Shown here piece after piece: positions 1-64,000 of a DNA stretch of 64,000 nt. Under the pieces are notes generated by a model. The model was not told the origin of the DNA and ran no database searches. It saw only the letters and a program-made list of their open reading frames with translations. Origin of the DNA: Dehalococcoidales bacterium (GTDB lineage Bacteria; Chloroflexota; Dehalococcoidia; Dehalococcoidales; Fen-1064); contig JADHXC010000008.1 of the NCBI GenBank assembly GCA_016783135.1, positions 309-64,308 on the forward strand. The letters run 5' to 3'. Every line of letters starts with the position of its first letter. Position 1 is the stretch's first letter. A program made the translations under genes and the position numbers.

Positions 1-44
1 ACTGATACTGAAGGTGCTATCTCAGCCGTGGATGAGGCGAGAGT

Positions 45-2030
45 ATGTGGGGAAAAAGCAAGGCGGTCTTAATGGTACTGCTCACAGTAGGTATGGTAGT
101 TCCCAGCGGCGCAAGTTGTGTCGGTTGGGCATCAGGGCAGGTATCCACGTCCGACCCGGAGCCATTTATTACCGACCGCGTCGTCACGGTACGCATCGTC
201 ATGAGCGAAGAGGACTGGACTACCTGCCAACTCAACGCTCAGGCGGAGCAATATGTGCGCGCGGATTTCTGGTTCGACGGCGAACTCGTGCCGGATGTGG
301 CCATCAGGCCGAAAGGGAACTCATCGCTCCGGTCAGCCATCAGCTCCGGAAGCCCCCGCTTCAGCCTGAAGGTGGACTTCAACCTGTTCAATACCGCCCG
401 CACCTTCCGTGGCCTGAAGAAACTCAACTTCAACAACGGCTTCAGTGACCCCACGCTCATCCGGGAGACCCTGGCATATGAGCTGTTCGACCAGATGGGC
501 ATTCCCACCCCGCGAACGTCTTTTGTTGACCTCTGGATAAACGATACCCACCTGGGAGTGTACACGCAGGTTGAACAAATTGATAAGGCCTTCCTGGCAC
601 GTCACTTTACCCGCAACGATGGTAACCTGTACAAACCCGAGATGCTGTCAGCCCCTCTGAACTGGACGGAAGAAGACGTCCAGAAGCAACTGGCGAGACT
701 GGAAGCTACCGGTCAGGACGATACGGATGACAGCCCGGATGTCAACATAGGTGGCGGTAAGCTGAGGGACATCCTGGAAGCCCTTCAACCTGAAGAATAT
801 GCTGCCGATGGAGATTCTGTCCCTCCCGGTGCGCCAGATATGGCCCAGGGAGGCATTCCACAACCGGGTATTCCGGGAGAAGGTCTTCCCCGACAACCCC
901 TGCCGGGACAGGGAGCACTCCAACAACCGCAGCGTGACGGCCAACAGCAGCCCGCCGGACAACAGCGGGACTACATCGAGGCGGTGGGACTGAAGACGAA
1001 TGAGAACTCCGTTGACCACTCCGCCCTGTTTCGCTTCCTCGATGTCCTCAATAATGAGCCTGACAGTACCTTCCCTGCTGAGATTGAAAGGGTGCTAGAT
1101 GTGGATAATGTACTCCGATTCCTAGCCGTGTCAACGCTCACGGTGCACCTGGACAACTACCTCGGTATGGGACATAACTATTATCTCTATGAAGTCGATG
1201 GCAGGTTCGCCATAATTCCCTGGGACCTGAACATGGCCTTCGGTACGTTCAACTGCAGCATCGACCGCGAAGGCCTGGTCAACTTCTTTATAGATGAGCC
1301 TACCTGCGGGCCGATAGGCGAGCGCCCTCTGGTGCAGCGTTTGCTATCCCATCAGCCATACCTGGACACCTATCACCGGTACCTGGAAGAGATACTGGAG
1401 GGACCTTTCTCTGTGGAGACGATGAATGCTCGAATCGATGAGCTTGTCGACCTGATACGTCCGTATGTAGAGGCTGATGAACTCAAGTTCTTCTCCACCA
1501 CGGATTTTGAGCGCGCCATCACGGAGGACATGAGAGGGGCTACGCTGACGCCGGACAGACCGCAGGGAGACATGCCGCAGGGTCAGGCACCTCAAGAACA
1601 GGTACCACAGGGCAAAGCACCACCCATCGTTCCTCCTCTTTCACCGGAGAGCCTGGCTTGCCTCAGGAAGCAGATACCCTTGTCCACACTGCAGGAGCTG
1701 CGTATACGGCCGCCTACAGAGAAGGAAATAGAGGCACTTAGAGCATGCCTCAGCCAGGCCGAAATTCTGGCCGTCACGCAGGGCATCCTCAGGCAGGCCG
1801 GTGCGCTACCACAGGCCGTGGGGGTGCAGATGGGAGCACCCGCCGCCCTCGGACTGAAAACGTTTATTGCCGAGCGCGTTACTTCGGTGAGGCAGCAACT
1901 CGACGGGGAGAGGCCAAGCGCCGGAGACGGCAGCGGTAACGGTGGCAGCACTACAATGTTCAACCGGCAGGATGGGCTACCAGACAATGTCCTGCCCTGG
2001 GAACAACCCGCGAAAGGAGTCCGACCATAG
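45..2030 (+). CDS. CotH kinase-family protein, secreted, with Pro/Gln-rich low-complexity inserts
   Basis: 661-aa ORF. N-terminal hydrophobic signal (KAVLMVLLTVGMVVPSGA). CotH-like blocks NFNNGFSDPTLIRETLAYELF, DLWINDTHLGVYTQVEQIDK, NLYKPE and HNYYLYE. First gene of the conserved CotH-VTC-DUF4956 triad. Confidence 0.8.
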   Translation: MWGKSKAVLMVLLTVGMVVPSGASCVGWASGQVSTSDPEPFITDRVVTVRIVMSEEDWTTCQLNAQAEQYVRADFWFDGELVPDVAIRPKGNSSLRSAISSGSPRFSLKVDFNLFNTARTFRGLKKLNFNNGFSDPTLIRETLAYELFDQMGIPTPRTSFVDLWINDTHLGVYTQVEQIDKAFLARHFTRNDGNLYKPEMLSAPLNWTEEDVQKQLARLEATGQDDTDDSPDVNIGGGKLRDILEALQPEEYAADGDSVPPGAPDMAQGGIPQPGIPGEGLPRQPLPGQGALQQPQRDGQQQPAGQQRDYIEAVGLKTNENSVDHSALFRFLDVLNNEPDSTFPAEIERVLDVDNVLRFLAVSTLTVHLDNYLGMGHNYYLYEVDGRFAIIPWDLNMAFGTFNCSIDREGLVNFFIDEPTCGPIGERPLVQRLLSHQPYLDTYHRYLEEILEGPFSVETMNARIDELVDLIRPYVEADELKFFSTTDFERAITEDMRGATLTPDRPQGDMPQGQAPQEQVPQGKAPPIVPPLSPESLACLRKQIPLSTLQELRIRPPTEKEIEALRACLSQAEILAVTQGILRQAGALPQAVGVQMGAPAALGLKTFIAERVTSVRQQLDGERPSAGDGSGNGGSTTMFNRQDGLPDNVLPWEQPAKGVRP

Positions 2031-2812
2031 AACTGACACACGGAACAGAAGCAGTCGAAACAGCGCCCAGCGTAGTAGAGTCGGTAGAGAGAATCGAGCG
2101 GAAGTTCTTCATTCCACCACAGAAGAGCGCTTTAGCTTATATTCTGCTCCGCCAGGTCTGCCGCGCGGACAGGCAGTACCCGGCGGGACAGATTAACACC
2201 CTGTACTTTGATAGCCTGGACCTTGACCAGCACAACCGGTCAGCGTCCGGTGACTTCCGAAAAGACAAGGTCCGCATTCGCTGGTATGACCGTCTTGAGG
2301 ACTACCAGGGTGAGGTCCCGGTATTCCTTGAAGTAAAGACCAGGCGGGGTTTTGCCAGCTCTAAAAAACGACAGGGATTCGCAGTACCGGTACAAAAGCT
2401 GGAAACGGCAAACCTTGGTGCCGGGATTATCGACCGCGCCAGACTTGTGGAAACACTGGCCCGGCTGGGGCACTATCCAGAGAAGCCCCTCCGGCCGGTT
2501 ATCGTGATATCCTACTGGCGCTACCGCTTCACCGAGATGTTTACCGGGGTCCGGGTTTCATTCGATAGTAATATCCGTTCCACCATGGTGGCACGGGACC
2601 TGGGTACCAGGGAACGGGACCTTCCCCTGCGCGGCGGAGTAATCGAGGTCAAAGGCCCGTCTTTTGAATTACCTCCGGCTCTGAGGCACATGAAAATGCT
2701 TGATATCGACTGGAGTCGATTCTCCAAGTACAGTCACAGCATCGATGCTCACCTTCTACACCCGGGCATTCCGGGACGGCTATGGCCCCCGGGACGGGTT
2801 GTCCAGAGATAA
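2027..2812 (+). CDS. VTC-domain (polyphosphate-polymerase-like) protein; start codon uncertain
   Basis: Frame 2 is open from 1940. It translates to VERIERKFF...INTLYFDSLD...KVRIRWY...VFLEVKTRRG...GGVIEVKG, which is VTC/CYTH-like. The first ATG/GTG/TTG in frame is only at 2447. AAGGAG lies at 2014-2019, 7 nt before an in-frame ATA at 2027. Confidence 0.65.
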   Translation: MELTHGTEAVETAPSVVESVERIERKFFIPPQKSALAYILLRQVCRADRQYPAGQINTLYFDSLDLDQHNRSASGDFRKDKVRIRWYDRLEDYQGEVPVFLEVKTRRGFASSKKRQGFAVPVQKLETANLGAGIIDRARLVETLARLGHYPEKPLRPVIVISYWRYRFTEMFTGVRVSFDSNIRSTMVARDLGTRERDLPLRGGVIEVKGPSFELPPALRHMKMLDIDWSRFSKYSHSIDAHLLHPGIPGRLWPPGRVVQR

Positions 2813-2843
2813 CACAGGAACCTATTAAAAAGGAGGGCAGAAC

Positions 2844-3515
2844 TTGCAGGACGGATTCTTAAATTTCTTTGACGGTTTACAATCCCCGGTGAGTTTCGGG
2901 GACGCACTCATTGCCATCGGTTTTTCCCTGCTGGCTTCAATAATCGCATACCTGATGTACCAATTCTTCTATGGGTCACAGAATATCGGTGCCGGTGTGC
3001 ACCGGACGTTCATCATCGGCGGACCTGCCATCACCACGCTGTTCCTCGGTATACAGACCTCCATCCCACTCTCCCTGGGACTACTCGGGGCGCTCTCTTT
3101 CGTCCGCTTCCGCACGCCGGTCAAAGACCCTGCCGAGATTGGCTTTCTTCTCCTCTTGATAGCATCGTCAATAGGAGCCGCCACAGGCAACTTCCTGGTG
3201 ACCACCATTCTGTATGTCATAGTCTTCATAGCGCTGGGTGTCCAGTGGTTGACCAGGAACCGGTTCTCGCTCTTCCCCCAGGGGCACCTGATGATTGGCC
3301 TTGACCAGTCCGCCTATTCCGACATTGAAACCAGGATGAATAGCTTGCTGAATAACCGTCTCCGTGGGTTGAGGCTGGAGACGATGTCTGTCCTCGAAGA
3401 CCGCGTCAACCTCTACTACCAGTACCGCTCTCAGAGAGACTTCGACTGGACGGCTTTCACCAGCGAGCTTAACCAGGTTGCCGCCCCGGCCAAGGTTGAG
3501 GTCTTCATCGGCTGA
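2844..3515 (+). CDS. DUF4956-domain membrane protein
   Basis: 223 aa with a TTG start after AAAGGAGGG. N-terminal TM segments, then the FVRFRTPVKDPAEIGF block typical of DUF4956. Conserved partner of VTC/CotH genes. Confidence 0.7.
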   Translation: MQDGFLNFFDGLQSPVSFGDALIAIGFSLLASIIAYLMYQFFYGSQNIGAGVHRTFIIGGPAITTLFLGIQTSIPLSLGLLGALSFVRFRTPVKDPAEIGFLLLLIASSIGAATGNFLVTTILYVIVFIALGVQWLTRNRFSLFPQGHLMIGLDQSAYSDIETRMNSLLNNRLRGLRLETMSVLEDRVNLYYQYRSQRDFDWTAFTSELNQVAAPAKVEVFIG

Positions 3516-3517
3516 CT

Positions 3518-4975
3518 GTGCGTCCCGAGATGGAAGAGACGAAAAGCACCTACAAGTGGCTGGCGTTGCTGACGCTGTCCATTGGTACCTTCATGAGTAC
3601 CCTGGACGCCAGCATCGTCAATATCTCACTGCCCGAACTCACCGAGGTTTTCGATACAGAACCGTCGGTGGTACTCTGGGTAACCGTAGCCTACCTTCTG
3701 GTGAGTGTCGGCCTCATGCTCAGTATAGGCAAGCTCGGCGACCGCTTCGGAAGGAAGCGGGTCTACGTATCTGGGCTGGCCATCTTCACAGTGGGACTCA
3801 TACTTTGTGCCCTGTCGCAGAGCGTAGTCCAGCTCATCCTTGCCCGCGTCGTCCAGGCAATTGGCTCGGCAATGGTTATTGCCCTCGGTAACGCCATTAT
3901 CACTGCTGTCTTCCCCCCCGAAGAACGCGGCAAGGCCCTTGGTCTCATCGGTGCCGTAGTCTCGACCGGCCTGCTCAGCGGGCCAGTCATCGGCGGTCTC
4001 CTCCTCGACGCCCTTGACTGGAGGGCCATCTTCTACGTCAGGATTCCCGTGGGCATCATCGGCCTGGTCATGAGCTGGCTGTGGCTGCGGGAGCAGAAGG
4101 ACGAAGAGACCACAGCCAGGTTCGACTGGGGTGGCTCTGTCAGCTTCTTCGGAGGCCTTTCCTGCCTGCTCCTGTGCATCAACTTCGGAGGGAGAATGGG
4201 TTTCACCTCGATACCAGTCCTCTCGCTGGCCGCTGGTGCTGTGTTCCTGCTGACCTCGTTTCTCGTGTTCGAAAGAAAGGTGACTCAGCCAATACTGGCC
4301 CTGGGTCTCTTCCGCCGTCGCTCCTTTGCCACCGGTCTGGCCACCATGCTAATCATGTTCGTGGCCGGGGCCGCCAACACACTTCTCATGCCGTTCTACC
4401 TGCTGAACGGCATCGACCGCACCGCGTCACAGGCCGGACTGCTCCTCGCGGCAACATCGGCCACTTCCCTGCTGGTCGGTCCGGTGAGCGGTTGGCTTTC
4501 GGACAAGATAGGTTCGAGGATACTGTGCACCGCCGGCATGACACTTATCAGCGCCGCCCTCTTCCTGATGAGCAGGCTCAACATAGACTCAAGCACTTTC
4601 GACATATTGCTCAGATTGATTGTTCTGGGGATGGGACTGGGGATGTTCTCTTCCCCGAACAACAGCGCCGTGATGGGCTCGGTACCCAAGCAGAATCTGA
4701 GTACGGCTTCAGCGATGATTGCCACCACACGGCAGATAGGCATGTCCTGCGGCATAGCTATCGCGGGCGCGATGTTCACCGCACGCGAGTTGTTTCATTC
4801 CACCGCTCTCGTGGGAGAGAGCCTTGCGCCGGGTATGCTGGAGAGGCTCTCCCTGGTCAGTGCCTACCAGGACAGCTTCACCTACGCCGCCTTCTTCTGC
4901 GTCATCGGCATATTCGTGTCGCTGGTGCGTGGTAGCAGCCCATCACTCCCACCGTCCGTACCAGGTACCCGGTAG
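3518..4975 (+). CDS. MFS transporter, DHA2/EmrB-like (14-TMS type)
   Basis: 485 aa, many hydrophobic spans, MFS motif A-like GKLGDRFGRKRV. Starts 3 nt after the DUF4956 gene. Confidence 0.85.
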   Translation: MRPEMEETKSTYKWLALLTLSIGTFMSTLDASIVNISLPELTEVFDTEPSVVLWVTVAYLLVSVGLMLSIGKLGDRFGRKRVYVSGLAIFTVGLILCALSQSVVQLILARVVQAIGSAMVIALGNAIITAVFPPEERGKALGLIGAVVSTGLLSGPVIGGLLLDALDWRAIFYVRIPVGIIGLVMSWLWLREQKDEETTARFDWGGSVSFFGGLSCLLLCINFGGRMGFTSIPVLSLAAGAVFLLTSFLVFERKVTQPILALGLFRRRSFATGLATMLIMFVAGAANTLLMPFYLLNGIDRTASQAGLLLAATSATSLLVGPVSGWLSDKIGSRILCTAGMTLISAALFLMSRLNIDSSTFDILLRLIVLGMGLGMFSSPNNSAVMGSVPKQNLSTASAMIATTRQIGMSCGIAIAGAMFTARELFHSTALVGESLAPGMLERLSLVSAYQDSFTYAAFFCVIGIFVSLVRGSSPSLPPSVPGTR

Positions 4976-5111
4976 AACACAGCCGGACCCTCCTTGACAC
5001 TACGATGGGCACCGGCAATAATTGAAAGCCTGAGACCGGGGAAACGCTGTCTGTCAGCGGGGAATAATCGCGGGCAGGCATCTCCAGTCACGACCCTGTG
5101 AAAATGGCGGT

Positions 5112-5783
5112 ATGATGGAAGACCAGAAAGAGCTACAACTGATAAGTGCCCGGACCCGCAAGCTGGAGCGGGACCAGACCGAGGTGGTTATCACGACCTC
5201 CAACGGCAACATCCGGGGGATACTTCATCTCGCCAACGGCGACGGCGGCGTAATCTGGGTCTGCGGAGCGCTAGGTGGACTTGACGGTCCCTCCTTCGGC
5301 ATCTTTCGGACAATGAGCGAAGAACTGGTCAACGAGGGCCTTACTTCATTCCGGCTGGACTACCGCTTCCCCGGTAACCTCGAATCCTGCATCACTGACG
5401 TGGTCGCCGGAGCTTACTACCTCGGTGAACTGGACGTGGAGAGAGTGGCCCTGGTCGGTCACTCCTTTGGGGGAGCAGTGGCCATCCAGGCAGGCATAGT
5501 GAGCGCCAGGGTGAAGGCGGTAGTGGGACTATCCAGCCAGACCTACGGTGCAACCGGGGTGGAGCAGCTGGCCCCGAAACCGCTCCTGCTCATCCACGGG
5601 GAACGCGACCGAAACCTGTCGGTAGACTGCTCACGCCATATCTACCAGTGGGCCAGAGAGCCAAAAGAACTCATCATCTACAGGAACAACGGCCACTTCC
5701 TGCGCGAGTGCCACGAAGAGCTCAAGACTTTGCTCAAGAAGTGGCTGGTGGAGAAGGTGGGGACGAGACAGGGCAAACCCTAG
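5112..5783 (+). CDS. alpha/beta hydrolase (dienelactone-hydrolase-like)
   Basis: 223 aa. Nucleophile elbow VGHSFGG, later IHGERD and NNGHF (Ser-Asp-His order). Confidence 0.75.
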   Translation: MMEDQKELQLISARTRKLERDQTEVVITTSNGNIRGILHLANGDGGVIWVCGALGGLDGPSFGIFRTMSEELVNEGLTSFRLDYRFPGNLESCITDVVAGAYYLGELDVERVALVGHSFGGAVAIQAGIVSARVKAVVGLSSQTYGATGVEQLAPKPLLLIHGERDRNLSVDCSRHIYQWAREPKELIIYRNNGHFLRECHEELKTLLKKWLVEKVGTRQGKP

Positions 5784-5830
5784 CACTGGCATTCCGTCTC
5801 AATTGATACGAGAAATGGCTCTCTTACCCC

Positions 5831-5859
5831 TTGACATAGAACAATTGTTCTGGTATAGT
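5831..5859 (+). promoter_or_regulatory. sigma70-type promoter with a LexA (GAAC-N4-GTTC) box in the spacer
   Basis: TTGACA (5831-5836), 17 nt, TATAGT (5854-5859). The spacer holds the perfect 14-bp palindrome AGAACAATTGTTCT (5838-5851). Confidence 0.6.
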
Positions 5860-5887
5860 GGTGATTACCCCTCCTTGGAGACCCGTG

Positions 5888-6136
5888 ATGGCAAAGCTCA
5901 TTGGTGAACCTATCAGAACCCACGCCGGCAGGGACTCACTCCCTACCGCCTTCATCTGGCGGAAACGCCTCTACAGGGTGGTCGAGGTTCTTAACCGGTG
6001 GCGAGAACCGGCCGACTGGTGGGACGAGAAGCAGGTACGCTTCTTTGTCGGCGTCAACGCCCGGAACTCCACTGAAGGCACCTGCGAGCTTTGCCAGTTC
6101 GGGGATAGCTGGTTCCTGCAACGAATTCTTGACTGA
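5888..6136 (+). CDS. small conserved hypothetical protein (DUF6504-like by recollection), putatively SOS-regulated
   Basis: 82 aa from the ATG after GGAGA. Motifs FIWRKRLYRVVEVLNRWREPADWWDE and SWFLQRILD. Lies directly downstream of the LexA-box promoter. Confidence 0.5.
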   Translation: MAKLIGEPIRTHAGRDSLPTAFIWRKRLYRVVEVLNRWREPADWWDEKQVRFFVGVNARNSTEGTCELCQFGDSWFLQRILD

Positions 6137-6395
6137 GAGTGTGCTGAAAAACCCTTTTGATCAACCCCACTATATCCGGGGGACACCCCTCTAGCACTCT
6201 CCGGGATAATTCCCCGGTATTCTTCACATCACTCCTTTCCGCTCAGAACGACAATAGTAACACTATCATAGTCTCACCCTTCTGTCTAAATGAGAGCAAT
6301 AGGGTTTGAGCACATAACTACGCAAGGTTTATCTCCGATTACGCACGATAATTACCAGTCCCGCCGAACCGGATAAAACCGAGCCTGTAAAAGAG

Positions 6396-6424
6396 TTGAC
6401 AAAGGTATCCCTCCGTGATAATAT
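6396..6424 (+). promoter_or_regulatory. sigma70-type promoter upstream of the oppD-like gene
   Basis: TTGACA (6396-6401), 17 nt, TAATAT (6419-6424), preceded by TGa (extended -10). Leaves a leader of about 150 nt before the ATG at 6579. Confidence 0.5.
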
Positions 6425-6578
6425 CGGCCATAAGTCAGGGTGTATGGCTTGTCCACGTTAGAGCACGTATAGTAAAGGAGGTCTGGCACAGGAATCTGGT
6501 TGCCCCCGTCTACACTGAGAAATACGCCAGGTGGTATTTATTGCCAGGGGGACTGATTTCTGGGTTGGTAGTGTCAAG

Positions 6579-7580
6579 ATGGCAACAACAACTGATGAGA
6601 GGATTCTCGACGTTAAGGAACTGAGGACCTATTTCTATACCCAGGAAGGAGAGGTTAAAGCCGTCGACGGCTTGTCCTACCATATCAATAAGGGAGAAAG
6701 CGTTGGTCTGGTAGGCGAGAGTGCCTGTGGTAAGAGCGTAAGCGCCCTTTCCATCCTGCGGCTTATTCCATACCCACCCGGTATCATAGTCGGTGGGGAA
6801 ATCTTCTTCCAGGGACAGGACCTGCTGAAAGCGTCCGAGTCAGATATGCGCCACATCAGGGGCAACCGCATTGCCATGATATTCCAGGAGCCGACCACTT
6901 CTCTGAACCCCGTTCTCACCGTGAAACGGCAGATATCCGAAGCCCTGGAACTCCACAGGGGTATGGACAAGGAAGCATCGTTTCATGAGACCGTCAGGCT
7001 GCTGAAGCTGGTGGGAATACCGGATGCGGAACAGCGTGCTCAGGACTATCCATTCCAGTTCTCCGGAGGGATGCAGCAGCGCATCATGATTGCTATGGCG
7101 CTTAGCTGCGACCCCGCACTGCTGATTGCCGACGAACCTACCACCTCAGTCGACGTTACCGTGCAGGCACAGTTGCTGGAGATACTCGCCGAACTGAGAG
7201 ACCGGCTGGGCACGGCCGTTTTAATTATCACGCACAACCTGGGAGTCGTCGCCCGCTATGTCGACCGGGTGCAGGTAATGTACGCCGGTAGACTGGTAGA
7301 GACCGCGCCCACTGACGAACTCTATTCTAATCCCAAGCATCCCTACACCATTGGTCTGCTGGCATCCGTTCCCAGACTGGACAGCGAACGGAAGAAGAGT
7401 CTCAGAGTCATAACCGGCCTCCCACCCAATCTCGCTCGGCTGCCCGGAGGCTGCGCCTTCCATCCGCGCTGCGAGTATGCCATGGACCGGTGCCGGGTAG
7501 AAGCACCCACACTTGAAAAGATTAGCGAAAACCACCTGCGGGCCTGCTTCTATGACGCTGATAAGCTGAAAAAGTACTAA
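6579..7580 (+). CDS. oppD: oligopeptide/dipeptide ABC transporter ATP-binding protein (OppD/DppD type)
   Basis: Walker A GESACGKS, signature FSGGMQQR, Walker B LIADEPT, C-terminal oligo_HPY block [11 protein letters not shown]. Start taken at [10 protein letters not shown] rather than the ORF-track 6531. Confidence 0.85.
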
Positions 7581-7603
7581 GGACAAGTGAGGGCTCTCCG
7601 ATA

Positions 7604-8587
7604 ATGAGTAATGCTACTGAGAACCTAGTAGAAGTACAGGACCTGGTCATGTACTTCCCCGTAACAGCCGGCATCATGCAAAAAAGGGTGGCTGATGTCA
7701 AAGCCGTGGATGGTGTCTCCTTCTTCATCAAGAAGGGGGAAACCCTCGGCCTGGTAGGCGAAAGCGGCTGTGGCAAGACAACCACCGGACGCTGCATCCT
7801 GCAACTCTATGAGGGCATGAGGGGCAAGATTATCTTTGACGGCACTGAGCTCACCACGCTCAAGCGCGAGCAGATGAGGAGAATGCGTCGATACATGCAG
7901 TTGATTTTCCAGGACCCGTTTGCCTCACTCGACCCCCGTATGACTGCCGGCGAGATTATTGGTGAACCCCTGAAGGTCCACGGTCTGGCCAAAGGTCAGG
8001 AGTACCGGGACCAGGTCGCCGAGCTGTTCCGGATGGTGGAACTCGAGCCTTTCATGGCGGACCGCTACCCGCACGAGTTCAGCGGCGGCCAACGGCAACG
8101 CATCGGCATCGCCCGGGCTCTTGCCGTGAGGCCCGCCTTCATTGTATGCGATGAGCCCGTATCAGCCCTGGACGTTTCCATCCAGGCCCAGGTTATAATC
8201 CTCCTGGAAAGACTCCGGGATGAACTGAATCTGACTTACCTTTTTATTGCTCATGACCTTTCCGTAGTACGCAATATCAGTGACCGAGTGGCCGTGATGT
8301 ATCTTGGTAAAATCGTTGAAATCACGCATGCTGACGAGATATATGCCAATCCGCTCCATCCCTACACCATAGCGCTGCTTTCAGCGGTCCCGATACCTGA
8401 CCCGGCGGTTGACCGTACCCGGGAGCGGATTATTCTGACTGGTGATGTACCCAGCCCAATCAATCCCCCCCGCGGCTGTAACTTCAACCCCAGATGTGCA
8501 CAGGCATTGGATATCTGCAGGGAAGAGACGCCGGAGTTGAGGAACATCGGTGGGGAGCATTGGGTGGCATGTCATCTGGTGAAGTAG
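7604..8587 (+). CDS. oppF: oligopeptide/dipeptide ABC transporter ATP-binding protein (OppF/DppF type)
   Basis: Walker A GESGCGKT, signature FSGGQRQR, Walker [19 protein letters not shown] block. Confidence 0.85.
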
Positions 8588-8729
8588 ACACCTGTTTCCC
8601 GGTCACCAGCGGGATACCGGCCACATAATGCACGGGTGGTCTGTGCGTTTCCGATTCACTTCCGGATATGGAATGTAGATGTTCTGTGTTGCTAAGTAAT
8701 CCAGGCCAATATTTTTGAGTAGAGAGGTT

Positions 8730-9758
8730 ATGTCGCAATCAACCAGAAGACCCCGCGGCAAAAGACCGGTAGCGAGTACCCCGGAGTCAGCAGTAGAAGA
8801 GAAACGACCTTCGCAGAGAAGGACGCGCTTAATTCTGGGTGCGGTAGTGCTCTGTGTTCTGGGTCTAGCCATCGGCATAGGTTATTACGTCATCTACGTA
8901 ATGCCACTTCAGCACACCATAATCAAGGTGAACGATGCCGAAATCGACATCGACTACTTTATCCGAAGAATGCTCATTGCCGGCCCCACAGATGACGTTT
9001 TCACAATGATTGAGACCATTACCAATGAGGAGCTAATTAGACAAGGGGCACCTCGCTACGGTATCGAGGTCACTGACGATGAACTCATGGCAGAGCTAAG
9101 AAACAGTGCCCGGGGTGAAAACGAGACCATCTCTGAGACCGAGTTCCAGTCCTGGTATCGTGACCAGCGTAACGAGAGCGGGCTGTCTGAAGCCGAATTC
9201 AAAGACCTCGCTCGCACCTCAATAATGGGATTTCACCTCCAGCAGTTCTTTGCCGAAAGAGTATCTACGATAGCCGAACAGGTGCACCTTCACTACATCA
9301 TGTTCTCGACATATGAAGATGCCCTTGAGGCGACGGTTCGACTGGAAGACGGGGAGAACTTTGCTGACCTGGCGCGTGAACTCTCTATCGATGAAGCATC
9401 CGCAGAACTGGGCGGTGACATGGGCTGGTGGCCTCTTGATGCCATGGGGATTCAGTATGGTACGACGTTCCTCACACCACCAGATTGGATGTTTGACCTC
9501 GGTATCGGCCAGGTTAGCAGCCCGGCAATGATGGACCAGGAGAGTATGATGTTTGCCGTCTTCATGGTCTCGGAACGGGCGACTGCCAGGGATATCGATG
9601 AGGACTTGCTGGAAGTAGTAAAGAGTCGGCAGATCGAGATGTGGTTGAATAATGAAATGTCCATCCAGACGATTACACTCCATGGCCGCAACAACGGCTT
9701 TGATTCCGAGACCCACGCCTGGATATCATGGCAGCTATCAAGAAGACAAAGTCAGTAG
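8730..9758 (+). CDS. membrane-anchored parvulin-type peptidyl-prolyl isomerase (SurA/PrsA-like)
   Basis: N-terminal basic region plus a TM segment (LILGAVVLCVLGLAIGIGYYVIYV). PpiC block FADLARELSIDEASAELGGDMGWW. ATG at 8730 follows GAGAGG. Confidence 0.7.
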   Translation: MSQSTRRPRGKRPVASTPESAVEEKRPSQRRTRLILGAVVLCVLGLAIGIGYYVIYVMPLQHTIIKVNDAEIDIDYFIRRMLIAGPTDDVFTMIETITNEELIRQGAPRYGIEVTDDELMAELRNSARGENETISETEFQSWYRDQRNESGLSEAEFKDLARTSIMGFHLQQFFAERVSTIAEQVHLHYIMFSTYEDALEATVRLEDGENFADLARELSIDEASAELGGDMGWWPLDAMGIQYGTTFLTPPDWMFDLGIGQVSSPAMMDQESMMFAVFMVSERATARDIDEDLLEVVKSRQIEMWLNNEMSIQTITLHGRNNGFDSETHAWISWQLSRRQSQ

Positions 9759-9807
9759 CCGGCCGGAGGCTTCCCAGATCGGGCCGACTAGTCAGGTGGT
9801 AGAGTAA

Positions 9808-10779
9808 GTGATCAGGGTTCAGAACCTCACCAAGTACTACGGAGAGCGCCTAGCGGTAGACGACATCAGCTTCAACGTAGAGAAGGGTGAAATACTAGGT
9901 CTCCTCGGCCCCAATGGTGCCGGTAAGACGACCGCTATGCGCATAATCACCAGCTTTCTTATGCCTACACGTGGCGATGTCTGGGTGGCTGACTGCAATA
10001 TGGCGGAGAACTCCCTGGAAGGACGCAGACACATCGGCTATCTCCCGGAGGCTATACCCCTGTATACCGACGTGACCGTCCGCTCCTACCTGGAGTTTGC
10101 CGGTAGAATCAGGGGCATGGACAGTAACCGTGTTAAGACCAGGATTGACGATGTCGTGGAGCTCTGCCGTCTTGAGGAATATGTTGACGTGCTCATCGGC
10201 AAGCTCTCGCGAGGATTCAGGCAACGGGTAGGAGTTGCGCAGGCAATTATACATGAGCCAGAGGTGATGATTCTAGACGAACCTACATTGGGCATAGACC
10301 CGATTCAGGTGTCCCAGACCAGACAGCTTATCAAGGACCTCGGGCAGGAGCACACCATCCTTCTTTCCAGCCATATTCTACCGGAAGTAAGCATGACCTG
10401 TGACCGCGTGGTCATCATCCACGAAGGCCGGATTGTCGCCGAGGACAAGATAGAGAACCTGTCAACCATCATCACGGGGTCGCGAAGCATACGCATGGAA
10501 ATACAGGGTCCAGCCGGTGAAGTAACCACGAAGCTCAGTAATATCGAAGGTGTGCGCCAGGTACGCTACGAAGAGCCCCACCACTTCGTGGATTGTCCGC
10601 CGGAACAGGACCTTCGTCCCAAGCTCATGGAGGCCGTTGTGCAGGGTGGTTGGGTCCTGCTTGGCATGGAATCCGTGGAAATGAGTCTTGAGGATATCTT
10701 CCTCGAATTGACCACCGATGAATACGACGAGGACGAAGAAGATATCTTCATTGAAGACGAAAAGGGGGCCGAAGGGTGA
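9808..10779 (+). CDS. ABC transporter ATP-binding protein (ABC-2 type)
   Basis: Walker A GPNGAGKT, signature LSRGFRQR, Walker B MILDEPT, acidic C-terminal tail. Confidence 0.85.
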   Translation: MIRVQNLTKYYGERLAVDDISFNVEKGEILGLLGPNGAGKTTAMRIITSFLMPTRGDVWVADCNMAENSLEGRRHIGYLPEAIPLYTDVTVRSYLEFAGRIRGMDSNRVKTRIDDVVELCRLEEYVDVLIGKLSRGFRQRVGVAQAIIHEPEVMILDEPTLGIDPIQVSQTRQLIKDLGQEHTILLSSHILPEVSMTCDRVVIIHEGRIVAEDKIENLSTIITGSRSIRMEIQGPAGEVTTKLSNIEGVRQVRYEEPHHFVDCPPEQDLRPKLMEAVVQGGWVLLGMESVEMSLEDIFLELTTDEYDEDEEDIFIEDEKGAEG

Positions 10780-11492
10780 AAAACATCGGTCTCATTGCCT
10801 CCAAGGAGTTCAGGTCCCACCTGGCCTCTCCCATGGCATACATCGTTACCTTCGTCTTTCTGCTCATCACGGGGACATTCTTCAGCACGTACCTCACCGG
10901 GACGGGATATACCGATACCAGTATCGCCGGCTTCCTCAGTCCGGGTAACCTCCTTCTCCTGCTGTTCGCCTCCGTACTGACCATGCGTCTCCTCGCCGAG
11001 GAGAAGAAGATGGGCACCTGGGAGCTGCTCCTGACCGCTCCGGTCAGAGATTCCGAGGTCGTGCTCGGCAAGTTCCTGGGAAGCCTGGGTGTCCTGCTGG
11101 TAATGCTGGCGCTCACCCTCTATTATCCGCTCTTGCTGGTCTTGTTCGGTGACCCGGACATCGGCCCGATAGTCACGAGCTATATCGGCCTCATCCTGCT
11201 GGGCAGCTCTGCCATGGCAGTGGGGTTATTCGCTTCATCAGTAACGTCAAATCAGATTGTCGCCGCCGTAATCTCCGGGGTAATCCTCTTCGCCCTGTGG
11301 TTCGTTGGCTCTGCCGTCACTCTTGTACCAGCGAACATCGGGGAGTTACTGGCTTATGTCTCACTCATGGGCCATTTCTCTGATTTTACGATGGGCATCA
11401 TAGATACCAGGGCCATCATTTACTACCTCAGTATCATCGCCCTGTTCCTCTTCTTCACGATTCGGTCCATTGAAACAGGCAGGTGGAGTTAG
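10776..11492 (+). CDS. ABC-2 family permease
   Basis: 238 aa with about six hydrophobic spans. Overlaps the ATPase stop by 4 nt. Confidence 0.8.
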   Translation: MKNIGLIASKEFRSHLASPMAYIVTFVFLLITGTFFSTYLTGTGYTDTSIAGFLSPGNLLLLLFASVLTMRLLAEEKKMGTWELLLTAPVRDSEVVLGKFLGSLGVLLVMLALTLYYPLLLVLFGDPDIGPIVTSYIGLILLGSSAMAVGLFASSVTSNQIVAAVISGVILFALWFVGSAVTLVPANIGELLAYVSLMGHFSDFTMGIIDTRAIIYYLSIIALFLFFTIRSIETGRWS

Positions 11493-13055
11493 ATGCAGAC
11501 CGGCGTCCTCGCATTACTGGGGCTGGCAAGCCTGTTCGTTGGCTGGATACTGATGCTGGTGCTGCCCGGTATCCGCTACATTTCCTGGGGCATGCTGTTG
11601 CTGGGCGCGATACTGGTGCTGGTGGCTTTTATCATCGACTACCGGCGGGTGCGTGGCGCACTGGCAAGCCGGCGGGGGAGATTCAGCACCGGCACCACCC
11701 TGATGGCCGCCATTTTCATCGGTATTATCCTGCTGGTCAATGCCATCAGCTATGCTAACTTCCACCGTTTCGATGTTACCGGCCTGTCCCAGTACACGCT
11801 GACATCGCAAACCAAAAGTGCGCTCGAAGGGATGGAGACACCCGTTGAGGCGCTCCTGTTCACTATACCCGGTGATATAACCGGTGATTTTCTGAATAAC
11901 CTGCTGACTGAGTACCGGAACTTTTCCGACCAGCTAGGCATTGAACTGATAGACCCTGAGCAACAACCGGACCTGGCCAGGCAATACGGCGTAACCCAAT
12001 ATCCCGCCGTAGTGTTCCAGGGTAAGGCCGGGAGGCGACCTGTTCTACCCCAGGATATAATCAGCTTCACCGAGCAAGGTGACATGAAAATTGAAGCAGA
12101 ATATGCTTTCACAAGCGCCATACTGGAGGTTACCGGTTCCGTCCAGAAGAAGGTCTATTTCCTCACCGGGCACGGCGAGAACAGCATCTTCTCAACGTCT
12201 GCTGACGGCTACAGTACCGTGAGAGAAGGTCTGCTCGACAACCTCTATCAAGTGGAAAGCCTGGATATCCGGGTAACCGGTGATATACCGGAAGACTGTA
12301 CGATTCTGGTAATCCCCGGGCCGGAAATACCACTAACGAGCCGAGAAGTGGACGTCATTTCACAGTATCTGACGGATGAGGGATGGGCAATGATTCTGAT
12401 GAACCCTAACCCTCCGGATGAGATAAGGCAGCTGGTCTCCGAATGGGGCCTGGATATCCATGATGGAATCATCATCGATGAACGTTCGTATGCCGAACCT
12501 AATATGGATAGTCCTCTCGTACCGCCGACAAGGAGCTACTTCGCCCAGTTCGGGATGTTCAGAGATACCTACTTCCCGGGGGCCACAGCCCTGGTGCCCC
12601 AGGAAGACACGCCGGAGAGTATCATTACCGTCCCACTCATCTGGACCAGCCCTAATAGCTGGTTGGAGGAGGACTCCGGCGGCGAATACCAATTCGATGA
12701 AGGGGTAGACCTGCAGGGCCCCCTGGCAATAGGTGTACTGGTTATCGGCCTTTCGCCGGAGATAACGGAAGCGGGCGAAGAAGATATCACAGGTACCCGC
12801 TTAATTGTATACGGTGACTCCGACTTTGCATCCAACAGACGTTTTCAGGACGGTGACAACGGGAATCTTTTCCTCAACTCGGTGAATATCCTCACCGTGG
12901 GCAAGGAACTCATCACCATGGACCGCAAGTATATCCAGACCCGGAGGCTCATCATCGGGCCGGAAGCGGAGAGTTTCATCACCATCTCCAGCATAGGACT
13001 GCTGCCGTTATTAGTACTGGTAGCGGGTGCGTACATCTGGTGGCGCAGAAGGTAG
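11493..13055 (+). CDS. GldG-like ABC-transport auxiliary protein
   Basis: 520 aa with N-terminal TM pair and C-terminal TM anchor (LLPLLVLVAGAYIWW). Starts immediately after the permease stop. Usual ATPase/ABC-2/GldG/DUF4340 order. Confidence 0.7.
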   Translation: MQTGVLALLGLASLFVGWILMLVLPGIRYISWGMLLLGAILVLVAFIIDYRRVRGALASRRGRFSTGTTLMAAIFIGIILLVNAISYANFHRFDVTGLSQYTLTSQTKSALEGMETPVEALLFTIPGDITGDFLNNLLTEYRNFSDQLGIELIDPEQQPDLARQYGVTQYPAVVFQGKAGRRPVLPQDIISFTEQGDMKIEAEYAFTSAILEVTGSVQKKVYFLTGHGENSIFSTSADGYSTVREGLLDNLYQVESLDIRVTGDIPEDCTILVIPGPEIPLTSREVDVISQYLTDEGWAMILMNPNPPDEIRQLVSEWGLDIHDGIIIDERSYAEPNMDSPLVPPTRSYFAQFGMFRDTYFPGATALVPQEDTPESIITVPLIWTSPNSWLEEDSGGEYQFDEGVDLQGPLAIGVLVIGLSPEITEAGEEDITGTRLIVYGDSDFASNRRFQDGDNGNLFLNSVNILTVGKELITMDRKYIQTRRLIIGPEAESFITISSIGLLPLLVLVAGAYIWWRRR

Positions 13056-13086
13056 CCACAGAAAGGTCTTGCCCGAGGGTTAGCAG

Positions 13087-13647
13087 TTGAGGCTGAAAAG
13101 TATACTGATACTGGTCGGAATCCTCGCCATCGCGGCGACTGTTTACTTTGCCACCCGACCTGTCGAGGAACCCCCACCAATAAAGGAGCCGATGCAATAC
13201 GTCTGGCTCTTCGATATGGAAGAACTGCAACACATCCAGATAGACCTCCCTAACCTGGCTAGCACCGAGAATTTCGTCAAACACGAGGACAGACAGTGGT
13301 ATTTCGATGACCCGCCCGGACCCAGAGCTGACCCGGAACGCTGGGGAGGCGGCATACCACTGATTCTCAGTGGCCCGGGCGCCGAAAGGCCTATTGCCAA
13401 AGATGCTACCGATGAGCAACTGGCGGTGTTCGGCTTCACCCAGCCGATAATGCTGCTCACCCTGACCAAGGAGGACGGGGAGATTATACGCATCGAGGTG
13501 GGTGATGAGGTACCTGACGGCCATGCTCACTATGTTCGCGTGTCCGACTCTAATGACATCTACATCGTGGATGCAACCTGGTATGACGTGCTCGAACGAC
13601 TTGTCCTGGAGCCACCCTATCCTCCGGAAGAAGAGGAGGAGGACTAA
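13087..13647 (+). CDS. DUF4340-like membrane-anchored protein
   Basis: 186 aa with an N-terminal TM segment. Positional partner of GldG-type systems. Acidic C-terminal tail PPEEEEED. Confidence 0.55.
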   Translation: MRLKSILILVGILAIAATVYFATRPVEEPPPIKEPMQYVWLFDMEELQHIQIDLPNLASTENFVKHEDRQWYFDDPPGPRADPERWGGGIPLILSGPGAERPIAKDATDEQLAVFGFTQPIMLLTLTKEDGEIIRIEVGDEVPDGHAHYVRVSDSNDIYIVDATWYDVLERLVLEPPYPPEEEEED

Positions 13648-13731
13648 CCTCCTTCCTTTCCGACAGGGACATAATCAGCCCCCGGATGCCGTAATATATC
13701 ACCTATCTTACCAGCTATCCATGTTATAAAA

Positions 13732-14097
13732 ATGCAGTACATCGGTGTCGACATCATAGAGATTGCCCGCGTTCATGAAGCTGTTGAACGGTGGGGAGAC
13801 AGGTTCCTGAGACGGGTCTACACCGAATCCGAACTCAAGCGCTACGCGAAAAGCCCTTCATCCTTAGCGGTTCGTTTTGCCGGTAAGGAGGCGGTCGTGA
13901 AAGCCCTGGGGACAAGCGAAGGTGGCATCGGCTGGAAGGACATTGAAATCCTGGCCGAATCTGGCGACCGGCCCGTAGTGAACCTCTACCGCAGAGCACG
14001 AGAGCAGGCCAATGAATTAGGCCTGAAAGAGATGGCCATCAGCCTTTCGCACTCGAGGGACTACGCGATTGCGTTCGTGGTGGCTGAGAAGAGGTAG
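13732..14097 (+). CDS. acpS: holo-[acyl-carrier-protein] synthase
   Basis: 121 aa. IGVDIIEIARV ... FAGKEAVVKALG ... SLSHSRDYAIAFVV, typical of AcpS. Confidence 0.85.
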   Translation: MQYIGVDIIEIARVHEAVERWGDRFLRRVYTESELKRYAKSPSSLAVRFAGKEAVVKALGTSEGGIGWKDIEILAESGDRPVVNLYRRAREQANELGLKEMAISLSHSRDYAIAFVVAEKR

Positions 14098-14101
14098 AGG
14101 C

Positions 14102-16702
14102 TCAGCACTTCGTATACCCGCAGCCGTGGCATTTGAAACAGCCTTCCTCGTAGGCCAGCAGGCCACCGCAGTCCGGACACTGTCCGGCGATGTTGCGGAC
14201 CAGTCCGTAGTCCTGCATACTCTCACTGCCGTTGTCATCTGTCCTCTCGCCGAATACATGCTTTTCCAGGACTCCGGCTATGGCGTCGGCGCAGGAGAGC
14301 ACCGATTTGCCCTCTTCCCAGGCAATTGACGGGCAGCGGATACCGCGTAGCTGCCTGATGATTGACTCTGCGTCCATACCGGCCCGCAGCGCCAGTGAAA
14401 TGAGACGGCAGATGGCTTCCAGCTGTGCCGAGGCACACCCGCCAGACTTCCCCAGAGTCGAGAAAACCTCGCAAATTCCGCACTCGTCAGAATTCACCGT
14501 GACATACAGGGACCCGCATCCGGTGCGTACCCGCTCCGTAATCCCGGTCGTCATCTTGGCCCGCTTCCGGGGGGCAATCACGGCCTCCCCCGCTTCCTCC
14601 GCGGTGGCACCGGTACTCATCGGCTGGTTCTCACGGCTACCATCACGGTAAATGGTTATCCCTTTCAGCCCCTGCTCGTAGGCCATATTATAAACGTTGG
14701 CGATATCCTCCCTGGTCGCCTGGCGCGGGAAGTTGACCGTCTTGGATACCGCATTATCGGTGCGCTCCTGGAAAGCAGCCTGCATCCGTACATGCCACTC
14801 CGGACTAATCTCGTGGGCAGTGACAAACAGCCGCTTGATACGGTCGGGGATACTCTCGATATCATGGAGACTGGTGCCGTTAGCCAGGTTCTCCATAAGC
14901 TCATCGGAGTAGATATCTTCCCTTCTGGCCACCTCTTCAAAATGGGGATTTACCTCCACCATCCTGGCACCATCGAGGATATTGCGTACGTAGCTCAGGG
15001 CAAAGAGTGGCTCGATACCACTGGAGCAACCGGCGATAATCGACAGCGTACCGGTGGGCGCGATGGTTGTCCGTGAGGCGTTCCTTAATCGAGGGCCGCC
15101 GGGGACATCATAAATGCTCCCCTCAAAAGCCGGGAAAACACCGCGTTCCTTAGCCAGTTCCGCCGAAGCCCTGTCCGCCTCCTCGCTGACAAAGCCCATG
15201 ACATCCCGGGCCACCTGTAACGCCTCCTCCGAATTGTAGGGAAGGCCAAGCTGGAGCAGCATGTCGGCAAAGCCCATCACACCCAGACCTATCTTGCGGG
15301 ACTTCCGGGTCATCTCGGCAATCTCCGGTATCGGGAACTGGTTGACATCAATGACATCATCAAGAAATCTGACGGCGACCTTTACCGTTTCTGCCAGCCC
15401 GGGGTAGTCAATCTCAACTTTGCCATCGACATCATGGAGCATTCTGGCCAGGTTTATTGAACCCAGGTTACACGATTCATAAGGAAGCAGGGGTTGCTCG
15501 CCGCAGGGGTTCGTGCTCTCGATACTGCCCAGATGTGGGGTGGGGTTATATTCGTTTATCCGGTCAATGAAGACAATTCCGGGGTCGCCCGTCTTCCAGG
15601 CGTTGGCTACGATAATGTCAAAGACCTCTTTTGCGTTTAGAGTCCTCGCCACCGCCCCGGTGCGAGGGTTCACCAAATTGTAGTCCCCTCCGGTCCTGAC
15701 CGCTTCCATGAATTCATTGGTGACGGCTACGGACAGATTGAAGTTGGTGAAGACAGTAGGGTCGTCCTTGGCCGTGATAAACTTCATGATGTCAGGATGG
15801 TCGACGTTCAGGATAGCCATATTGGCACCACGCCTCATCCCTCCCTGCTTGATGACGTCGGTAGCGGTATCAAATGCGCGCATGAAGGAAACGGGGCCAC
15901 TGGCTACGCCACCGGTGGAACCTACATGGTCGCCTTCCGGTCGCAGTTGAGAAAATGAGAACCCGGTCCCACCGCCGCTCTTGTGTATCAAGGCCGTGTT
16001 CTTAACAGCGTCGAAGACCGACTCCATGGAGTCCTTAACCGGCAGGACGAAACATGCGGATAGCTGCCCGAGCTCGCGGCCGGCATTCATCAGGGTGGGG
16101 GAATTGGGCAGGAACTCCAGGCTGGTCATAACCCGGTAAAACTCTGCTTCCCGGGTATCGGCATCTTTTGGGGAGCCATAATTAGCTTCTGCCGCAGCGA
16201 TAGCTCGCGCTACCCGGTGGAACAACTCTTCCGGCTCCTCGACAACCTGCCCTTCTCCGTCCTTTCTCAAGTACCGCTTTACAAGCACACGCAGTGCATT
16301 CTCCGTAAGGTTCAATCCGGAGACAGCCACTCTGTCGGTACTCACGTCCCTGACAACCTTCATCTTTGGTATTACCTCCTGAATTTGTGTCGGTTCTTCG
16401 GCATCCAGGAACTCCTTGACCATCTCCAGTATCTCCGATTCACTGGTCAGGTGTTTCTGCTGGCGGTAAGACTTCGGCATCAGGTCTTCCATCCCGGGCA
16501 GAGGTCGGACTGACCCCATGTTACCCCGAGTAAGGGTAGTCCGTTTCTCTTCCAGCCGCTCGATAACCCGCCTGGTGAGCCTCTCTATATGATTCCTGTC
16601 CGATATACCCATACTCTCCGCGGCGGCAAAAGTGGCCCGGGCAATCTGGGTACGGCTGAGATGGTTCACCTGCCTATCCTGCGAGCGCTCCGGTGCGTTC
16701 AT
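14102..16702 (-). CDS. nrdJ: adenosylcobalamin-dependent (class II) ribonucleotide reductase
   Basis: 866 aa. Class II RNR blocks SACFVLP and STNPCGEQPL. C-terminal Zn-ribbon CPDCGG...CFKCHGCG. Overlaps the nrdR stop by 4 nt. Confidence 0.9.
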   Translation of the reverse strand: MNAPERSQDRQVNHLSRTQIARATFAAAESMGISDRNHIERLTRRVIERLEEKRTTLTRGNMGSVRPLPGMEDLMPKSYRQQKHLTSESEILEMVKEFLDAEEPTQIQEVIPKMKVVRDVSTDRVAVSGLNLTENALRVLVKRYLRKDGEGQVVEEPEELFHRVARAIAAAEANYGSPKDADTREAEFYRVMTSLEFLPNSPTLMNAGRELGQLSACFVLPVKDSMESVFDAVKNTALIHKSGGGTGFSFSQLRPEGDHVGSTGGVASGPVSFMRAFDTATDVIKQGGMRRGANMAILNVDHPDIMKFITAKDDPTVFTNFNLSVAVTNEFMEAVRTGGDYNLVNPRTGAVARTLNAKEVFDIIVANAWKTGDPGIVFIDRINEYNPTPHLGSIESTNPCGEQPLLPYESCNLGSINLARMLHDVDGKVEIDYPGLAETVKVAVRFLDDVIDVNQFPIPEIAEMTRKSRKIGLGVMGFADMLLQLGLPYNSEEALQVARDVMGFVSEEADRASAELAKERGVFPAFEGSIYDVPGGPRLRNASRTTIAPTGTLSIIAGCSSGIEPLFALSYVRNILDGARMVEVNPHFEEVARREDIYSDELMENLANGTSLHDIESIPDRIKRLFVTAHEISPEWHVRMQAAFQERTDNAVSKTVNFPRQATREDIANVYNMAYEQGLKGITIYRDGSRENQPMSTGATAEEAGEAVIAPRKRAKMTTGITERVRTGCGSLYVTVNSDECGICEVFSTLGKSGGCASAQLEAICRLISLALRAGMDAESIIRQLRGIRCPSIAWEEGKSVLSCADAIAGVLEKHVFGERTDDNGSESMQDYGLVRNIAGQCPDCGGLLAYEEGCFKCHGCGYTKC

Positions 16703-17238
16703 TTCTCACTCCCACGAGGTCCTCTTGCCCCCACTCCCTCTTCCTCATCAAGCATCAGCGATAACTGGGTACTCGGTGGCGCTACCTCGAACTCATCACC
16801 CATCAGAGTATCAATTTCCTGCTTCAGAGCAGTGATATCGGCAAACTCACGGTAGACGCTGGCGAAACGAATGTAGGCAATATGGTCCAGACCCTTTAAT
16901 CGCCTCATCACCGCATCACCAATCATCGTGCCGGGTATCTCCGCCCTTCCTGAATTGTACAGTTCGGCCTCAATCTCATCCGCCAGCCTGTCCACCACAT
17001 CGGTCGGCAGTGGTCGCTTCTCGCAGGCTTTACGCATACCACTCAACATCTTCTCCCGGTTAAATACCTCGCGCCGGTTGTCCTTCTTGATAACAAACAG
17101 GCTTACCGGCTGAATACGCTCATAGGTGGTGAAGCGTGCTCCGCAACCAAGGCACTGGCGGCGCCGACGTATTCCTTCATTTACCTCGCGCGAATCCATC
17201 ACCCGCGAATCATGATAACCGCAATAGGGACAGTTCAT
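16699..17238 (-). CDS. nrdR: transcriptional repressor NrdR
   Basis: MNCPYCGYHDSRVMDSRE...RRRRQCLGCGARFTTYE zinc ribbon plus ATP-cone. Start taken at MNCPYCG, not the ORF-track 17268. Confidence 0.9.
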   Translation of the reverse strand: MNCPYCGYHDSRVMDSREVNEGIRRRRQCLGCGARFTTYERIQPVSLFVIKKDNRREVFNREKMLSGMRKACEKRPLPTDVVDRLADEIEAELYNSGRAEIPGTMIGDAVMRRLKGLDHIAYIRFASVYREFADITALKQEIDTLMGDEFEVAPPSTQLSLMLDEEEGVGARGPRGSEK

Positions 17239-17290
17239 CAGACTCCAACTCCCGTAGTATACTATCACCTATATATGGGGCAGGACAACT

Positions 17291-17319
17291 ATTAAACCAC
17301 AACATATAGTACTTGTCAA
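17291..17319 (-). promoter_or_regulatory. sigma70-type promoter of nrdR-nrdJ
   Basis: Minus strand: TTGACA (17314-17319), 17 nt, TTTAAT (17291-17296). AT-rich palindromic sequence lies in the spacer and just downstream. Confidence 0.5.
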
Positions 17320-17462
17320 GCACTTTTATATCACATTTAGTGGGCAATTACTATCGACTGGTAGAATAGCAGTCATGCGGTCGGAAACATGGTGCGAAGG
17401 CGAGAAGATGGTCCTATCCGGACCAATACGGGAATGGGAAGTACCGGGTTCGGACCCGGCAA

Positions 17463-17505
17463 CAGCAGGGCTGCAAGGCCTGAGAAACACCATGCAGCCC
17501 TGCTG
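17463..17505 (-). terminator. 13-bp perfect-stem hairpin 3' of ftsZ (possible terminator or 3'-UTR structure)
   Basis: CAGCAGGGCTGCA (17463-17475) pairs with TGCAGCCCTGCTG (17493-17505), 17-nt loop. A second hairpin, CCGGGT-TCGG-ACCCGG, is adjacent. No clean U-tract. Confidence 0.35.
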
Positions 17506-17548
17506 AGTTTCATGGGGCAGCAGTCACCCCACGCGCCATTACCCGAAC

Positions 17549-18679
17549 CTAGCGGAAGAGGGGATGTGTGGTCGGGTGAGGCGTAGTAGTCGACTGCGCA
17601 GGAGCGCGCCGTTGGTTGTAGAGAGGGCGACGCAGGAAGGCAGGAATATCGAGCTGGTCTTCGCTCTTACACTCCTTCAGGAACTCGGTGATCTCATCGT
17701 CCTTATTGTCTTCCGGCAAATCTAACTTATTGGTGAAGCCGGTGGCGATGAGCGTTATCTTTATTTCCTTGTCCATTGCGGGGTCGTGGACCACGCCGAA
17801 GATGATGTTGGCCTCGGGGTCCACTGCCGCCTTGATTATCTCGGCGGCCTCGTTAACCTCGAAGAGGGTTAGGTCGTCGCTGCCCACCACGTTGAACAGC
17901 ACGCCTCTGGAACCACTCACGGAGACGTCCAGCAAGGGGCTTTCCAGGGCTTCTTTGGCGGCATCAGCCGCACGGTGCTGTCCTGTCCCCTTACCGATAG
18001 ACATCCAGGCAGGCCCGGCGTCTTTCATCACCGCCTTAACGTCGGCGAAGTCGAGGTTTATCATCCCGGGTACGGTGATTACCTGGGCGATTGCCTGAAC
18101 ACCGTGGCTGAGTACATCGTCCGCCATCCTGAAGGCCTCATCTACGCCCGTCTTATGGTCGCAAAGCTCCAGTAAGCGGTCATTGGGAATAATTATCAGG
18201 GTATCAACCACCTTGTCCAGAAGTCGGGCAATGCCGTCGTTGGCCACTTGGGCACGATGTGTACCCTCGAAGGTGAACGGGCGTGTGACAACGGCAATCG
18301 TCAGTGCTCCACTCTGCTTAGCAATCTCGGCTATCACAGAAGCAGCCCCGGTGCCGGTGCCGCCACCCATGCCGGCGGTGATAAACACCATGTCTGCTCC
18401 GGAGATGTACTCCCTGATTTCGTCTTTGCTTTCCTCAGCCGCTTTCTGCCCCTGCATATGGTCACCACCCACACCCAACCCTCGCACCAGCTTGTCGCCA
18501 AGCTGGACACGGAGCGGGGCCTCAGTGATAGCCAAGGCCTGAGCATCGGTATTCATGGCAATGAAATCTACACCCTTAATATCCTGCCTCACCATGCGGG
18601 TTACTGCGTTGCAACCACCGCCACCGAGACCGATGACCTTAATCTTGACAGGATTGGGGGCAAAGGTAGTTCTCGCCAT
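17549..18679 (-). CDS. ftsZ: cell division protein FtsZ
   Basis: 376 aa. Tubulin signature GGGTGTG, IKVIGLGGGGCNAV, C-terminal DIPAFLRR peptide. Confidence 0.95.
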   Translation of the reverse strand: MARTTFAPNPVKIKVIGLGGGGCNAVTRMVRQDIKGVDFIAMNTDAQALAITEAPLRVQLGDKLVRGLGVGGDHMQGQKAAEESKDEIREYISGADMVFITAGMGGGTGTGAASVIAEIAKQSGALTIAVVTRPFTFEGTHRAQVANDGIARLLDKVVDTLIIIPNDRLLELCDHKTGVDEAFRMADDVLSHGVQAIAQVITVPGMINLDFADVKAVMKDAGPAWMSIGKGTGQHRAADAAKEALESPLLDVSVSGSRGVLFNVVGSDDLTLFEVNEAAEIIKAAVDPEANIIFGVVHDPAMDKEIKITLIATGFTNKLDLPEDNKDDEITEFLKECKSEDQLDIPAFLRRPLYNQRRAPAQSTTTPHPTTHPLFR

Positions 18680-18724
18680 ATTCTCCTCCTATTTCCTCTG
18701 TTACTCTGTATTTTTGAGAATCCT

Positions 18725-19939
18725 CTATTGGAACAGGCCCCTTATGCGAGAAACCAGATTCCGGAAGTTACCTGTAAGGCTGCGTGACCTCCAGTTCGTT
18801 ACACTCCTGGGTTTTATTCCCCAGAGCAGTAGACCAACACTGGTGGCATAGGCCGGGTTGTGCAGGACATCCGAGATGCCATATATGCCGACCGGCCCGC
18901 CTACCCGCACCGGGACTCCGAGTATCTCTCGACCCAGGACATCTATACCGGCAAGGTTCGAGCTACCACCGGTGAGCACAAGACCGGCAGGTACCAGTGT
19001 TTCGAACTCGGCACGCGGCAACTCGAGCGCGATTAGCCTGATGAGCTCATCTACTCTGGCGCGGATTATGTCACACAGGCTCTGGTAGGAAATATTGTGA
19101 CCATTCTGGGCTATGGCATCGGTGTGTGTCTTGTTTTCTTGCACCGGCATCACGGTGCCGTACTTCCGTTTCATTTCTTCGGCCACCTCGAAGGGCAGGC
19201 CAAGACCGATAGCGATATCCCTGGTAAACTGGTAGCCGGCCACAGGTAGTATGGCGCTGTGCCAGATGCTGCCGTCCTTGAAAACGGAAATATCTGTGGT
19301 GCCGCCGCCAATGTCAGCCATGACGACTCCGACTTGTTTCTCGTCCTCGCTTAACACAGCCTCACTGCTGGCCAGGGGCTCGAATACGAGGTCTTCGATA
19401 TCAACCCCTACGCCACGGATGCACTTGACCAGGTTCTGGACGGAGGACACGGCAGCAGTGATAACGTGTGTCTCTACGTCCAGTCGGAACCCGTGCATGC
19501 CTACCGGGTTTCTGACCCCCTCCTGCCCATCAACGGCATAGCTACGCGGGATAAGATGGAGCAGTTTTTCGTCACTGGGAACTTTTACAGTCTGGGCAGT
19601 CTGCAGGACCCGTTTGAGGTCATCGGAGCGGACTAACCGGTCATTACGAGTGATGGCAACTACGCCCCGGTTGTTGCGGGCACTAATGTGCCGTCCGGTA
19701 ACCCCGACGTAGGCTGACTCAACCTGGTAGCCGCTGGCCTGCTCGGCCTTTCTCACGGATTCGCGGATTGAGTCCTTGGCATCACTGATATTGACTACCA
19801 GTCCCTTATGTAGTCCTGAGGACGGAGCCAGTCCCACACCAGCCACGCGCATAAGACCATTTTCGTTGGTCTCAGCAACTATGGTGCAGACCTTGGTAGT
19901 ACCAACATCGATAGCGGATATGGTATTCCACTTACTCAT
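18725..19939 (-). CDS. ftsA: cell division protein FtsA
   Basis: 404 aa actin-fold ATPase. AIDVGTTKV and DIGGGTTD phosphate motifs. Directly upstream of ftsZ. Confidence 0.9.
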   Translation of the reverse strand: MSKWNTISAIDVGTTKVCTIVAETNENGLMRVAGVGLAPSSGLHKGLVVNISDAKDSIRESVRKAEQASGYQVESAYVGVTGRHISARNNRGVVAITRNDRLVRSDDLKRVLQTAQTVKVPSDEKLLHLIPRSYAVDGQEGVRNPVGMHGFRLDVETHVITAAVSSVQNLVKCIRGVGVDIEDLVFEPLASSEAVLSEDEKQVGVVMADIGGGTTDISVFKDGSIWHSAILPVAGYQFTRDIAIGLGLPFEVAEEMKRKYGTVMPVQENKTHTDAIAQNGHNISYQSLCDIIRARVDELIRLIALELPRAEFETLVPAGLVLTGGSSNLAGIDVLGREILGVPVRVGGPVGIYGISDVLHNPAYATSVGLLLWGIKPRSVTNWRSRSLTGNFRNLVSRIRGLFQ

Positions 19940-20087
19940 TCACCCCTCCTTATTGTTAAGTGGATTTTGTTCCTGGCAGGTAGTATTCTCTTACATCTTA
20001 AACGCCCCCTTTTTTAGCACAGGTCATGATTATCTCGTGTCAGTTATCAGGAAAGCCTGGTATTCTTCCAATATTCTCCGAGTCGGT

Positions 20088-21029
20088 CTACTGATTCTCC
20101 TCCCGTGCAGCCAGCCGCTCGGCAACCCTCAACCTGGCGCTGCGACTACGCGGATTCAGCCGGACCTCATCTGGAGAAGGTTTAATCACCTTCCTGTTGA
20201 CCATCCTTAAACTGGCGGTGTGTCCGCAAACACACATCGGTATACCCGACGGGCAGATACAGTCCCGCGATTCCTTCTGCATGAACCGCTTAACGATGCG
20301 GTCCTCCAGTGAATGGTAGCTGATGACAGCCAGCCTGCCCTCGAACCCCAGAAGGCCAACAGTCTGCTCCAGCACACTCTCCAGGTTCTGCAGTTCCTGG
20401 TTAACGGCAATACGCAGTGTCTGGAATGTCTTCGTTGCCGGGTGGATTCTGCTCCTCCTGCCACCGACGGCAAGCTCAATTATTCTGGCAAGCTGAAAAG
20501 TTGTCCGTATAGGCCGCTCCGCCACGATACGGCGCGCTATCCGGTGACTGCGAGCTTCCTCACCATATGTCCAAAGCAGGTTGGCAAGCTCGTCCTCCGT
20601 GAGTGTGTTGACAATATCCTCCGCCGTAGTCTCCTGCTCAGGACTCAAGCGCATATCCAGCGCCGATTCACGCTGAAAGCTGAAACCTCGTGCATTACTG
20701 GCCAGCTGTAAGGAAGACAGTCCAAGGTCGAAAAGTATTCCGTGTACCGGATAGAAGTCATACTCCTCACAGACGGAGCGGAGTCTGACGAAGTTCTCGT
20801 TGACAATCAGTACGGCATCACGATAGGTCTCCAGCCTGCCCCGGGTGATACTCACTGCCTCAGGGTCAGCATCGAGGCCGAGGAGCTGTCCACCGGGCGA
20901 ACTGTGTTCCAGAATCGCGACGGCGTGTCCGCCACCACCAACGGTGCAGTCGATATAGCGCCCTCCGGGCCGGACTGCCAACCCCTGGATAACTTCCTTC
21001 ACCAGTACCGGCAGATGAGTCGATGTCAT
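20088..21029 (-). CDS. rsmH: 16S rRNA (cytosine1402-N4)-methyltransferase RsmH
   Basis: [25 protein letters not shown] and YHSLEDR blocks. Start taken at MTSTHLPVL, 12 nt after the mraZ stop, not the ORF-track 21113. Confidence 0.9.
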
Positions 21030-21043
21030 TACTTGCAGACTCC

Positions 21044-21469
21044 TCAACGTTCCTCCAGACCCTCCATTATCTGCCAGGATTGCTCCAGGCTGAGAGTCCT
21101 CTCTGCCTCCCATAGCTCCTTGCTCCAGAGTTCGAAGTTCGTATTGACTCCGACAACAATGAGTTCATCACCGACCTGAGCATACTGCCGCAGAGCGGGC
21201 GGCAGGGATATCCTGCCCTGTCCATCCAGAGTAAGGTTGTAGGCAGTGGCGAACATAGCCCGGTCCAGTCTTCTCCGCTTGCTGGCCGACATGGTAGCAG
21301 AGGTGATTCTCTCCGCCTCTTTCGCCCACTCTGCCAGTCCGTAACCAGCAATACACGTGTCGAGCCCGGGCTTCAGTACCACTCCCTCTACCAGGTCCTT
21401 GCGGAACCTGGGTGGAATGGGCACCCTGCCCTTTTCGTCAATCTTGTATTCGAACTCACCAAGAAACAT
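21044..21469 (-). CDS. mraZ: transcriptional regulator MraZ
   Basis: 141 aa. Duplicated SpoVT/AbrB-like halves: [13 protein letters not shown] and [13 protein letters not shown]. Confidence 0.9.
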
Positions 21470-21551
21470 CCGGGTACCTCTATCGATTCAATCAGTGACA
21501 ACAGAACTTCTGTTCATACCGCCTGTTGTCCTGGTCAGTATCTACGATATT

Positions 21552-21604
21552 CCCCACAATTCACCAATTCACGCCATTTTGCCACACTTTTCTCCATTTG
21601 TCAA
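21552..21604 (-). promoter_or_regulatory. mraZ promoter with MraZ-type direct repeats
   Basis: Minus strand: TTGACA (21599-21604), 17 nt, TGgCAAAAT extended -10. Then TGGCG, TGGTG and TGGGG at exact 10-nt spacing (21552-21576). Confidence 0.5.
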
Positions 21605-21820
21605 GGCCCTTTTCATAGAATGGCGGTGTTCAGGACACTATTTACACTCCAATACAGTCAATACTGGCTGCCATACAAGAAGAAATCTTCCCTTTTTCTG
21701 CAGGAATAAGTGGTTGGGTAGTGACCACGACACCTCACTCTGTTGTGTCGTCCTTCTGCCTGAACGAGAGCATGAACCTAAACATGGAACGCCTGCCAAC
21801 CGTTAAGACAGTACAATGGA

Positions 21821-21849
21821 TTGACATCCTCGTTTAAAGATATTACAAT
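21821..21849 (+). promoter_or_regulatory. sigma70-type promoter P1 upstream of the Wood-Ljungdahl cluster
   Basis: TTGACA (21821-21826), 17 nt, TACAAT (21844-21849). Confidence 0.5.
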
Positions 21850-21971
21850 CTATTCGGTCTGATATTGGTAAACCCGGTACGTTATATGAAGATAATAAGC
21901 ACCCTGTTACTCCCGATACGTTTTCCGGTAGCCTGAGGGCACGTACCAGCGTAGCCGGGTTCCTGCGGAGT

Positions 21972-22000
21972 TTGACTTGGTCTATCGCGTGGGCTATACT
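21972..22000 (+). promoter_or_regulatory. sigma70-type promoter P2 upstream of the Wood-Ljungdahl cluster
   Basis: TTGACT (21972-21977), 17 nt, TATACT (21995-22000). Confidence 0.5.
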
Positions 22001-22036
22001 AAAAGCGGAAGCTAGCTGATATGGGGCTTCGTCAGG

Positions 22037-22075
22037 GCTGAGTGCTTCCCATGTGAAGGACTCAGCTTTGTTGTG
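22037..22075 (+). terminator. terminator-like hairpin in the cooC leader (possible attenuator)
   Basis: GCTGAGTGCTTC (22037-22048) pairs with GAAGGACTCAGC (22055-22066), 11 of 12 bp, loop CCATGT. Followed by TTTGTTGTG, 17 nt before the cooC ATG. Confidence 0.4.
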
Positions 22076-22091
22076 CCAGTATAAGATATAG

Positions 22092-22880
22092 ATGAAGATT
22101 GCTATCAGTGGCAAAGGGGGAGTGGGGAAGACATTATTAGCTTCTCTGCTTTCCAGAGCATTTACTGCGGCTGGCTACTCGGTGTTGGCGATAGATGCCG
22201 ACCCTGATGCTAATCTGGCCGCGAACCTTGGCTTTCCACAACCAGAGGAGATAACGCCTGTCTCCAAGCTCGAGGACCTTATTGAAGAGAGGACCGGAGC
22301 ACGACCCGGCCAGTCAGGCTCCTTCTTCAAGCTGAATCCCAGAGTTGATGATATTCCTGAGACCTATGCCGTCGAGCATGACGGGATAAGACTGATGGTG
22401 ATGGGGCGGATAAAGCGGGGAGGTACCGGCTGCTACTGCGCCGAGGGCGTTCTGCTGCAAGCCCTACTCAGTCACCTGCTGCTACAGAGAGATGAAGTGG
22501 TTATCGTTGACATGGAAGCTGGGATAGAGCACCTCTCCCGGGGAACCGCAAGAGCGGTCGACAGGCTGATTATCGTGGTTGAACCGGGCAGGCGAAGCAT
22601 TGAAACAGCTCGCCGTATACGTGAGCTGGCCGAGGACATCGGTGTAAATAACATCGCCGTAGTCGGTAATAAAGTCCACAGCCAGTCGGACAAGGAGTTT
22701 ATCACTACCAGTTTACCTGATATGGCGTTTCTCGGTTTTATTCCTTATGACCAGGCATTGGTAGACGCAGACCTGGCTAACCGTCCCATTCACGAGTCAA
22801 GCCCGCAGATTTCCGCCCGTATAGACGAGATTTATCAGGCTTTGATATCTGGTGCTCAAGTACCAGGTACTGCCAGGTAG
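22092..22880 (+). CDS. cooC: CODH nickel-insertion accessory ATPase CooC (AcsF-type)
   Basis: 262 aa. P-loop GKGGVGKT and the Cys-x-Cys metal motif GTGCYCAEG. Confidence 0.85.
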   Translation: MKIAISGKGGVGKTLLASLLSRAFTAAGYSVLAIDADPDANLAANLGFPQPEEITPVSKLEDLIEERTGARPGQSGSFFKLNPRVDDIPETYAVEHDGIRLMVMGRIKRGGTGCYCAEGVLLQALLSHLLLQRDEVVIVDMEAGIEHLSRGTARAVDRLIIVVEPGRRSIETARRIRELAEDIGVNNIAVVGNKVHSQSDKEFITTSLPDMAFLGFIPYDQALVDADLANRPIHESSPQISARIDEIYQALISGAQVPGTAR

Positions 22881-22960
22881 TTAAAAGGGTTGCGTGAAAA
22901 AACGAGAGTTCAGGACCGGAGCCCTTTAAGAAAATAGACATATATAATAGGGGGGTTTCA

Positions 22961-24724
22961 ATGGCTTACGACGCGGTAAAAATGGAGGACTGGCAAATAG
23001 CCGAAGCGGCCGAACAAAACATGCCCACCCCTGATGAGTGGCGCGACAAGCTTGGCCTGGAAAAGGAGGAGCTCCTCGCCTACGGAAGGATAGCCAAGCT
23101 CGACTTCCTCAAGATTATCGACCGACTCAAGGACAGGCCGGATGGCAAGTACATCGAGGTAACCGCCATCACCCCCACACCACTGGGAGAGGGCAAGAGC
23201 ACTACATCAGTCGGCCTGATGGAGGGTCTTGGCAAACGAGGTGTGAATGTCGGCGGGTGTCTCCGTCAGCCTTCCGGTGGCCCGACGATGAACGTCAAGG
23301 GTACTGCTGCCGGCGGTGGCAATTCCCTGCTTATCCCGATGACCGAGTTCTCCATGGGACTCACCGGCGACATCAATGACATCATGAATGCTCACAACCT
23401 GGCAATGGTAGCGCTAACCGCCAGGATGCAGCACGAGAGAAATTATAGCGACGCCCAACTCGAAAAACTCACCGGAATGCCCCGCCTGAGTGTAGACCCC
23501 ACCCGTGTGGAGATGGGCTGGATAATGGACTTCTGCGCCCAGAGTCTGCGCAACATTATCATCGGTATTGGCGGCCGAATGGACGGCTTCACCATGCAGT
23601 CCAAGTTCGGTATCGCCGTGGGCTCGGAGTTGATGGCCATCCTTTCCATCGCGCGTGACCTCGCTGACCTGCGCGAAAGACTGGACAATATCACCGTCGC
23701 CTTCGACAGGCGAGGCAAACCGGTAACTACCAGGGACCTGGGAGTCGGTGGTGCGATGACGGCCTGGATGCGGAACACCATCAACCCCACCCTCTGCTCC
23801 ACTGTCGAATACCAGCCGCTGATGGTCCACGCCGGCCCGTTCGCCAACATCGCCGTGGGTCAGTCATCAATTATTGGCGACCGTGTCGGGCTGAAGCTGT
23901 TCGACTACCACGTCACCGAGAGCGGTTTTGCCGCTGATATCGGTTTTGAGAAGTTCTGGAACGTCAAGAGCCGTTACAGCGGACTCAAACCCAATGTCTC
24001 GGTACTTACCACCACCATCCGCGCCCTGAAGATGCATGGCGGCGGACCCAGAGTGGTTGCCGGTCTCGCCCTGCCCGAAGAGTACACCAAGGAGAACGTG
24101 GGGCTCGTCGAGAAAGGCATACCCAATATGCTGCATCACATCAATACCATCCGGACATCGGGCATAAACCCGGTGGTCTGCATCAACTCGTTCTACACCG
24201 ACACCAAGGACGAGATAGCTGCGGTCAGGAAGGCCGCTGAGGCCGCCGGGGCACGCTGCGCTGTCTCCAGCCACTGGGCGGACGGTGGTGATGGTGCCCT
24301 GGAATTTGCCGATGCCGTTATTGACGCCTGCAAGGAAGAAACCAATTTCGACTTCCTCTACCCGATCGATATGAAGCTGCGGGACCGCGTCGAGAAAATT
24401 GCCAAGGTCGTCTACGGTGCCGACGGCGTTTCCTGGACTGCGGATGCCGAGGAAAAGGCCAAGAAGATGGAGGGGGACTCGCAGTACGATGACTACGCCA
24501 CGATGATGGTCAAGACCCACCTCAGCCTGACTCACGACCCGACTCTCAAAGGTGTGCCCAAGGGGTGGACGCTGCCCATCCGCGACATTCTCATTTACTC
24601 CGGGGCCAAGTTCCTCTGCCCGTGCGCCGGTACCATCAGCCTTATGCCGGGTACTTCGTCCAGCCCCGCCTTCCGGAAGGTGGATGTCGATGTGAATACC
24701 GGAAAGGTATCCGGCCTGTTCTAG
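22961..24724 (+). CDS. fhs: formate-tetrahydrofolate ligase
   Basis: 587 aa. [16 protein letters not shown]-loop and full-length FTHFS-like sequence. Confidence 0.95.
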
Positions 24725-24757
24725 TCAATACACATAAGCAGAGAAAAGGAGAGCTGT

Positions 24758-25534
24758 TTGAGCTTTAATATCGCGGTGGCAGGGAAGGGTGGCAGTGGTA
24801 AGACTTCACTGGCAAGTCTCGTTATCCGCTACCTGAAGAATAGCGGCACGGGACCTATCTTGGCCGTGGATGCCGACGCCAATGCCAATCTCGGGGAGAG
24901 CCTGGGGTTAACCGTCAGGAAGACTGTCGGTCAGATGCTGGACGAATTTCAGGGGGACAAGATAAATATCCCTCCGGGGATGACGAAAGAACTTTACCTG
25001 GATTTCAAGCTGAACGAGATACTGGTGGAGAGCCCCCGGATTGACCTTCTGACCATGGGTCGGGGCGAGGGTCCGGAATGCTACTGTTACCCTAATGTCA
25101 TCCTGAAGAAGTTCGCGGATACCCTGGCAGACAACTACGCTTACATGGTCATGGACAATGAGGCCGGGATGGAGCACCTGAGCCGCAGGACCACTCAGGA
25201 CGTTGATGTTCTATTCCTGGTATCGAATCACTCCGTAAAGGGTATCCGGACTATTGCCCGGATAATAGAGCTGGTGTCCAGCCTCAAGCTGACAGTAAAG
25301 AAACTGCTGCCCGTAATCAGTATCGCTCCCGACGAGCTCGACCCACTGGTGAAGGAAGAACTGGAGCGCCAGGGAATAGAGCTTGCTGCGATAATCCCGA
25401 AAGACGAAGAGGTCTACCGCTACGACCTGGAGCTTAGACCGCTGCTCGAACTGCCCGACAGTTCGCCGGCGGTGCAGGTGGTCAGAGACATCATGAAACA
25501 GATTCTTGACCCGACAAAAATACCCACCAACTAG
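24758..25534 (+). CDS. cooC: second CooC-type accessory ATPase
   Basis: 258 aa with a TTG start after AAGGAG. P-loop GKGGSGKT and Cys-x-Cys GPECYCYPN. Confidence 0.8.
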   Translation: MSFNIAVAGKGGSGKTSLASLVIRYLKNSGTGPILAVDADANANLGESLGLTVRKTVGQMLDEFQGDKINIPPGMTKELYLDFKLNEILVESPRIDLLTMGRGEGPECYCYPNVILKKFADTLADNYAYMVMDNEAGMEHLSRRTTQDVDVLFLVSNHSVKGIRTIARIIELVSSLKLTVKKLLPVISIAPDELDPLVKEELERQGIELAAIIPKDEEVYRYDLELRPLLELPDSSPAVQVVRDIMKQILDPTKIPTN

Positions 25535-25632
25535 CAGGAGGTGCACAGGATACATACAGACCAGTAGGAATACGTGCCGGGAACCCGGAAATAGACCGGG
25601 GAACTGGTATCGGGTATACTGTAAATCCTATA

Positions 25633-26535
25633 ATGATGGAGGGGTCAATGACAGCACAGATAATCAGAGGCGCCGATGTCGCCAAGCAGATTCGCGCCGA
25701 GTTGAAAGAAGAGATAGCCGAACTCAAAGAGAAACACAATGTGGTACCGGGACTGGTCACTATACTGGTAGGTGCAGACCCGGCATCACAGGTCTATGTC
25801 GGGCAGAAGGAAAAGACCGCCGGGGACCTGGGCGTCTATTCGGAGAGATATGACCTTCCCGAAGACACCAGTCAAGAGGACCTGATGGCCCTGGTTGACC
25901 GGCTCAATAAAGACCCCAAAATCAACGGAATTCTGGTACAGCTCCCGCTACCCAAGCATATCGATGAAAATGAGGTCCTTATCGCAATCGACCCGAAGAA
26001 GGATGTTGACGGATTCCACCCGGTTAATATCGGTAAGCTGATGATTGGGGAACCGGACTACCTGCCCTGCACGCCACACGGTATCCAGCAGCTTCTCATC
26101 AGGTCCGGTGTGCAGACTGAAGGGGCCGAGGTAGTCGTTGTCGGCAGAAGCAATATCGTGGGCAAACCAATCGCGAACATGCTCCTTCAGAAGAAAGAGG
26201 GTGCCAACGCCACAGTCACGATATGCCACACCCGAACCAAAGACATGGCCTTCCATACCAGGCGAGCCGATATACTGATTGTGGCCGCAGGTAAAGCGAA
26301 TGCAATCACCGCAGACATGGTCAAGGAAGGTGTCGTGGTTATCGATGTCGGTGTCAACCAGCTTGGCACGACTGCTGAAGGTAAGAGAATCCTCTGCGGA
26401 GACGTTGACTTCGATGCCGTCAAGGAAAAGGCCAGCGCCATAACGCCGGTACCCGGTGGCGTCGGCCCGATGACGATAACCATGTTGATGCTGAATACAG
26501 TCAGGGCAGCAAAGCTGGCTGCCGGTCTGGCCTAG
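25633..26535 (+). CDS. folD: bifunctional methylene-THF dehydrogenase / methenyl-THF cyclohydrolase
   Basis: GADPASQVYV, GILVQLPLP and VVVGRSNIVGKP blocks. Start could be 25633, 25636 or 25648. Confidence 0.9.
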   Translation: MMEGSMTAQIIRGADVAKQIRAELKEEIAELKEKHNVVPGLVTILVGADPASQVYVGQKEKTAGDLGVYSERYDLPEDTSQEDLMALVDRLNKDPKINGILVQLPLPKHIDENEVLIAIDPKKDVDGFHPVNIGKLMIGEPDYLPCTPHGIQQLLIRSGVQTEGAEVVVVGRSNIVGKPIANMLLQKKEGANATVTICHTRTKDMAFHTRRADILIVAAGKANAITADMVKEGVVVIDVGVNQLGTTAEGKRILCGDVDFDAVKEKASAITPVPGGVGPMTITMLMLNTVRAAKLAAGLA

Positions 26536-26553
26536 TAAGGAGGGTACAGGAAT

Positions 26554-26772
26554 ATGGAATACCAGGTCGAAAAAGTGAAAGCCCCGGGCAGAGACGCAGT
26601 GGAATTACTGGGTCCCACCTATGAAGAGGGCCAACCCGAGGGTGAAGAAGTCGGTAAATGGCGACAGAAATTGTCCAGCCGCGAAGAAAAACTGAAGTAC
26701 CTGGAGACCGGTGAGCGGTACTGGTACTCAGATGACTGGTTCGGCAGCGAAAAGAGAAAGAATCCGGCCTAG
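26554..26772 (+). CDS. small charged hypothetical protein embedded in the acs operon
   Basis: 72 aa. Strong SD (AAGGAGGG) 8 nt upstream. Tight spacing: 18 nt after folD, 14 nt before acsD. No family recognised. Confidence 0.5.
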   Translation: MEYQVEKVKAPGRDAVELLGPTYEEGQPEGEEVGKWRQKLSSREEKLKYLETGERYWYSDDWFGSEKRKNPA

Positions 26773-26786
26773 AGAGGGGAACAGAG

Positions 26787-27731
26787 ATGGCTTTTGATAT
26801 TCCGAAAACATCCTACACCGGTAAGATAAAAGAAATATCGCTCGGCAAGGGGGACAAGGCCGTAGTGATCGGCGGCGAGACCGTCTACCCGTTCTACCTG
26901 TTCGAAGGTAAGATGCCACGCCAGCCAAGGATAGCTATGGAGGTGCTTGACTGTCCTCCACAGGAATGGGCTGAGGCTGCGCTGGAACCTTTCGCCGGTG
27001 TGACCGACGACCCTGTTGCCTGGGCAAAGAAGTGCATCGATGACTACGGGGCAGAGATGATTGCCCTTTCGCTGGAAAGCACCGACCCCAACGGACTTGA
27101 CCGCGGGGCTGATGAAGCCGCCGCAGTGGTGAAGAAGGTGGCTGATGCCATTGATGTACCTCTCCTCGTCTGGGGAACAGCCAATGTTGACAAGGATACC
27201 GAGGTACTCAGGGCAGTGGCCGAAGCTTGCCAAAACAAGAGCCTGACTATCGGGCCGTTACAGGAAGCGAACTACAAGCGTATTGGTGCCGCCGCAATAG
27301 CTTATAAACACACCGTGGTGACCTCCACCCCGATAGACATCAACCTGGCCAAGCAGCTCAATATCCTGCTGGGTAACCTTGGCGTACCTGATGGGCAGAT
27401 TGTCATCGACCCCACGGTAAGCTGCATCGGATACGGTATCGAATACGCCTATTCGGTGATGGAAAGAATGAGGATGGCCGGACTGACACAGCAGGACGAA
27501 AAGCTCCAGTTCCCCATCGTCTGCAACCTGGCCAAAGAGGTCTGGAAGTCCAAGGAAGTCCACCTACCGGATAACGAGATGAATATGGGAGACGCCAGGA
27601 AGCGTGGTATCCTGCTGGAAGCGATGTCCGCCATGACCCTGCTTCTGGCAGGTGGCGACCTGTTAGTAATGAGACATCCGGAAGCAATCAAGCTGGTCCG
27701 GGAGATGGTAGCTGAATTAACGGCTACATAA
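26787..27731 (+). CDS. acsD: corrinoid iron-sulfur protein small subunit (AcsD/CdhD)
   Basis: 314 aa, length and sequence like CoFeSP delta/small subunits. Sits in the acs context. Confidence 0.8.
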   Translation: MAFDIPKTSYTGKIKEISLGKGDKAVVIGGETVYPFYLFEGKMPRQPRIAMEVLDCPPQEWAEAALEPFAGVTDDPVAWAKKCIDDYGAEMIALSLESTDPNGLDRGADEAAAVVKKVADAIDVPLLVWGTANVDKDTEVLRAVAEACQNKSLTIGPLQEANYKRIGAAAIAYKHTVVTSTPIDINLAKQLNILLGNLGVPDGQIVIDPTVSCIGYGIEYAYSVMERMRMAGLTQQDEKLQFPIVCNLAKEVWKSKEVHLPDNEMNMGDARKRGILLEAMSAMTLLLAGGDLLVMRHPEAIKLVREMVAELTAT

Positions 27732-27778
27732 GTAGCTCACAGCCGCCTGGAAATATTGGAGAGGAGAGGAGTTGCATA

Positions 27779-29740
27779 ATGTCAGAGGCAGAGAATAAAA
27801 GCATCGATCAGGCTACTATCGAGCTGATAGAGAAGGCAACCGCCGACGGAGTCAATACCGTTTTCGATAGGGCCGATGCCATGAAACCCTGTCCCATAGG
27901 TGCTGTCGGCAGTTGCTGCAAGAACTGTGCTATGGGACCCTGCCGGGTACCTTTGGCCAAAGGCAAAGAGGAGACACCGGAACAAAAACTGAAAAGAAGA
28001 GGCTTATGCGGGGCTACTGCTGAGACCATCGCGGCCCGTAATTTCATCCGGATGATAGCCGGAGGGGCGTCGGCTCACTCCGACCACGGCCGGGGAACAG
28101 CCGAGTTGTTCCTGGCAGCCGCCAAGGGAGAAGCCCCCGGATACGAGATAAAGGACGAGCAGAAACTGCTGCAGCTAGCTCTGGACTGGGGTATCGATAT
28201 TGGTAACCGCAGCAATAGCGAAATAGCCGTTGATGTCGGTGAGAAAGCCCTGGCCGAGTTCGGCCGGCAGGATGGTGAGCTGATAACCCTGAGAAAAGCG
28301 CCACTGAAACGTCAGGAGCTATGGCGAAACCTGGGCGTCGCTCCCCGGGGCATTGACAGGGAAATCGTCGAGATAATGCACCGGACCCACATGGGTGTGG
28401 ACCAGGACTACAAGAACCTGCTCAAGCAGGGGGCAAGAGCAGCCCTGGCCGATGGCTGGGGAGGCAGTATGATTGCCACCGAGCTCCAGGACATTCTCTT
28501 CGGTACTCCGGCCCCTATTCTAGGTAAGGCAAACCTGGGTGTACTCAGAGAAGATGAGGTCAACATTATTATTCACGGCCACGAGCCACTGCTTTCCGAG
28601 ATAATTGTAGCTGTTGCCCAGGAGCCCAAAATGGTGGAGTTGGCTAAGTCGAAAGGCGCCAAGGGCATTAATCTGGCCGGTATGTGCTGTACTGCCAACG
28701 AGATACTTATGCGTCACGGAGTAGGCATAGCTGGTAACTACCTGCAGCAGGAACTAGCCCTTGTAACCGGGGCAGTGGATGCTATGGTAGTGGATGTCCA
28801 GTGTATTTTCCAGTCTATAACCACGGTAGCGGAGTGCTATCATACCAAGATTATCACCACCTCACCCAAGGCAAAAATGCCGGGAGCCGTCCACATCGAG
28901 TTTGACGAACACGATGCCCTGACATCGGCCCGGGAGATAGTCAAAACCGCTATTGAGAACTTCCCCAATCGCAAGGGGAATATTGGCATCCCTGACAATG
29001 AGACTACTCAGATTGCCGGATTCAGCCACGAGACCATCAACTACCTGCTGGGCGGCATGTTCCGGGCCTCCTACCGGCCACTGAATGATAACATCATTAA
29101 CGGCCGGATAAGGGGGCTCGCCGGCGTCGTTGGCTGCAACAATGCCCGTGTCAAGCACAATGAGGGTCACATTGCCATGGTGAAGGAACTGATAAAGAAC
29201 GATGTGCTGGTGGTTACTACTGGCTGCAACGCTATCGCCTGCGCCGAGGCAGGACTCCTGGTGACGGAAGCGGCTGCCGAGTTCGCCGGTGAGGGCCTGA
29301 GAGAGGTATGTGAGACTGTTGGTATCCCGCCTGTACTCCACATGGGTTCCTGCGTGGACAACAGTCGTATCCTGATAGCCGCCACCGCTATGGTCAAAGA
29401 CGGCGGTTTAGGTGATGATATCAGTGACCTACCGGTAGCCGGAGCAGCACCGGAGTGGATGAGCGAGAAGGCAATATCCATCGGCCAGTACTTCGTCGCC
29501 TCGGGAGTGTATACCGTATTCGGCGTTAACTGGCCCACTCTGGGAAGCAAAGAAGTGACCGACTTCCTGTTCAAAGACATGGAAGACATGTACGGTGGGA
29601 TGTGGGGATTTGAAGAGGACCCAATCAAGGCAGCCCACCTGATGATTGACCACATCGACAAGAAACGTAAAGCTCTGGGCATTGACAAGGCCAGGGAACG
29701 TGTACTCTATGACATGGAGATGAGGCGCGAGCTGACCTAA
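27779..29740 (+). CDS. acsA: carbon monoxide dehydrogenase catalytic subunit (AcsA/CooS)
   Basis: 653 aa. N-terminal Cys clusters CPIGAVGSCCKNCAMGPC and RRGLCGATAETIAARNF. HGHEP and GSCVDNSR C-cluster regions. Confidence 0.9.
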   Translation: MSEAENKSIDQATIELIEKATADGVNTVFDRADAMKPCPIGAVGSCCKNCAMGPCRVPLAKGKEETPEQKLKRRGLCGATAETIAARNFIRMIAGGASAHSDHGRGTAELFLAAAKGEAPGYEIKDEQKLLQLALDWGIDIGNRSNSEIAVDVGEKALAEFGRQDGELITLRKAPLKRQELWRNLGVAPRGIDREIVEIMHRTHMGVDQDYKNLLKQGARAALADGWGGSMIATELQDILFGTPAPILGKANLGVLREDEVNIIIHGHEPLLSEIIVAVAQEPKMVELAKSKGAKGINLAGMCCTANEILMRHGVGIAGNYLQQELALVTGAVDAMVVDVQCIFQSITTVAECYHTKIITTSPKAKMPGAVHIEFDEHDALTSAREIVKTAIENFPNRKGNIGIPDNETTQIAGFSHETINYLLGGMFRASYRPLNDNIINGRIRGLAGVVGCNNARVKHNEGHIAMVKELIKNDVLVVTTGCNAIACAEAGLLVTEAAAEFAGEGLREVCETVGIPPVLHMGSCVDNSRILIAATAMVKDGGLGDDISDLPVAGAAPEWMSEKAISIGQYFVASGVYTVFGVNWPTLGSKEVTDFLFKDMEDMYGGMWGFEEDPIKAAHLMIDHIDKKRKALGIDKARERVLYDMEMRRELT

Positions 29741-29774
29741 ATGCCTGCGTTAAGAGAGATAAGGGAGGTATGAA

Positions 29775-31982
29775 ATGTCCAAGATAATTGCCTCGGCAGC
29801 TATCAGGGGTGCTCACAATATTGTCGGTAACGCCGAGAAGAAGTGGCAGGAGGCCATGGACAAGTGGAGCGCCAAAGAGCCTGTGGGTTTCCCAAATACA
29901 GCCTACTTCTTACCCATAATCTACGGTATGCTCGGTGAAAAAGTAGAGAACCTGGGGGATATGGAGCCGATTCTAAAACGATGTCGGGCCATGCTGCCCC
30001 CAATGGTCAAAGAAGTACATCCGCTGCCCTACCTGGCTCCAGCCCTTGACGCAGGGATGGCAACACTCTTCGCAGAAGAGATGGTAGAGGCTATCCGCTA
30101 CCTGGAGAATCCCAATTTCTATATACAGGGTGAGGATGTCAGCGATGACAACATCTGGCTAGGCGCTGCCGATGATGTTATCCTGAGAAAGCGCGGTGTT
30201 GAGTTCGTGGATGGCACGGCCCCGGGATTTGCCGCGATACTCGGTGCTGCTCCCACTACGGAAATCGCCGCAAACATTGCCCAGGAGCTTCTGGAAAAGA
30301 ACCTTTATGTCTTCATGGCTGGCAGATATAATGGTGTCAGTTTTGCCGAGCAGCTCGTTGAGGCCGGCGTGCAAATTGGCTGGCCAACAAGGCTGGTCTC
30401 CTTCGGTCCCGACACGAGCGCTGCCGTATTCGCCATGGGTTTTGCTACGCGTGCTGCCATGTCCTTCGGTGGTATGGAACCCGGAGACTATCGCAAGATA
30501 CTGATTTATAACAAAGACCGCGTCTTCGCTTTTGTGCTGCCAATGGGCTATGTAACCGACGAGTGGTACGCCAATGCCGCCGGTGTCATCAACTGGGGCT
30601 TCCCCGTCATCGCGGATACCCCGATACCGGAAGTATTACCCACTGGTATCTGCACCTATGAGCACGTTGTCTCCAACATACCCCACGATGAAATTGTAGC
30701 CAAAGCTGTTGAGGTACGTGGACTCAAGGTTACCGTCGCTGACGTACCGATTCCCGTAGCCTACGGCCCAGCTTTTGAAGGTGAGCGTGTGCGTGGCGAG
30801 GACATTTACCTGGAGTGCGGCGGAGGCCGGACTGCCATGGTAGAGTGGGTCACCTCGAAGCGAATGGACGAAGTTGAAGACGGACATGTTGAAATAATCG
30901 GTCCGGATATCGACAGCATCGAACCCGGTTCCCGGTTACCGCTGGCAATAGTAGTGGAGGTTGCCGGCAGGGAGTTCGAAGAGGACTACGAGCCTATCCT
31001 CGAGCGCCAGATTCACCACCTGATAAACTATGCCCAGGGTGCAATGCACATCGGCCAGCGAGACATCGCCTGGATAAGGGTGGGCAAGGGTGCCGTGGAG
31101 AAGGGCTTCAAACTGGAGCACATTGGCGCGCTACTCCACGCTAAAATCCACCAGGACTTCGGCCGGATATTTGACAAGCTCCAGGTTAAGCTCTATACCG
31201 AAGAAGACAAGGTAAAGGACATAATAGAAAAGGCACGTACGGTCTACTCCGAGCGTGACGCCAGAATTGAAGGTATGACCGACGAGACCACCGAGACCTA
31301 CTACTCCTGCACGCTGTGCCAATCTTTCGCTCCCAGCCACGTCTGCGTGGTCAGCCCCGAGAGGACCGGACTCTGTGGTTCATATAACTGGATGGACTGC
31401 AAGGCATCCTTCGAGATAAACCCCACCGGCCCGAATCAACCCGTGGAGAAGGGTGAGACAATCGATGCCAAGCTCGGCCAGTGGAAGGGTGTCAACGACT
31501 TCGTCTTCCAGGCATCGCGTGGTAAGATTGACCACTATAACTTCTATAGCATAATCAACGACCCGATGACCACCTGCGGATGCTGCGAGGCAATCGCGGC
31601 AGTCCTGCCGATGTGCAACGGCATCATGACCGTCAACCGCGAGTACAGCGGTATGACCCCGTGTGGAATGAAATTCACCACGCTGGCCGGGACAATCGGC
31701 GGCGGTATCAGCAGCCCGGGATTTGTAGGCCACGGTAAGTACAACATCTGCCAGAGGAAATTCATCATTGGCGATGGTGGCCTGCTGCGTATAGTCTGGA
31801 TGCCCAAGATGCTGAAGGAAGAGATAGCTGACAGACTGAATGCCAGGGCTGAGGAGATGGGTGTACCCAACTTGATGGATATGATTGCCGATGAATCCGT
31901 GGGTGAGACCGAAGAGGATATTCTCCCATTCCTGGAGGAGAAGGGACATCCCGCCCTCACCATGGACTCGATACTGGGCTAA
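29775..31982 (+). CDS. acsB: acetyl-CoA synthase (A-cluster subunit AcsB)
   Basis: 735 aa. A-cluster cysteines CTLCQSFAPSHVC...LCGS and the Cys-Gly-Cys motif TTCGCCEA. Confidence 0.9.
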   Translation: MSKIIASAAIRGAHNIVGNAEKKWQEAMDKWSAKEPVGFPNTAYFLPIIYGMLGEKVENLGDMEPILKRCRAMLPPMVKEVHPLPYLAPALDAGMATLFAEEMVEAIRYLENPNFYIQGEDVSDDNIWLGAADDVILRKRGVEFVDGTAPGFAAILGAAPTTEIAANIAQELLEKNLYVFMAGRYNGVSFAEQLVEAGVQIGWPTRLVSFGPDTSAAVFAMGFATRAAMSFGGMEPGDYRKILIYNKDRVFAFVLPMGYVTDEWYANAAGVINWGFPVIADTPIPEVLPTGICTYEHVVSNIPHDEIVAKAVEVRGLKVTVADVPIPVAYGPAFEGERVRGEDIYLECGGGRTAMVEWVTSKRMDEVEDGHVEIIGPDIDSIEPGSRLPLAIVVEVAGREFEEDYEPILERQIHHLINYAQGAMHIGQRDIAWIRVGKGAVEKGFKLEHIGALLHAKIHQDFGRIFDKLQVKLYTEEDKVKDIIEKARTVYSERDARIEGMTDETTETYYSCTLCQSFAPSHVCVVSPERTGLCGSYNWMDCKASFEINPTGPNQPVEKGETIDAKLGQWKGVNDFVFQASRGKIDHYNFYSIINDPMTTCGCCEAIAAVLPMCNGIMTVNREYSGMTPCGMKFTTLAGTIGGGISSPGFVGHGKYNICQRKFIIGDGGLLRIVWMPKMLKEEIADRLNARAEEMGVPNLMDMIADESVGETEEDILPFLEEKGHPALTMDSILG

Positions 31983-31998
31983 GAAAGGAGTCAGGAAT

Positions 31999-33345
31999 AT
32001 GGCACTTACCGGTATACAGATATTCAAGCTGCTGCCAAAGACGAACTGCGGCGATTGTGGAGTGCCCACCTGCCTCGCCTTTGCCATGAATTTGGCCGGG
32101 GGCAAGGCAGAACTATCGGCTTGCCCGCACGTCTCCGAAGAGGCAAAGGAGCAACTCGCTGAGGCCTCGGCACCTCCCATCAGGGCAGTTACCATCGGTA
32201 CCGGCCCCGAGGCGGTGAAGGTCGGTGGCGAGACGGTTATGTTCCGCCACGAAAAACGCTTCGAGAACCCGACGGCAGTAGCCGTACTCGTCAGCGATAC
32301 TATGTCTGATGCGGATGTTGACGGCAGGCTTCAGAGATTCAAGGAGCTCCAGTTTGAGAGAGTCGGCCTGCACCTCCGCCCCGAATTGGTGGCAGTCAAG
32401 AGCGAATCAGGGGACGCCGCCAAGTTCGGAGCCCTGGTCAGCAAGGTGGCCCAGAACAGCGATGCCAGCCTTATCCTGATGAGTGAAGACACAACTATTC
32501 TTGCTGCTGGTCTGAAGGAGTGCGCCGATAAGAAGCCGCTGGTCTATGGCGCGAGCAAAGACAACCTCGATGCCATGGCGGAGCTTGCCAAGGAGAACTC
32601 CTGCTCGATTGGTGTCAAGGCTGACGGACTCGAAGAGCTTTCCGAGCTCACCAAGAAGCTGATGGATGCCGGTGTTAATGATATTGTTATTGACTCCGGG
32701 GCCAGGACCGTTCGCAAGGTCTTCGAGGACCAGGTTATCACCCGAAACGCGGCACTTGCCAAAAAGTTCCGCCCTCTGGGGTTCCCCACGATTGCCTTCC
32801 CCTGTGAGATGACAGATAACCCGATGAAGGAAGCGATGATTTCCGCCATGCTCGTTGCTAAGTACGGTGGAATTATCGTTCTCTCTGACCTCTATGGAGA
32901 GAGTCTATTCCCTCTCCTCGTCGAACGGATGAACATCTTCACCGACCCCCAGAGACCGCTGGCAACGGAACAGGGCATCTACGATATTAACAATCCGGAT
33001 GAGAAATCTCCGGTCCTGATTACCACCAACTTTGCATTGACCTACTTCATCGTCTCCGGCGAAATAGACGGCAGCAAGGTACCCGGTCACCTCCTGGTGA
33101 TGGACACCGAAGGGCTTTCCGTAATGACCGCCTGGGCAGCAGGCAAGTTCGTGGCCGACCTTATCGGCCCGTTCGTTAAGAAGAGCGGCATCGAAGACAA
33201 GGTCAAGCACCGGAAGCTCATAATCCCCGGTTACGCCGCTGCGGAGAGTGGTGGCATTGAAGAGGAGCTTCCCGGCTGGGAGATAATGGTTGGCCCCAGG
33301 GACGCCGCCCACATTCCAGCCTACCTGAAATCTTGGAAAGCTTAG
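31999..33345 (+). CDS. acsC: corrinoid iron-sulfur protein large subunit (AcsC/CdhE)
   Basis: Starts MALTGIQIFKLLPKTNCGDCGVPTCLAFAM (4Fe-4S motif) after GAAAGGAG. The ORF-track N-terminal extension from 31885 overlaps acsB and was rejected. Confidence 0.9.
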   Translation: MALTGIQIFKLLPKTNCGDCGVPTCLAFAMNLAGGKAELSACPHVSEEAKEQLAEASAPPIRAVTIGTGPEAVKVGGETVMFRHEKRFENPTAVAVLVSDTMSDADVDGRLQRFKELQFERVGLHLRPELVAVKSESGDAAKFGALVSKVAQNSDASLILMSEDTTILAAGLKECADKKPLVYGASKDNLDAMAELAKENSCSIGVKADGLEELSELTKKLMDAGVNDIVIDSGARTVRKVFEDQVITRNAALAKKFRPLGFPTIAFPCEMTDNPMKEAMISAMLVAKYGGIIVLSDLYGESLFPLLVERMNIFTDPQRPLATEQGIYDINNPDEKSPVLITTNFALTYFIVSGEIDGSKVPGHLLVMDTEGLSVMTAWAAGKFVADLIGPFVKKSGIEDKVKHRKLIIPGYAAAESGGIEEELPGWEIMVGPRDAAHIPAYLKSWKA

Positions 33346-33354
33346 GAGGGAGCA

Positions 33355-34230
33355 ATGATTCTCATCGGAGAGAACATCAACATAATGTCCAAGACGCTCG
33401 GCCCGGCTCTCAGGGAGAGAAATGCTGCTCCCATCCAAAAGATGGCCAGAGCCATGACCGAAGCGGGAGTAGACTACCTTGATATCAACATCGGACCTGG
33501 CCGCAGGGCTGGTGACGAGATGATGGAATGGGCAGTCAAGACGGTACAGGAAGTAGTCGACATGCCCCTGTCACTCGATTGCACCAATCCCGTAGCAATC
33601 GAGGCCGGTCTCAAGGTCCACAAGGGGCGCGCGCTAATAAACTCTATATCCCTGGTCAGGATGGAAGAGGAGCTACCCCTGGTCACTAGGTATGATGCCG
33701 ACTTCATCGGGCTGCTCTGGGGACGAGAGGGTATGCCGAGAGATGCGGACGAACGCAGCATGATTGCCATGGAGCTTATGATGGCCGCCAACGAGATGGG
33801 CATATCCACCGAGACCATCTGGTTTGACCCCATCGCCACCCCGGCGAGCAACGTGGACACAAACCAGGTCATACCCTGCCTGGAGTTCATGAGCATACTC
33901 CACGATATTGCTCCCGGCGGCAAGTCAGCAGTGGGCCTGTCCAATGTCTCCAATGGTACACCCGACCATCTCCGCCCCTACCTCAACCGCACCTACCTGA
34001 TGATGCTCATGAAACATAATATACATTCGGCGATAGTGGACGCATTCGATGCGGAGCTGATTAAAACAGCCCGTGGTGAAAGGTCTGAACGTGTCGCCAT
34101 GATTCACCGCATAATGGATGGTGAAATGCCTGACCTCGCTTCCCTCGACCCGGAAGAGGCAAAGTACGCCAAGTCGGTGCGGGTGGTAACCGGAGAGGTC
34201 CTTTACTCCCACTCCTGGCTGGACGTGTAG
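33355..34230 (+). CDS. acsE: methyl-THF:corrinoid/Fe-S protein methyltransferase
   Basis: 291 aa pterin-binding (MeTr) type: ILIGENIN, DYLDINIG, LSLDCTNP, GLSNVS. Confidence 0.85.
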   Translation: MILIGENINIMSKTLGPALRERNAAPIQKMARAMTEAGVDYLDINIGPGRRAGDEMMEWAVKTVQEVVDMPLSLDCTNPVAIEAGLKVHKGRALINSISLVRMEEELPLVTRYDADFIGLLWGREGMPRDADERSMIAMELMMAANEMGISTETIWFDPIATPASNVDTNQVIPCLEFMSILHDIAPGGKSAVGLSNVSNGTPDHLRPYLNRTYLMMLMKHNIHSAIVDAFDAELIKTARGERSERVAMIHRIMDGEMPDLASLDPEEAKYAKSVRVVTGEVLYSHSWLDV

Positions 34231-34265
34231 TACCGGCAACACTCCGATAGTATCCGATAGTATTC

Positions 34266-34310
34266 GTGGAGGCCGCAATCCCGGAATAACCGACCGGGGA
34301 CGGCCTCCAC
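34266..34310 (+). other. nested GC-rich hairpin in the acsE-DUF3786 spacer
   Basis: GTGGAGGCCG (34266-34275) pairs with CGGCCTCCAC (34301-34310). Inner stem TCCCGG/CCGGGA. Preceded by the tandem 10-mer CCGATAGTAT x2 (34244-34263). Confidence 0.4.
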
Positions 34311-34361
34311 AGGTTTACAGCGGGTGCCACCACTGCAAGGCTCCCAGGGAGAAAGAAGACA

Positions 34362-35000
34362 GTGCTGCCTGTGGACGATAACCGGACAGTATACAACCTG
34401 AATGTTGCTTTCGGGGTTGTTCGTGACCGTCTGGCTGCGCTAGACCTCGAAGAGCAGTCCCGCCTCAGCGACTCCCGGTACGAGAGCGTGGACTCTGGTA
34501 TTACCGTCACTGTCGACTACCTGGGTAGACCTTATGTCATATCATTCCCGGACCTCACCGTCTTGCCGGAAGGGGATGCTGACGAACTCCCGCTGCGAGA
34601 AAAAATCCTGGTGCTGCACTATCTTGCCCAGGCCGGAGGCACCACAACAACAAACAAGCTCATTACCTACCGGGACCTTCCCGGGGGTGTGGTCTACTTC
34701 CCTACCTTCTCCAAGAGAACCACTGACCAGCTCACCAGACGGTTCGGCAGAGAACCGGAACTACTGGTGGAAGCCAGTAAGGCACTGGGCGGCCGCGAAA
34801 CTGGCCTGGGAGATACCGGTGTGGTCATCAACGGCTTCAGCCGTGTCCCGATAACGCTCGTTCTCTGGCATGGCGACGAGGAACTGGCACCACAGATGAA
34901 CATACTCTTTGATACTAACATTACAGACTACCTCGAATCCGAGGACGTAACCGTGCTCTGCGAAGTCCTCACCTGGAAACTGGTACGGTATTCACGATAG
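34362..35000 (+). CDS. DUF3786-domain protein
   Basis: 212 aa with a GTG start. Blocks ITYRDLPGGVVYFPTFSKRT and NILFDTNITDYLESEDVTVL match my recollection of DUF3786, a family seen in acs clusters. Confidence 0.65.
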   Translation: MLPVDDNRTVYNLNVAFGVVRDRLAALDLEEQSRLSDSRYESVDSGITVTVDYLGRPYVISFPDLTVLPEGDADELPLREKILVLHYLAQAGGTTTTNKLITYRDLPGGVVYFPTFSKRTTDQLTRRFGREPELLVEASKALGGRETGLGDTGVVINGFSRVPITLVLWHGDEELAPQMNILFDTNITDYLESEDVTVLCEVLTWKLVRYSR

Positions 35001-35005
35001 CAATT

Positions 35006-35022
35006 GCCCCTATATCAGGGGC
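35006..35022 (+). terminator. candidate intrinsic terminator after DUF3786
   Basis: GCCCCT-ATATC-AGGGGC hairpin followed by TGCTGATTATTATTTCT. Confidence 0.4.
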
Positions 35023-35061
35023 TGCTGATTATTATTTCTATCCAAACCAAGGAGGTATCCA

Positions 35062-35328
35062 GTGACGGAACTCTTCAAAGTAACCGGTAAAGTTATCAGC
35101 CAGAAGGGAACGTGTGAAGCCGGGATGCGTGTTGGCGACGAGTTCCCGGTGGGAGAACTCACCCCACCGAACGTGTGCTCCTACGCACTTAATGCCATAT
35201 TTCCTTTCGCCGTGGCGTTACAGACCGGCGGCTCCTTTCCCTGGGAAAAAGACCCTGACAGGACTACGGTTGCCTGCCCCGATGCAGAGAACCCGGTGGT
35301 TATTGAACTGAGGCGTGTGCGGGACTGA
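35062..35328 (+). CDS. TIGR04076-like small Cys-containing protein
   Basis: 88 aa with a GTG start 6 nt after AAGGAGG. Motifs GTCEAGMRVGDEF, PPNVCSYALNAIFPF and VACPDAENPVV. Confidence 0.6.
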   Translation: MTELFKVTGKVISQKGTCEAGMRVGDEFPVGELTPPNVCSYALNAIFPFAVALQTGGSFPWEKDPDRTTVACPDAENPVVIELRRVRD

Positions 35329-35461
35329 ATATCAGCACACGATGGCGTCCTGGCTGTTCGGCCGGTAGCGTGAACTGCGAAGCATCGCCGCCAGCATGGT
35401 CAGGGTACCCGTCTTTGACTATCTCAGGCAAAATCAGGTAGCATTAGCGCAGGTTGCTTAG

Positions 35462-36142
35462 ATGGCGGACAACGTTTCACTTTTATTTGCTTTTGGCGCC
35501 GGGCTGTCCTCCTTTCTGTTGCCATGTGTCATACCTCTGGTCCCTGTGTATTTCGCCAGTCTCTACGGTCCGGAGATATTCGACGCCAGCACCAGAAAGC
35601 GTTTCCCGATATTCCTGCACTCCGTCTGCTTTGTCCTCGGCTTCACACTGATATTCAGCGGGGTGGGAGCCGGTGCCGGATTGTTGGGCGTGGTACTCAG
35701 CCCCAGTTCGTCACTGGTACGCTGGACTGCCGGTAGTCTGCTGATACTCTTCGGCATAATCATGCTGGCCGCGCTCAAAGTACCCTGGCTTAACTTCGAA
35801 AAGCGGCTGGCCCCTTCAAAGAGTATCGCCACCGGCTACCTGCGTTCCTTCCTTACCGGGGCGGTATTCAGCGTGGCGTGGACACCATGTGTCGGACCGG
35901 TGCAGGGCACCGTTCTGACCGTTGCCTGGACTTCGCAGTCGGCCTGGGAAGGTGCTTACCTGCTGGCCGTCTATTCCCTGGGCCTGGGGCTGCCTTTCCT
36001 AGTGTTAGGAATCGCCTTTGATTTCGTCGCTCCACTGGTCAAGAAGCTTAATCGCTATTCCCGGGTGATATACATGGTCAGTGGCAGCCTACTGGTAATC
36101 ATGGGGGTACTGGTGCTGGGTAACTGGCTGGTCTGGTATTAG
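35462..36142 (+). CDS. ccdA: cytochrome c biogenesis / thiol-disulfide transfer membrane protein CcdA (DsbD family)
   Basis: 226 aa, about 6 TM segments. Conserved membrane Cys motifs LLPCVIPLVPVY and WTPCVGPV. Confidence 0.8.
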   Translation: MADNVSLLFAFGAGLSSFLLPCVIPLVPVYFASLYGPEIFDASTRKRFPIFLHSVCFVLGFTLIFSGVGAGAGLLGVVLSPSSSLVRWTAGSLLILFGIIMLAALKVPWLNFEKRLAPSKSIATGYLRSFLTGAVFSVAWTPCVGPVQGTVLTVAWTSQSAWEGAYLLAVYSLGLGLPFLVLGIAFDFVAPLVKKLNRYSRVIYMVSGSLLVIMGVLVLGNWLVWY

Positions 36143-36236
36143 GCCTGATACCAAAACTGGTATCAGAGGGCGGTTGGAGTTACAATTATATATCACCAGA
36201 TGGTGTACCAGTTATCCACCAGGAGGAGGCCAAGAC

Positions 36237-36569
36237 ATGAGTGACATTCTCGATGAAGCACACGGCATTGCCCAGTGCAGGTCCTGTCCCTGGTATCGCT
36301 CCTGCGCGACGCCGATGAGGTTGACTGTAGAAGACATCCGCCGCCAACTGGAATCAACCACAGCCGGGATGGGTGCCCCGCCGTCTGAGGATATCGGGGG
36401 TATCCAGAATCTCCTCGGTGGAATGGCAACCGCTGCCCAGAACTCGATACTTGAGGGCTGTCCGGTATTCATTCAGCGCCTGCGCTCCAGCCCCGAGCTT
36501 GCTCGACGCATCAAGGAGATGATGCAGAACTGGGCCCAGCAGGATGGGGAACAGCAAGACCAGGGATAA
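36237..36569 (+). CDS. small cytoplasmic Cys-motif protein, function unknown
   Basis: 110 aa from the ATG after AGGAGGAGG. N-terminal CRSCPWYRSC motif, later EGCPVF. No signal peptide. Confidence 0.5.
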   Translation: MSDILDEAHGIAQCRSCPWYRSCATPMRLTVEDIRRQLESTTAGMGAPPSEDIGGIQNLLGGMATAAQNSILEGCPVFIQRLRSSPELARRIKEMMQNWAQQDGEQQDQG

Positions 36570-36621
36570 CTCGGACTGGCTGAGTCAGGGTAGTAAGACG
36601 AATACGAAAGGAATAGTCCGC

Positions 36622-37866
36622 ATGGAAGAGATTGCCATCGTCAGTGCGGTACGAACACCAATCGGGCGGTACATGGGTGCCCTGAGAGATGTACCAGCTT
36701 ATGACCTTGCCGCCCTGGTACTCAACACCGCCATTGAGAAGGTTAGTATTACTCCTGCAGGCATCGACCAGGTCATTATGGGACAGTGCTACCAGAACGG
36801 AGAGTACGTAAATATCGCCCGGATGTCCCTCCTGTGCGCAGGGTGGCCCGTGGAGATTCCCGGTATAACGCTGGACCGGCGGTGTTGCTCCGGGTTGGAT
36901 GCAATTTGCTTCGGCGGTATGCTCATCCAGACAGGACAGGCTGAAATCGTTGTTGCCGGTGGTGTCGAACATATGAGCAGTGCCGAGTTCTATATCCCCG
37001 GCTCGATAAAGTGGGGTGTCGGCGGAACGGGAGATATGCCCCGGGGACACGGTAGTCTGGCCACGTGGGGAATGCCCCTCTACGACCGTATACAGCGTGG
37101 CAGGGTAATGTCGCAACCAATAGACAGGTTCGGCGTACTCCAGTCTATGATGGTCTGGGGAGATAAGGCCGCCGAGGAGGAAGCTATATCCCGCGAGGAA
37201 TGTGACCTCTGGGCACTCAGGGCACACCAGAAAGCAATTGCCGCCATGGACTCGGGTAAATTCGCCGAAGAGATTGTCCCGGTAGCGGTACCCCAGCCAC
37301 GAGGAGAGCCGGTCATTGTCGATACTGACGAAACTCCCCGGCGTGATACCTCGGTGGAACGTCTGGCCAGACTCCGCTCCGTACTTGGCGGTGTTTCCAC
37401 AGCGGGTAACTCGTCTTCGGAGAACGATGGTGCCGCCGCCGTGGTGCTGGTCTCAGGCAACCGGGCTAAGGAGTTGAATATAGAACCACTGGCCTACCTA
37501 AGGTCATTCGCTGTTGCCGGTACCGACCCGATACGTACATGGCTGTCAGTACCCAAGGCAGTTAATAAAGCGCTGGAAAAGGCAGGTCTTGAAATAGGGC
37601 AGATAGAACTAATTGAGGTACAGGAGGCCTTTGCCGGGCAGTTGCTGGCGGACCTAAAGGAAATGGGCCTGTCCGAAGCGGAGTGCGAGAGCAAGGTGAA
37701 TGTCAACGGTTCCGGGATTAGCCTCGGGCACCCGGTCGGAGCTACGGGGGCTATAAGGTTGACCACGCTGCTGCACGAGATGAAGCGACGTAATGTAAGA
37801 TATGGTCTGGAGACGATCTGTGGAGGCGGCGGACTGGGTATCGCCGCCGTCTTCGAGAGGAAGTAA
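36622..37866 (+). CDS. acetyl-CoA C-acetyltransferase (thiolase)
   Basis: Starts MEEIAIVSAVRTPIGRY. Active-site RRCCSGLDAI. C-terminal NGSGISLGHPVGATG and CGGGGLG. Confidence 0.9.
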   Translation: MEEIAIVSAVRTPIGRYMGALRDVPAYDLAALVLNTAIEKVSITPAGIDQVIMGQCYQNGEYVNIARMSLLCAGWPVEIPGITLDRRCCSGLDAICFGGMLIQTGQAEIVVAGGVEHMSSAEFYIPGSIKWGVGGTGDMPRGHGSLATWGMPLYDRIQRGRVMSQPIDRFGVLQSMMVWGDKAAEEEAISREECDLWALRAHQKAIAAMDSGKFAEEIVPVAVPQPRGEPVIVDTDETPRRDTSVERLARLRSVLGGVSTAGNSSSENDGAAAVVLVSGNRAKELNIEPLAYLRSFAVAGTDPIRTWLSVPKAVNKALEKAGLEIGQIELIEVQEAFAGQLLADLKEMGLSEAECESKVNVNGSGISLGHPVGATGAIRLTTLLHEMKRRNVRYGLETICGGGGLGIAAVFERK

Positions 37867-37939
37867 GACTGCTACTCCAGGAGCCGCCCACGGCCGGTAT
37901 ATTATGGTATCACGAGTGCAATGGAGAAAGTGAGCCCTT

Positions 37940-39508
37940 ATGACTGAAGATAAGAATCAGAAGGCAAAACAGCTAGCGGAGCTGAAACAGCGTCAGAGTA
38001 AGCTCAAAGAAATGGGAGGCGAAGACCGCGTTGCCGCCCAGGCGAAACGGGGCAAGCTCAATGCGCGGGAACGGATTGATATGCTTCTTGACAAGGGAAC
38101 ATTCCATGAGACCGGCATGTTCGCCAGGAGTCGTGGCGGTTCATACGGAGACGTACCCGCCGATGCTGTGGTAACCGGCTACGGCAAAGTCGACGGCCGC
38201 GGAGTGTACATCTATGCGCAGGACTTCACCAGCATGGGCGGCACGATGTCCGAGATGCAGGGGCGCAAGATATGTGACCTGATGGACAGTGCCATGAAGA
38301 CCGGCTGCCCGGTGATAGCCCTCAACGATTCCGGCGGCGCTCGAATCCAGGATGGTGTCGATTCACTCTCTGCCTACGGTCAGCTCTTCCGCAGGAACAC
38401 CCTGGCCTCCGGCGTAGTCCCCCAGATATGCGCTATCCTCGGACCGACTGCTGGTGGCGGCGTCTATTCACCGGCACTGATGGACTTCATCTTCATGGTC
38501 AAAGGCATCAGCTATGCCTTTATAACCGGACCGAGGGTGGTCAAGGCGGCAATCGGTCAGGACATCGGTGAAGAGGAGCTCGGCGGTGCCATTGTCGCCC
38601 AGCAGAAATCCGGGGTTGCCTGTCGTTCGGAAGACAGTGAGGCAGACTGCTTCCGGAATATCAGGGAACTCCTCAGCTACCTCCCGTCAAGCAACCGGAA
38701 ACCGCCACCGAGGGTCGATTGGGGCGATAGCCCGGAACGCACCGACGACAAGCTATTCGACATTGTTCCCGCCAATCTGCGGCGCCCCTACGACATGCAC
38801 AAGCTGATTAAGAGCATCTTCGACCAGCGCCAGGACGGAAGGCCGAACTTCTTTGAGCTATTCCCCTTGTTCGCCACCAACATCATCACCTGCTTTTCCC
38901 GGCTCAATGGCTGCTCCGTGGGCATTATCGCCAACCAGCCGATGTCCAAGGCGGGAGCGCTCGACATCGACGCCTGCGACAAGGCGTCCCGCTTCATCCG
39001 TTTCTGCGACGCCTTCAGCATCCCGGTTATCAACCTGGTGGATGTGCCCGGATACATGCCCGGTACAGACCAGGAATGGGGCGGCATCATCCGGCATGGG
39101 GCCAAGATGCTCTTTGCCTATTCTGAGGCCACCGTGCCCAAGTTGACCCTCACCATCCGAAAGGCATACGGCGGGTCCTACCTGGGGATGTGCGGCAAAG
39201 ACCTCGGTACCGACGCTGTTTTCTGCTGGCCATCGACAGTGCTGGCTGTCATGGAGGCGGAAGGAGCCGCACCGATAATCTATCGTCGAGAGCTGCAAGC
39301 AGCCGAAAACCCCGACGAATTGCTCCAGACCAAGATACGGGAATACCGGGAGGAATTCGCCAACCCCTACCGTGCTGCCGAGCACCTGCATATCGACGAC
39401 GTTATTAACCCTGCCGAGACCCGTCCGAAGCTGATTGCTGCCCTGGAGATGGCTCTGGGCAAAGTGGAAGAAGGACCCGACAGGAAACACGGCATCATTC
39501 CCACCTAG
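37940..39508 (+). CDS. acyl-CoA carboxylase carboxyltransferase subunit (propionyl-CoA carboxylase beta / methylmalonyl-CoA carboxyltransferase type)
   Basis: 522 aa. GKLNARERIDMLLD, DSGGARIQDG and full carboxyl_trans architecture. No biotin carboxylase or BCCP gene adjacent. Confidence 0.9.
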   Translation: MTEDKNQKAKQLAELKQRQSKLKEMGGEDRVAAQAKRGKLNARERIDMLLDKGTFHETGMFARSRGGSYGDVPADAVVTGYGKVDGRGVYIYAQDFTSMGGTMSEMQGRKICDLMDSAMKTGCPVIALNDSGGARIQDGVDSLSAYGQLFRRNTLASGVVPQICAILGPTAGGGVYSPALMDFIFMVKGISYAFITGPRVVKAAIGQDIGEEELGGAIVAQQKSGVACRSEDSEADCFRNIRELLSYLPSSNRKPPPRVDWGDSPERTDDKLFDIVPANLRRPYDMHKLIKSIFDQRQDGRPNFFELFPLFATNIITCFSRLNGCSVGIIANQPMSKAGALDIDACDKASRFIRFCDAFSIPVINLVDVPGYMPGTDQEWGGIIRHGAKMLFAYSEATVPKLTLTIRKAYGGSYLGMCGKDLGTDAVFCWPSTVLAVMEAEGAAPIIYRRELQAAENPDELLQTKIREYREEFANPYRAAEHLHIDDVINPAETRPKLIAALEMALGKVEEGPDRKHGIIPT

Positions 39509-39541
39509 ACACAATTCCCGTACAAACCGGAAAGGTGAGCC

Positions 39542-40570
39542 TTGCTGTACATACTCTCAGGACCGGATAATTTCTCCCGTACCCGGGTACTTGATAATAT
39601 CAAGAGCGGTATCGGTGACCCGGAAACACTGGCAACGAATACTACCATACTCGAAGGCCAGCAACTCACTATCGACCAGTTGAGGCCGGTCTGTGAGGCA
39701 GCACCGTTTCTTGCGGAAAAACGCCTGGTCGTCATCACGGGTCTGCTGCAACGTTTCGAGCCCAATCGAAGGCCCCGACGCCAGACCAGGGGTCGGCGCA
39801 CGACCACCTCATCAGAAGATTACAAGCTGCTGGGACAATACATCCTGACGATACCCGAAAGCACAATTATGGTGCTCCTGGATGACGACATCAAGGCCGG
39901 TAATCCCCTGCTCAAGATATTCTCCGGCAAGGCACAGGTGCAGTCCTTTCCCCTACTGCGACCAGCCGACCTGAGACCATGGGTGCAGGAACGTGTCAGG
40001 AAGGAAGGCGGCAGCATATCTCCCCAGGCACTTAATCTGCTGGTGAAACTGGTGGGGAGCGACCTCTGGATTATGTCCAGTGAAATTGAAAAACTGCTCC
40101 TCTACAGCGCCGGGCGCCGAATAGAGGAAGAGGACATCAACCTAGTGGTCGGCTATACCCAGCAAGTCAACATTTTCGCCATGGTGGACGCTATCGTCGA
40201 GTTCCGCACGCAGGCCGCGGAAAAACTGCTCCAGCAGTTCCTTCAGCAGGGCTCCAGCCCATCCCATCTCCTGGCGATGCTTGCCCGCCAGATGCGGCTC
40301 ATTGTCAGAGCGAAGGATGTGGATAACCCGCGTATATCTGGCAGCGAGCTTCGCAACCGGCTCGGTATCCCCAACGAGTACGCCGCGCGTAAGACCCTGG
40401 AGCAAGCCAACCGATACTCCCTGCCGCGAATCAGGTACGTCTATCGCCAGCTACTGGAGACAGACCTGGCCATCAAGACGAGTAAATACGAACCCGAGCT
40501 GGCCCTCAGCATCCTCGTTACCGAACTGTGCCAGCAACGCCCGGTACAAACAGACCATGCCTTACGCTGA
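39542..40570 (+). CDS. holA: DNA polymerase III delta subunit
   Basis: 342 aa with a TTG start. HolA-like N-terminus (LYILSGPD) and central and C-terminal helical domains. Confidence 0.75.
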   Translation: MLYILSGPDNFSRTRVLDNIKSGIGDPETLATNTTILEGQQLTIDQLRPVCEAAPFLAEKRLVVITGLLQRFEPNRRPRRQTRGRRTTTSSEDYKLLGQYILTIPESTIMVLLDDDIKAGNPLLKIFSGKAQVQSFPLLRPADLRPWVQERVRKEGGSISPQALNLLVKLVGSDLWIMSSEIEKLLLYSAGRRIEEEDINLVVGYTQQVNIFAMVDAIVEFRTQAAEKLLQQFLQQGSSPSHLLAMLARQMRLIVRAKDVDNPRISGSELRNRLGIPNEYAARKTLEQANRYSLPRIRYVYRQLLETDLAIKTSKYEPELALSILVTELCQQRPVQTDHALR

Positions 40571-41273
40571 AGAGTCACCCCGACCGACAGGACACGGTAA
40601 GGGAACCGGGGTTCCCGGTATACCGGCATCCCCCTTCAATGAGTCCGTTGCGGACTATGATGCCTGGTACGATGGAGCAGGCAGGCTCGTCTTCGAAACC
40701 GAATTACGGTCTTTACGGAAGGTACTGCCCTCACTTTCCAGGCCGTGGCTCGAAGTAGGCGTGGGGACGGGCAGATTCGCTCAAGCACTGGGGATAGGGA
40801 CCGGGGTCGACATTGCCGTTAAAATGATTGAAGTCGCATCCCAACGGGGCACAGCCGTGCTCCTGGCCCGCGGAGAGCAACTGCCGTTTGGTGACCGGTG
40901 TTTCGGTGCGGTGTTCCTGATAACCACCATGTGCTTTATAAAACAACCCTTGTCCATCCTGCGCGAGGTGCACCGCGTTCTCGTACCCGATGGAAAACTG
41001 GTACTGGCCGTAATGCCCTCTCATAGTACCTGGACACAATTATACGAAGAGATGAAGCCCCAGGGGCACCCACTGTACACCCATGCTATTTTTCGGAGCC
41101 ATGATGAGTTGATAAACCTCATCGAGCGGGGTGACTTCTCCGTGCAGAATACTTTCTCAACCCTCCTCCAGGGGCCGGACAAAGTAACACATGCGGAATC
41201 GCCACAGACTGGTTTCCGCATCGGAGCCGGGTTCGTCGTCATCGTGGCCGGCAAACACTCAGGGCAGGACTGA
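40557..41273 (+). CDS. class I SAM-dependent methyltransferase
   Basis: Motif I LEVGVGTGRF and post-I/II blocks. Start taken at ATG 40557 (14-nt overlap with holA). The ORF-track start 40281 lies inside holA. Confidence 0.75.
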   Translation: MPYAEESPRPTGHGKGTGVPGIPASPFNESVADYDAWYDGAGRLVFETELRSLRKVLPSLSRPWLEVGVGTGRFAQALGIGTGVDIAVKMIEVASQRGTAVLLARGEQLPFGDRCFGAVFLITTMCFIKQPLSILREVHRVLVPDGKLVLAVMPSHSTWTQLYEEMKPQGHPLYTHAIFRSHDELINLIERGDFSVQNTFSTLLQGPDKVTHAESPQTGFRIGAGFVVIVAGKHSGQD

Positions 41274-41296
41274 TACTGGGCCATACCGGAGGTCTG

Positions 41297-41348
41297 TTGA
41301 CACGCCAGCCGAGTCGCAGTACAATATTAGTTGAGAATGAGAAACATT
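41297..41348 (+). promoter_or_regulatory. fur promoter with Fur-box-like operator overlapping the start codon
   Basis: TTGACA (41297-41302), 17 nt, TACAAT (41320-41325), then TAGTTGAGAATGAGAAACATT (41328-41348). GAGAATGAGAAACATTCGC matches 14 of 19 positions of GATAATGATAATCATTATC. Confidence 0.55.
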
Positions 41349-41771
41349 CGCAATCCGGACAAGGCAATAGCAGGATACCCTCTCACCGCCCAGCGACAAC
41401 GGCTCCTGGAGCTGATACGCAATGCCGGCGGACATATTGACGCCAAGGAACTGTACCGTCGTGCCAGCAGCGCCGATACGTCTATCAGCCTGGCTACGGT
41501 GTACCGGAGCCTGCGCCTGTTCCAGGAGCTGGGACTGGTTGATGAACAGAGACTGGGCTGGTCAAGCCACCACTACGAGATACGCAGTCATGCCGAACAC
41601 CAGCATTTCGTCTGCCATGAATGTGGCAGAGTGATAGAGTTCCAGACTCCCCTTATCGGTAAACTGGTCAGGAGCATACAGCAGGAGCAGGGATTCAACG
41701 TTACCAGGACCGAGTTCTATCTCGAAGGGCAGTGCCGGCAATGTTGTAAGGATAAGAGAGAGGACATCTGA
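41337..41771 (+). CDS. fur: Fur-family metalloregulator
   Basis: Winged-helix N-terminus (SLATVYRSLRLFQELGLV), HHYE, HQHFVCHECGRVIEF, C-terminal CRQCC. ATG at 41337 is 11 nt after the -10, so nearly leaderless. TTG 41331 is an alternative start. Confidence 0.85.
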   Translation: MRNIRNPDKAIAGYPLTAQRQRLLELIRNAGGHIDAKELYRRASSADTSISLATVYRSLRLFQELGLVDEQRLGWSSHHYEIRSHAEHQHFVCHECGRVIEFQTPLIGKLVRSIQQEQGFNVTRTEFYLEGQCRQCCKDKREDI

Positions 41772-41774
41772 ACT

Positions 41775-41930
41775 GTGGTCCAGGACAGGATTAGGCAGCT
41801 TGAAGAGGAGATAGCCGACCTCAAGGCGAGGTGGCCGGCACACTCGGTGAGACCCTCTATGCTGCAACAACTGGAGGAACTAGAGGAGGCGCTGGAGAAG
41901 GCGAAGCAGGTGAAGGCCGAGAGTGCCTGA
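41775..41930 (+). CDS. 51-aa coiled-coil protein with WPAHS motif (below the ORF-track cutoff)
   Basis: GTG start 3 nt after the fur stop. Translates VVQDRIRQLEEEIADLKARWPAHSVRPSMLQQLEELEEALEKAKQVKAESA. I recall this small family in anaerobes, often mis-annotated as histidine kinase. Confidence 0.45.
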   Translation: MVQDRIRQLEEEIADLKARWPAHSVRPSMLQQLEELEEALEKAKQVKAESA

Positions 41931-41934
41931 GAAG

Positions 41935-42135
41935 ATGGCCCTGGTGGACTTCCCGAAGTGCCACCCGGAGTACTGCAAGGATGGAGTCTGTCTCGCCGCC
42001 GAAGCGTGCCCCCGCAAGCTAATCAAACAGGAGCATCCCGGAGAGATACCGATGACCAACCCGTCCCTCTGCCAGGCGTGTGGAGATTGTGTCCGTGCCT
42101 GTCCCATGAAGGCTATCCGGACAGTAATGATGTAA
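41935..42135 (+). CDS. small 4Fe-4S ferredoxin-domain protein
   Basis: 66 aa. CHPEYCKDGVCLAAEACP plus the canonical CQACGDCVRACP. Confidence 0.6.
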   Translation: MALVDFPKCHPEYCKDGVCLAAEACPRKLIKQEHPGEIPMTNPSLCQACGDCVRACPMKAIRTVMM

Positions 42136-42146
42136 GCACCTTAGAC

Positions 42147-42701
42147 ATGACAGGAAAGATACTAAAGAAAGCAACAAGCAGCGTGTCATACGACGACACT
42201 ATAGACGAACAGACTTGTCTTCGTCAGGAGACCCGGCGTGCCCTGAAGGGTTTCAGCCGTAAGAGACGTAACCTGATTCCCATCCTGCAGAAGGTCCAGG
42301 GAAGGCTCGGATACCTTCCTCTTGAGGCTATGAAAGAAATCGCTGAATTTCTCGGCATACCGGAGATAGACGTCTACGGAGTGGTAACATTCTACAACCA
42401 GTTCCGCCTCAACCCGCCGGGAAATCACGCTATCAGGGTGTGCCTCGGTACAGCCTGTCACATGAAGGGTGGTTACATCACGCTGGATGCCTGGAAACGG
42501 CGACTGGAGATAAACGAGGGCGAGACTACGCCGGACCGCGAGTTTGACCTTGACACCGTGGCCTGCGTAGGCTGCTGTACCATGGCACCGGTGACCGTAG
42601 TTGACGATATTCCTGAAGCCAAAGTGGAACCTACAAAGGTAGATGGGATACTGCTCAAGTTCAAGCTTGAGAGAGAATCCGAGGAACAGAAAGACCAGTG
42701 A
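42147..42701 (+). CDS. NuoE/HydC-type thioredoxin-like [2Fe-2S] subunit
   Basis: LIPILQKVQ, TFYNQF, CLGTACHMKG, CVGCCTMAP. Start at ATG 42147; the ORF-track 41958 extension overlaps the ferredoxin gene. Confidence 0.85.
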   Translation: MTGKILKKATSSVSYDDTIDEQTCLRQETRRALKGFSRKRRNLIPILQKVQGRLGYLPLEAMKEIAEFLGIPEIDVYGVVTFYNQFRLNPPGNHAIRVCLGTACHMKGGYITLDAWKRRLEINEGETTPDREFDLDTVACVGCCTMAPVTVVDDIPEAKVEPTKVDGILLKFKLERESEEQKDQ

Positions 42702-44614
42702 AGGAAATCATATCATCCGATATCGCCTCTTCTTTCCAGGAGTTAAAGGCACGTGCCGAATCCCGCTGGAGAGAGATGTTTAACTCCGACAAACCCGTAA
42801 TACTGGTCGGTACGGCTACCTGCGGTCGTGCTGCCGGTGCCCTGGAAGTTCTTCATACACTCAGGGCGGAATTGAGAAGGCAGGGGCTGGACTGCCCCGT
42901 TATTGAGGTTGGCTGCATGGGCCACTGCTACGCTGAGCCACTGGTGGTGATTCACAAGCCGGGGTACCCTGCAATCTGCTACGGCTTCGTCAATCCGGTT
43001 ATTGCCGAGAGGCTGGTCAAAGAGTTTATCGCCGGCGATAACGCCTGCCTGGAATTCGTCCTCGGCGCGATGGAAGAGAACGACCTCATCCCCAGTTTCG
43101 CCGATTTCCCCCGCGCCGGCTACGAGAAAAAGGTGGTACTGAGGAACTGTGGGCACATTGACCCCACCGATATTGACCACTATATTGCCAGCGGCGGTTA
43201 CTCAGCACTGGACAAGGCGCTCCGGATGTCTCCCGAGGATATCATCGACAAAGTGAAAACATCGGGACTGAGGGGCAGGGGTGGGGCTGGTTTCGCCACC
43301 GGAATGAAATGGGAGATATGCCGTCAGGCGCCTGGAAAGCCACGGTACTTAGTCTGTAACGCCGATGAGGGCGACCCGGGTGCTTTCATGGACCGGTCAA
43401 TCCTGGAAAGCGACCCTCACTCCGTGATTGAAGGGATGGTCATCGCCGCCCACGCTATTGGAGCACGCCACGGCTACATCTACGTCCGCTCCGAGTACCC
43501 GCTGGCGGTGAAGCGGGTGCGGACTGCCCTCCGCCAGTCTCGCAAAGCTGGCTTCCTCGGCAGATATATTCTGGGGAGCGATTTCAGCTTCGATATCCGC
43601 CTGTTTAAGGGCTCCGGAGCCTTTGTCTGCGGCGAGGAGACGGCGCTGATTGCCTCACTGGAAGGGAAAGCAGGAATACCCCGCCACCGCCCGCCCTACC
43701 CGCCGACCAGCGGCCTCGACGGAAAGCCCACCATCGTCAACAACGTTAAGACCCTGGCCGCGATACCGCCCATTATTAAGAATGGCGCAGAATGGTTTAC
43801 CGGCATCGGCACGGAGAAGACCAAGGGTACCGCCGTCTTCGCCCTGGCCGGCAAGGTGGTCAACACCGGGCTCGTGGAGGTCCCCATGGGCACCACACTG
43901 CGGCAGGTCATCTTCGACGTCGGCAGCGGCATCCCCGGCGGAAAGCAGTTCAAGGCAGTCCAGATTGGCGGGCCTTCCGGTGGTTGTCTACCGGAATCGG
44001 CGCTGGACCTGCCTGTCGACTTCGATTCGTTGACCGAAGCCGGTGCCATGATGGGCTCCGGGGGGATGGTAGTCCTCGATGAGGACGATTGCATGGTGGA
44101 GATTGCGCGCTATTTCCTCGAATTCACCCAGCGGGAGTCATGCGGCAAGTGCACCTTCTGCCGTCTCGGGACCAGACAGATGCTGGCTATACTCGACGAC
44201 ATCACCCGGGGACAGGGCAGGGATGAAGATATTGACACGTTGATGATACTGGCTGAGGCCATAAGAGCCGGCTCTCTCTGTGGTCTGGGGAAAACGGCAC
44301 CCAATCCGGTGCTGACCACGCTGCGTTATTTCGAGGACGAGTACCGGGCCCACATCAGAGAGGGACGCTGCCCGTCACTGATGTGTCGCGACCTTATAGC
44401 CTACTATATCCTGCCGGATAAGTGCGAGCGTTCCTGCGACGCCTGCGTGGGCAGCTGTACCGTGGAAGCCATATCCCCCAATCGGAAGAGGATTAAGGTC
44501 ATCGACCAGGACAAGTGCGTGAAATGTGATACCTGCCGGACCGCCTGCCCACCGCAGTACGATGCCATAGTGAAATTATCGCCGCCCAGTGAAGTACCCG
44601 CTGCGGCAAAGTAG
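42698..44614 (+). CDS. NuoF/HydB-type NAD(P)H-binding FMN/Fe-S flavoprotein subunit
   Basis: 638 aa. N-terminal 2Fe-2S thioredoxin-like domain, GRGGAGF FMN site, ESCGKCTFCR (N3-type 4Fe-4S), C-terminal 2x[4Fe-4S] (CVKCDTCRTACP). Confidence 0.9.
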   Translation: MKEIISSDIASSFQELKARAESRWREMFNSDKPVILVGTATCGRAAGALEVLHTLRAELRRQGLDCPVIEVGCMGHCYAEPLVVIHKPGYPAICYGFVNPVIAERLVKEFIAGDNACLEFVLGAMEENDLIPSFADFPRAGYEKKVVLRNCGHIDPTDIDHYIASGGYSALDKALRMSPEDIIDKVKTSGLRGRGGAGFATGMKWEICRQAPGKPRYLVCNADEGDPGAFMDRSILESDPHSVIEGMVIAAHAIGARHGYIYVRSEYPLAVKRVRTALRQSRKAGFLGRYILGSDFSFDIRLFKGSGAFVCGEETALIASLEGKAGIPRHRPPYPPTSGLDGKPTIVNNVKTLAAIPPIIKNGAEWFTGIGTEKTKGTAVFALAGKVVNTGLVEVPMGTTLRQVIFDVGSGIPGGKQFKAVQIGGPSGGCLPESALDLPVDFDSLTEAGAMMGSGGMVVLDEDDCMVEIARYFLEFTQRESCGKCTFCRLGTRQMLAILDDITRGQGRDEDIDTLMILAEAIRAGSLCGLGKTAPNPVLTTLRYFEDEYRAHIREGRCPSLMCRDLIAYYILPDKCERSCDACVGSCTVEAISPNRKRIKVIDQDKCVKCDTCRTACPPQYDAIVKLSPPSEVPAAAK

Positions 44615-44618
44615 ACAC

Positions 44619-45290
44619 ATGAAGACAATATCTCTGACAATTGACGGCCAGAAAATAACCGCCAACGAGAGTGAAATCCTTCTCTGGGTTGCCCTCGATA
44701 ACGGGTTCTATATCCCCAACCTGTGCGCCATGAGGGACGATCACGAGCCGATGGCTGCCTGTCGGTTGTGCTTTGTTGAGGTAGCGGGCAGGGACAGACC
44801 GGTCACAGCATGCACCGAGACGGTCACTGAAGGCATGACAGTCAATACCAGAGGAGATAACGCTCTCAGTCTGGCCCGTCAGGGCTTTGAGCTTCTCATG
44901 GCGTCTCACGCCCTGGACTGCGCTCACTGCCCCAGGAATGGTTCCTGCGAACTACAGAAGATAGCCCGGCACCTCCACGTGAAACTGAAGTCAAAACACC
45001 TCAGAAAGCTGGAACGCAACCTTCCCATCGACACAAGCCACCCCTTGTTCGTCTATGACGCCAACAAATGCGTGCTGTGCGGACGGTGTGTCCGGGTGTG
45101 CCGGGAGCACTCCGGTACCGGCGTACTCGGCTTTGCCCACCGGGGCTTCGAGCGGCGGGTCACCACCTTTGCCGATGGACCAATGGACACTTCAGGATGC
45201 GACCACTGTACCGAGTGCATAGCAGTCTGCCCGACCGGGGCTCTGGTACTCAAGGAAGAGCAACCACCGAAGGCCGGGGCAACGGTCTAA
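44619..45290 (+). CDS. NuoG/HydA N-terminal-type Fe-S subunit lacking any catalytic domain
   Basis: 223 aa. 2Fe-2S_thioredox-like CRLCFVEV, His-ligated cluster HALDCAHCPRNGSC, CVLCGRCVRVC, CDHCTECIAVCP. Ends before any H-cluster or molybdopterin domain. Confidence 0.8.
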   Translation: MKTISLTIDGQKITANESEILLWVALDNGFYIPNLCAMRDDHEPMAACRLCFVEVAGRDRPVTACTETVTEGMTVNTRGDNALSLARQGFELLMASHALDCAHCPRNGSCELQKIARHLHVKLKSKHLRKLERNLPIDTSHPLFVYDANKCVLCGRCVRVCREHSGTGVLGFAHRGFERRVTTFADGPMDTSGCDHCTECIAVCPTGALVLKEEQPPKAGATV

Positions 45291-45316
45291 TAATCAGTCC
45301 TTCCGGTCAATATCAA

Positions 45317-45352
45317 GGGAGCGGATACCGTTATTTACAGTTACCCGCTCCC
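45317..45352. terminator. hairpin between convergent genes (possible bidirectional terminator)
   Basis: GGGAGCGG (45317-45324) pairs with CCGCTCCC (45345-45352), 20-nt loop, AT-rich flank TAATATTTA. Confidence 0.4.
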
Positions 45353-45383
45353 TAATATTTATCCTGAAACTCCCGGAGTAGCT

Positions 45384-45524
45384 CTAGCTCTTGCCAATTC
45401 GGAACATCTTGGTTCCGCAAGTTGGGCATACACCTTGAGTTGCTGGCTTGCCGTTCTTCATGGTGATGGGCTTGGCGTCTTTCATTTCACGCTTGGCACG
45501 ACATTTCACACAGTATGCTTCCAT
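45384..45524 (-). CDS. DUF5679-like zinc-ribbon mini-protein (below the ORF-track cutoff)
   Basis: 46 aa, MEAYCVKCRAKREMKDAKPITMKNGKPATQGVCPTCGTKMFRIGKS. AAAGGAGG lies 8 nt upstream. An upstream TTGACA/TATCAT promoter-like pair is present. Confidence 0.6.
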   Translation of the reverse strand: MEAYCVKCRAKREMKDAKPITMKNGKPATQGVCPTCGTKMFRIGKS

Positions 45525-45772
45525 CAACCCGACCTCCTTTCATTACTAGGTCTGCATGATAAACTATTTATCCCTTGTCTGTCAATACCTTCAGACGGCT
45601 TTTCTGCCACAAATATCAGGTTTTACGCTTAATTTGGGCATGATTCGTGCTGGCCTGCCTGATTGAGGATGAGAATACTGCCTCAATGGCAGTCTTTGGG
45701 AGCCTGGAATACACCAGAACGCCCGGAACAGCGTACTTCTCCCGGGTAAAGCAGTCCGGAGGCTCAGACTCA

Positions 45773-46378
45773 CTACCTCGCCAAGCAGAGGTCTATCGCC
45801 CGACGGTACATCTCAATGGGGACCGCCCCAACGAGTGGAAGCCGGCCGCCGATTATCGCCAGGGGAACCCCCCAGCCCTCGTACTCACTCCGGCCTTCTT
45901 CGTATTCGGCCAGGACCTCGTTCTCCTGTGAGCCGCTACTGTAATCTGCCCGGAACCGCTCAACATCAAGTCCGGCATCCGCGGCCAGGCTGGTCAGGAC
46001 TTCCCCATCACTGATATCACGGCAGTCCCGGAAGAATGCCTTGAAGACAGCATCGTGGAAACGCTCGAACGCCTCTTTGCCCTGGAGTAAGGCGCACTTA
46101 CCCGCTATCTGGGCCGGCATGCTGGAGGAAGGATAGGGCAGATTATCATCCCAGTGCCGGAATACCTCTTCTTCGTTGTTGGCACGCTCACGGGCCTCGG
46201 TACTGTGTGGCGAAATCAGCCTCCCCGGTATATTCTCAATCAGCAGGGGGAAGCTCTTCCAGGTGATGTTGATACTGTCACCGTACCGCTCTTTGACTCT
46301 CTGCAGCCGAACTGCCGCGACATAGCACCAGGGTCAGATGTAGTCCGAATAGACGGTTATCCCGACGGGCGCATTCAT
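45773..46378 (-). CDS. DsbA/FrnE-family thiol-disulfide oxidoreductase with in-frame UGA at the CxxC position (candidate selenoprotein, U-P-W-C)
   Basis: One open frame of 201 codons apart from a TGA at 46334-46336. Context VYSDYI-TGA-PWCYVAAVRL. C-terminal GWGVP cis-Pro loop. Hairpin GCAG-UUCGG-CUGC lies 18 nt 3' of the UGA. Confidence 0.65.
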
Positions 46379-46390
46379 CACAATACAGCC

Positions 46391-47383
46391 TTAATTCAGT
46401 TCCAGGTTCAGGTTCCCCATGAACGGGTTTCGCCTGGGCTCCCCCGCCGCCTGCCAGTAGGCCAGCGCCCGGTCAATCTCCGCCAGCACCTTTTCCTTCT
46501 CCTCAGGGAACTTACCGTCGACCTCCCCCAGGTAGAAATTCCAGGCGAAATCGCTGGTAATCAACTCGGAGGTCACATCAAGGGCCTCCACAAACACACG
46601 TATTTCCTTCAGAACACCTTCGATAGACTGGACGTGGTATTCTTCGCGCCGGGCCTTCTCGTGTATCGGTGTCCCCGGAGCAGGATGGAAAGTACGCAGC
46701 CTGATGAACCGGGGATTGACCTCATTCAGCACCCGGGCCGAGTTCAGGGCATGCTGCTCCCAGCGCTCCCTGCCTCCCAACCCCGGCATAACGTACTCCG
46801 AGACCTCAAAACCAGCCTCGACCGCCTTCCTGCCGGCCTGTATCTGCTCCTCAGCGGTAACGCCCTTCTGAATATAGGCCAGGAGCTCGTCATCTCCGGT
46901 TTCCAGTCCGATGTGGAGTCGGGAAAGCCCCGCATCTCGCAACCGCTTCAGCTCTTCGGGCTTCTTCCGGTAAACGGTCTTTGCCCGGGCGTAGGTACAC
47001 ACCTTTTCCAGCGTGGGAAACGTCCCGCAGAGAAACTCCAGTATCCCGGCAAGAGGCTCGGTCTTCATTATCATGCTGTCCGAGTCCTGCAGAAATGCGT
47101 TCCTGACACCGTCATCCTGGAGCCAGAGGATACCGTTGAGCTGGGCAACCTGACCAACCGTATAACCGCCGCGTTCCGACCAGCGGTATGTTTCCTCCAC
47201 CAGCCTCCGGACAGCCAGGATTCCCTCCTTAACCTCCTCGATGGGACGTATCCGGAACTTCTGACCCTTGAAGACGGAGCAGAACTCGCACCGGTTCCAG
47301 GGGCAGTTCTCCGTGACCCTTACCAGCAGCGAATACGCCTCGGAAGGAGGCCTGATTGGACCGACCATGTACGGCATGCTCAT
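46391..47383 (-). CDS. radical SAM protein (subfamily not recognised)
   Basis: 330 aa. Cys triad ENCPWNRCEFC, LHIGLETGDDELL, PGLGG. Stop lies 12 nt before the DsbA-like start. Confidence 0.8.
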   Translation of the reverse strand: MSMPYMVGPIRPPSEAYSLLVRVTENCPWNRCEFCSVFKGQKFRIRPIEEVKEGILAVRRLVEETYRWSERGGYTVGQVAQLNGILWLQDDGVRNAFLQDSDSMIMKTEPLAGILEFLCGTFPTLEKVCTYARAKTVYRKKPEELKRLRDAGLSRLHIGLETGDDELLAYIQKGVTAEEQIQAGRKAVEAGFEVSEYVMPGLGGRERWEQHALNSARVLNEVNPRFIRLRTFHPAPGTPIHEKARREEYHVQSIEGVLKEIRVFVEALDVTSELITSDFAWNFYLGEVDGKFPEEKEKVLAEIDRALAYWQAAGEPRRNPFMGNLNLELN

Positions 47384-47529
47384 TTGTGGTTACCCAAAAT
47401 TACCTTATCGCTACAAGTCTACACACATGATACATCACCGGCTACTGACAGACAACGACGAGACTCCCCTGTTACGGCGCGGGCACTTTCTCCGCCAGCA
47501 CAAAGAGATGCCTCCATTCCCTGCACCGG

Positions 47530-47559
47530 TTGACGCAGACAAGCCCCACGGCCTATAAT
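47530..47559 (+). promoter_or_regulatory. sigma70-type promoter upstream of yceD-rpmF-fab genes
   Basis: TTGACG (47530-47535), 18 nt, TATAAT (47554-47559). Confidence 0.45.
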
Positions 47560-47660
47560 TAAGTCTGGTCACACAACTACTGCCGGTACCATGCAGCAGG
47601 TCCGCAGACCCACCAGAGGAAGTATCCCACACGTTCCCGGGAGGCAGGGAGCCAGGGCAG

Positions 47661-48179
47661 ATGCAGATAAATGTTTCCCAACAGCTCAAGGAAGCCATCG
47701 GTTCAACACGAAGCTACGATGTAGACGCAACGGTTGATATTGCCAACCAGGAGAGTCACGTCGAGGGTAGATTTAGTCTGGTCCGCACCGACCGGGGAAT
47801 CCTGGCCCGTGGTACCTTGCGTACAGAGATTGCGGTCACCTGCAGTCGCTGCCTGCGTTCGTGCCCCCTGGCACTAACCCTGGATGTTGAGGAGGAGTAC
47901 TATCCCACAACGGATGTGCTCACCGGAGCACCTCTGTCCCTGCCGGACCAGTCCGGTTACTTCACCATTGATGAACATCATATCCTTGACCTTACCGAGG
48001 CAATACGCCAGTACGCAGTACTGGCTATCCCGATGAAGCCGCTGTGCCAGGAGAATTGCACCGGTCTATGCCCCACGTGCGGTCACAACCTCAACCTGGG
48101 ACCGTGTGACTGTCCACAGCAGGAAATCGACCCCCGCTGGAGCGGACTACGCAAATTGGCCATGGCCGACAACACCTGA
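47661..48179 (+). CDS. yceD: YceD/DUF177 family protein
   Basis: 172 aa. Cys motif CQENCTGLCPTCGHNLN. Canonical position upstream of rpmF. Confidence 0.8.
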   Translation: MQINVSQQLKEAIGSTRSYDVDATVDIANQESHVEGRFSLVRTDRGILARGTLRTEIAVTCSRCLRSCPLALTLDVEEEYYPTTDVLTGAPLSLPDQSGYFTIDEHHILDLTEAIRQYAVLAIPMKPLCQENCTGLCPTCGHNLNLGPCDCPQQEIDPRWSGLRKLAMADNT

Positions 48180-48194
48180 AAATGACTAACGATG

Positions 48195-48223
48195 CCTGAC
48201 TATGCCCGAGGGGCATAGTCAGG
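48195..48223 (+). other. 13-bp perfect hairpin between yceD and rpmF
   Basis: CCTGACTATGCCC-GAG-GGGCATAGTCAGG. No U-tract follows; GGAAAGAAAGCG and the rpmF ATG at 48244 come next. Confidence 0.4.
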
Positions 48224-48243
48224 GGAAAGAAAGCGAGTAGACT

Positions 48244-48444
48244 ATGGGAGCCCTTCCAAAGAGAAAGATTTCCAAGGCACGTAAGGGAAGAAGGCGCAGC
48301 CATGACCAGCTGTCCGCCCCAGCCCTGGTAAGCTGCCCACAGTGCCACAGTCCGAGACTGCCACACCATGTCTGTCCCACGTGCGGCAGCTATGCAGGAC
48401 GGGAAGTCGTCGAAGTCAAGAGCCCGAAGCCGAAGACCAGCTAG
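48244..48444 (+). CDS. rpmF: 50S ribosomal protein L32
   Basis: 66 aa. ALPKRKISKARKGRRRSH N-terminus and CPQC...CPTCG zinc-ribbon form. Confidence 0.9.
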   Translation: MGALPKRKISKARKGRRRSHDQLSAPALVSCPQCHSPRLPHHVCPTCGSYAGREVVEVKSPKPKTS

Positions 48445-48457
48445 GGGAGGCCAGGCC

Positions 48458-49408
48458 TTGCTCAGGACCGCAATCTGTGACCTTTTCGGCATAGAGCATC
48501 CCATCATCCAGGGAGGGATGGCTCACCTCGGTACCGCCGAGCTTGTCTCGGCGGTCTCCAATGCCGGAGGGCTGGGCATTATCGGTGCCGGCTACTACCA
48601 GCCTGACTGGGTCAGGCAGCAGATACACCTCACCCGGGAACTCACCGACAGGCCCTTTGGCATCAACCTCCCGCTGACATCGCCGTATGCTGACGAGGTT
48701 ATCGCCATAATCCTCGAAGAGAAGGTATCCGTGGTCACCACCGGCGTCGGAGACCCCACGGCATTTGTGCCCGCTCTCAGAGAACTGGGGATGAAGGTAA
48801 TGCCGGTCGTGGCCGGCGTCAGGCCGGCACAGCGACTGGAGGAAGCCGGTGTCGATGCTATCGTTGCCGAGGGCATGGAATCGGGAGGGCACATCGGGGA
48901 AACGACGACGATGGCACTGGTGCCCCAGGTGGTCGACAGTGTCAGCATACCGGTGATTGCCGCCGGAGGTATTGCCGATGGGCGCGGTCTGGCGGCAGCA
49001 CTGGCCCTCGGTGCCCAGGGTGTACAAATCGGGACGCGATTCGCCTGTAGCGAGGAGTCCGTTGCCCACCCCCGCTACAAGCAGAAGGTCCTGGAGGCCC
49101 ATGACCGGTCCACGGTCATCACCGGCCGCACTACCAGCCTGCCTCTCCGTAGTCTGAAGAACAGCCTTACCGAGCAGTTCCTGGCACTGGAAGAGTCCGG
49201 GGTCTCGTCCGAGGAACTGAGTATGTTTGGCGAGGGCAGAATGCACCTCGGTCTGATTGACGGCGATGTCGACGATGGTTCGCTGCTGGCCGGGCAGATT
49301 GCCGGCATGATACATGAAATCAAGCCGGTCAGGATAATCATAGAAGAGATGGTGGCTGAAGCTGAAGCAGTGATAGCGCGCCTCAGAAGCCTGCAGACAG
49401 GTGGCTAA
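48458..49408 (+). CDS. fabK: enoyl-ACP reductase FabK (FMN, nitronate-monooxygenase fold)
   Basis: LFGIEHPIIQGGMAHLGTAELVSAVSNAGGLGIIGAG and AAGGIADGRG. TTG 48458 follows AGGGGAGG. The ORF-track start 48368 lies inside rpmF. Confidence 0.85.
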   Translation: MLRTAICDLFGIEHPIIQGGMAHLGTAELVSAVSNAGGLGIIGAGYYQPDWVRQQIHLTRELTDRPFGINLPLTSPYADEVIAIILEEKVSVVTTGVGDPTAFVPALRELGMKVMPVVAGVRPAQRLEEAGVDAIVAEGMESGGHIGETTTMALVPQVVDSVSIPVIAAGGIADGRGLAAALALGAQGVQIGTRFACSEESVAHPRYKQKVLEAHDRSTVITGRTTSLPLRSLKNSLTEQFLALEESGVSSEELSMFGEGRMHLGLIDGDVDDGSLLAGQIAGMIHEIKPVRIIIEEMVAEAEAVIARLRSLQTGG

Positions 49409-49410
49409 TA

Positions 49411-50346
49411 ATGGCCGATACAAAGAGAGTGGCTTATGTCTTTCCGGGGCAGGGTTCCCAGTCCGTCGGCATGGGACGTGACCTGTACGAGAGCTATCCC
49501 GCGGCGAGAACAGTTTTTGAACAGGCCGACGAAAGGCTGGGGTTCTCTCTCTCCGGGCTTTGCTTCGAAGGACCGGAGGACGAGCTCCGCAAGACAGTCA
49601 ATGCGCAACCGGCACTGGTCACGGTGAGCTTTGCCTGTCTGAAGGCGGCCCAGGAAACAGGCAAGGGTCTGCCGCCACCAGCCTTTGTGGCCGGCCACAG
49701 CCTCGGGGAGTACACCGCGCTGGCTGCGGCAGGCGTGCTTGACTTCGCCGATACCGTTTACCTCGCCCGCGAGAGGGGCCGTCTGATGTACCAGGCCGGG
49801 CTGGAACGACCCGGCACGATGGCGGCAATCATCGGACTGGATGAAGCGGTGTTATCCGAAATATGCCAGGAAACAGACACCCGGTTAGCCAATATCAACT
49901 GCCCCGGACAACTGGTAATCAGCGGGGCCACTGACAATATTACCAGAGCGGTAGAGATGGCCAGCGAGAAGGGTGCATCCCGCGCTATTCCTCTTCAGGT
50001 GAGTGGTGCTTTCCATACCCCCCTGATGCAGCCGGCCGTAGACGGAATGGCCGAGATTATTCCCACCCTGACCTTCCGTGAGCCCGCTGTACCCATAATC
50101 GCCAATACTTCCGCCCTCCCGATGACGTCTGCGGAGGCAGTCAAGTCAGAGCTACTGGAACAGCTATGCAACAGCGTTCAGTGGCAGGGTTCCATCGAGT
50201 ACATGATTAAGAACGGCATTACCAGCGTCATCGAAATCGGGCCCGGCAGGGTGCTTACCGGTCTGATGAGGCGCATAGACCGAAGCGTGGAGACGCTGAA
50301 CATCGGGGACGTCGGAGCCGTCCAGGCACTCACAGAGCAGTCCTGA
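49411..50346 (+). CDS. fabD: malonyl-CoA:ACP transacylase
   Basis: FPGQGSQ, active-site GHSLGEY, SGAFHTPLM. Confidence 0.9.
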   Translation: MADTKRVAYVFPGQGSQSVGMGRDLYESYPAARTVFEQADERLGFSLSGLCFEGPEDELRKTVNAQPALVTVSFACLKAAQETGKGLPPPAFVAGHSLGEYTALAAAGVLDFADTVYLARERGRLMYQAGLERPGTMAAIIGLDEAVLSEICQETDTRLANINCPGQLVISGATDNITRAVEMASEKGASRAIPLQVSGAFHTPLMQPAVDGMAEIIPTLTFREPAVPIIANTSALPMTSAEAVKSELLEQLCNSVQWQGSIEYMIKNGITSVIEIGPGRVLTGLMRRIDRSVETLNIGDVGAVQALTEQS

Positions 50347-50409
50347 CAGACCCTCTTGCCCCTCAGTAGTCCTGACGCTTTCAACAGCGGGTGAATCCGA
50401 AGTCGCAAT

Positions 50410-50452
50410 GTACTATACTATTGGTACGCAACGTACTATCAGTACGCAACGT
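50410..50452. repeat. GTAC-rich imperfect tandem repeat in the fabD-fabG spacer (candidate operator)
   Basis: GTACTAT-N7-GTACGCAAC (50410-50432) followed by GTACTAT-N2-GTACGCAAC (50433-50450). GTACGCAACGT occurs twice, 18 nt apart. GTACTATCAGTAC is a 5+3+5 palindrome. Confidence 0.5.
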
Positions 50453-50508
50453 CTCGGGCTGCCCTCATGGCCGCCCCGAGCCAGGAAATAGAGTTCAAGG
50501 AGCAGCAA

Positions 50509-51261
50509 ATGGATCTTTCCGATAGGGTAGCTATAGTCACCGGCAGCGGACGCGGTATCGGGGCGGCTATCGCCCTGAAACTGGCTGAAGTCGGTGCCAC
50601 CGTCGTCATTAACGACGTCGGTGATATGGGACCGGCTGAAGCCGTTGCCGAAGAAATCAGGAAAATGGGACGGCAGAGCCTGGTGATTCCCGCCGATATC
50701 AGCGATTCAAGTGAAGTCGCCCGTATGGTAGAGACTGTCACCAGTAACTACGGGAAAATCGATATCCTGATAAACAACGCCGGTATAACCAGGGACCAGC
50801 TCATAATGCGCATGTCGGATGACGATTGGGACAGCGTGCTTGGCGTCAACTTGAAGAGCGTATTCCTCTGCACCCGGGCGGTACTGAGACCCATGATGAA
50901 GCAGCACTGGGGGAGAATCGTCAGTATTGCCAGCATCGTCGGTCTCATCGGGAATGCGGGACAGGCGAACTACGCCTCAGCGAAGGCGGGTATCATCGGT
51001 TTCACCCGCACCGTCGCCAAGGAAGCAGCCTCCCGCGGGATTACGGCCAACGCGGTAGCTCCCGGCTTCATAGACACCCCGATGACGCAGCACTTACCCG
51101 AAGAGCGCAGGCAGGCTATGGCCGACCAGATACTACTCGGCTACCTGGGCACCCCCCGGGATGTCGCCGAAGCGGTGGCTTTCCTCGCCTCCGAGGAAGC
51201 GCGCTATATCACCGGGCAGGTACTCACGGTAGATGGGGGAATCTCGCTGGGGAAGATGTAA
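50509..51261 (+). CDS. fabG: 3-oxoacyl-ACP reductase
   Basis: Starts MDLSDRVAIVTGSGRGIG after AAGGAG. SDR motifs NNAG and YASAKAG. Confidence 0.9.
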   Translation: MDLSDRVAIVTGSGRGIGAAIALKLAEVGATVVINDVGDMGPAEAVAEEIRKMGRQSLVIPADISDSSEVARMVETVTSNYGKIDILINNAGITRDQLIMRMSDDDWDSVLGVNLKSVFLCTRAVLRPMMKQHWGRIVSIASIVGLIGNAGQANYASAKAGIIGFTRTVAKEAASRGITANAVAPGFIDTPMTQHLPEERRQAMADQILLGYLGTPRDVAEAVAFLASEEARYITGQVLTVDGGISLGKM

Positions 51262-51290
51262 GTAGTCTCAAACAAAGGGCAAGAAAGAAA

Positions 51291-51314
51291 GGGGCAGGGC
51301 TAACGCCCTGCCCC
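51291..51314. terminator. bidirectional intrinsic terminator
   Basis: GGGGCAGGGC-TAAC-GCCCTGCCCC, a 10-bp stem. The minus strand continues TTTCTTTCTTGCCCTTTGTTT. It sits between convergent fabG and the secreted-protein gene. Confidence 0.6.
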
Positions 51315-51341
51315 CCTCTTAGGTTAGAGTGAAAGCTCAGG

Positions 51342-51971
51342 CTACCACTTTCCGAGACCCGGTCCAGATGGAGATATGTACTGTGCACCATGAACTCCAC
51401 TCCCCGGGTCATTCTCAATCTGCTGGATGATGGCGAATTCACCCCAGATAACCGGACCGATCTCAGTGCCATCCGCAGTGTACCACGTTCCACCGTCCAC
51501 ATAGGCACCAACCGGAGCGGCCACTATCTTGACGAAGTAGTTCCACTTGATTACTTCGCCATCGAGCTCATAGGTGCCTGACTGGTGATTGGTCAGCCAG
51601 GCTCCCGAGCCGATGTAGCTGGGATACCCTGCGTGCCTGTCCAGCAGACCATCGTCATCACAGTCCCTGTTGCTCAGCCAGGCATCGTTCCACTTCATCA
51701 TCAGGCGGACATCTCTGTAGTCCTGGCACCAAGCTGCGTCACGGTAGGAATCACAGTAGAAGCCATTGAACAGGTGGGCCTGGTAATTGTAGCCCCACTC
51801 ATCAAAGCCCACGGTGATGACTACCCCGTCAGACCTGAGCAACGTGCCATCCTGAATCGTGGTGCAATCACACTTCTCTGGTTTGCCTTTTTCGTTCCCA
51901 GCCGCCGTCGGCAGTGCCAAAAGACTGAGCAACAACACCGCCGTAACCACACCCAGAATAATCCTCTTCAT
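51342..51971 (-). CDS. secreted Cys-containing hypothetical protein
   Basis: 209 aa. Signal peptide MKRIILGVVTAVLLLSLLALPTAAG. Six Cys (CDC, YCDSY...WCQDY, NRDCDDDG), Trp/Tyr/Gly-rich. No family recognised. Confidence 0.6.
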   Translation of the reverse strand: MKRIILGVVTAVLLLSLLALPTAAGNEKGKPEKCDCTTIQDGTLLRSDGVVITVGFDEWGYNYQAHLFNGFYCDSYRDAAWCQDYRDVRLMMKWNDAWLSNRDCDDDGLLDRHAGYPSYIGSGAWLTNHQSGTYELDGEVIKWNYFVKIVAAPVGAYVDGGTWYTADGTEIGPVIWGEFAIIQQIENDPGSGVHGAQYISPSGPGLGKW

Positions 51972-52295
51972 TTTCTTCTCACCTCATTTTCTTGCATTTG
52001 CGGGTAGCTCCTCAAGTGGGAGCGTATCCGGGTTCCTTTGTGGTCGGGTGCAGGGTTCGTTTCCCTTTAGACATCACCGCCCTTTGCTGCGGGCAAGTAT
52101 ACCGTTGTCAACTTTTACGCAAGTGTTCAGTAGTGATGCGGACATCAGCATGGCACAACTCTACCAGTTTGTCAATAGCTGAGAGGCTCTATTTACTCCG
52201 GTAATACCCGTTACTGACAGAAGGCCGGAATTGACCTCGTACCGCACTTCTGCTAAAGTCAGTTAGTAGGACAGACAGACGAGGGGACTACCAGC

Positions 52296-52706
52296 ATGCC
52301 GGGAGCACGGCGTAGAGCAAGAATGGTCGCCTTCCAGGCCCTGTGCGAAATCAGCTCCGCCGGGCATAATGCGGAAAAGGCCCTGGATCACCTCCTGGCT
52401 GAAAGCGACCTCTCAGAGGCGAACAAGGACTTTGCCCGGGAACTCGTCAACGGCAGCACACGAAACCAGGAGCAAATTGACGAGCATATTCGGCGTTTTG
52501 CCTCTGCCTGGCCGCTGGAGCAGCTCTCGGTAGTTGACAGAAGCATACTGAGACTGGCAATATATGAAATGCTACTGGAGAGTAAGGTCCCGGTCAAGGT
52601 AGCCATTAATGAGGCAGTTGAACTCGCCAAGACATTTGGCAGTGACAGTTCTTCAAGGTTCGTGAACGGGGTCCTGGGTGCAGTGAGCACTCTCGTCAGC
52701 AGATGA
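52296..52706 (+). CDS. nusB: transcription antitermination factor NusB
   Basis: 136 aa. RRRARMVAFQALC, RLAIYEML, INEAVELAK, FVNGVL. Confidence 0.85.
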   Translation: MPGARRRARMVAFQALCEISSAGHNAEKALDHLLAESDLSEANKDFARELVNGSTRNQEQIDEHIRRFASAWPLEQLSVVDRSILRLAIYEMLLESKVPVKVAINEAVELAKTFGSDSSSRFVNGVLGAVSTLVSR

Positions 52707-52730
52707 CTAATTTCCGGAAGGAGGTAGAAA

Positions 52731-52991
52731 GTGGCAACTATACTAGAACGCGTACGGAAGATAGTCGCGGAGCAACTCGGCGTTGGTGAGAGCGATGCGC
52801 TGCCTTCGTCCAGTTTCGTCGATGACCTGGGCGCCGATTCTCTGGACCTGGTAGAGCTGGTAATGTCTCTCGAGGAGGAGTTCAGTACCACGGACAAGAA
52901 GGTCGAGATACCTGACGAAGACGCCGAGAAGATTCTCACCGTTCAGAACGCCGTAGACTACATTACTGACCTGGGTATTAAAGACGAATAG
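52731..52991 (+). CDS. acpP: acyl carrier protein
   Basis: 86 aa with a GTG start after GGAAGGAGG. Phosphopantetheine site [20 protein letters not shown]. Confidence 0.9.
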
Positions 52992-53004
52992 TCGAGGAGC
53001 CGTT

Positions 53005-53709
53005 GTGATAAGAGCGGTCTTTTTCGACTGGTTCGGCACACTGGCGCAATATCATCCGCCCCGCGAGCAACTACTAAGCCAAGTTCTTGAGGAGCTTGGC
53101 TTAAACGTGTCACCTGATGATATCCGGCCCGCCCTGGTGGTCGCAGACAGGGAGTTCTACGAAGAGAACGCTGCTGCGTCATGGCAGGACATGACTGGCG
53201 AGGAGCGGACGAACATGTTTATCCGCCAGCAGCAAAGGATGCTGGCAAGGGCCGGTGTCCAGGTCTCAGGAGATATGCCCTATAAAATCTTAGCCCGGAC
53301 GCGCGAATTGTACGCCGGGCTCAAATTCGTCCTCTTCGATGACGTGCTGGACACCATGAAAGCCCTGAAGAAACGCGACCTCACCCTCGGTCTGCTGACC
53401 AACCTCAACCGGGATATAAACTCACTATGTCGTGAACTGGGCATGGAGCCCTATCTTGATTTCACGGTAACTTCCGCTGAAGTGGGAGCGGAAAAACCCC
53501 ATCCCCCTGTGTTCCTTGCCGCCCTGGAGCACGCTTCCGTGACCGCTGAACAGGCACTGCACGTCGGTGACCAGTACAGTGTCGACGTCGTCGGTGCCAG
53601 GAACCTGGGTATCAACCCGGTACTCCTCGACCGCGACGATGTCTACCCGGAAGTGAACGACTGCCCTCGAATCCGCACGCTAGGCGAAGTGACCGCTTAC
53701 CTCGACTAG
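53005..53709 (+). CDS. HAD-superfamily hydrolase
   Basis: Motif I VFFDWFGTL, motif II LLTN, motif III/IV GAEKP...HVGD. Confidence 0.75.
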   Translation: MIRAVFFDWFGTLAQYHPPREQLLSQVLEELGLNVSPDDIRPALVVADREFYEENAAASWQDMTGEERTNMFIRQQQRMLARAGVQVSGDMPYKILARTRELYAGLKFVLFDDVLDTMKALKKRDLTLGLLTNLNRDINSLCRELGMEPYLDFTVTSAEVGAEKPHPPVFLAALEHASVTAEQALHVGDQYSVDVVGARNLGINPVLLDRDDVYPEVNDCPRIRTLGEVTAYLD

Positions 53710-53822
53710 CCACACTCGCCCCGCCAGGAATTATCCGGGTGTATTCCAGCCACACAATCACTGCTACTATTAACCGCTTTTCCCGGCTATACCGCCCCAG
53801 GCAGGAGCGCCCCCTGAAACCT

Positions 53823-55133
53823 TCAGGCTATGGTCCCTTCTTCTTTGAGTCGCGCGATATCCTCCCAGCTATAGCCCAACTCCAGAAGAATCTCCTCAGT
53901 GTGCTGGCTGAACTCCGGAGACGGGAGTCGGTAGGTGGCCGGGGTCTCACTGAGATTAACGGGATTGGCGATTACCTTCATCGGCCCGTATGTCGGGTGG
54001 TCAACGGGCAGGAACATGTTGTTCGCCTCTGCCTGGACATCATTGACAACATCCACGGTGTTTTGCATGGGAGCGTATGGCAACCCGACCAGGTGAGGTG
54101 TCCATTCATCCAGAGTCCTGGTGAGAAAGGCGTCTCGCAGGATAGAGTATAGCTCACCGTTGTTCTCGGTCCTGGCCTCACTTGATATAAACCTCGGGTC
54201 TTCCTCAAGGTCAGGGCGCTCGATTACGCGGCAGAACTCCGCCCAGAACCGGTCCGACTGCAGCGCATTGAAACCGATTACCTTGCCGTCTTTCGTGGTG
54301 TAACGATTCGCCAGGGGATTGGGTGAGTTCTCACGATAGAACTCGCCGAGACGGGTTATTGCTTCCTGGGCTTCACCGATAAGCTCGTCCCGGCGCTTCT
54401 TCAGCTCTTCATCCAGCACCTCGGGGGGATTGAGCCTGTACTCCACGATATCCTGCCCGGTAGCCAGGGCGGCCGAAACGTCGAAGGTCAACTGGTAGAT
54501 GCCGGTATGCAATAAGGAAATGTCAATCTCCTGGCCTATCCCGGTCTTGTCACGGTGGTAGAGGGCCATCACAATGCCGAAGGCAAGCCCGAGACCGGCA
54601 ACAACATCACCGAACGCCGGTCGTGGGGCTGGTCCCGAGAGTCCGGGGACGGTCAGAGTGCTTGTAACCCCTGACCTCCCCCAGTAGACGGTGGTATCAT
54701 AGGCCGGGGTCTCACGGTTGGGCCCTTGTTTGCCGTGCCCGGTCAGGCAGCCGTAGATGATCTTCGGGTTGATGCGACGCAGGGCATCGTAGCTCACCCC
54801 GTGTTTCTCCTTCTCCGGGAGACGCAGGTTGGTTACGAAGACATCCGTCTCTTTGACTAGCTGGTAGATTATGCTCCGCCCCGACTCATGGGAAATGTCC
54901 ACCGCCAGGCTGCGCTTGTTACGGTTGAAGGCTTCCCAGTTGTAGTTGATTTCAGAGGGTACACCGGCACCGCCACCAAATCCCGCCTGAAGCGCCCTCC
55001 AGGAATCGCCCCTGGTGGCGTGCTCCACGTGAATCACATCCGCACCAAAGTCACCCAGATGCCGGGCACACATGGGTACAGCGGCCACCTGGGAAACGTC
55101 CAGAACCTTGATACCTTCCAGTACAGCCTTCAT
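53823..55133 (-). CDS. family III (CaiB/BaiF) CoA-transferase, paralog 1
   Basis: Starts MKAVLEGIKVLDVSQVAAVPMCARHLGDFGADVIHVE. ATG 55133 follows GGAGAG; the ORF-track TTG at 55148 is less likely. Confidence 0.85.
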   Translation of the reverse strand: MKAVLEGIKVLDVSQVAAVPMCARHLGDFGADVIHVEHATRGDSWRALQAGFGGGAGVPSEINYNWEAFNRNKRSLAVDISHESGRSIIYQLVKETDVFVTNLRLPEKEKHGVSYDALRRINPKIIYGCLTGHGKQGPNRETPAYDTTVYWGRSGVTSTLTVPGLSGPAPRPAFGDVVAGLGLAFGIVMALYHRDKTGIGQEIDISLLHTGIYQLTFDVSAALATGQDIVEYRLNPPEVLDEELKKRRDELIGEAQEAITRLGEFYRENSPNPLANRYTTKDGKVIGFNALQSDRFWAEFCRVIERPDLEEDPRFISSEARTENNGELYSILRDAFLTRTLDEWTPHLVGLPYAPMQNTVDVVNDVQAEANNMFLPVDHPTYGPMKVIANPVNLSETPATYRLPSPEFSQHTEEILLELGYSWEDIARLKEEGTIA

Positions 55134-55198
55134 CCCGGTTCTCTCCAATCTTCTTTATCATTCATTGGTTAGATACGAGTTGTAGCAGCATGACATCC

Positions 55199-56485
55199 CT
55201 AAAACATGCCCCCCTGCTGCTCCGGCAGGGCTTCGGTACCGATTATGCCGAGCTCTTCGAGCTCGGTAATCTCCTCCTCAGACATGCCGAGTATTCCCCC
55301 AAAAACATAACGGTTGTGCTCACCGAGGCACGGAGCGGGCATCCGTATACTCCCCGGTGTCCTGGAGAACCGGGCGTACATGCCGACATAGGGATGCGTG
55401 CCCGCTTCGGGGTGGGTGACTGTCTCAAAGATGCCCCGTTCGTTTAGATGTGGTTCCTCGGTCAGTTCCCTGGCGTTGAGAACCGGCCCAGCGGGGACGT
55501 CTGCCGGTTGCAGGATGCGCATTACATCGTAATGGTCATGCTGCACAGTCCAGTCCTCAATCAGCCTGTCCAGTTCATCCTGGTGGCGGTACCTGCTCGA
55601 CAGGTCTGAGAACCGGGTATCCCCTGTCCAGGGTGGCTGCTCCAGCGCCTGACAGAACCGCTCCCAGACTGCGTCTGAAGAGACGGCAATCACCACCCAG
55701 CTATCTTCACCCCGGCATCGGTAGCAGCCGTGGGGTGCCATTGAGGGGTGGCGGTTGCCCATCCGTTCACGTACCCGACCGTTCATCGTGTAGTCCATCA
55801 CGGAATCCGCGTTGAACGAGATAAGACCTTCTACCTGTGAGAGGTCAATATGCATTCCCCGGCCGGTTCGCCGGCGGTAGTGCAGGGCCGACAGGACAGC
55901 AAAAGCAGCGTTCATACCGGACAGTGGGTCACCGTAGGACAGCCCGCTCTGCAACATCGGCTCTTCACCGGGATAACCGGTGAGATACGCCATACCGCTC
56001 ATGCAGTCTATCGTCTGCCCGAAGGCAATATGGTCCCTGTCCGGGCCGGTCCTGCCCAGGGCCGGCAATGACATCATGATGAGCCGGGGGTTGATTTCAG
56101 TGAGCACCGGGTAATCAATATCCAGGCTTTCCATGACCCTGGGGCTGTAGTTCTCCAGGACAACGTCACTGATTTCAACCAGCTTCCTGAAGACCTCTTT
56201 GCCCCGCCCGGTACGCAGGTCAAGCGTGATTCCATACTTGTTCCGGTTCTGCAGGTTGAAACCGGCTGAACGATTGTACGGCTTTTCAACGGATGCCAAC
56301 TCCGGCATCCGCTCAATAAGTATTGGTGTAACCCTGGCAGGCCCTCGCCACGGGTCGATGTGCCCCAGCGATTCTATCTTGATTACCTCAGCCCCCATGT
56401 CGGCCAGTAACCGGCTGCCCATGGGTCCGGCAAACCACATGGAGAGGTCAAGTACCCGCAGTCCTTCCAGCGGCAGTCCAGGCAT
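55199..56485 (-). CDS. family III (CaiB/BaiF) CoA-transferase, paralog 2
   Basis: LEGLRVLDLSMWFAGPMGSRLLADMGAEVIKIE, full length 428 aa, GGAGGG SD. Confidence 0.85.
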   Translation of the reverse strand: MPGLPLEGLRVLDLSMWFAGPMGSRLLADMGAEVIKIESLGHIDPWRGPARVTPILIERMPELASVEKPYNRSAGFNLQNRNKYGITLDLRTGRGKEVFRKLVEISDVVLENYSPRVMESLDIDYPVLTEINPRLIMMSLPALGRTGPDRDHIAFGQTIDCMSGMAYLTGYPGEEPMLQSGLSYGDPLSGMNAAFAVLSALHYRRRTGRGMHIDLSQVEGLISFNADSVMDYTMNGRVRERMGNRHPSMAPHGCYRCRGEDSWVVIAVSSDAVWERFCQALEQPPWTGDTRFSDLSSRYRHQDELDRLIEDWTVQHDHYDVMRILQPADVPAGPVLNARELTEEPHLNERGIFETVTHPEAGTHPYVGMYARFSRTPGSIRMPAPCLGEHNRYVFGGILGMSEEEITELEELGIIGTEALPEQQGGMF

Positions 56486-56517
56486 TTTCCCTATCCCTCC
56501 GCGAGGCGCAGAATCGC

Positions 56518-57714
56518 CTAAATAACGCCCGTCTCTCGCAGCTTCACCAGGTCTTTATTATTGTAACCGAGACGACGGCAGTAGATTTCCTCGTTATGCT
56601 CACCCAGCAGCGGTGCCGGCTTTAATTCATAAGGCAAATCACCCAATCCAAACTGGGCACCGGGATACCGGACCTTTCCGGTAAAGGGATGCTCAACATC
56701 TACGAAATAGCCTCTCTCGTTGAGATGCTCAGAGTTGAGTAACCGGTCGGCTGCAGCTGGTATTCCGAAAGGAATCCTCCGTTTCTGCGCTTCGCTCAGC
56801 AACTCCTCCTGGTCGTGCTCGAGTAGCCAGGGAATTAACGTAGCAATAAGCTCGTCCACATTCTCGGTGCGGTGGATTCTGGTAAGGAACCTCTCGTCGC
56901 TGGCTAGCTCCGGTTTCCCCATCCACTCACAAAGGGATTGCCACTGGCTATTCGTAACGGCGATAGCCCCGATATAGCCGTCCCGACAGGGTAGTATCGA
57001 ACCGGGTGGGGGCAGTACCATATTACCGATTCTGCCGGTAATCCTCTCGTGGTAGTGATATATTTGCGTAATATTCATCTGGATGTAGAGCACGGCATCC
57101 ATCAGGGATATATCCACGTGTTGTCCGACTCCGGTCAATTCCCGACCATGAAAAGCGGTCATTGTCCCGACACCTCCGAAGAGACCGCTGACAAACTGCG
57201 CTTGGTTCCCGCCGGGTTTAAGTGGCTCGCGGCCCGGATGGCCGATGATGCTCATCCAGCCTCCCATGGCATCGGCAACAATCTCGGTGGCCTTGTAGTC
57301 CCGATAAGGACCGGTCTGCCCGAAGTTGGAAATGGAGGTCATAACCAGACCGGGGTTTATCCTCTCCAGGCTCTCGTAGTCCAGGCCCAGAGACGGCATC
57401 ACCCTGGGGTTGAAGTTCTCCACGAGGATGTCAGCGTCCGCCACCAGTTCCCTGAATATTTTTATCCCGGTCTCAGATTTCAGGTTCAGAGTGACACCAC
57501 GCTTGTTGGTGTTCAGGTAGAGAAACAGGCCACTCTTTTCCGGATGAGGGTCATCCTTGTAGAAGGGACCAATCCTCCTGGCGCCGTCACCGGTACCGGG
57601 CCTCTCCACCTTGACCACCTCGGCGCCATAGTCGGCGAGCAACTTGGTGCAGTAGGGCCCGGCAATGTAGTGAGTTACATCCAGTACCCTGACGCCGGAC
57701 AGAGCCTGCTCCAC
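56518..57714 (-). CDS. family III (CaiB/BaiF) CoA-transferase, paralog 3
   Basis: VEQALSGVRVLDVTHYIAGPYCTKLLADYGAEVVKVE. GTG 57714 follows GAGAAGGGAGAG. The ORF-track ATG 57810 would lie on top of the predicted promoter. Confidence 0.8.
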   Translation of the reverse strand: MEQALSGVRVLDVTHYIAGPYCTKLLADYGAEVVKVERPGTGDGARRIGPFYKDDPHPEKSGLFLYLNTNKRGVTLNLKSETGIKIFRELVADADILVENFNPRVMPSLGLDYESLERINPGLVMTSISNFGQTGPYRDYKATEIVADAMGGWMSIIGHPGREPLKPGGNQAQFVSGLFGGVGTMTAFHGRELTGVGQHVDISLMDAVLYIQMNITQIYHYHERITGRIGNMVLPPPGSILPCRDGYIGAIAVTNSQWQSLCEWMGKPELASDERFLTRIHRTENVDELIATLIPWLLEHDQEELLSEAQKRRIPFGIPAAADRLLNSEHLNERGYFVDVEHPFTGKVRYPGAQFGLGDLPYELKPAPLLGEHNEEIYCRRLGYNNKDLVKLRETGVI

Positions 57715-57800
57715 AGTCTCTCCCTTCTCCGTTCCGTGGGAATATGTCAGAAACCGTCCCGCACGTGGGGACGGTCTTCCCTGGGGTGGGGTTACCCACG

Positions 57801-57829
57801 AGTATACCAATCGGTACTGGCTAAATCAA
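57801..57829 (-). promoter_or_regulatory. sigma70-type promoter of the CoA-transferase operon
   Basis: Minus strand: TTGATT (57824-57829), 17 nt, TATACT (57801-57806). The -35 lies inside the tandem operator repeat. Confidence 0.5.
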
Positions 57830-57857
57830 ATTATGCGCATAATCAAATTATGCGCAT
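57824..57857. promoter_or_regulatory. tandem 17-bp direct repeat containing palindromes (candidate operator)
   Basis: AATCAAATTATGCGCAT occurs twice back to back (57824-57840, 57841-57857). Each copy has the palindrome ATGCGCAT. The junction forms ATTATGCGCATAAT, a 14-bp perfect palindrome. Confidence 0.55.
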
Positions 57858-57886
57858 TGAAAGGACGTGCGGAGTTCAGGTATAAT
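57857..57886 (+). promoter_or_regulatory. sigma70-type promoter of tRNA-His
   Basis: TTGAAA (57857-57862), 18 nt, TATAAT (57881-57886). Followed by hairpin ATGTCTG-TTT-CAGACAT (57891-57907) and AAAGTATTTTT. Confidence 0.5.
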
Positions 57887-57922
57887 GGCTATGTCTGTTT
57901 CAGACATAAAGTATTTTTCCGT

Positions 57923-57999
57923 GGTGGGTGTCGCCTAGCGGTTAAGGCGCCAGGTTGTGGCCCTGGAGATCGGGGGTTCGAATCCCCTCACTCACCCCA
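57923..57999 (+). tRNA. tRNA-His (anticodon GTG) with encoded G-1 and CCA
   Basis: Hand-folded cloverleaf. G-1 plus acceptor GTGGGTG/CACTCAC. D stem GCCT/AGGC. Anticodon stem CCAGG/CCTGG with loop TTGTGGC. T arm GGGGG-TTCGAAT-CCCCT. Discriminator C, then CCA. Confidence 0.9.
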
Positions 58000-58017
58000 T
58001 ACAAACTGCCGCTATCG

Positions 58018-58036
58018 TGTCCGCCAGGTGCGGACA
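58018..58036 (+). terminator. hairpin plus U-rich tract after tRNA-His
   Basis: TGTCCGC-CAGGT-GCGGACA followed by TTCTACTTTTC. Confidence 0.5.
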
Positions 58037-58219
58037 TTCTACTTTTCAGCCAGTACATTTGCTGCCGTTGACTGACAGGGCAAGGGGAAACCCTTTGTTA
58101 CCCGAAGATATACGCATCCCCGGCAGGACCGGTTGTCCCGATGGGACTTGCCCCACTATCTCATCTCACCTGTCGTTGCTAACCGGTAACCTTCTCGAGA
58201 AGTGCGTCCAGCGCCATGG

Positions 58220-59980
58220 TTACTGCAGAATCAGGTTTAGCGCCCCTCCCACCAGTAATGCGGTGGCAATCATTATTGCCACCGATTTGAGCATATTGAC
58301 AACCCCAAGCTCTCTCAGAATAACTACAAATGTAGCCACGCAGGGGAAGAACATGGCCAGGACAACGCTGCCAATAACCAACTGGTTGGCACTCAATCCC
58401 AGGGGAGCGAGCATGCCCAGTGCTACATCTTTACGCAGGAAACCAATAACCAGGGCTGTCACAGCCTCCTTAGGCAGTCCCAGGAGACCGGTTACCACAG
58501 GTGATGCAAAATCAGCGATAGCATCAAATATCCCCAGGGTATAGAGTATATTTATTACCAGCACAGCACCCAGGATTATGGGGATAGCCTCTTTCAGGAA
58601 ACCATTGACCCTCATCCACAGCTTCTGCAATACGGTCCGCCACGGTGGCATACGATAGGGTGGTATCTCTATCAGCAACTCGGGGCTGAATCCTCTGGCG
58701 AAGCGGTTTATTATTACTCCCAGAATAATCCAGACTACGAACAGTGTCCCAAAGACAATGGCCACATACTGCGCCCCCTGCTCCCCCACCAGGCCGAAAA
58801 TCATTGCCTGCAGGGCAGCACAGGGTATGGCGATAGATATCAATGTTGCCGCAATGAATCTCTCCCTCTTGCTCTCCAGGATGCGGGTGGCCAGAACAGC
58901 CGGTACATTGCAACCCAGACCCAGCATACTCGGAATGATGGCATAGCCGTGCAAGCCCAGACGGTGCATCAGGGTATCCATCAGAACTGCCAGCCGGGGC
59001 AGGTAGCCTGTATCCTCGAACAAGCCCAGCACCAGATAGAAAGACATTATGTAAGGCAACACCATGCCAAAGGGGACAAAGAGTCCGGTGGTTAATAAGC
59101 CAAATGATTCAACAAAGTTGACTTCGCCACCGACAATCTCACCAATCAGGATATCATGGAAAAAGCCGGAACCGCCGAGGAGGTCACTTAACCTCAATAC
59201 CACCGGCGCCCACAGAGTGTCAAACAGGGGCTCAAGCACATAACCGATGAGGTTTTCGCCGATGAAGCGGACTACCAGAAAGGCGACGACAAGAACAACT
59301 AAGGCTATGATGCCACCGGCTAATGGCTGCACGGTGGCATCCCCGAGGCGCTCCCGCCAGGTATGATGTCGATGAGTAATGCGTTGGACCTGGCTGATAA
59401 TACCGCCGATAACAGCCCAGCGCTCATCATAGTTGCGGGCAGGAGTATCAGGTGAAGTTGCTCCGGCAATACTGGTAACGAGTTCCTTTATCCCCTGACC
59501 GGTTATCGCCACAGTGGGAATAACCGGCACCCCCAGTCGTTCCCTCAGTTTGTCCAGGTCAATATGTATTCCTCGATGTCCGGTCTCATCCCAGATATTG
59601 AGCGCCACTATCAGCGGTATGTCCCGTTCCAACAACTGCTGAGTCAGATAGAGATTTCTCTCCAGATTGGTAGCGTCAACCACATTTATGATTAAGTCTC
59701 CGGTGTCGAGCATCTCGGAGGCAATTTCTTCAGCCTCGCTGGTTGGTTCCAGCGTATAGGTACCGGGTACATCAATAACCTCGACCCTGTCTTCCCCCAG
59801 ATTCATGAACCCCTGACTGTAGCCTACCGTGGTGCCAGGATAATTAGAAGCAATTACCCGGATGCCAGTCAGACGGGAGAAAACGACACTCTTGCCCACA
59901 TTGGGGTTGCCCATCAGCAGCACTCTCTTGATGCCAGTGCTCTTACTGCTATTGTTGGTTACCACGCTATGGCCTTTCAT
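58220..59980 (-). CDS. feoB: ferrous iron transporter FeoB
   Basis: 586 aa. N-terminal G domain GNPNVGKS, DVPGTYTL, NIWD. Polytopic C-terminal membrane domain. Confidence 0.9.
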   Translation of the reverse strand: MKGHSVVTNNSSKSTGIKRVLLMGNPNVGKSVVFSRLTGIRVIASNYPGTTVGYSQGFMNLGEDRVEVIDVPGTYTLEPTSEAEEIASEMLDTGDLIINVVDATNLERNLYLTQQLLERDIPLIVALNIWDETGHRGIHIDLDKLRERLGVPVIPTVAITGQGIKELVTSIAGATSPDTPARNYDERWAVIGGIISQVQRITHRHHTWRERLGDATVQPLAGGIIALVVLVVAFLVVRFIGENLIGYVLEPLFDTLWAPVVLRLSDLLGGSGFFHDILIGEIVGGEVNFVESFGLLTTGLFVPFGMVLPYIMSFYLVLGLFEDTGYLPRLAVLMDTLMHRLGLHGYAIIPSMLGLGCNVPAVLATRILESKRERFIAATLISIAIPCAALQAMIFGLVGEQGAQYVAIVFGTLFVVWIILGVIINRFARGFSPELLIEIPPYRMPPWRTVLQKLWMRVNGFLKEAIPIILGAVLVINILYTLGIFDAIADFASPVVTGLLGLPKEAVTALVIGFLRKDVALGMLAPLGLSANQLVIGSVVLAMFFPCVATFVVILRELGVVNMLKSVAIMIATALLVGGALNLILQ

Positions 59981-60299
59981 TCCGGGAGTCTATCGGTTCC
60001 ACCACTATCCTGTTGGCCATGCCGAAGCCGATGGCTACCCGGGTACTACCGAACTGTGCCGTTACCGGTCCCCGCATGAATGAGGAACTAACCTTGGTAA
60101 CTCTCAGTCCAGGTCTGATTCCCAGAGCACCAAGGCGCTTAATCACACCATGTCCGGACAGTATTTGTACCACTATTCCGCTCTGCCCGGTCTGCATTCG
60201 CGCTAGAGTTAGTTGCCCTTCACCCCGCCCAAATCCATGTCTGAACCGACCCTGAAATCCATGTCTGAACCTACCCCTGAATCCGAACATACACCGCAT
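59967..60299 (-). CDS. feoA: FeoA-domain protein with Arg/Gly/Phe/His-rich repeat extension
   Basis: The C-terminal 75 aa are FeoA-like (LARMQTGQSGIVVQI...LGIRPGLRV). The N-terminus is MRCMFGFRGRFRHGFQGRFRHGFGRGEG. Overlaps feoB by 14 nt. Confidence 0.75.
   Translation of the reverse strand: MRCMFGFRGRFRHGFQGRFRHGFGRGEGQLTLARMQTGQSGIVVQILSGHGVIKRLGALGIRPGLRVTKVSSSFMRGPVTAQFGSTRVAIGFGMANRIVVEPIDSRNERP
60231..60271 (-). repeat. 24-nt-period coding direct repeat at the feoA 5' end
   Basis: AAATCCATGTCTGAACC occurs at 60231-60247 and 60255-60271 (plus-strand reading). It encodes the duplicated GRFRHGF unit. Confidence 0.6.
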
Positions 60300-60376
60300 C
60301 CATTTCTCTGGTTACACCCAGTTTTCATATAGTTCCGATCAAACATAAACTGTGTCACAAAGAGCTTGACCGTACG

Positions 60377-60802
60377 CTATTCCCTCTCTTGACGACACTT
60401 CGGGCAATAGCCCGTCATTCTGATTTCGCTACTCGTAATATTAAAATCCCTGGCCTCTCTGACATTCTTCTTTATTAGGCTAGCTGATGGGTACTGAAAT
60501 TCAACAACCCTGCCACACCCCAGACAAACCAGGTGGTGGTGCTGGGTAGACCGCTTCTCATAGTGGTGATGCCCCTCATCAATATGAAGCTCCTCTACTA
60601 GACCCAGTCTCTTGAACGTCTGAAGGGTACGATAAACGGTGGACAGGCTGAGGCGGGGGTTCTTCTCCCGGGCCCGACGATAAATTTCAGCGGCATCCAG
60701 GTGCCCCTGCCCCCGTTGTATCACCTGCAGTACCAGACGCCTCTGGTTGGTAACTCTCAACCCCGGTACGTCTAACGCTCTATGGGTCTTCTTTGTGGGC
60801 AT
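60377..60802 (-). CDS. fur: Fur-family metalloregulator (second paralog), upstream of feoAB
   Basis: 141 aa. SLSTVYRTLQTFKRLGLV, HHHYE, HHHLVCLGCGRVVEF, C-terminal CPKC. Confidence 0.85.
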   Translation of the reverse strand: MPTKKTHRALDVPGLRVTNQRRLVLQVIQRGQGHLDAAEIYRRAREKNPRLSLSTVYRTLQTFKRLGLVEELHIDEGHHHYEKRSTQHHHLVCLGCGRVVEFQYPSASLIKKNVREARDFNITSSEIRMTGYCPKCRQERE

Positions 60803-60816
60803 CTTTCTATATCGCT

Positions 60817-60868
60817 AATGCGTCTCATTCCCAACTACCATTATAAACAACCAGTACAGCTATGTCAA
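60817..60868 (-). promoter_or_regulatory. fur2 promoter with Fur-box-like operator
   Basis: Minus strand: TTGACA (60863-60868), 17 nt, TATAAT (60840-60845), then GG-TAGTTGGGAATGAGACGCATT (60817-60837). 18 of 21 positions are identical to the element at 41328-41348, at the same distance from the -10. Confidence 0.55.
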
Positions 60869-61084
60869 TTCCTGCTGCAAATCGGGTTATGCCACGTCAC
60901 ACGCTTCAGATAACACTGGACACCCACGGATAGCAGATACAGATAGTTGAATCAAGCGCGGGTTCTGAGTTGGATGTTGTCCAGCGCGAGTAGACAGGGT
61001 AATGATAGAACAAGGACCCTCCAAGCCAGCCCGATGAGTTCCCGGTGTACTGACCTGGAAAGTCCGTATTATACTATTGCTCAG

Positions 61085-61534
61085 CTAGTGTTGCCGGTAG
61101 ACCTTCTTCCACGGCTCCTTTTTCATGACGAGGTAGTCCCTTATCGCCTCCTTCAGCGTATTCGAGGCAAGAAGGGCACAGTGCTCGCTGTCCTCAGGTA
61201 ACCCACCCAGAGCATCCAAGATATCCCGCTGGCTAATCCTCTGGGCCTCGCCCGCAGTCCTGCCTTTCGTCATCTCGGTAACCATGCTGCCGGAAGCAAT
61301 GGTTGTGCTACAGCCATCGGTCACGAAACTGGCATCACAGATTATGTTATCCTTTACCCTGAGCCACATTTCTATGGTATCGCCACAGGGGCCGGTCACT
61401 TTCGCATAACCGTCGGCGTCACCAGGATTACCGGTATTTCTCGGGTTCATGCTGTGGTCGATAACTGTCTCGGAGTAAATCTTCCTCATCTCCTGCTTGA
61501 GCAGTTCTTCGAGCTTCTCCCGTGATACCGCCAC
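61085..61534 (-). CDS. IscU/NifU-N-type Fe-S cluster scaffold protein
   Basis: 149 aa with a GTG start after AGGAGG. GPCGDTIEMWL, FVTDGCSTTIASGS and SEHCALLASNTL, the three scaffold Cys. Confidence 0.8.
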   Translation of the reverse strand: MAVSREKLEELLKQEMRKIYSETVIDHSMNPRNTGNPGDADGYAKVTGPCGDTIEMWLRVKDNIICDASFVTDGCSTTIASGSMVTEMTKGRTAGEAQRISQRDILDALGGLPEDSEHCALLASNTLKEAIRDYLVMKKEPWKKVYRQH

Positions 61535-61550
61535 AGCACAACCTCCTGAC

Positions 61551-62555
61551 TTATTCTTTATCGCCTGTTGTCGCCTCGGAAAGAGACTTACCCAGGCTAT
61601 CTATTATCTCGGCGTTATATCGCTCAATATTCCCCTCGTCACATAGCTTTGCCAGCTCCGGGTCTATGGGCAACTGTCCCAGGAACGGTGCATTGGCTGC
61701 CCGGGCCATCTCCTCTCCCTGGCTGCTACCGAACAGCTCAATCTTCTTATCTATCTCAGGGACATATAGATAGGCCATGTTCTCGACTACTCCCAGGATT
61801 GGCTTCTCCATTTTCTGCGCCATGTTCACGGCTTTTCTGACGACCATTGCGGTCAGGTCTTGAGGCGTGAAAACAATAACTACGCCGGAAATGGGTAGTG
61901 TCTGCAGCACGGTAAGAGGAGCGTCAGCCGTTCCCGGTGGAAGGTCGATAATCAGGTAATCAAGCTTGCCCCAGAGCACCTCTTCCCAGAACTGGGTAAT
62001 CGCTTTGCCGATGAGTGGACCACGCCAGATAACAGCGTCGTCCTCGCTGGGCAGAAGAAGGTTGATGGACATGACTTCAATCTCTGATTTTGACAGGACC
62101 GGTAACATGCCACTTTCGTTCCCGCCAGGCCGGGTATTGATGCCGAACATCCTGGGTATACTGGGGCCGGTGATATCAGCATCCAGGATACCTACTTCAT
62201 AACCCAGTCGTTTCAGTGCGACGGCAGTAAGGCTGGCTATCAACGACTTACCTACACCACCCTTCCCGCTCATTATCGCAATAACATGACCAATCTCATT
62301 TAACTCAGCCGGCGTGGCCTCAACAAATTCTACTTCTACTTCACCAGCTTCGGGCAGCTTCTTCACGACTTCCACAACCTGGTCCGTAACCCAGTCCTGA
62401 GCGCCCGTAATTAGCCCCGTCGAAGCCAGAACAACCCTGACTTTACCATCAGTGATAGCTACCTCACGCACCAGATTCAGCCTGATAATACTGCGTTTGA
62501 TAGCGGGTACAAGCACTCCCTCCAGGCTGTCTCTTACTTGCTCCTCAGTTACCAT
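61551..62555 (-). CDS. Mrp/NBP35/ApbC-family Fe-S cluster carrier ATPase
   Basis: 334 aa. N-terminal DUF59-like region, P-loop SGKGGVGKS, DLPPGT. Confidence 0.85.
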   Translation of the reverse strand: MVTEEQVRDSLEGVLVPAIKRSIIRLNLVREVAITDGKVRVVLASTGLITGAQDWVTDQVVEVVKKLPEAGEVEVEFVEATPAELNEIGHVIAIMSGKGGVGKSLIASLTAVALKRLGYEVGILDADITGPSIPRMFGINTRPGGNESGMLPVLSKSEIEVMSINLLLPSEDDAVIWRGPLIGKAITQFWEEVLWGKLDYLIIDLPPGTADAPLTVLQTLPISGVVIVFTPQDLTAMVVRKAVNMAQKMEKPILGVVENMAYLYVPEIDKKIELFGSSQGEEMARAANAPFLGQLPIDPELAKLCDEGNIERYNAEIIDSLGKSLSEATTGDKE

Positions 62556-62584
62556 CTATACTCCTCTATTCCCATTTTCATCCT

Positions 62585-62923
62585 TTAGTGGTCACATATG
62601 TTATCTTCGGTAGCCAATTCGTCATTCAGGTAGCTCAGCACCGCCTTCTCCGGGTCACCTTCCTGGGCACCGATAACGACCTGGATGCGGTTCTGCTGGA
62701 AAAGGCCCTGGGCACGTGAGCCCATACCACCGGCAATTACTACCGAGACCCCCTGGTCGGCCAGCCACTGCGGAAGTAGACCCGGCTGATGGCCCGGTGA
62801 CGGCATAAGTTCCTTCTTGAGTATCTCCTTTTTTTCTACGTCGACATCGAGCAGGGCAAAATGCTCACAGTGACCGAAGTGTGGTGATAACATACCATTG
62901 TTTACCGGTACTGCGTACCTCAT
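62585..62923 (-). CDS. NifX/NifB-C-terminal-like (dinitrogenase FeMo-cofactor-binding fold) protein
   Basis: 112 aa from the ATG after GGAGG. SPHFGHCEHFALLDV and VVIAGGMGSRAQ blocks. Confidence 0.7.
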   Translation of the reverse strand: MRYAVPVNNGMLSPHFGHCEHFALLDVDVEKKEILKKELMPSPGHQPGLLPQWLADQGVSVVIAGGMGSRAQGLFQQNRIQVVIGAQEGDPEKAVLSYLNDELATEDNICDH

Positions 62924-63051
62924 AGGCACCTCCAAATTCCTCTAACCAATTATTAACTCGTGTTCCGGTTTTCCGGTTCTGCCTGTATTTTCACTGCCAC
63001 CTGTTTCCCCTCGCGGGATTCCGGGGGTCAAGATTAAGCAGGGCCATTCCT

Positions 63052-63287
63052 TCAATCTCTGCGGCACACATCTCCGGTGGAGCAAGGAGACGCCTCACAG
63101 CGCGCGCTCCGTCCGCAGCAGGTGGTACCCGGGCCTGACACATCCGTCTTTATCATATATGATGCCGAGATAAGCCGTTCCACGTTGGCACTGCCACATT
63201 CAGGGCAGTGAGCTACCTGCCGAAAGTACGAAGCAGTACCTCCGACACTCTACCACAATCCCGGCATTCAAAGTCATAGAGCGGCAC
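63052..63287 (-). pseudogene. FmdB-family (CxxC_CxxC_SSSS) zinc-ribbon gene interrupted by a -1 frameshift
   Basis: GTG 63287 after AGGAGG gives VPLYDFECRDCGRVSEVLLRTFGR-stop. The -1 frame continues VAHCPECGSANVERLISASYMIKTDVSGPGTTCCGRSARCEASPCSTGDVCRRD, ending at 63052. Confidence 0.5.
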
Positions 63288-63353
63288 GACTTTATTCCTC
63301 CTTTCAGACTTCCCTTATCCCGGGTGAGACGACCTGCCTCACTGGCTTATGCT

Positions 63354-63539
63354 TCAGGTGGAACCGCCTGGAGCACAGTCACCCACCGAAGAACCCGTGG
63401 TGGCAAATACCGAGAAGACACGCTGTGAGTGCTCGGCCCCACACCTGGGACACTGTGTATCCCTGTCACTGTCGGCCATGCTCCGGCGGAGCTCGAACTT
63501 CTGGCCGCACTTCATGCATTCATACTCGTAGATCGGCAT
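63354..63539 (-). CDS. FmdB-family zinc-ribbon protein
   Basis: 61 aa. MPIYEYECMKCGQKFEL...QCPRCGAEHSQRVFS, Ser/Gly tail. Confidence 0.75.
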   Translation of the reverse strand: MPIYEYECMKCGQKFELRRSMADSDRDTQCPRCGAEHSQRVFSVFATTGSSVGDCAPGGST

Positions 63540-63555
63540 GGCACATCATCTCCTT

Positions 63556-64000
63556 CTACCCTTCCAGTTTGTTCTTGACGCACCGCCACAGCGATTCTAT
63601 CTCGTGCGTGACATTGTCCTGGGTATATTCCACCACAGGAATACCCCGTACGATTGACTCCGTAACTGCGTTATCAAATGAAATCCTGCCGGCTATTTCC
63701 AACCCCTGTTCAAGGCAGTAGCTTTCGATTCGGTGGGTGTTATCCTCATTCAGGTCGTACTTGTTGATACACACCATTACCGGCACACCGAAGTGGAAGC
63801 AGACACCGATTACTCTCTCCAGGTCATGTATCCCCGAAAGTGTTGGCTCGGTTACTAATAGGGCCAGGCCAGCGCCGGACAGGGATGAGATTACCGGACA
63901 GCCAATACCGGGCGGCCCATCACTTATAATGTAATCTATTCCGCCCTTATCGGCAAGTTGCCTGCCCTGTTGCCTTACGTGAGCCACCAGCTTCCCCGAG
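63556..64000 (-). CDS. MinD/CooC-superfamily P-loop ATPase (COG1149-like), 5' end outside the window
   Basis: C-terminal 148 aa: DYIISDGPPGIGCPVISSLSGAGLALLVTEPTLSGIHDLERV...VCINKYD. The frame is open to the window edge. Confidence 0.7.
   Translation of the reverse strand, partial: SGKLVAHVRQQGRQLADKGGIDYIISDGPPGIGCPVISSLSGAGLALLVTEPTLSGIHDLERVIGVCFHFGVPVMVCINKYDLNEDNTHRIESYCLEQGLEIAGRISFDNAVTESIVRGIPVVEYTQDNVTHEIESLWRCVKNKLEG

Follow-up and report, generated by a model that had tools for sequence, protein, structure and literature searches.

A probable selenocysteine-containing DsbA/FrnE-like oxidoreductase gene of a Dehalococcoidales bacterium, truncated in public annotation

A minus-strand gene at positions 45773–46378 of the DNA analysed here, a 64-kb stretch (hereafter the window) that is an ordinary part of the chromosome of a Dehalococcoidales bacterium, very probably encodes a 201-residue cytoplasmic thiol-disulfide oxidoreductase of the DsbA/FrnE-like kind, with selenocysteine (Sec, U) as the attacking residue of its CxxC motif (U-P-W-C). 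The locus is an unannotated new member of a known selenoprotein family, and its description is a re-annotation that brings no new class or mechanism. We observed directly the reading frame, the DSBA domain and fold, the interchange of Sec, Cys and Ser codons among relatives, the conservation of both flanks of the in-frame TGA and of a hairpin downstream of it, and the use of UGA as a stop elsewhere in the window.

The minus strand from ATG 46378 to TAG 45773 is a single frame of 201 sense codons plus the stop, without frameshift. It holds one internal stop, the TGA at 46336–46334 (codon 15, context SDYI-[TGA]-PWC), and the conceptual translation across this codon reads MNAPVGITVYSDYI*PWCYVAAVRLQRVKERYG.... 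The same frame, with the same coordinates and translation, had been reported in a sequence-only reading of the window and is reproduced here. The gene and its parts are the following.

45773–46378 (minus strand): full candidate selenoprotein gene, delimited by the frame, the Pfam DSBA match across the TGA, the FrnE/SCO1869 alignment and the model of the orthologue P0003
46334–46336 (minus strand): UGA codon 15, taken as selenocysteine, replacing the N-terminal nucleophilic Cys of CxxC (codon census, six assemblies)
46325–46336 (minus strand): redox motif U-P-W-C, codons 15–18, at the end of strand β1 and the start of helix α1 (alignment, P0003 model)
45863–45868 (minus strand): cis-Pro loop (Val171-Pro172) of the thioredoxin fold, in EGWGVPLAII (G170/P172 invariant)
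45773–46120 (minus strand): 115-aa fragment from standard gene callers, the sole gene called here in six public assemblies

The 115-aa fragment is the longest conventional ORF in the frame. Its product is encoded on 11 public contigs and matches Pfam DSBA/Thioredoxin_5 in public assemblies, and it contains neither β1 nor the active site nor α1. The active site and the first β-α unit are missing from it; the sequence-only reading had held that it makes no sense as a stand-alone protein. The expectation that standard annotation would miss the locus is borne out by public callers, which give fragments of 115–190 aa. No NCBIfam model above cut-off covers the FrnE-like selenoprotein subfamily, and public annotations are therefore truncated; the Rcas_1661 thioredoxin-like (seleno)lipoprotein family (NF041057) reaches 49.7 bits, over the C-terminal part only, against a cut-off of 190. 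The whole 606-nt gene was read in six places (four ENA and two Logan assemblies, independent and from different samples and runs), and in 6/6 its sequence equals that of the window (0 mismatches), TGA at codon 15 included. The TGA at 46334–46336 is thus genuine and not an assembly error.

With Cys set at codon 15, the protein matches Pfam DSBA (PF01323) at E=3.2e-24 over residues 7–195, covering profile positions 2–190 of 191. Because this match spans codon 15, the domain is complete only when the TGA is translated through. The nearest solved relatives by sequence are Streptomyces coelicolor SCO1869 (3gl5) and Deinococcus radiodurans FrnE (5cnw), in both of which the first Cys of CPWC aligns with the UGA (..WSDIACPWCY.. 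of SCO1869/FrnE against ..YSDYI[U]PWCY.. of the window protein), in agreement with the earlier claim that the stop falls on the nucleophilic Cys of a DsbA/FrnE-like motif. The proposed cis-Pro loop EGWGVPLAII was likewise found, at residues 167–176, opposite the stretch GVPFFVL in the alignment with SCO1869 and FrnE; G170 and P172 are invariant in the family alignments, in which Cys95 and Cys198 vary little or not at all.

The structure was modelled on a Cys orthologue of 67% identity (P0003; AF2, 50-sequence alignment), with pLDDT 94.7 and pTM 0.91. In the model of this orthologue, a strand spans residues 5–11 and helix α1 starts from residue 16, giving a thioredoxin fold with a helical insertion, an active site at the α1 N-terminus and a cis-Pro loop. 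A Foldseek comparison of the model with the PDB returned YjbH, Nitrosomonas 2in3, FrnE, SCO1869, kappa-class GST and HCCA isomerase, with TM values of about 0.75–0.80 for the top folds (YjbH, 2in3, FrnE and SCO1869). A signal peptide of the periplasmic E. coli DsbA type is absent from the window protein: the active site at residues 15–18 comes right after β1 and leaves no space for one, so that the protein is predicted to be cytoplasmic and FrnE-type rather than a periplasmic DsbA.

Comparison with these solved proteins reveals both shared and distinct features. FrnE (5cnw, 5xwh) and SCO1869 (3gl5) resemble the window protein in being cytoplasmic without a signal peptide, in their near-N-terminal CPWC, in the helical insertion within the thioredoxin fold and in the GVP cis-Pro loop, whereas they carry Cys in place of Sec and share only ~20% identity with it. 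FrnE is also longer (~250 aa) and bears a C-terminal CxxxxC tail, while the window protein ends in ..DLCLAR with the single conserved Cys198. In structure, the modelled orthologue comes closest to YjbH (6ghb, 6gho), a DsbA-like adaptor for Spx degradation. The adaptor function of YjbH is not known to depend on redox chemistry; its identity to the window protein is ~20%, and nothing in the window context suggests Spx.

A protein search returned two classes of relatives, full-length and N-terminally short gene calls. The full-length class (~203 aa, Dehalococcoidia) is 55–68% identical to the window protein. The short class comprises about fifty gene calls of 116–190 aa and includes the closest matches (86–93% identity); many of its members have their start placed at the M or V of 'Y[VM]AAVRL', where the first start codon past the TGA position lies. 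At the DNA level, 7 genome loci and 80 metagenome loci were compared, and the motif could be located in 57. The aligned codon is TGA in 40/57 loci, TGT in 7/57, TGC in 4/57, TCA in 5/57 and TCC in 1/57, which by residue amounts to 40 TGA, 11 Cys and 6 Ser forms. The TGA forms range in identity to the window protein from 95% down to ~35%, and this breadth supports the claim of a selenoprotein gene at 45773–46378. In all 40, a start codon lies 10–14 codons upstream of the TGA, there is no other stop or frameshift, and CC follows the TGA; the coding sequence is conserved on both flanks, as in 'EISDYL*PWCYPAAVRL' and 'VFSDYL*PWCYNAAVRL'. Within this sequence comparison, what counts most is that both TGA flanks are conserved over a wide range of divergence. 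That the stop is always TGA and never TAA or TAG is weak evidence alone, since no other stop can be reached from a Cys codon by a single substitution.

Gene order further relates the different forms to one another. Within Dehalococcoidales, the arrangement YceD / radical-SAM – DsbA-like – DUF5679 / HoxU-like is common to loci with TGA (window, L001, L005, L008/9, L015), with TGT (L002, L004, L007, L011–14) and with TCC (L003), so that these forms are true orthologues differing at one codon. This one-codon difference between syntenic orthologues is what conventionally defines a Sec/Cys pair; the sequence-only reading had named such pairs as a check, and syntenic orthologues do carry TGT/TGC at the TGA codon. 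In an NJ tree, built from residues downstream of the site only and from a sampling seeded with Sec-type sequences, U is the commonest and deepest state, and Cys/Ser forms are nested in at least five places.

Two of the Cys forms (TGC; L030 position 755 and L031 position 1009) are near-identical around the site to a Sec form (TGA; L044 position 2543), including a GCCGC-GGU-GCGGC hairpin, and the sequences suggest that Sec and Cys were exchanged recently, leaving a SECIS remnant behind. In six relatives, Ser (SPWC) occupies the Sec/Cys position, encoded by TCA in five and TCC in one; the codons aligned with window 46336–46334 lie at L003 3043, L016 1683, L017 2543, L018 1685, L020 624 and L021 2543. 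Ser is also found at the same position in protein clusters P0042, P0033 and P0048, and is unusual at the attacking position of a thioredoxin-fold protein. TCA is one step from TGA. The SECIS-like hairpin is kept in the Ser forms L016 and L017 (−10 to −11 kcal/mol) and lost in L018, L020 and L021. In other families, Cys forms derived from Sec forms have been described as retaining remnants of a SECIS element (PMC1794560, Fig. 4); here, the pattern is seen in the Cys form L030 and the TCA forms L016 and L017.

The element that might direct Sec insertion lies shortly downstream of the TGA.

46322–46298, core 46318–46303 (minus strand): SECIS-like hairpin inside the coding sequence, from the minimum-energy fold and the comparison of TGA homologues

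With the T of TGA numbered 0, the core stem pairs GCGGC (46318–46314, G18–C22) with GCUGC (46307–46303, G29–C33) around the loop AGUUCG (46313–46308, A23–G28), and the segment encodes the peptide ..V-A-A-V-R-L-Q-R... The stem is short, with a 5-bp core that includes one G·U, and is lengthened in the minimum-energy fold of the window by C17:G35 and U16:A36 across a bulged A34. The hairpin drawn in the sequence-only reading, GCAG-UUCGG-CUGC, exists at 46315–46303 as an alternative register of the same GC-rich segment; comparison nevertheless favours the shifted register, in which 82.7% of cells hold standard pairs across 26 distinct TGA homologues, against 55.8% in the register drawn earlier (slide +3) and 27–65% over the slid registers. 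In the ungapped alignment register, the two outer pairs show compensatory changes between C-G and U-A, pair 16:35 in 4 sequences and pair 17:34 in 7, brought about by coupled amino-acid changes (Pro...Arg versus Val...Gln/Lys). Covariation is limited because codons constrain both hairpin arms. In a 'YNAAVRL' sub-group, the stem-loop is GCCGC-GGU-GCGGC, whose 3' arm lies nearer by three bases. The loops are AGUUCG, GUGC, GGUCCG or GGU, all of them containing GU, and at the family level a stem-loop whose small apical loop contains G is found shortly after the UGA.

The stability of this hairpin distinguishes the TGA forms from the others. Relative to synonymous recodings, TGA forms show an excess of 4.7 kcal/mol with window codon usage and 6.2 kcal/mol with uniform codons, compared with 0.5 kcal/mol in Cys forms and 0.7 kcal/mol in Ser forms with window codon usage, and 1.9 kcal/mol in Cys and Ser forms pooled with uniform codons. 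The difference between TGA and non-TGA forms (Mann-Whitney p=6e-4, uniform codons) and the enrichment of AAVRL in TGA forms (38/40 versus 6/17 others, Fisher p=4e-6) have p-values that are indicative only, because the sequences are related, and kinship also inflates shuffle-based hairpin statistics. The AAVRL enrichment fits a SECIS constraint acting on the protein sequence. Support for the hairpin comes from comparison only, and the window's own hairpin is without statistical weight: it is no better than chance against dinucleotide shuffles (z=−0.08), and its −8.3 kcal/mol does not rise above the null of synonymous recodings (mean −8.4, p=0.47). An Rfam search of 46150–46420 at E<=10 gave chance snoRNA matches only and no SECIS family. 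The archetypal bacterial SECIS is that of E. coli fdhF. The window hairpin resembles it in lying in the coding sequence shortly 3' of the UGA, in its small G-U apical loop and in a GC-rich upper stem of the GCAG/CUGC type, and differs from it in its non-homologous sequence, its shorter stem and the lack of an Rfam model match.

A Cys codon mutated to TGA, leaving a non-functional remnant or the 115-aa fragment, would be another history for the locus, since a single substitution turns TGT or TGC into TGA; it would also sit well with gene callers that give the fragment only and with a window hairpin that alone is not significant. Such a history is effectively refuted by conservation and is very improbable: the TGA persists in 40 loci to ~35% identity, with conserved flanks and no more stops or frameshifts, the NJ tree of the sampled family has U as its commonest and deepest state, and the fragment would be left without the active site and the first β-α unit. 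A sequencing or assembly error is refuted by the six independent assemblies, which are identical across the 606 nt. Genome-wide decoding of UGA as an amino acid (code 4 or code 25) is refuted in turn by the stops of the 39 well-supported, Pfam-matched genes of the window (TAG 20, TAA 11, TGA 8); with 8/39 ending in TGA, UGA is an ordinary stop codon in this organism and the code is not reassigned. Error and reassignment together are left with practically no probability.

The UGA could instead be decoded without Sec, either by near-cognate or suppressor read-through that inserts Cys or Trp, or by regulated termination with a conditional full-length product. In E. coli, termination at UGA-C is leaky, and CC after all 40 TGA codons would suit this reading, as would the finding of no Sec machinery gene in the 64-kb window or the fetched loci. 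It accounts poorly for a downstream hairpin that is conserved specifically in TGA forms. The codon also falls where members of a catalogued selenoprotein family classically carry Sec or Cys (PMC1088965), and Dehalococcoidia are documented users of Sec (PMC13326102). On a UGA-to-Cys recoding system in Dehalococcoidia, the passages searched in Mukai et al. 2017 (PMC5424206) hold nothing relevant to the locus. Decoding without Sec is judged improbable, and Sec at codon 15 is by far the most probable reading.

By analogy with the established bacterial pathway (PMC9312934, PMC1794560), from which Sec insertion, SelB binding, redox direction and substrate are all inferred, the Sec-containing protein would arise and act as follows. 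The ribosome would arrive at UGA codon 15, where SelB·GTP·Sec-tRNA(Sec) would be tethered by the hairpin, which starts 13–15 nt downstream and presents a GU-containing loop, and Sec would be inserted at UGA15 in place of termination. In the folded protein, Sec15 would lie at the N-terminus of helix α1, facing the cis-Pro172 loop, and would alternate between a selenolate and a selenenylsulfide with Cys18. This redox centre may reduce or isomerise substrate disulfides.

None of selA, selB, selD and tRNA-Sec was found within the 64-kb window or any fetched locus. ARAGORN on the window and 87 loci detected no tRNA-Sec, Rfam at gathering score on the whole window gave tRNA-His only, with no SECIS and no tRNA-Sec, and a scan of 434 kb for the SelD N-terminal motif gave no match. 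A scan of the window for TGA-interrupted ORFs, followed by Pfam on ~49 ORFs, yielded no second selenoprotein candidate; every split ORF proved to be an antisense shadow of a real gene or to reflect an ordinary upstream stop, and was rejected.

The window also carries ftsA/ftsZ, nrd and fab genes, feoB and NuoE/NuoF/HoxU-like genes. A Wood-Ljungdahl cluster occupies 22092–35000 (plus strand; genes listed at 22092–34230) and comprises CooC-like ATPases, formate-THF ligase, FolD, CODH, ACS, both CFeSP subunits, a pterin-binding methyltransferase and DUF3786. The window holds no gene for formate dehydrogenase, the enzyme that is typically the selenoprotein in this pathway. At 63354–63539 (minus strand) lies a 61-aa FmdB-family zinc ribbon (CxxC...CxxC) in an all-Cys form; for some bacteria, the FmdB family is catalogued among the selenoproteins, with the motif UxxU (PMC13188914). 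Three tandem CoA-transferase family III paralogues of 441, 428 and 430 aa are found at 53823–57810 (minus strand). In addition, a CcdA/DsbD-type transmembrane thiol-disulfide transporter at 35462–36142 (plus strand) has no adjoining thioredoxin-like partner gene, and is followed at 36200–36540 (plus strand) by a small ORF whose product contains CxxC (MSDILDEAHGIAQCRSCPWYRSC...).

Two neighbours of the candidate selenoprotein gene recur with it.

46391–47383 (minus strand): radical-SAM gene, 330 aa, co-directional (PF04055); order with the DsbA-like gene kept in L001–L015
45384–45527 (minus strand): DUF5679 zinc-ribbon gene, 47 aa, downstream of the candidate selenoprotein gene (PF18930)

The TAA of the radical-SAM gene lies 12 nt before the ATG of the candidate selenoprotein gene, and the two are probably in the same operon. 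Their order is conserved in the Dehalococcoidales loci L001–L015, for TGA, TGT and TCC forms alike. The radical-SAM protein has the cluster motif CPWNRCEFC, which is CX4CX2C and not the usual CX3CX2C; Pfam matches its residues 139–209 only, and no NCBIfam model reaches its cut-off. The DUF5679 protein (MEAYCVKCRAKREMKDAKPITMKNGKPATQGVCPTCGTKMFRIGKS) keeps 89–100% identity in loci whose DsbA-like proteins reach only 57–68%, and is therefore far more conserved than its neighbours. Converging on this probable operon from the plus strand (41958–45290) is a trio made up of a NuoE-like gene, a NuoF-like gene (638 aa) with additional ferredoxin domains and a gene resembling HoxU or the N-terminal part of NuoG (233 aa), next to which there is no hydrogenase or formate-dehydrogenase catalytic subunit. 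The least ordinary aspects of the locus are the conserved radical-SAM – DsbA-like – DUF5679 arrangement and the recurrent Ser (SPWC) replacements. It is conceivable, though unlikely, that the three genes form an undescribed module, in which the Sec-containing FrnE-like protein would be a dedicated redox partner of the radical-SAM protein (perhaps also of the DUF5679 protein) rather than a general oxidoreductase, and in which Sec would be ancestral and repeatedly replaced by Cys or Ser. If so, the protein could work with its second Cys alone, given the Ser (SPWC, TCA) forms.

The family to which the gene belongs has been known for two decades. A DsbA-like protein (COG2761) with a UxxC motif was reported as a new selenoprotein family in Sargasso Sea data by Zhang, Fomenko and Gladyshev in 2005, with nine DsbA-like sequences that had predicted SECIS elements (PMC1088965). 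DsbA-like selenoproteins were later recorded in Anaeromyxobacter, Desulfovibrio and Desulfotomaculum genomes (PMC1794560), a 2016 census counted 45 of them in 41 organisms (PMC5029168), and a 2026 review lists 'DsbA-like protein form 1, PF01323, UxxC' (PMC13188914). Dehalococcoidia as a class are rich in selenoproteins, and BSepDB records MAGs from it with 49 and 46 selenoprotein genes (PMC13326102). The window protein shares with this family the PF01323 domain, the predicted Sec at position one of CxxC and widespread Cys homologues, and its gene shares the stem-loop with G in the apical loop shortly after the UGA; the dynamic Sec/Cys interchange of the family is likewise seen among the window relatives. 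Nothing categorical separates the window protein from the family, whose representatives (e.g. NIP15863.1) were compared by description only. What marks this member is its occurrence in Dehalococcoidales, the conserved radical-SAM – DsbA-like – DUF5679 arrangement and the relatives with Ser (SPWC).

For the family, the locus adds a clean syntenic case of Sec/Cys/Ser interchange, with decaying SECIS remnants in non-Sec forms. For Dehalococcoidia, it indicates that gene callers and NCBIfam models still truncate a probable selenoprotein, of which public assemblies hold fragments of 115–190 aa only. Because only such fragments are listed, redox-protein inventories and selenoproteome counts of these abundant subsurface bacteria are underestimated.
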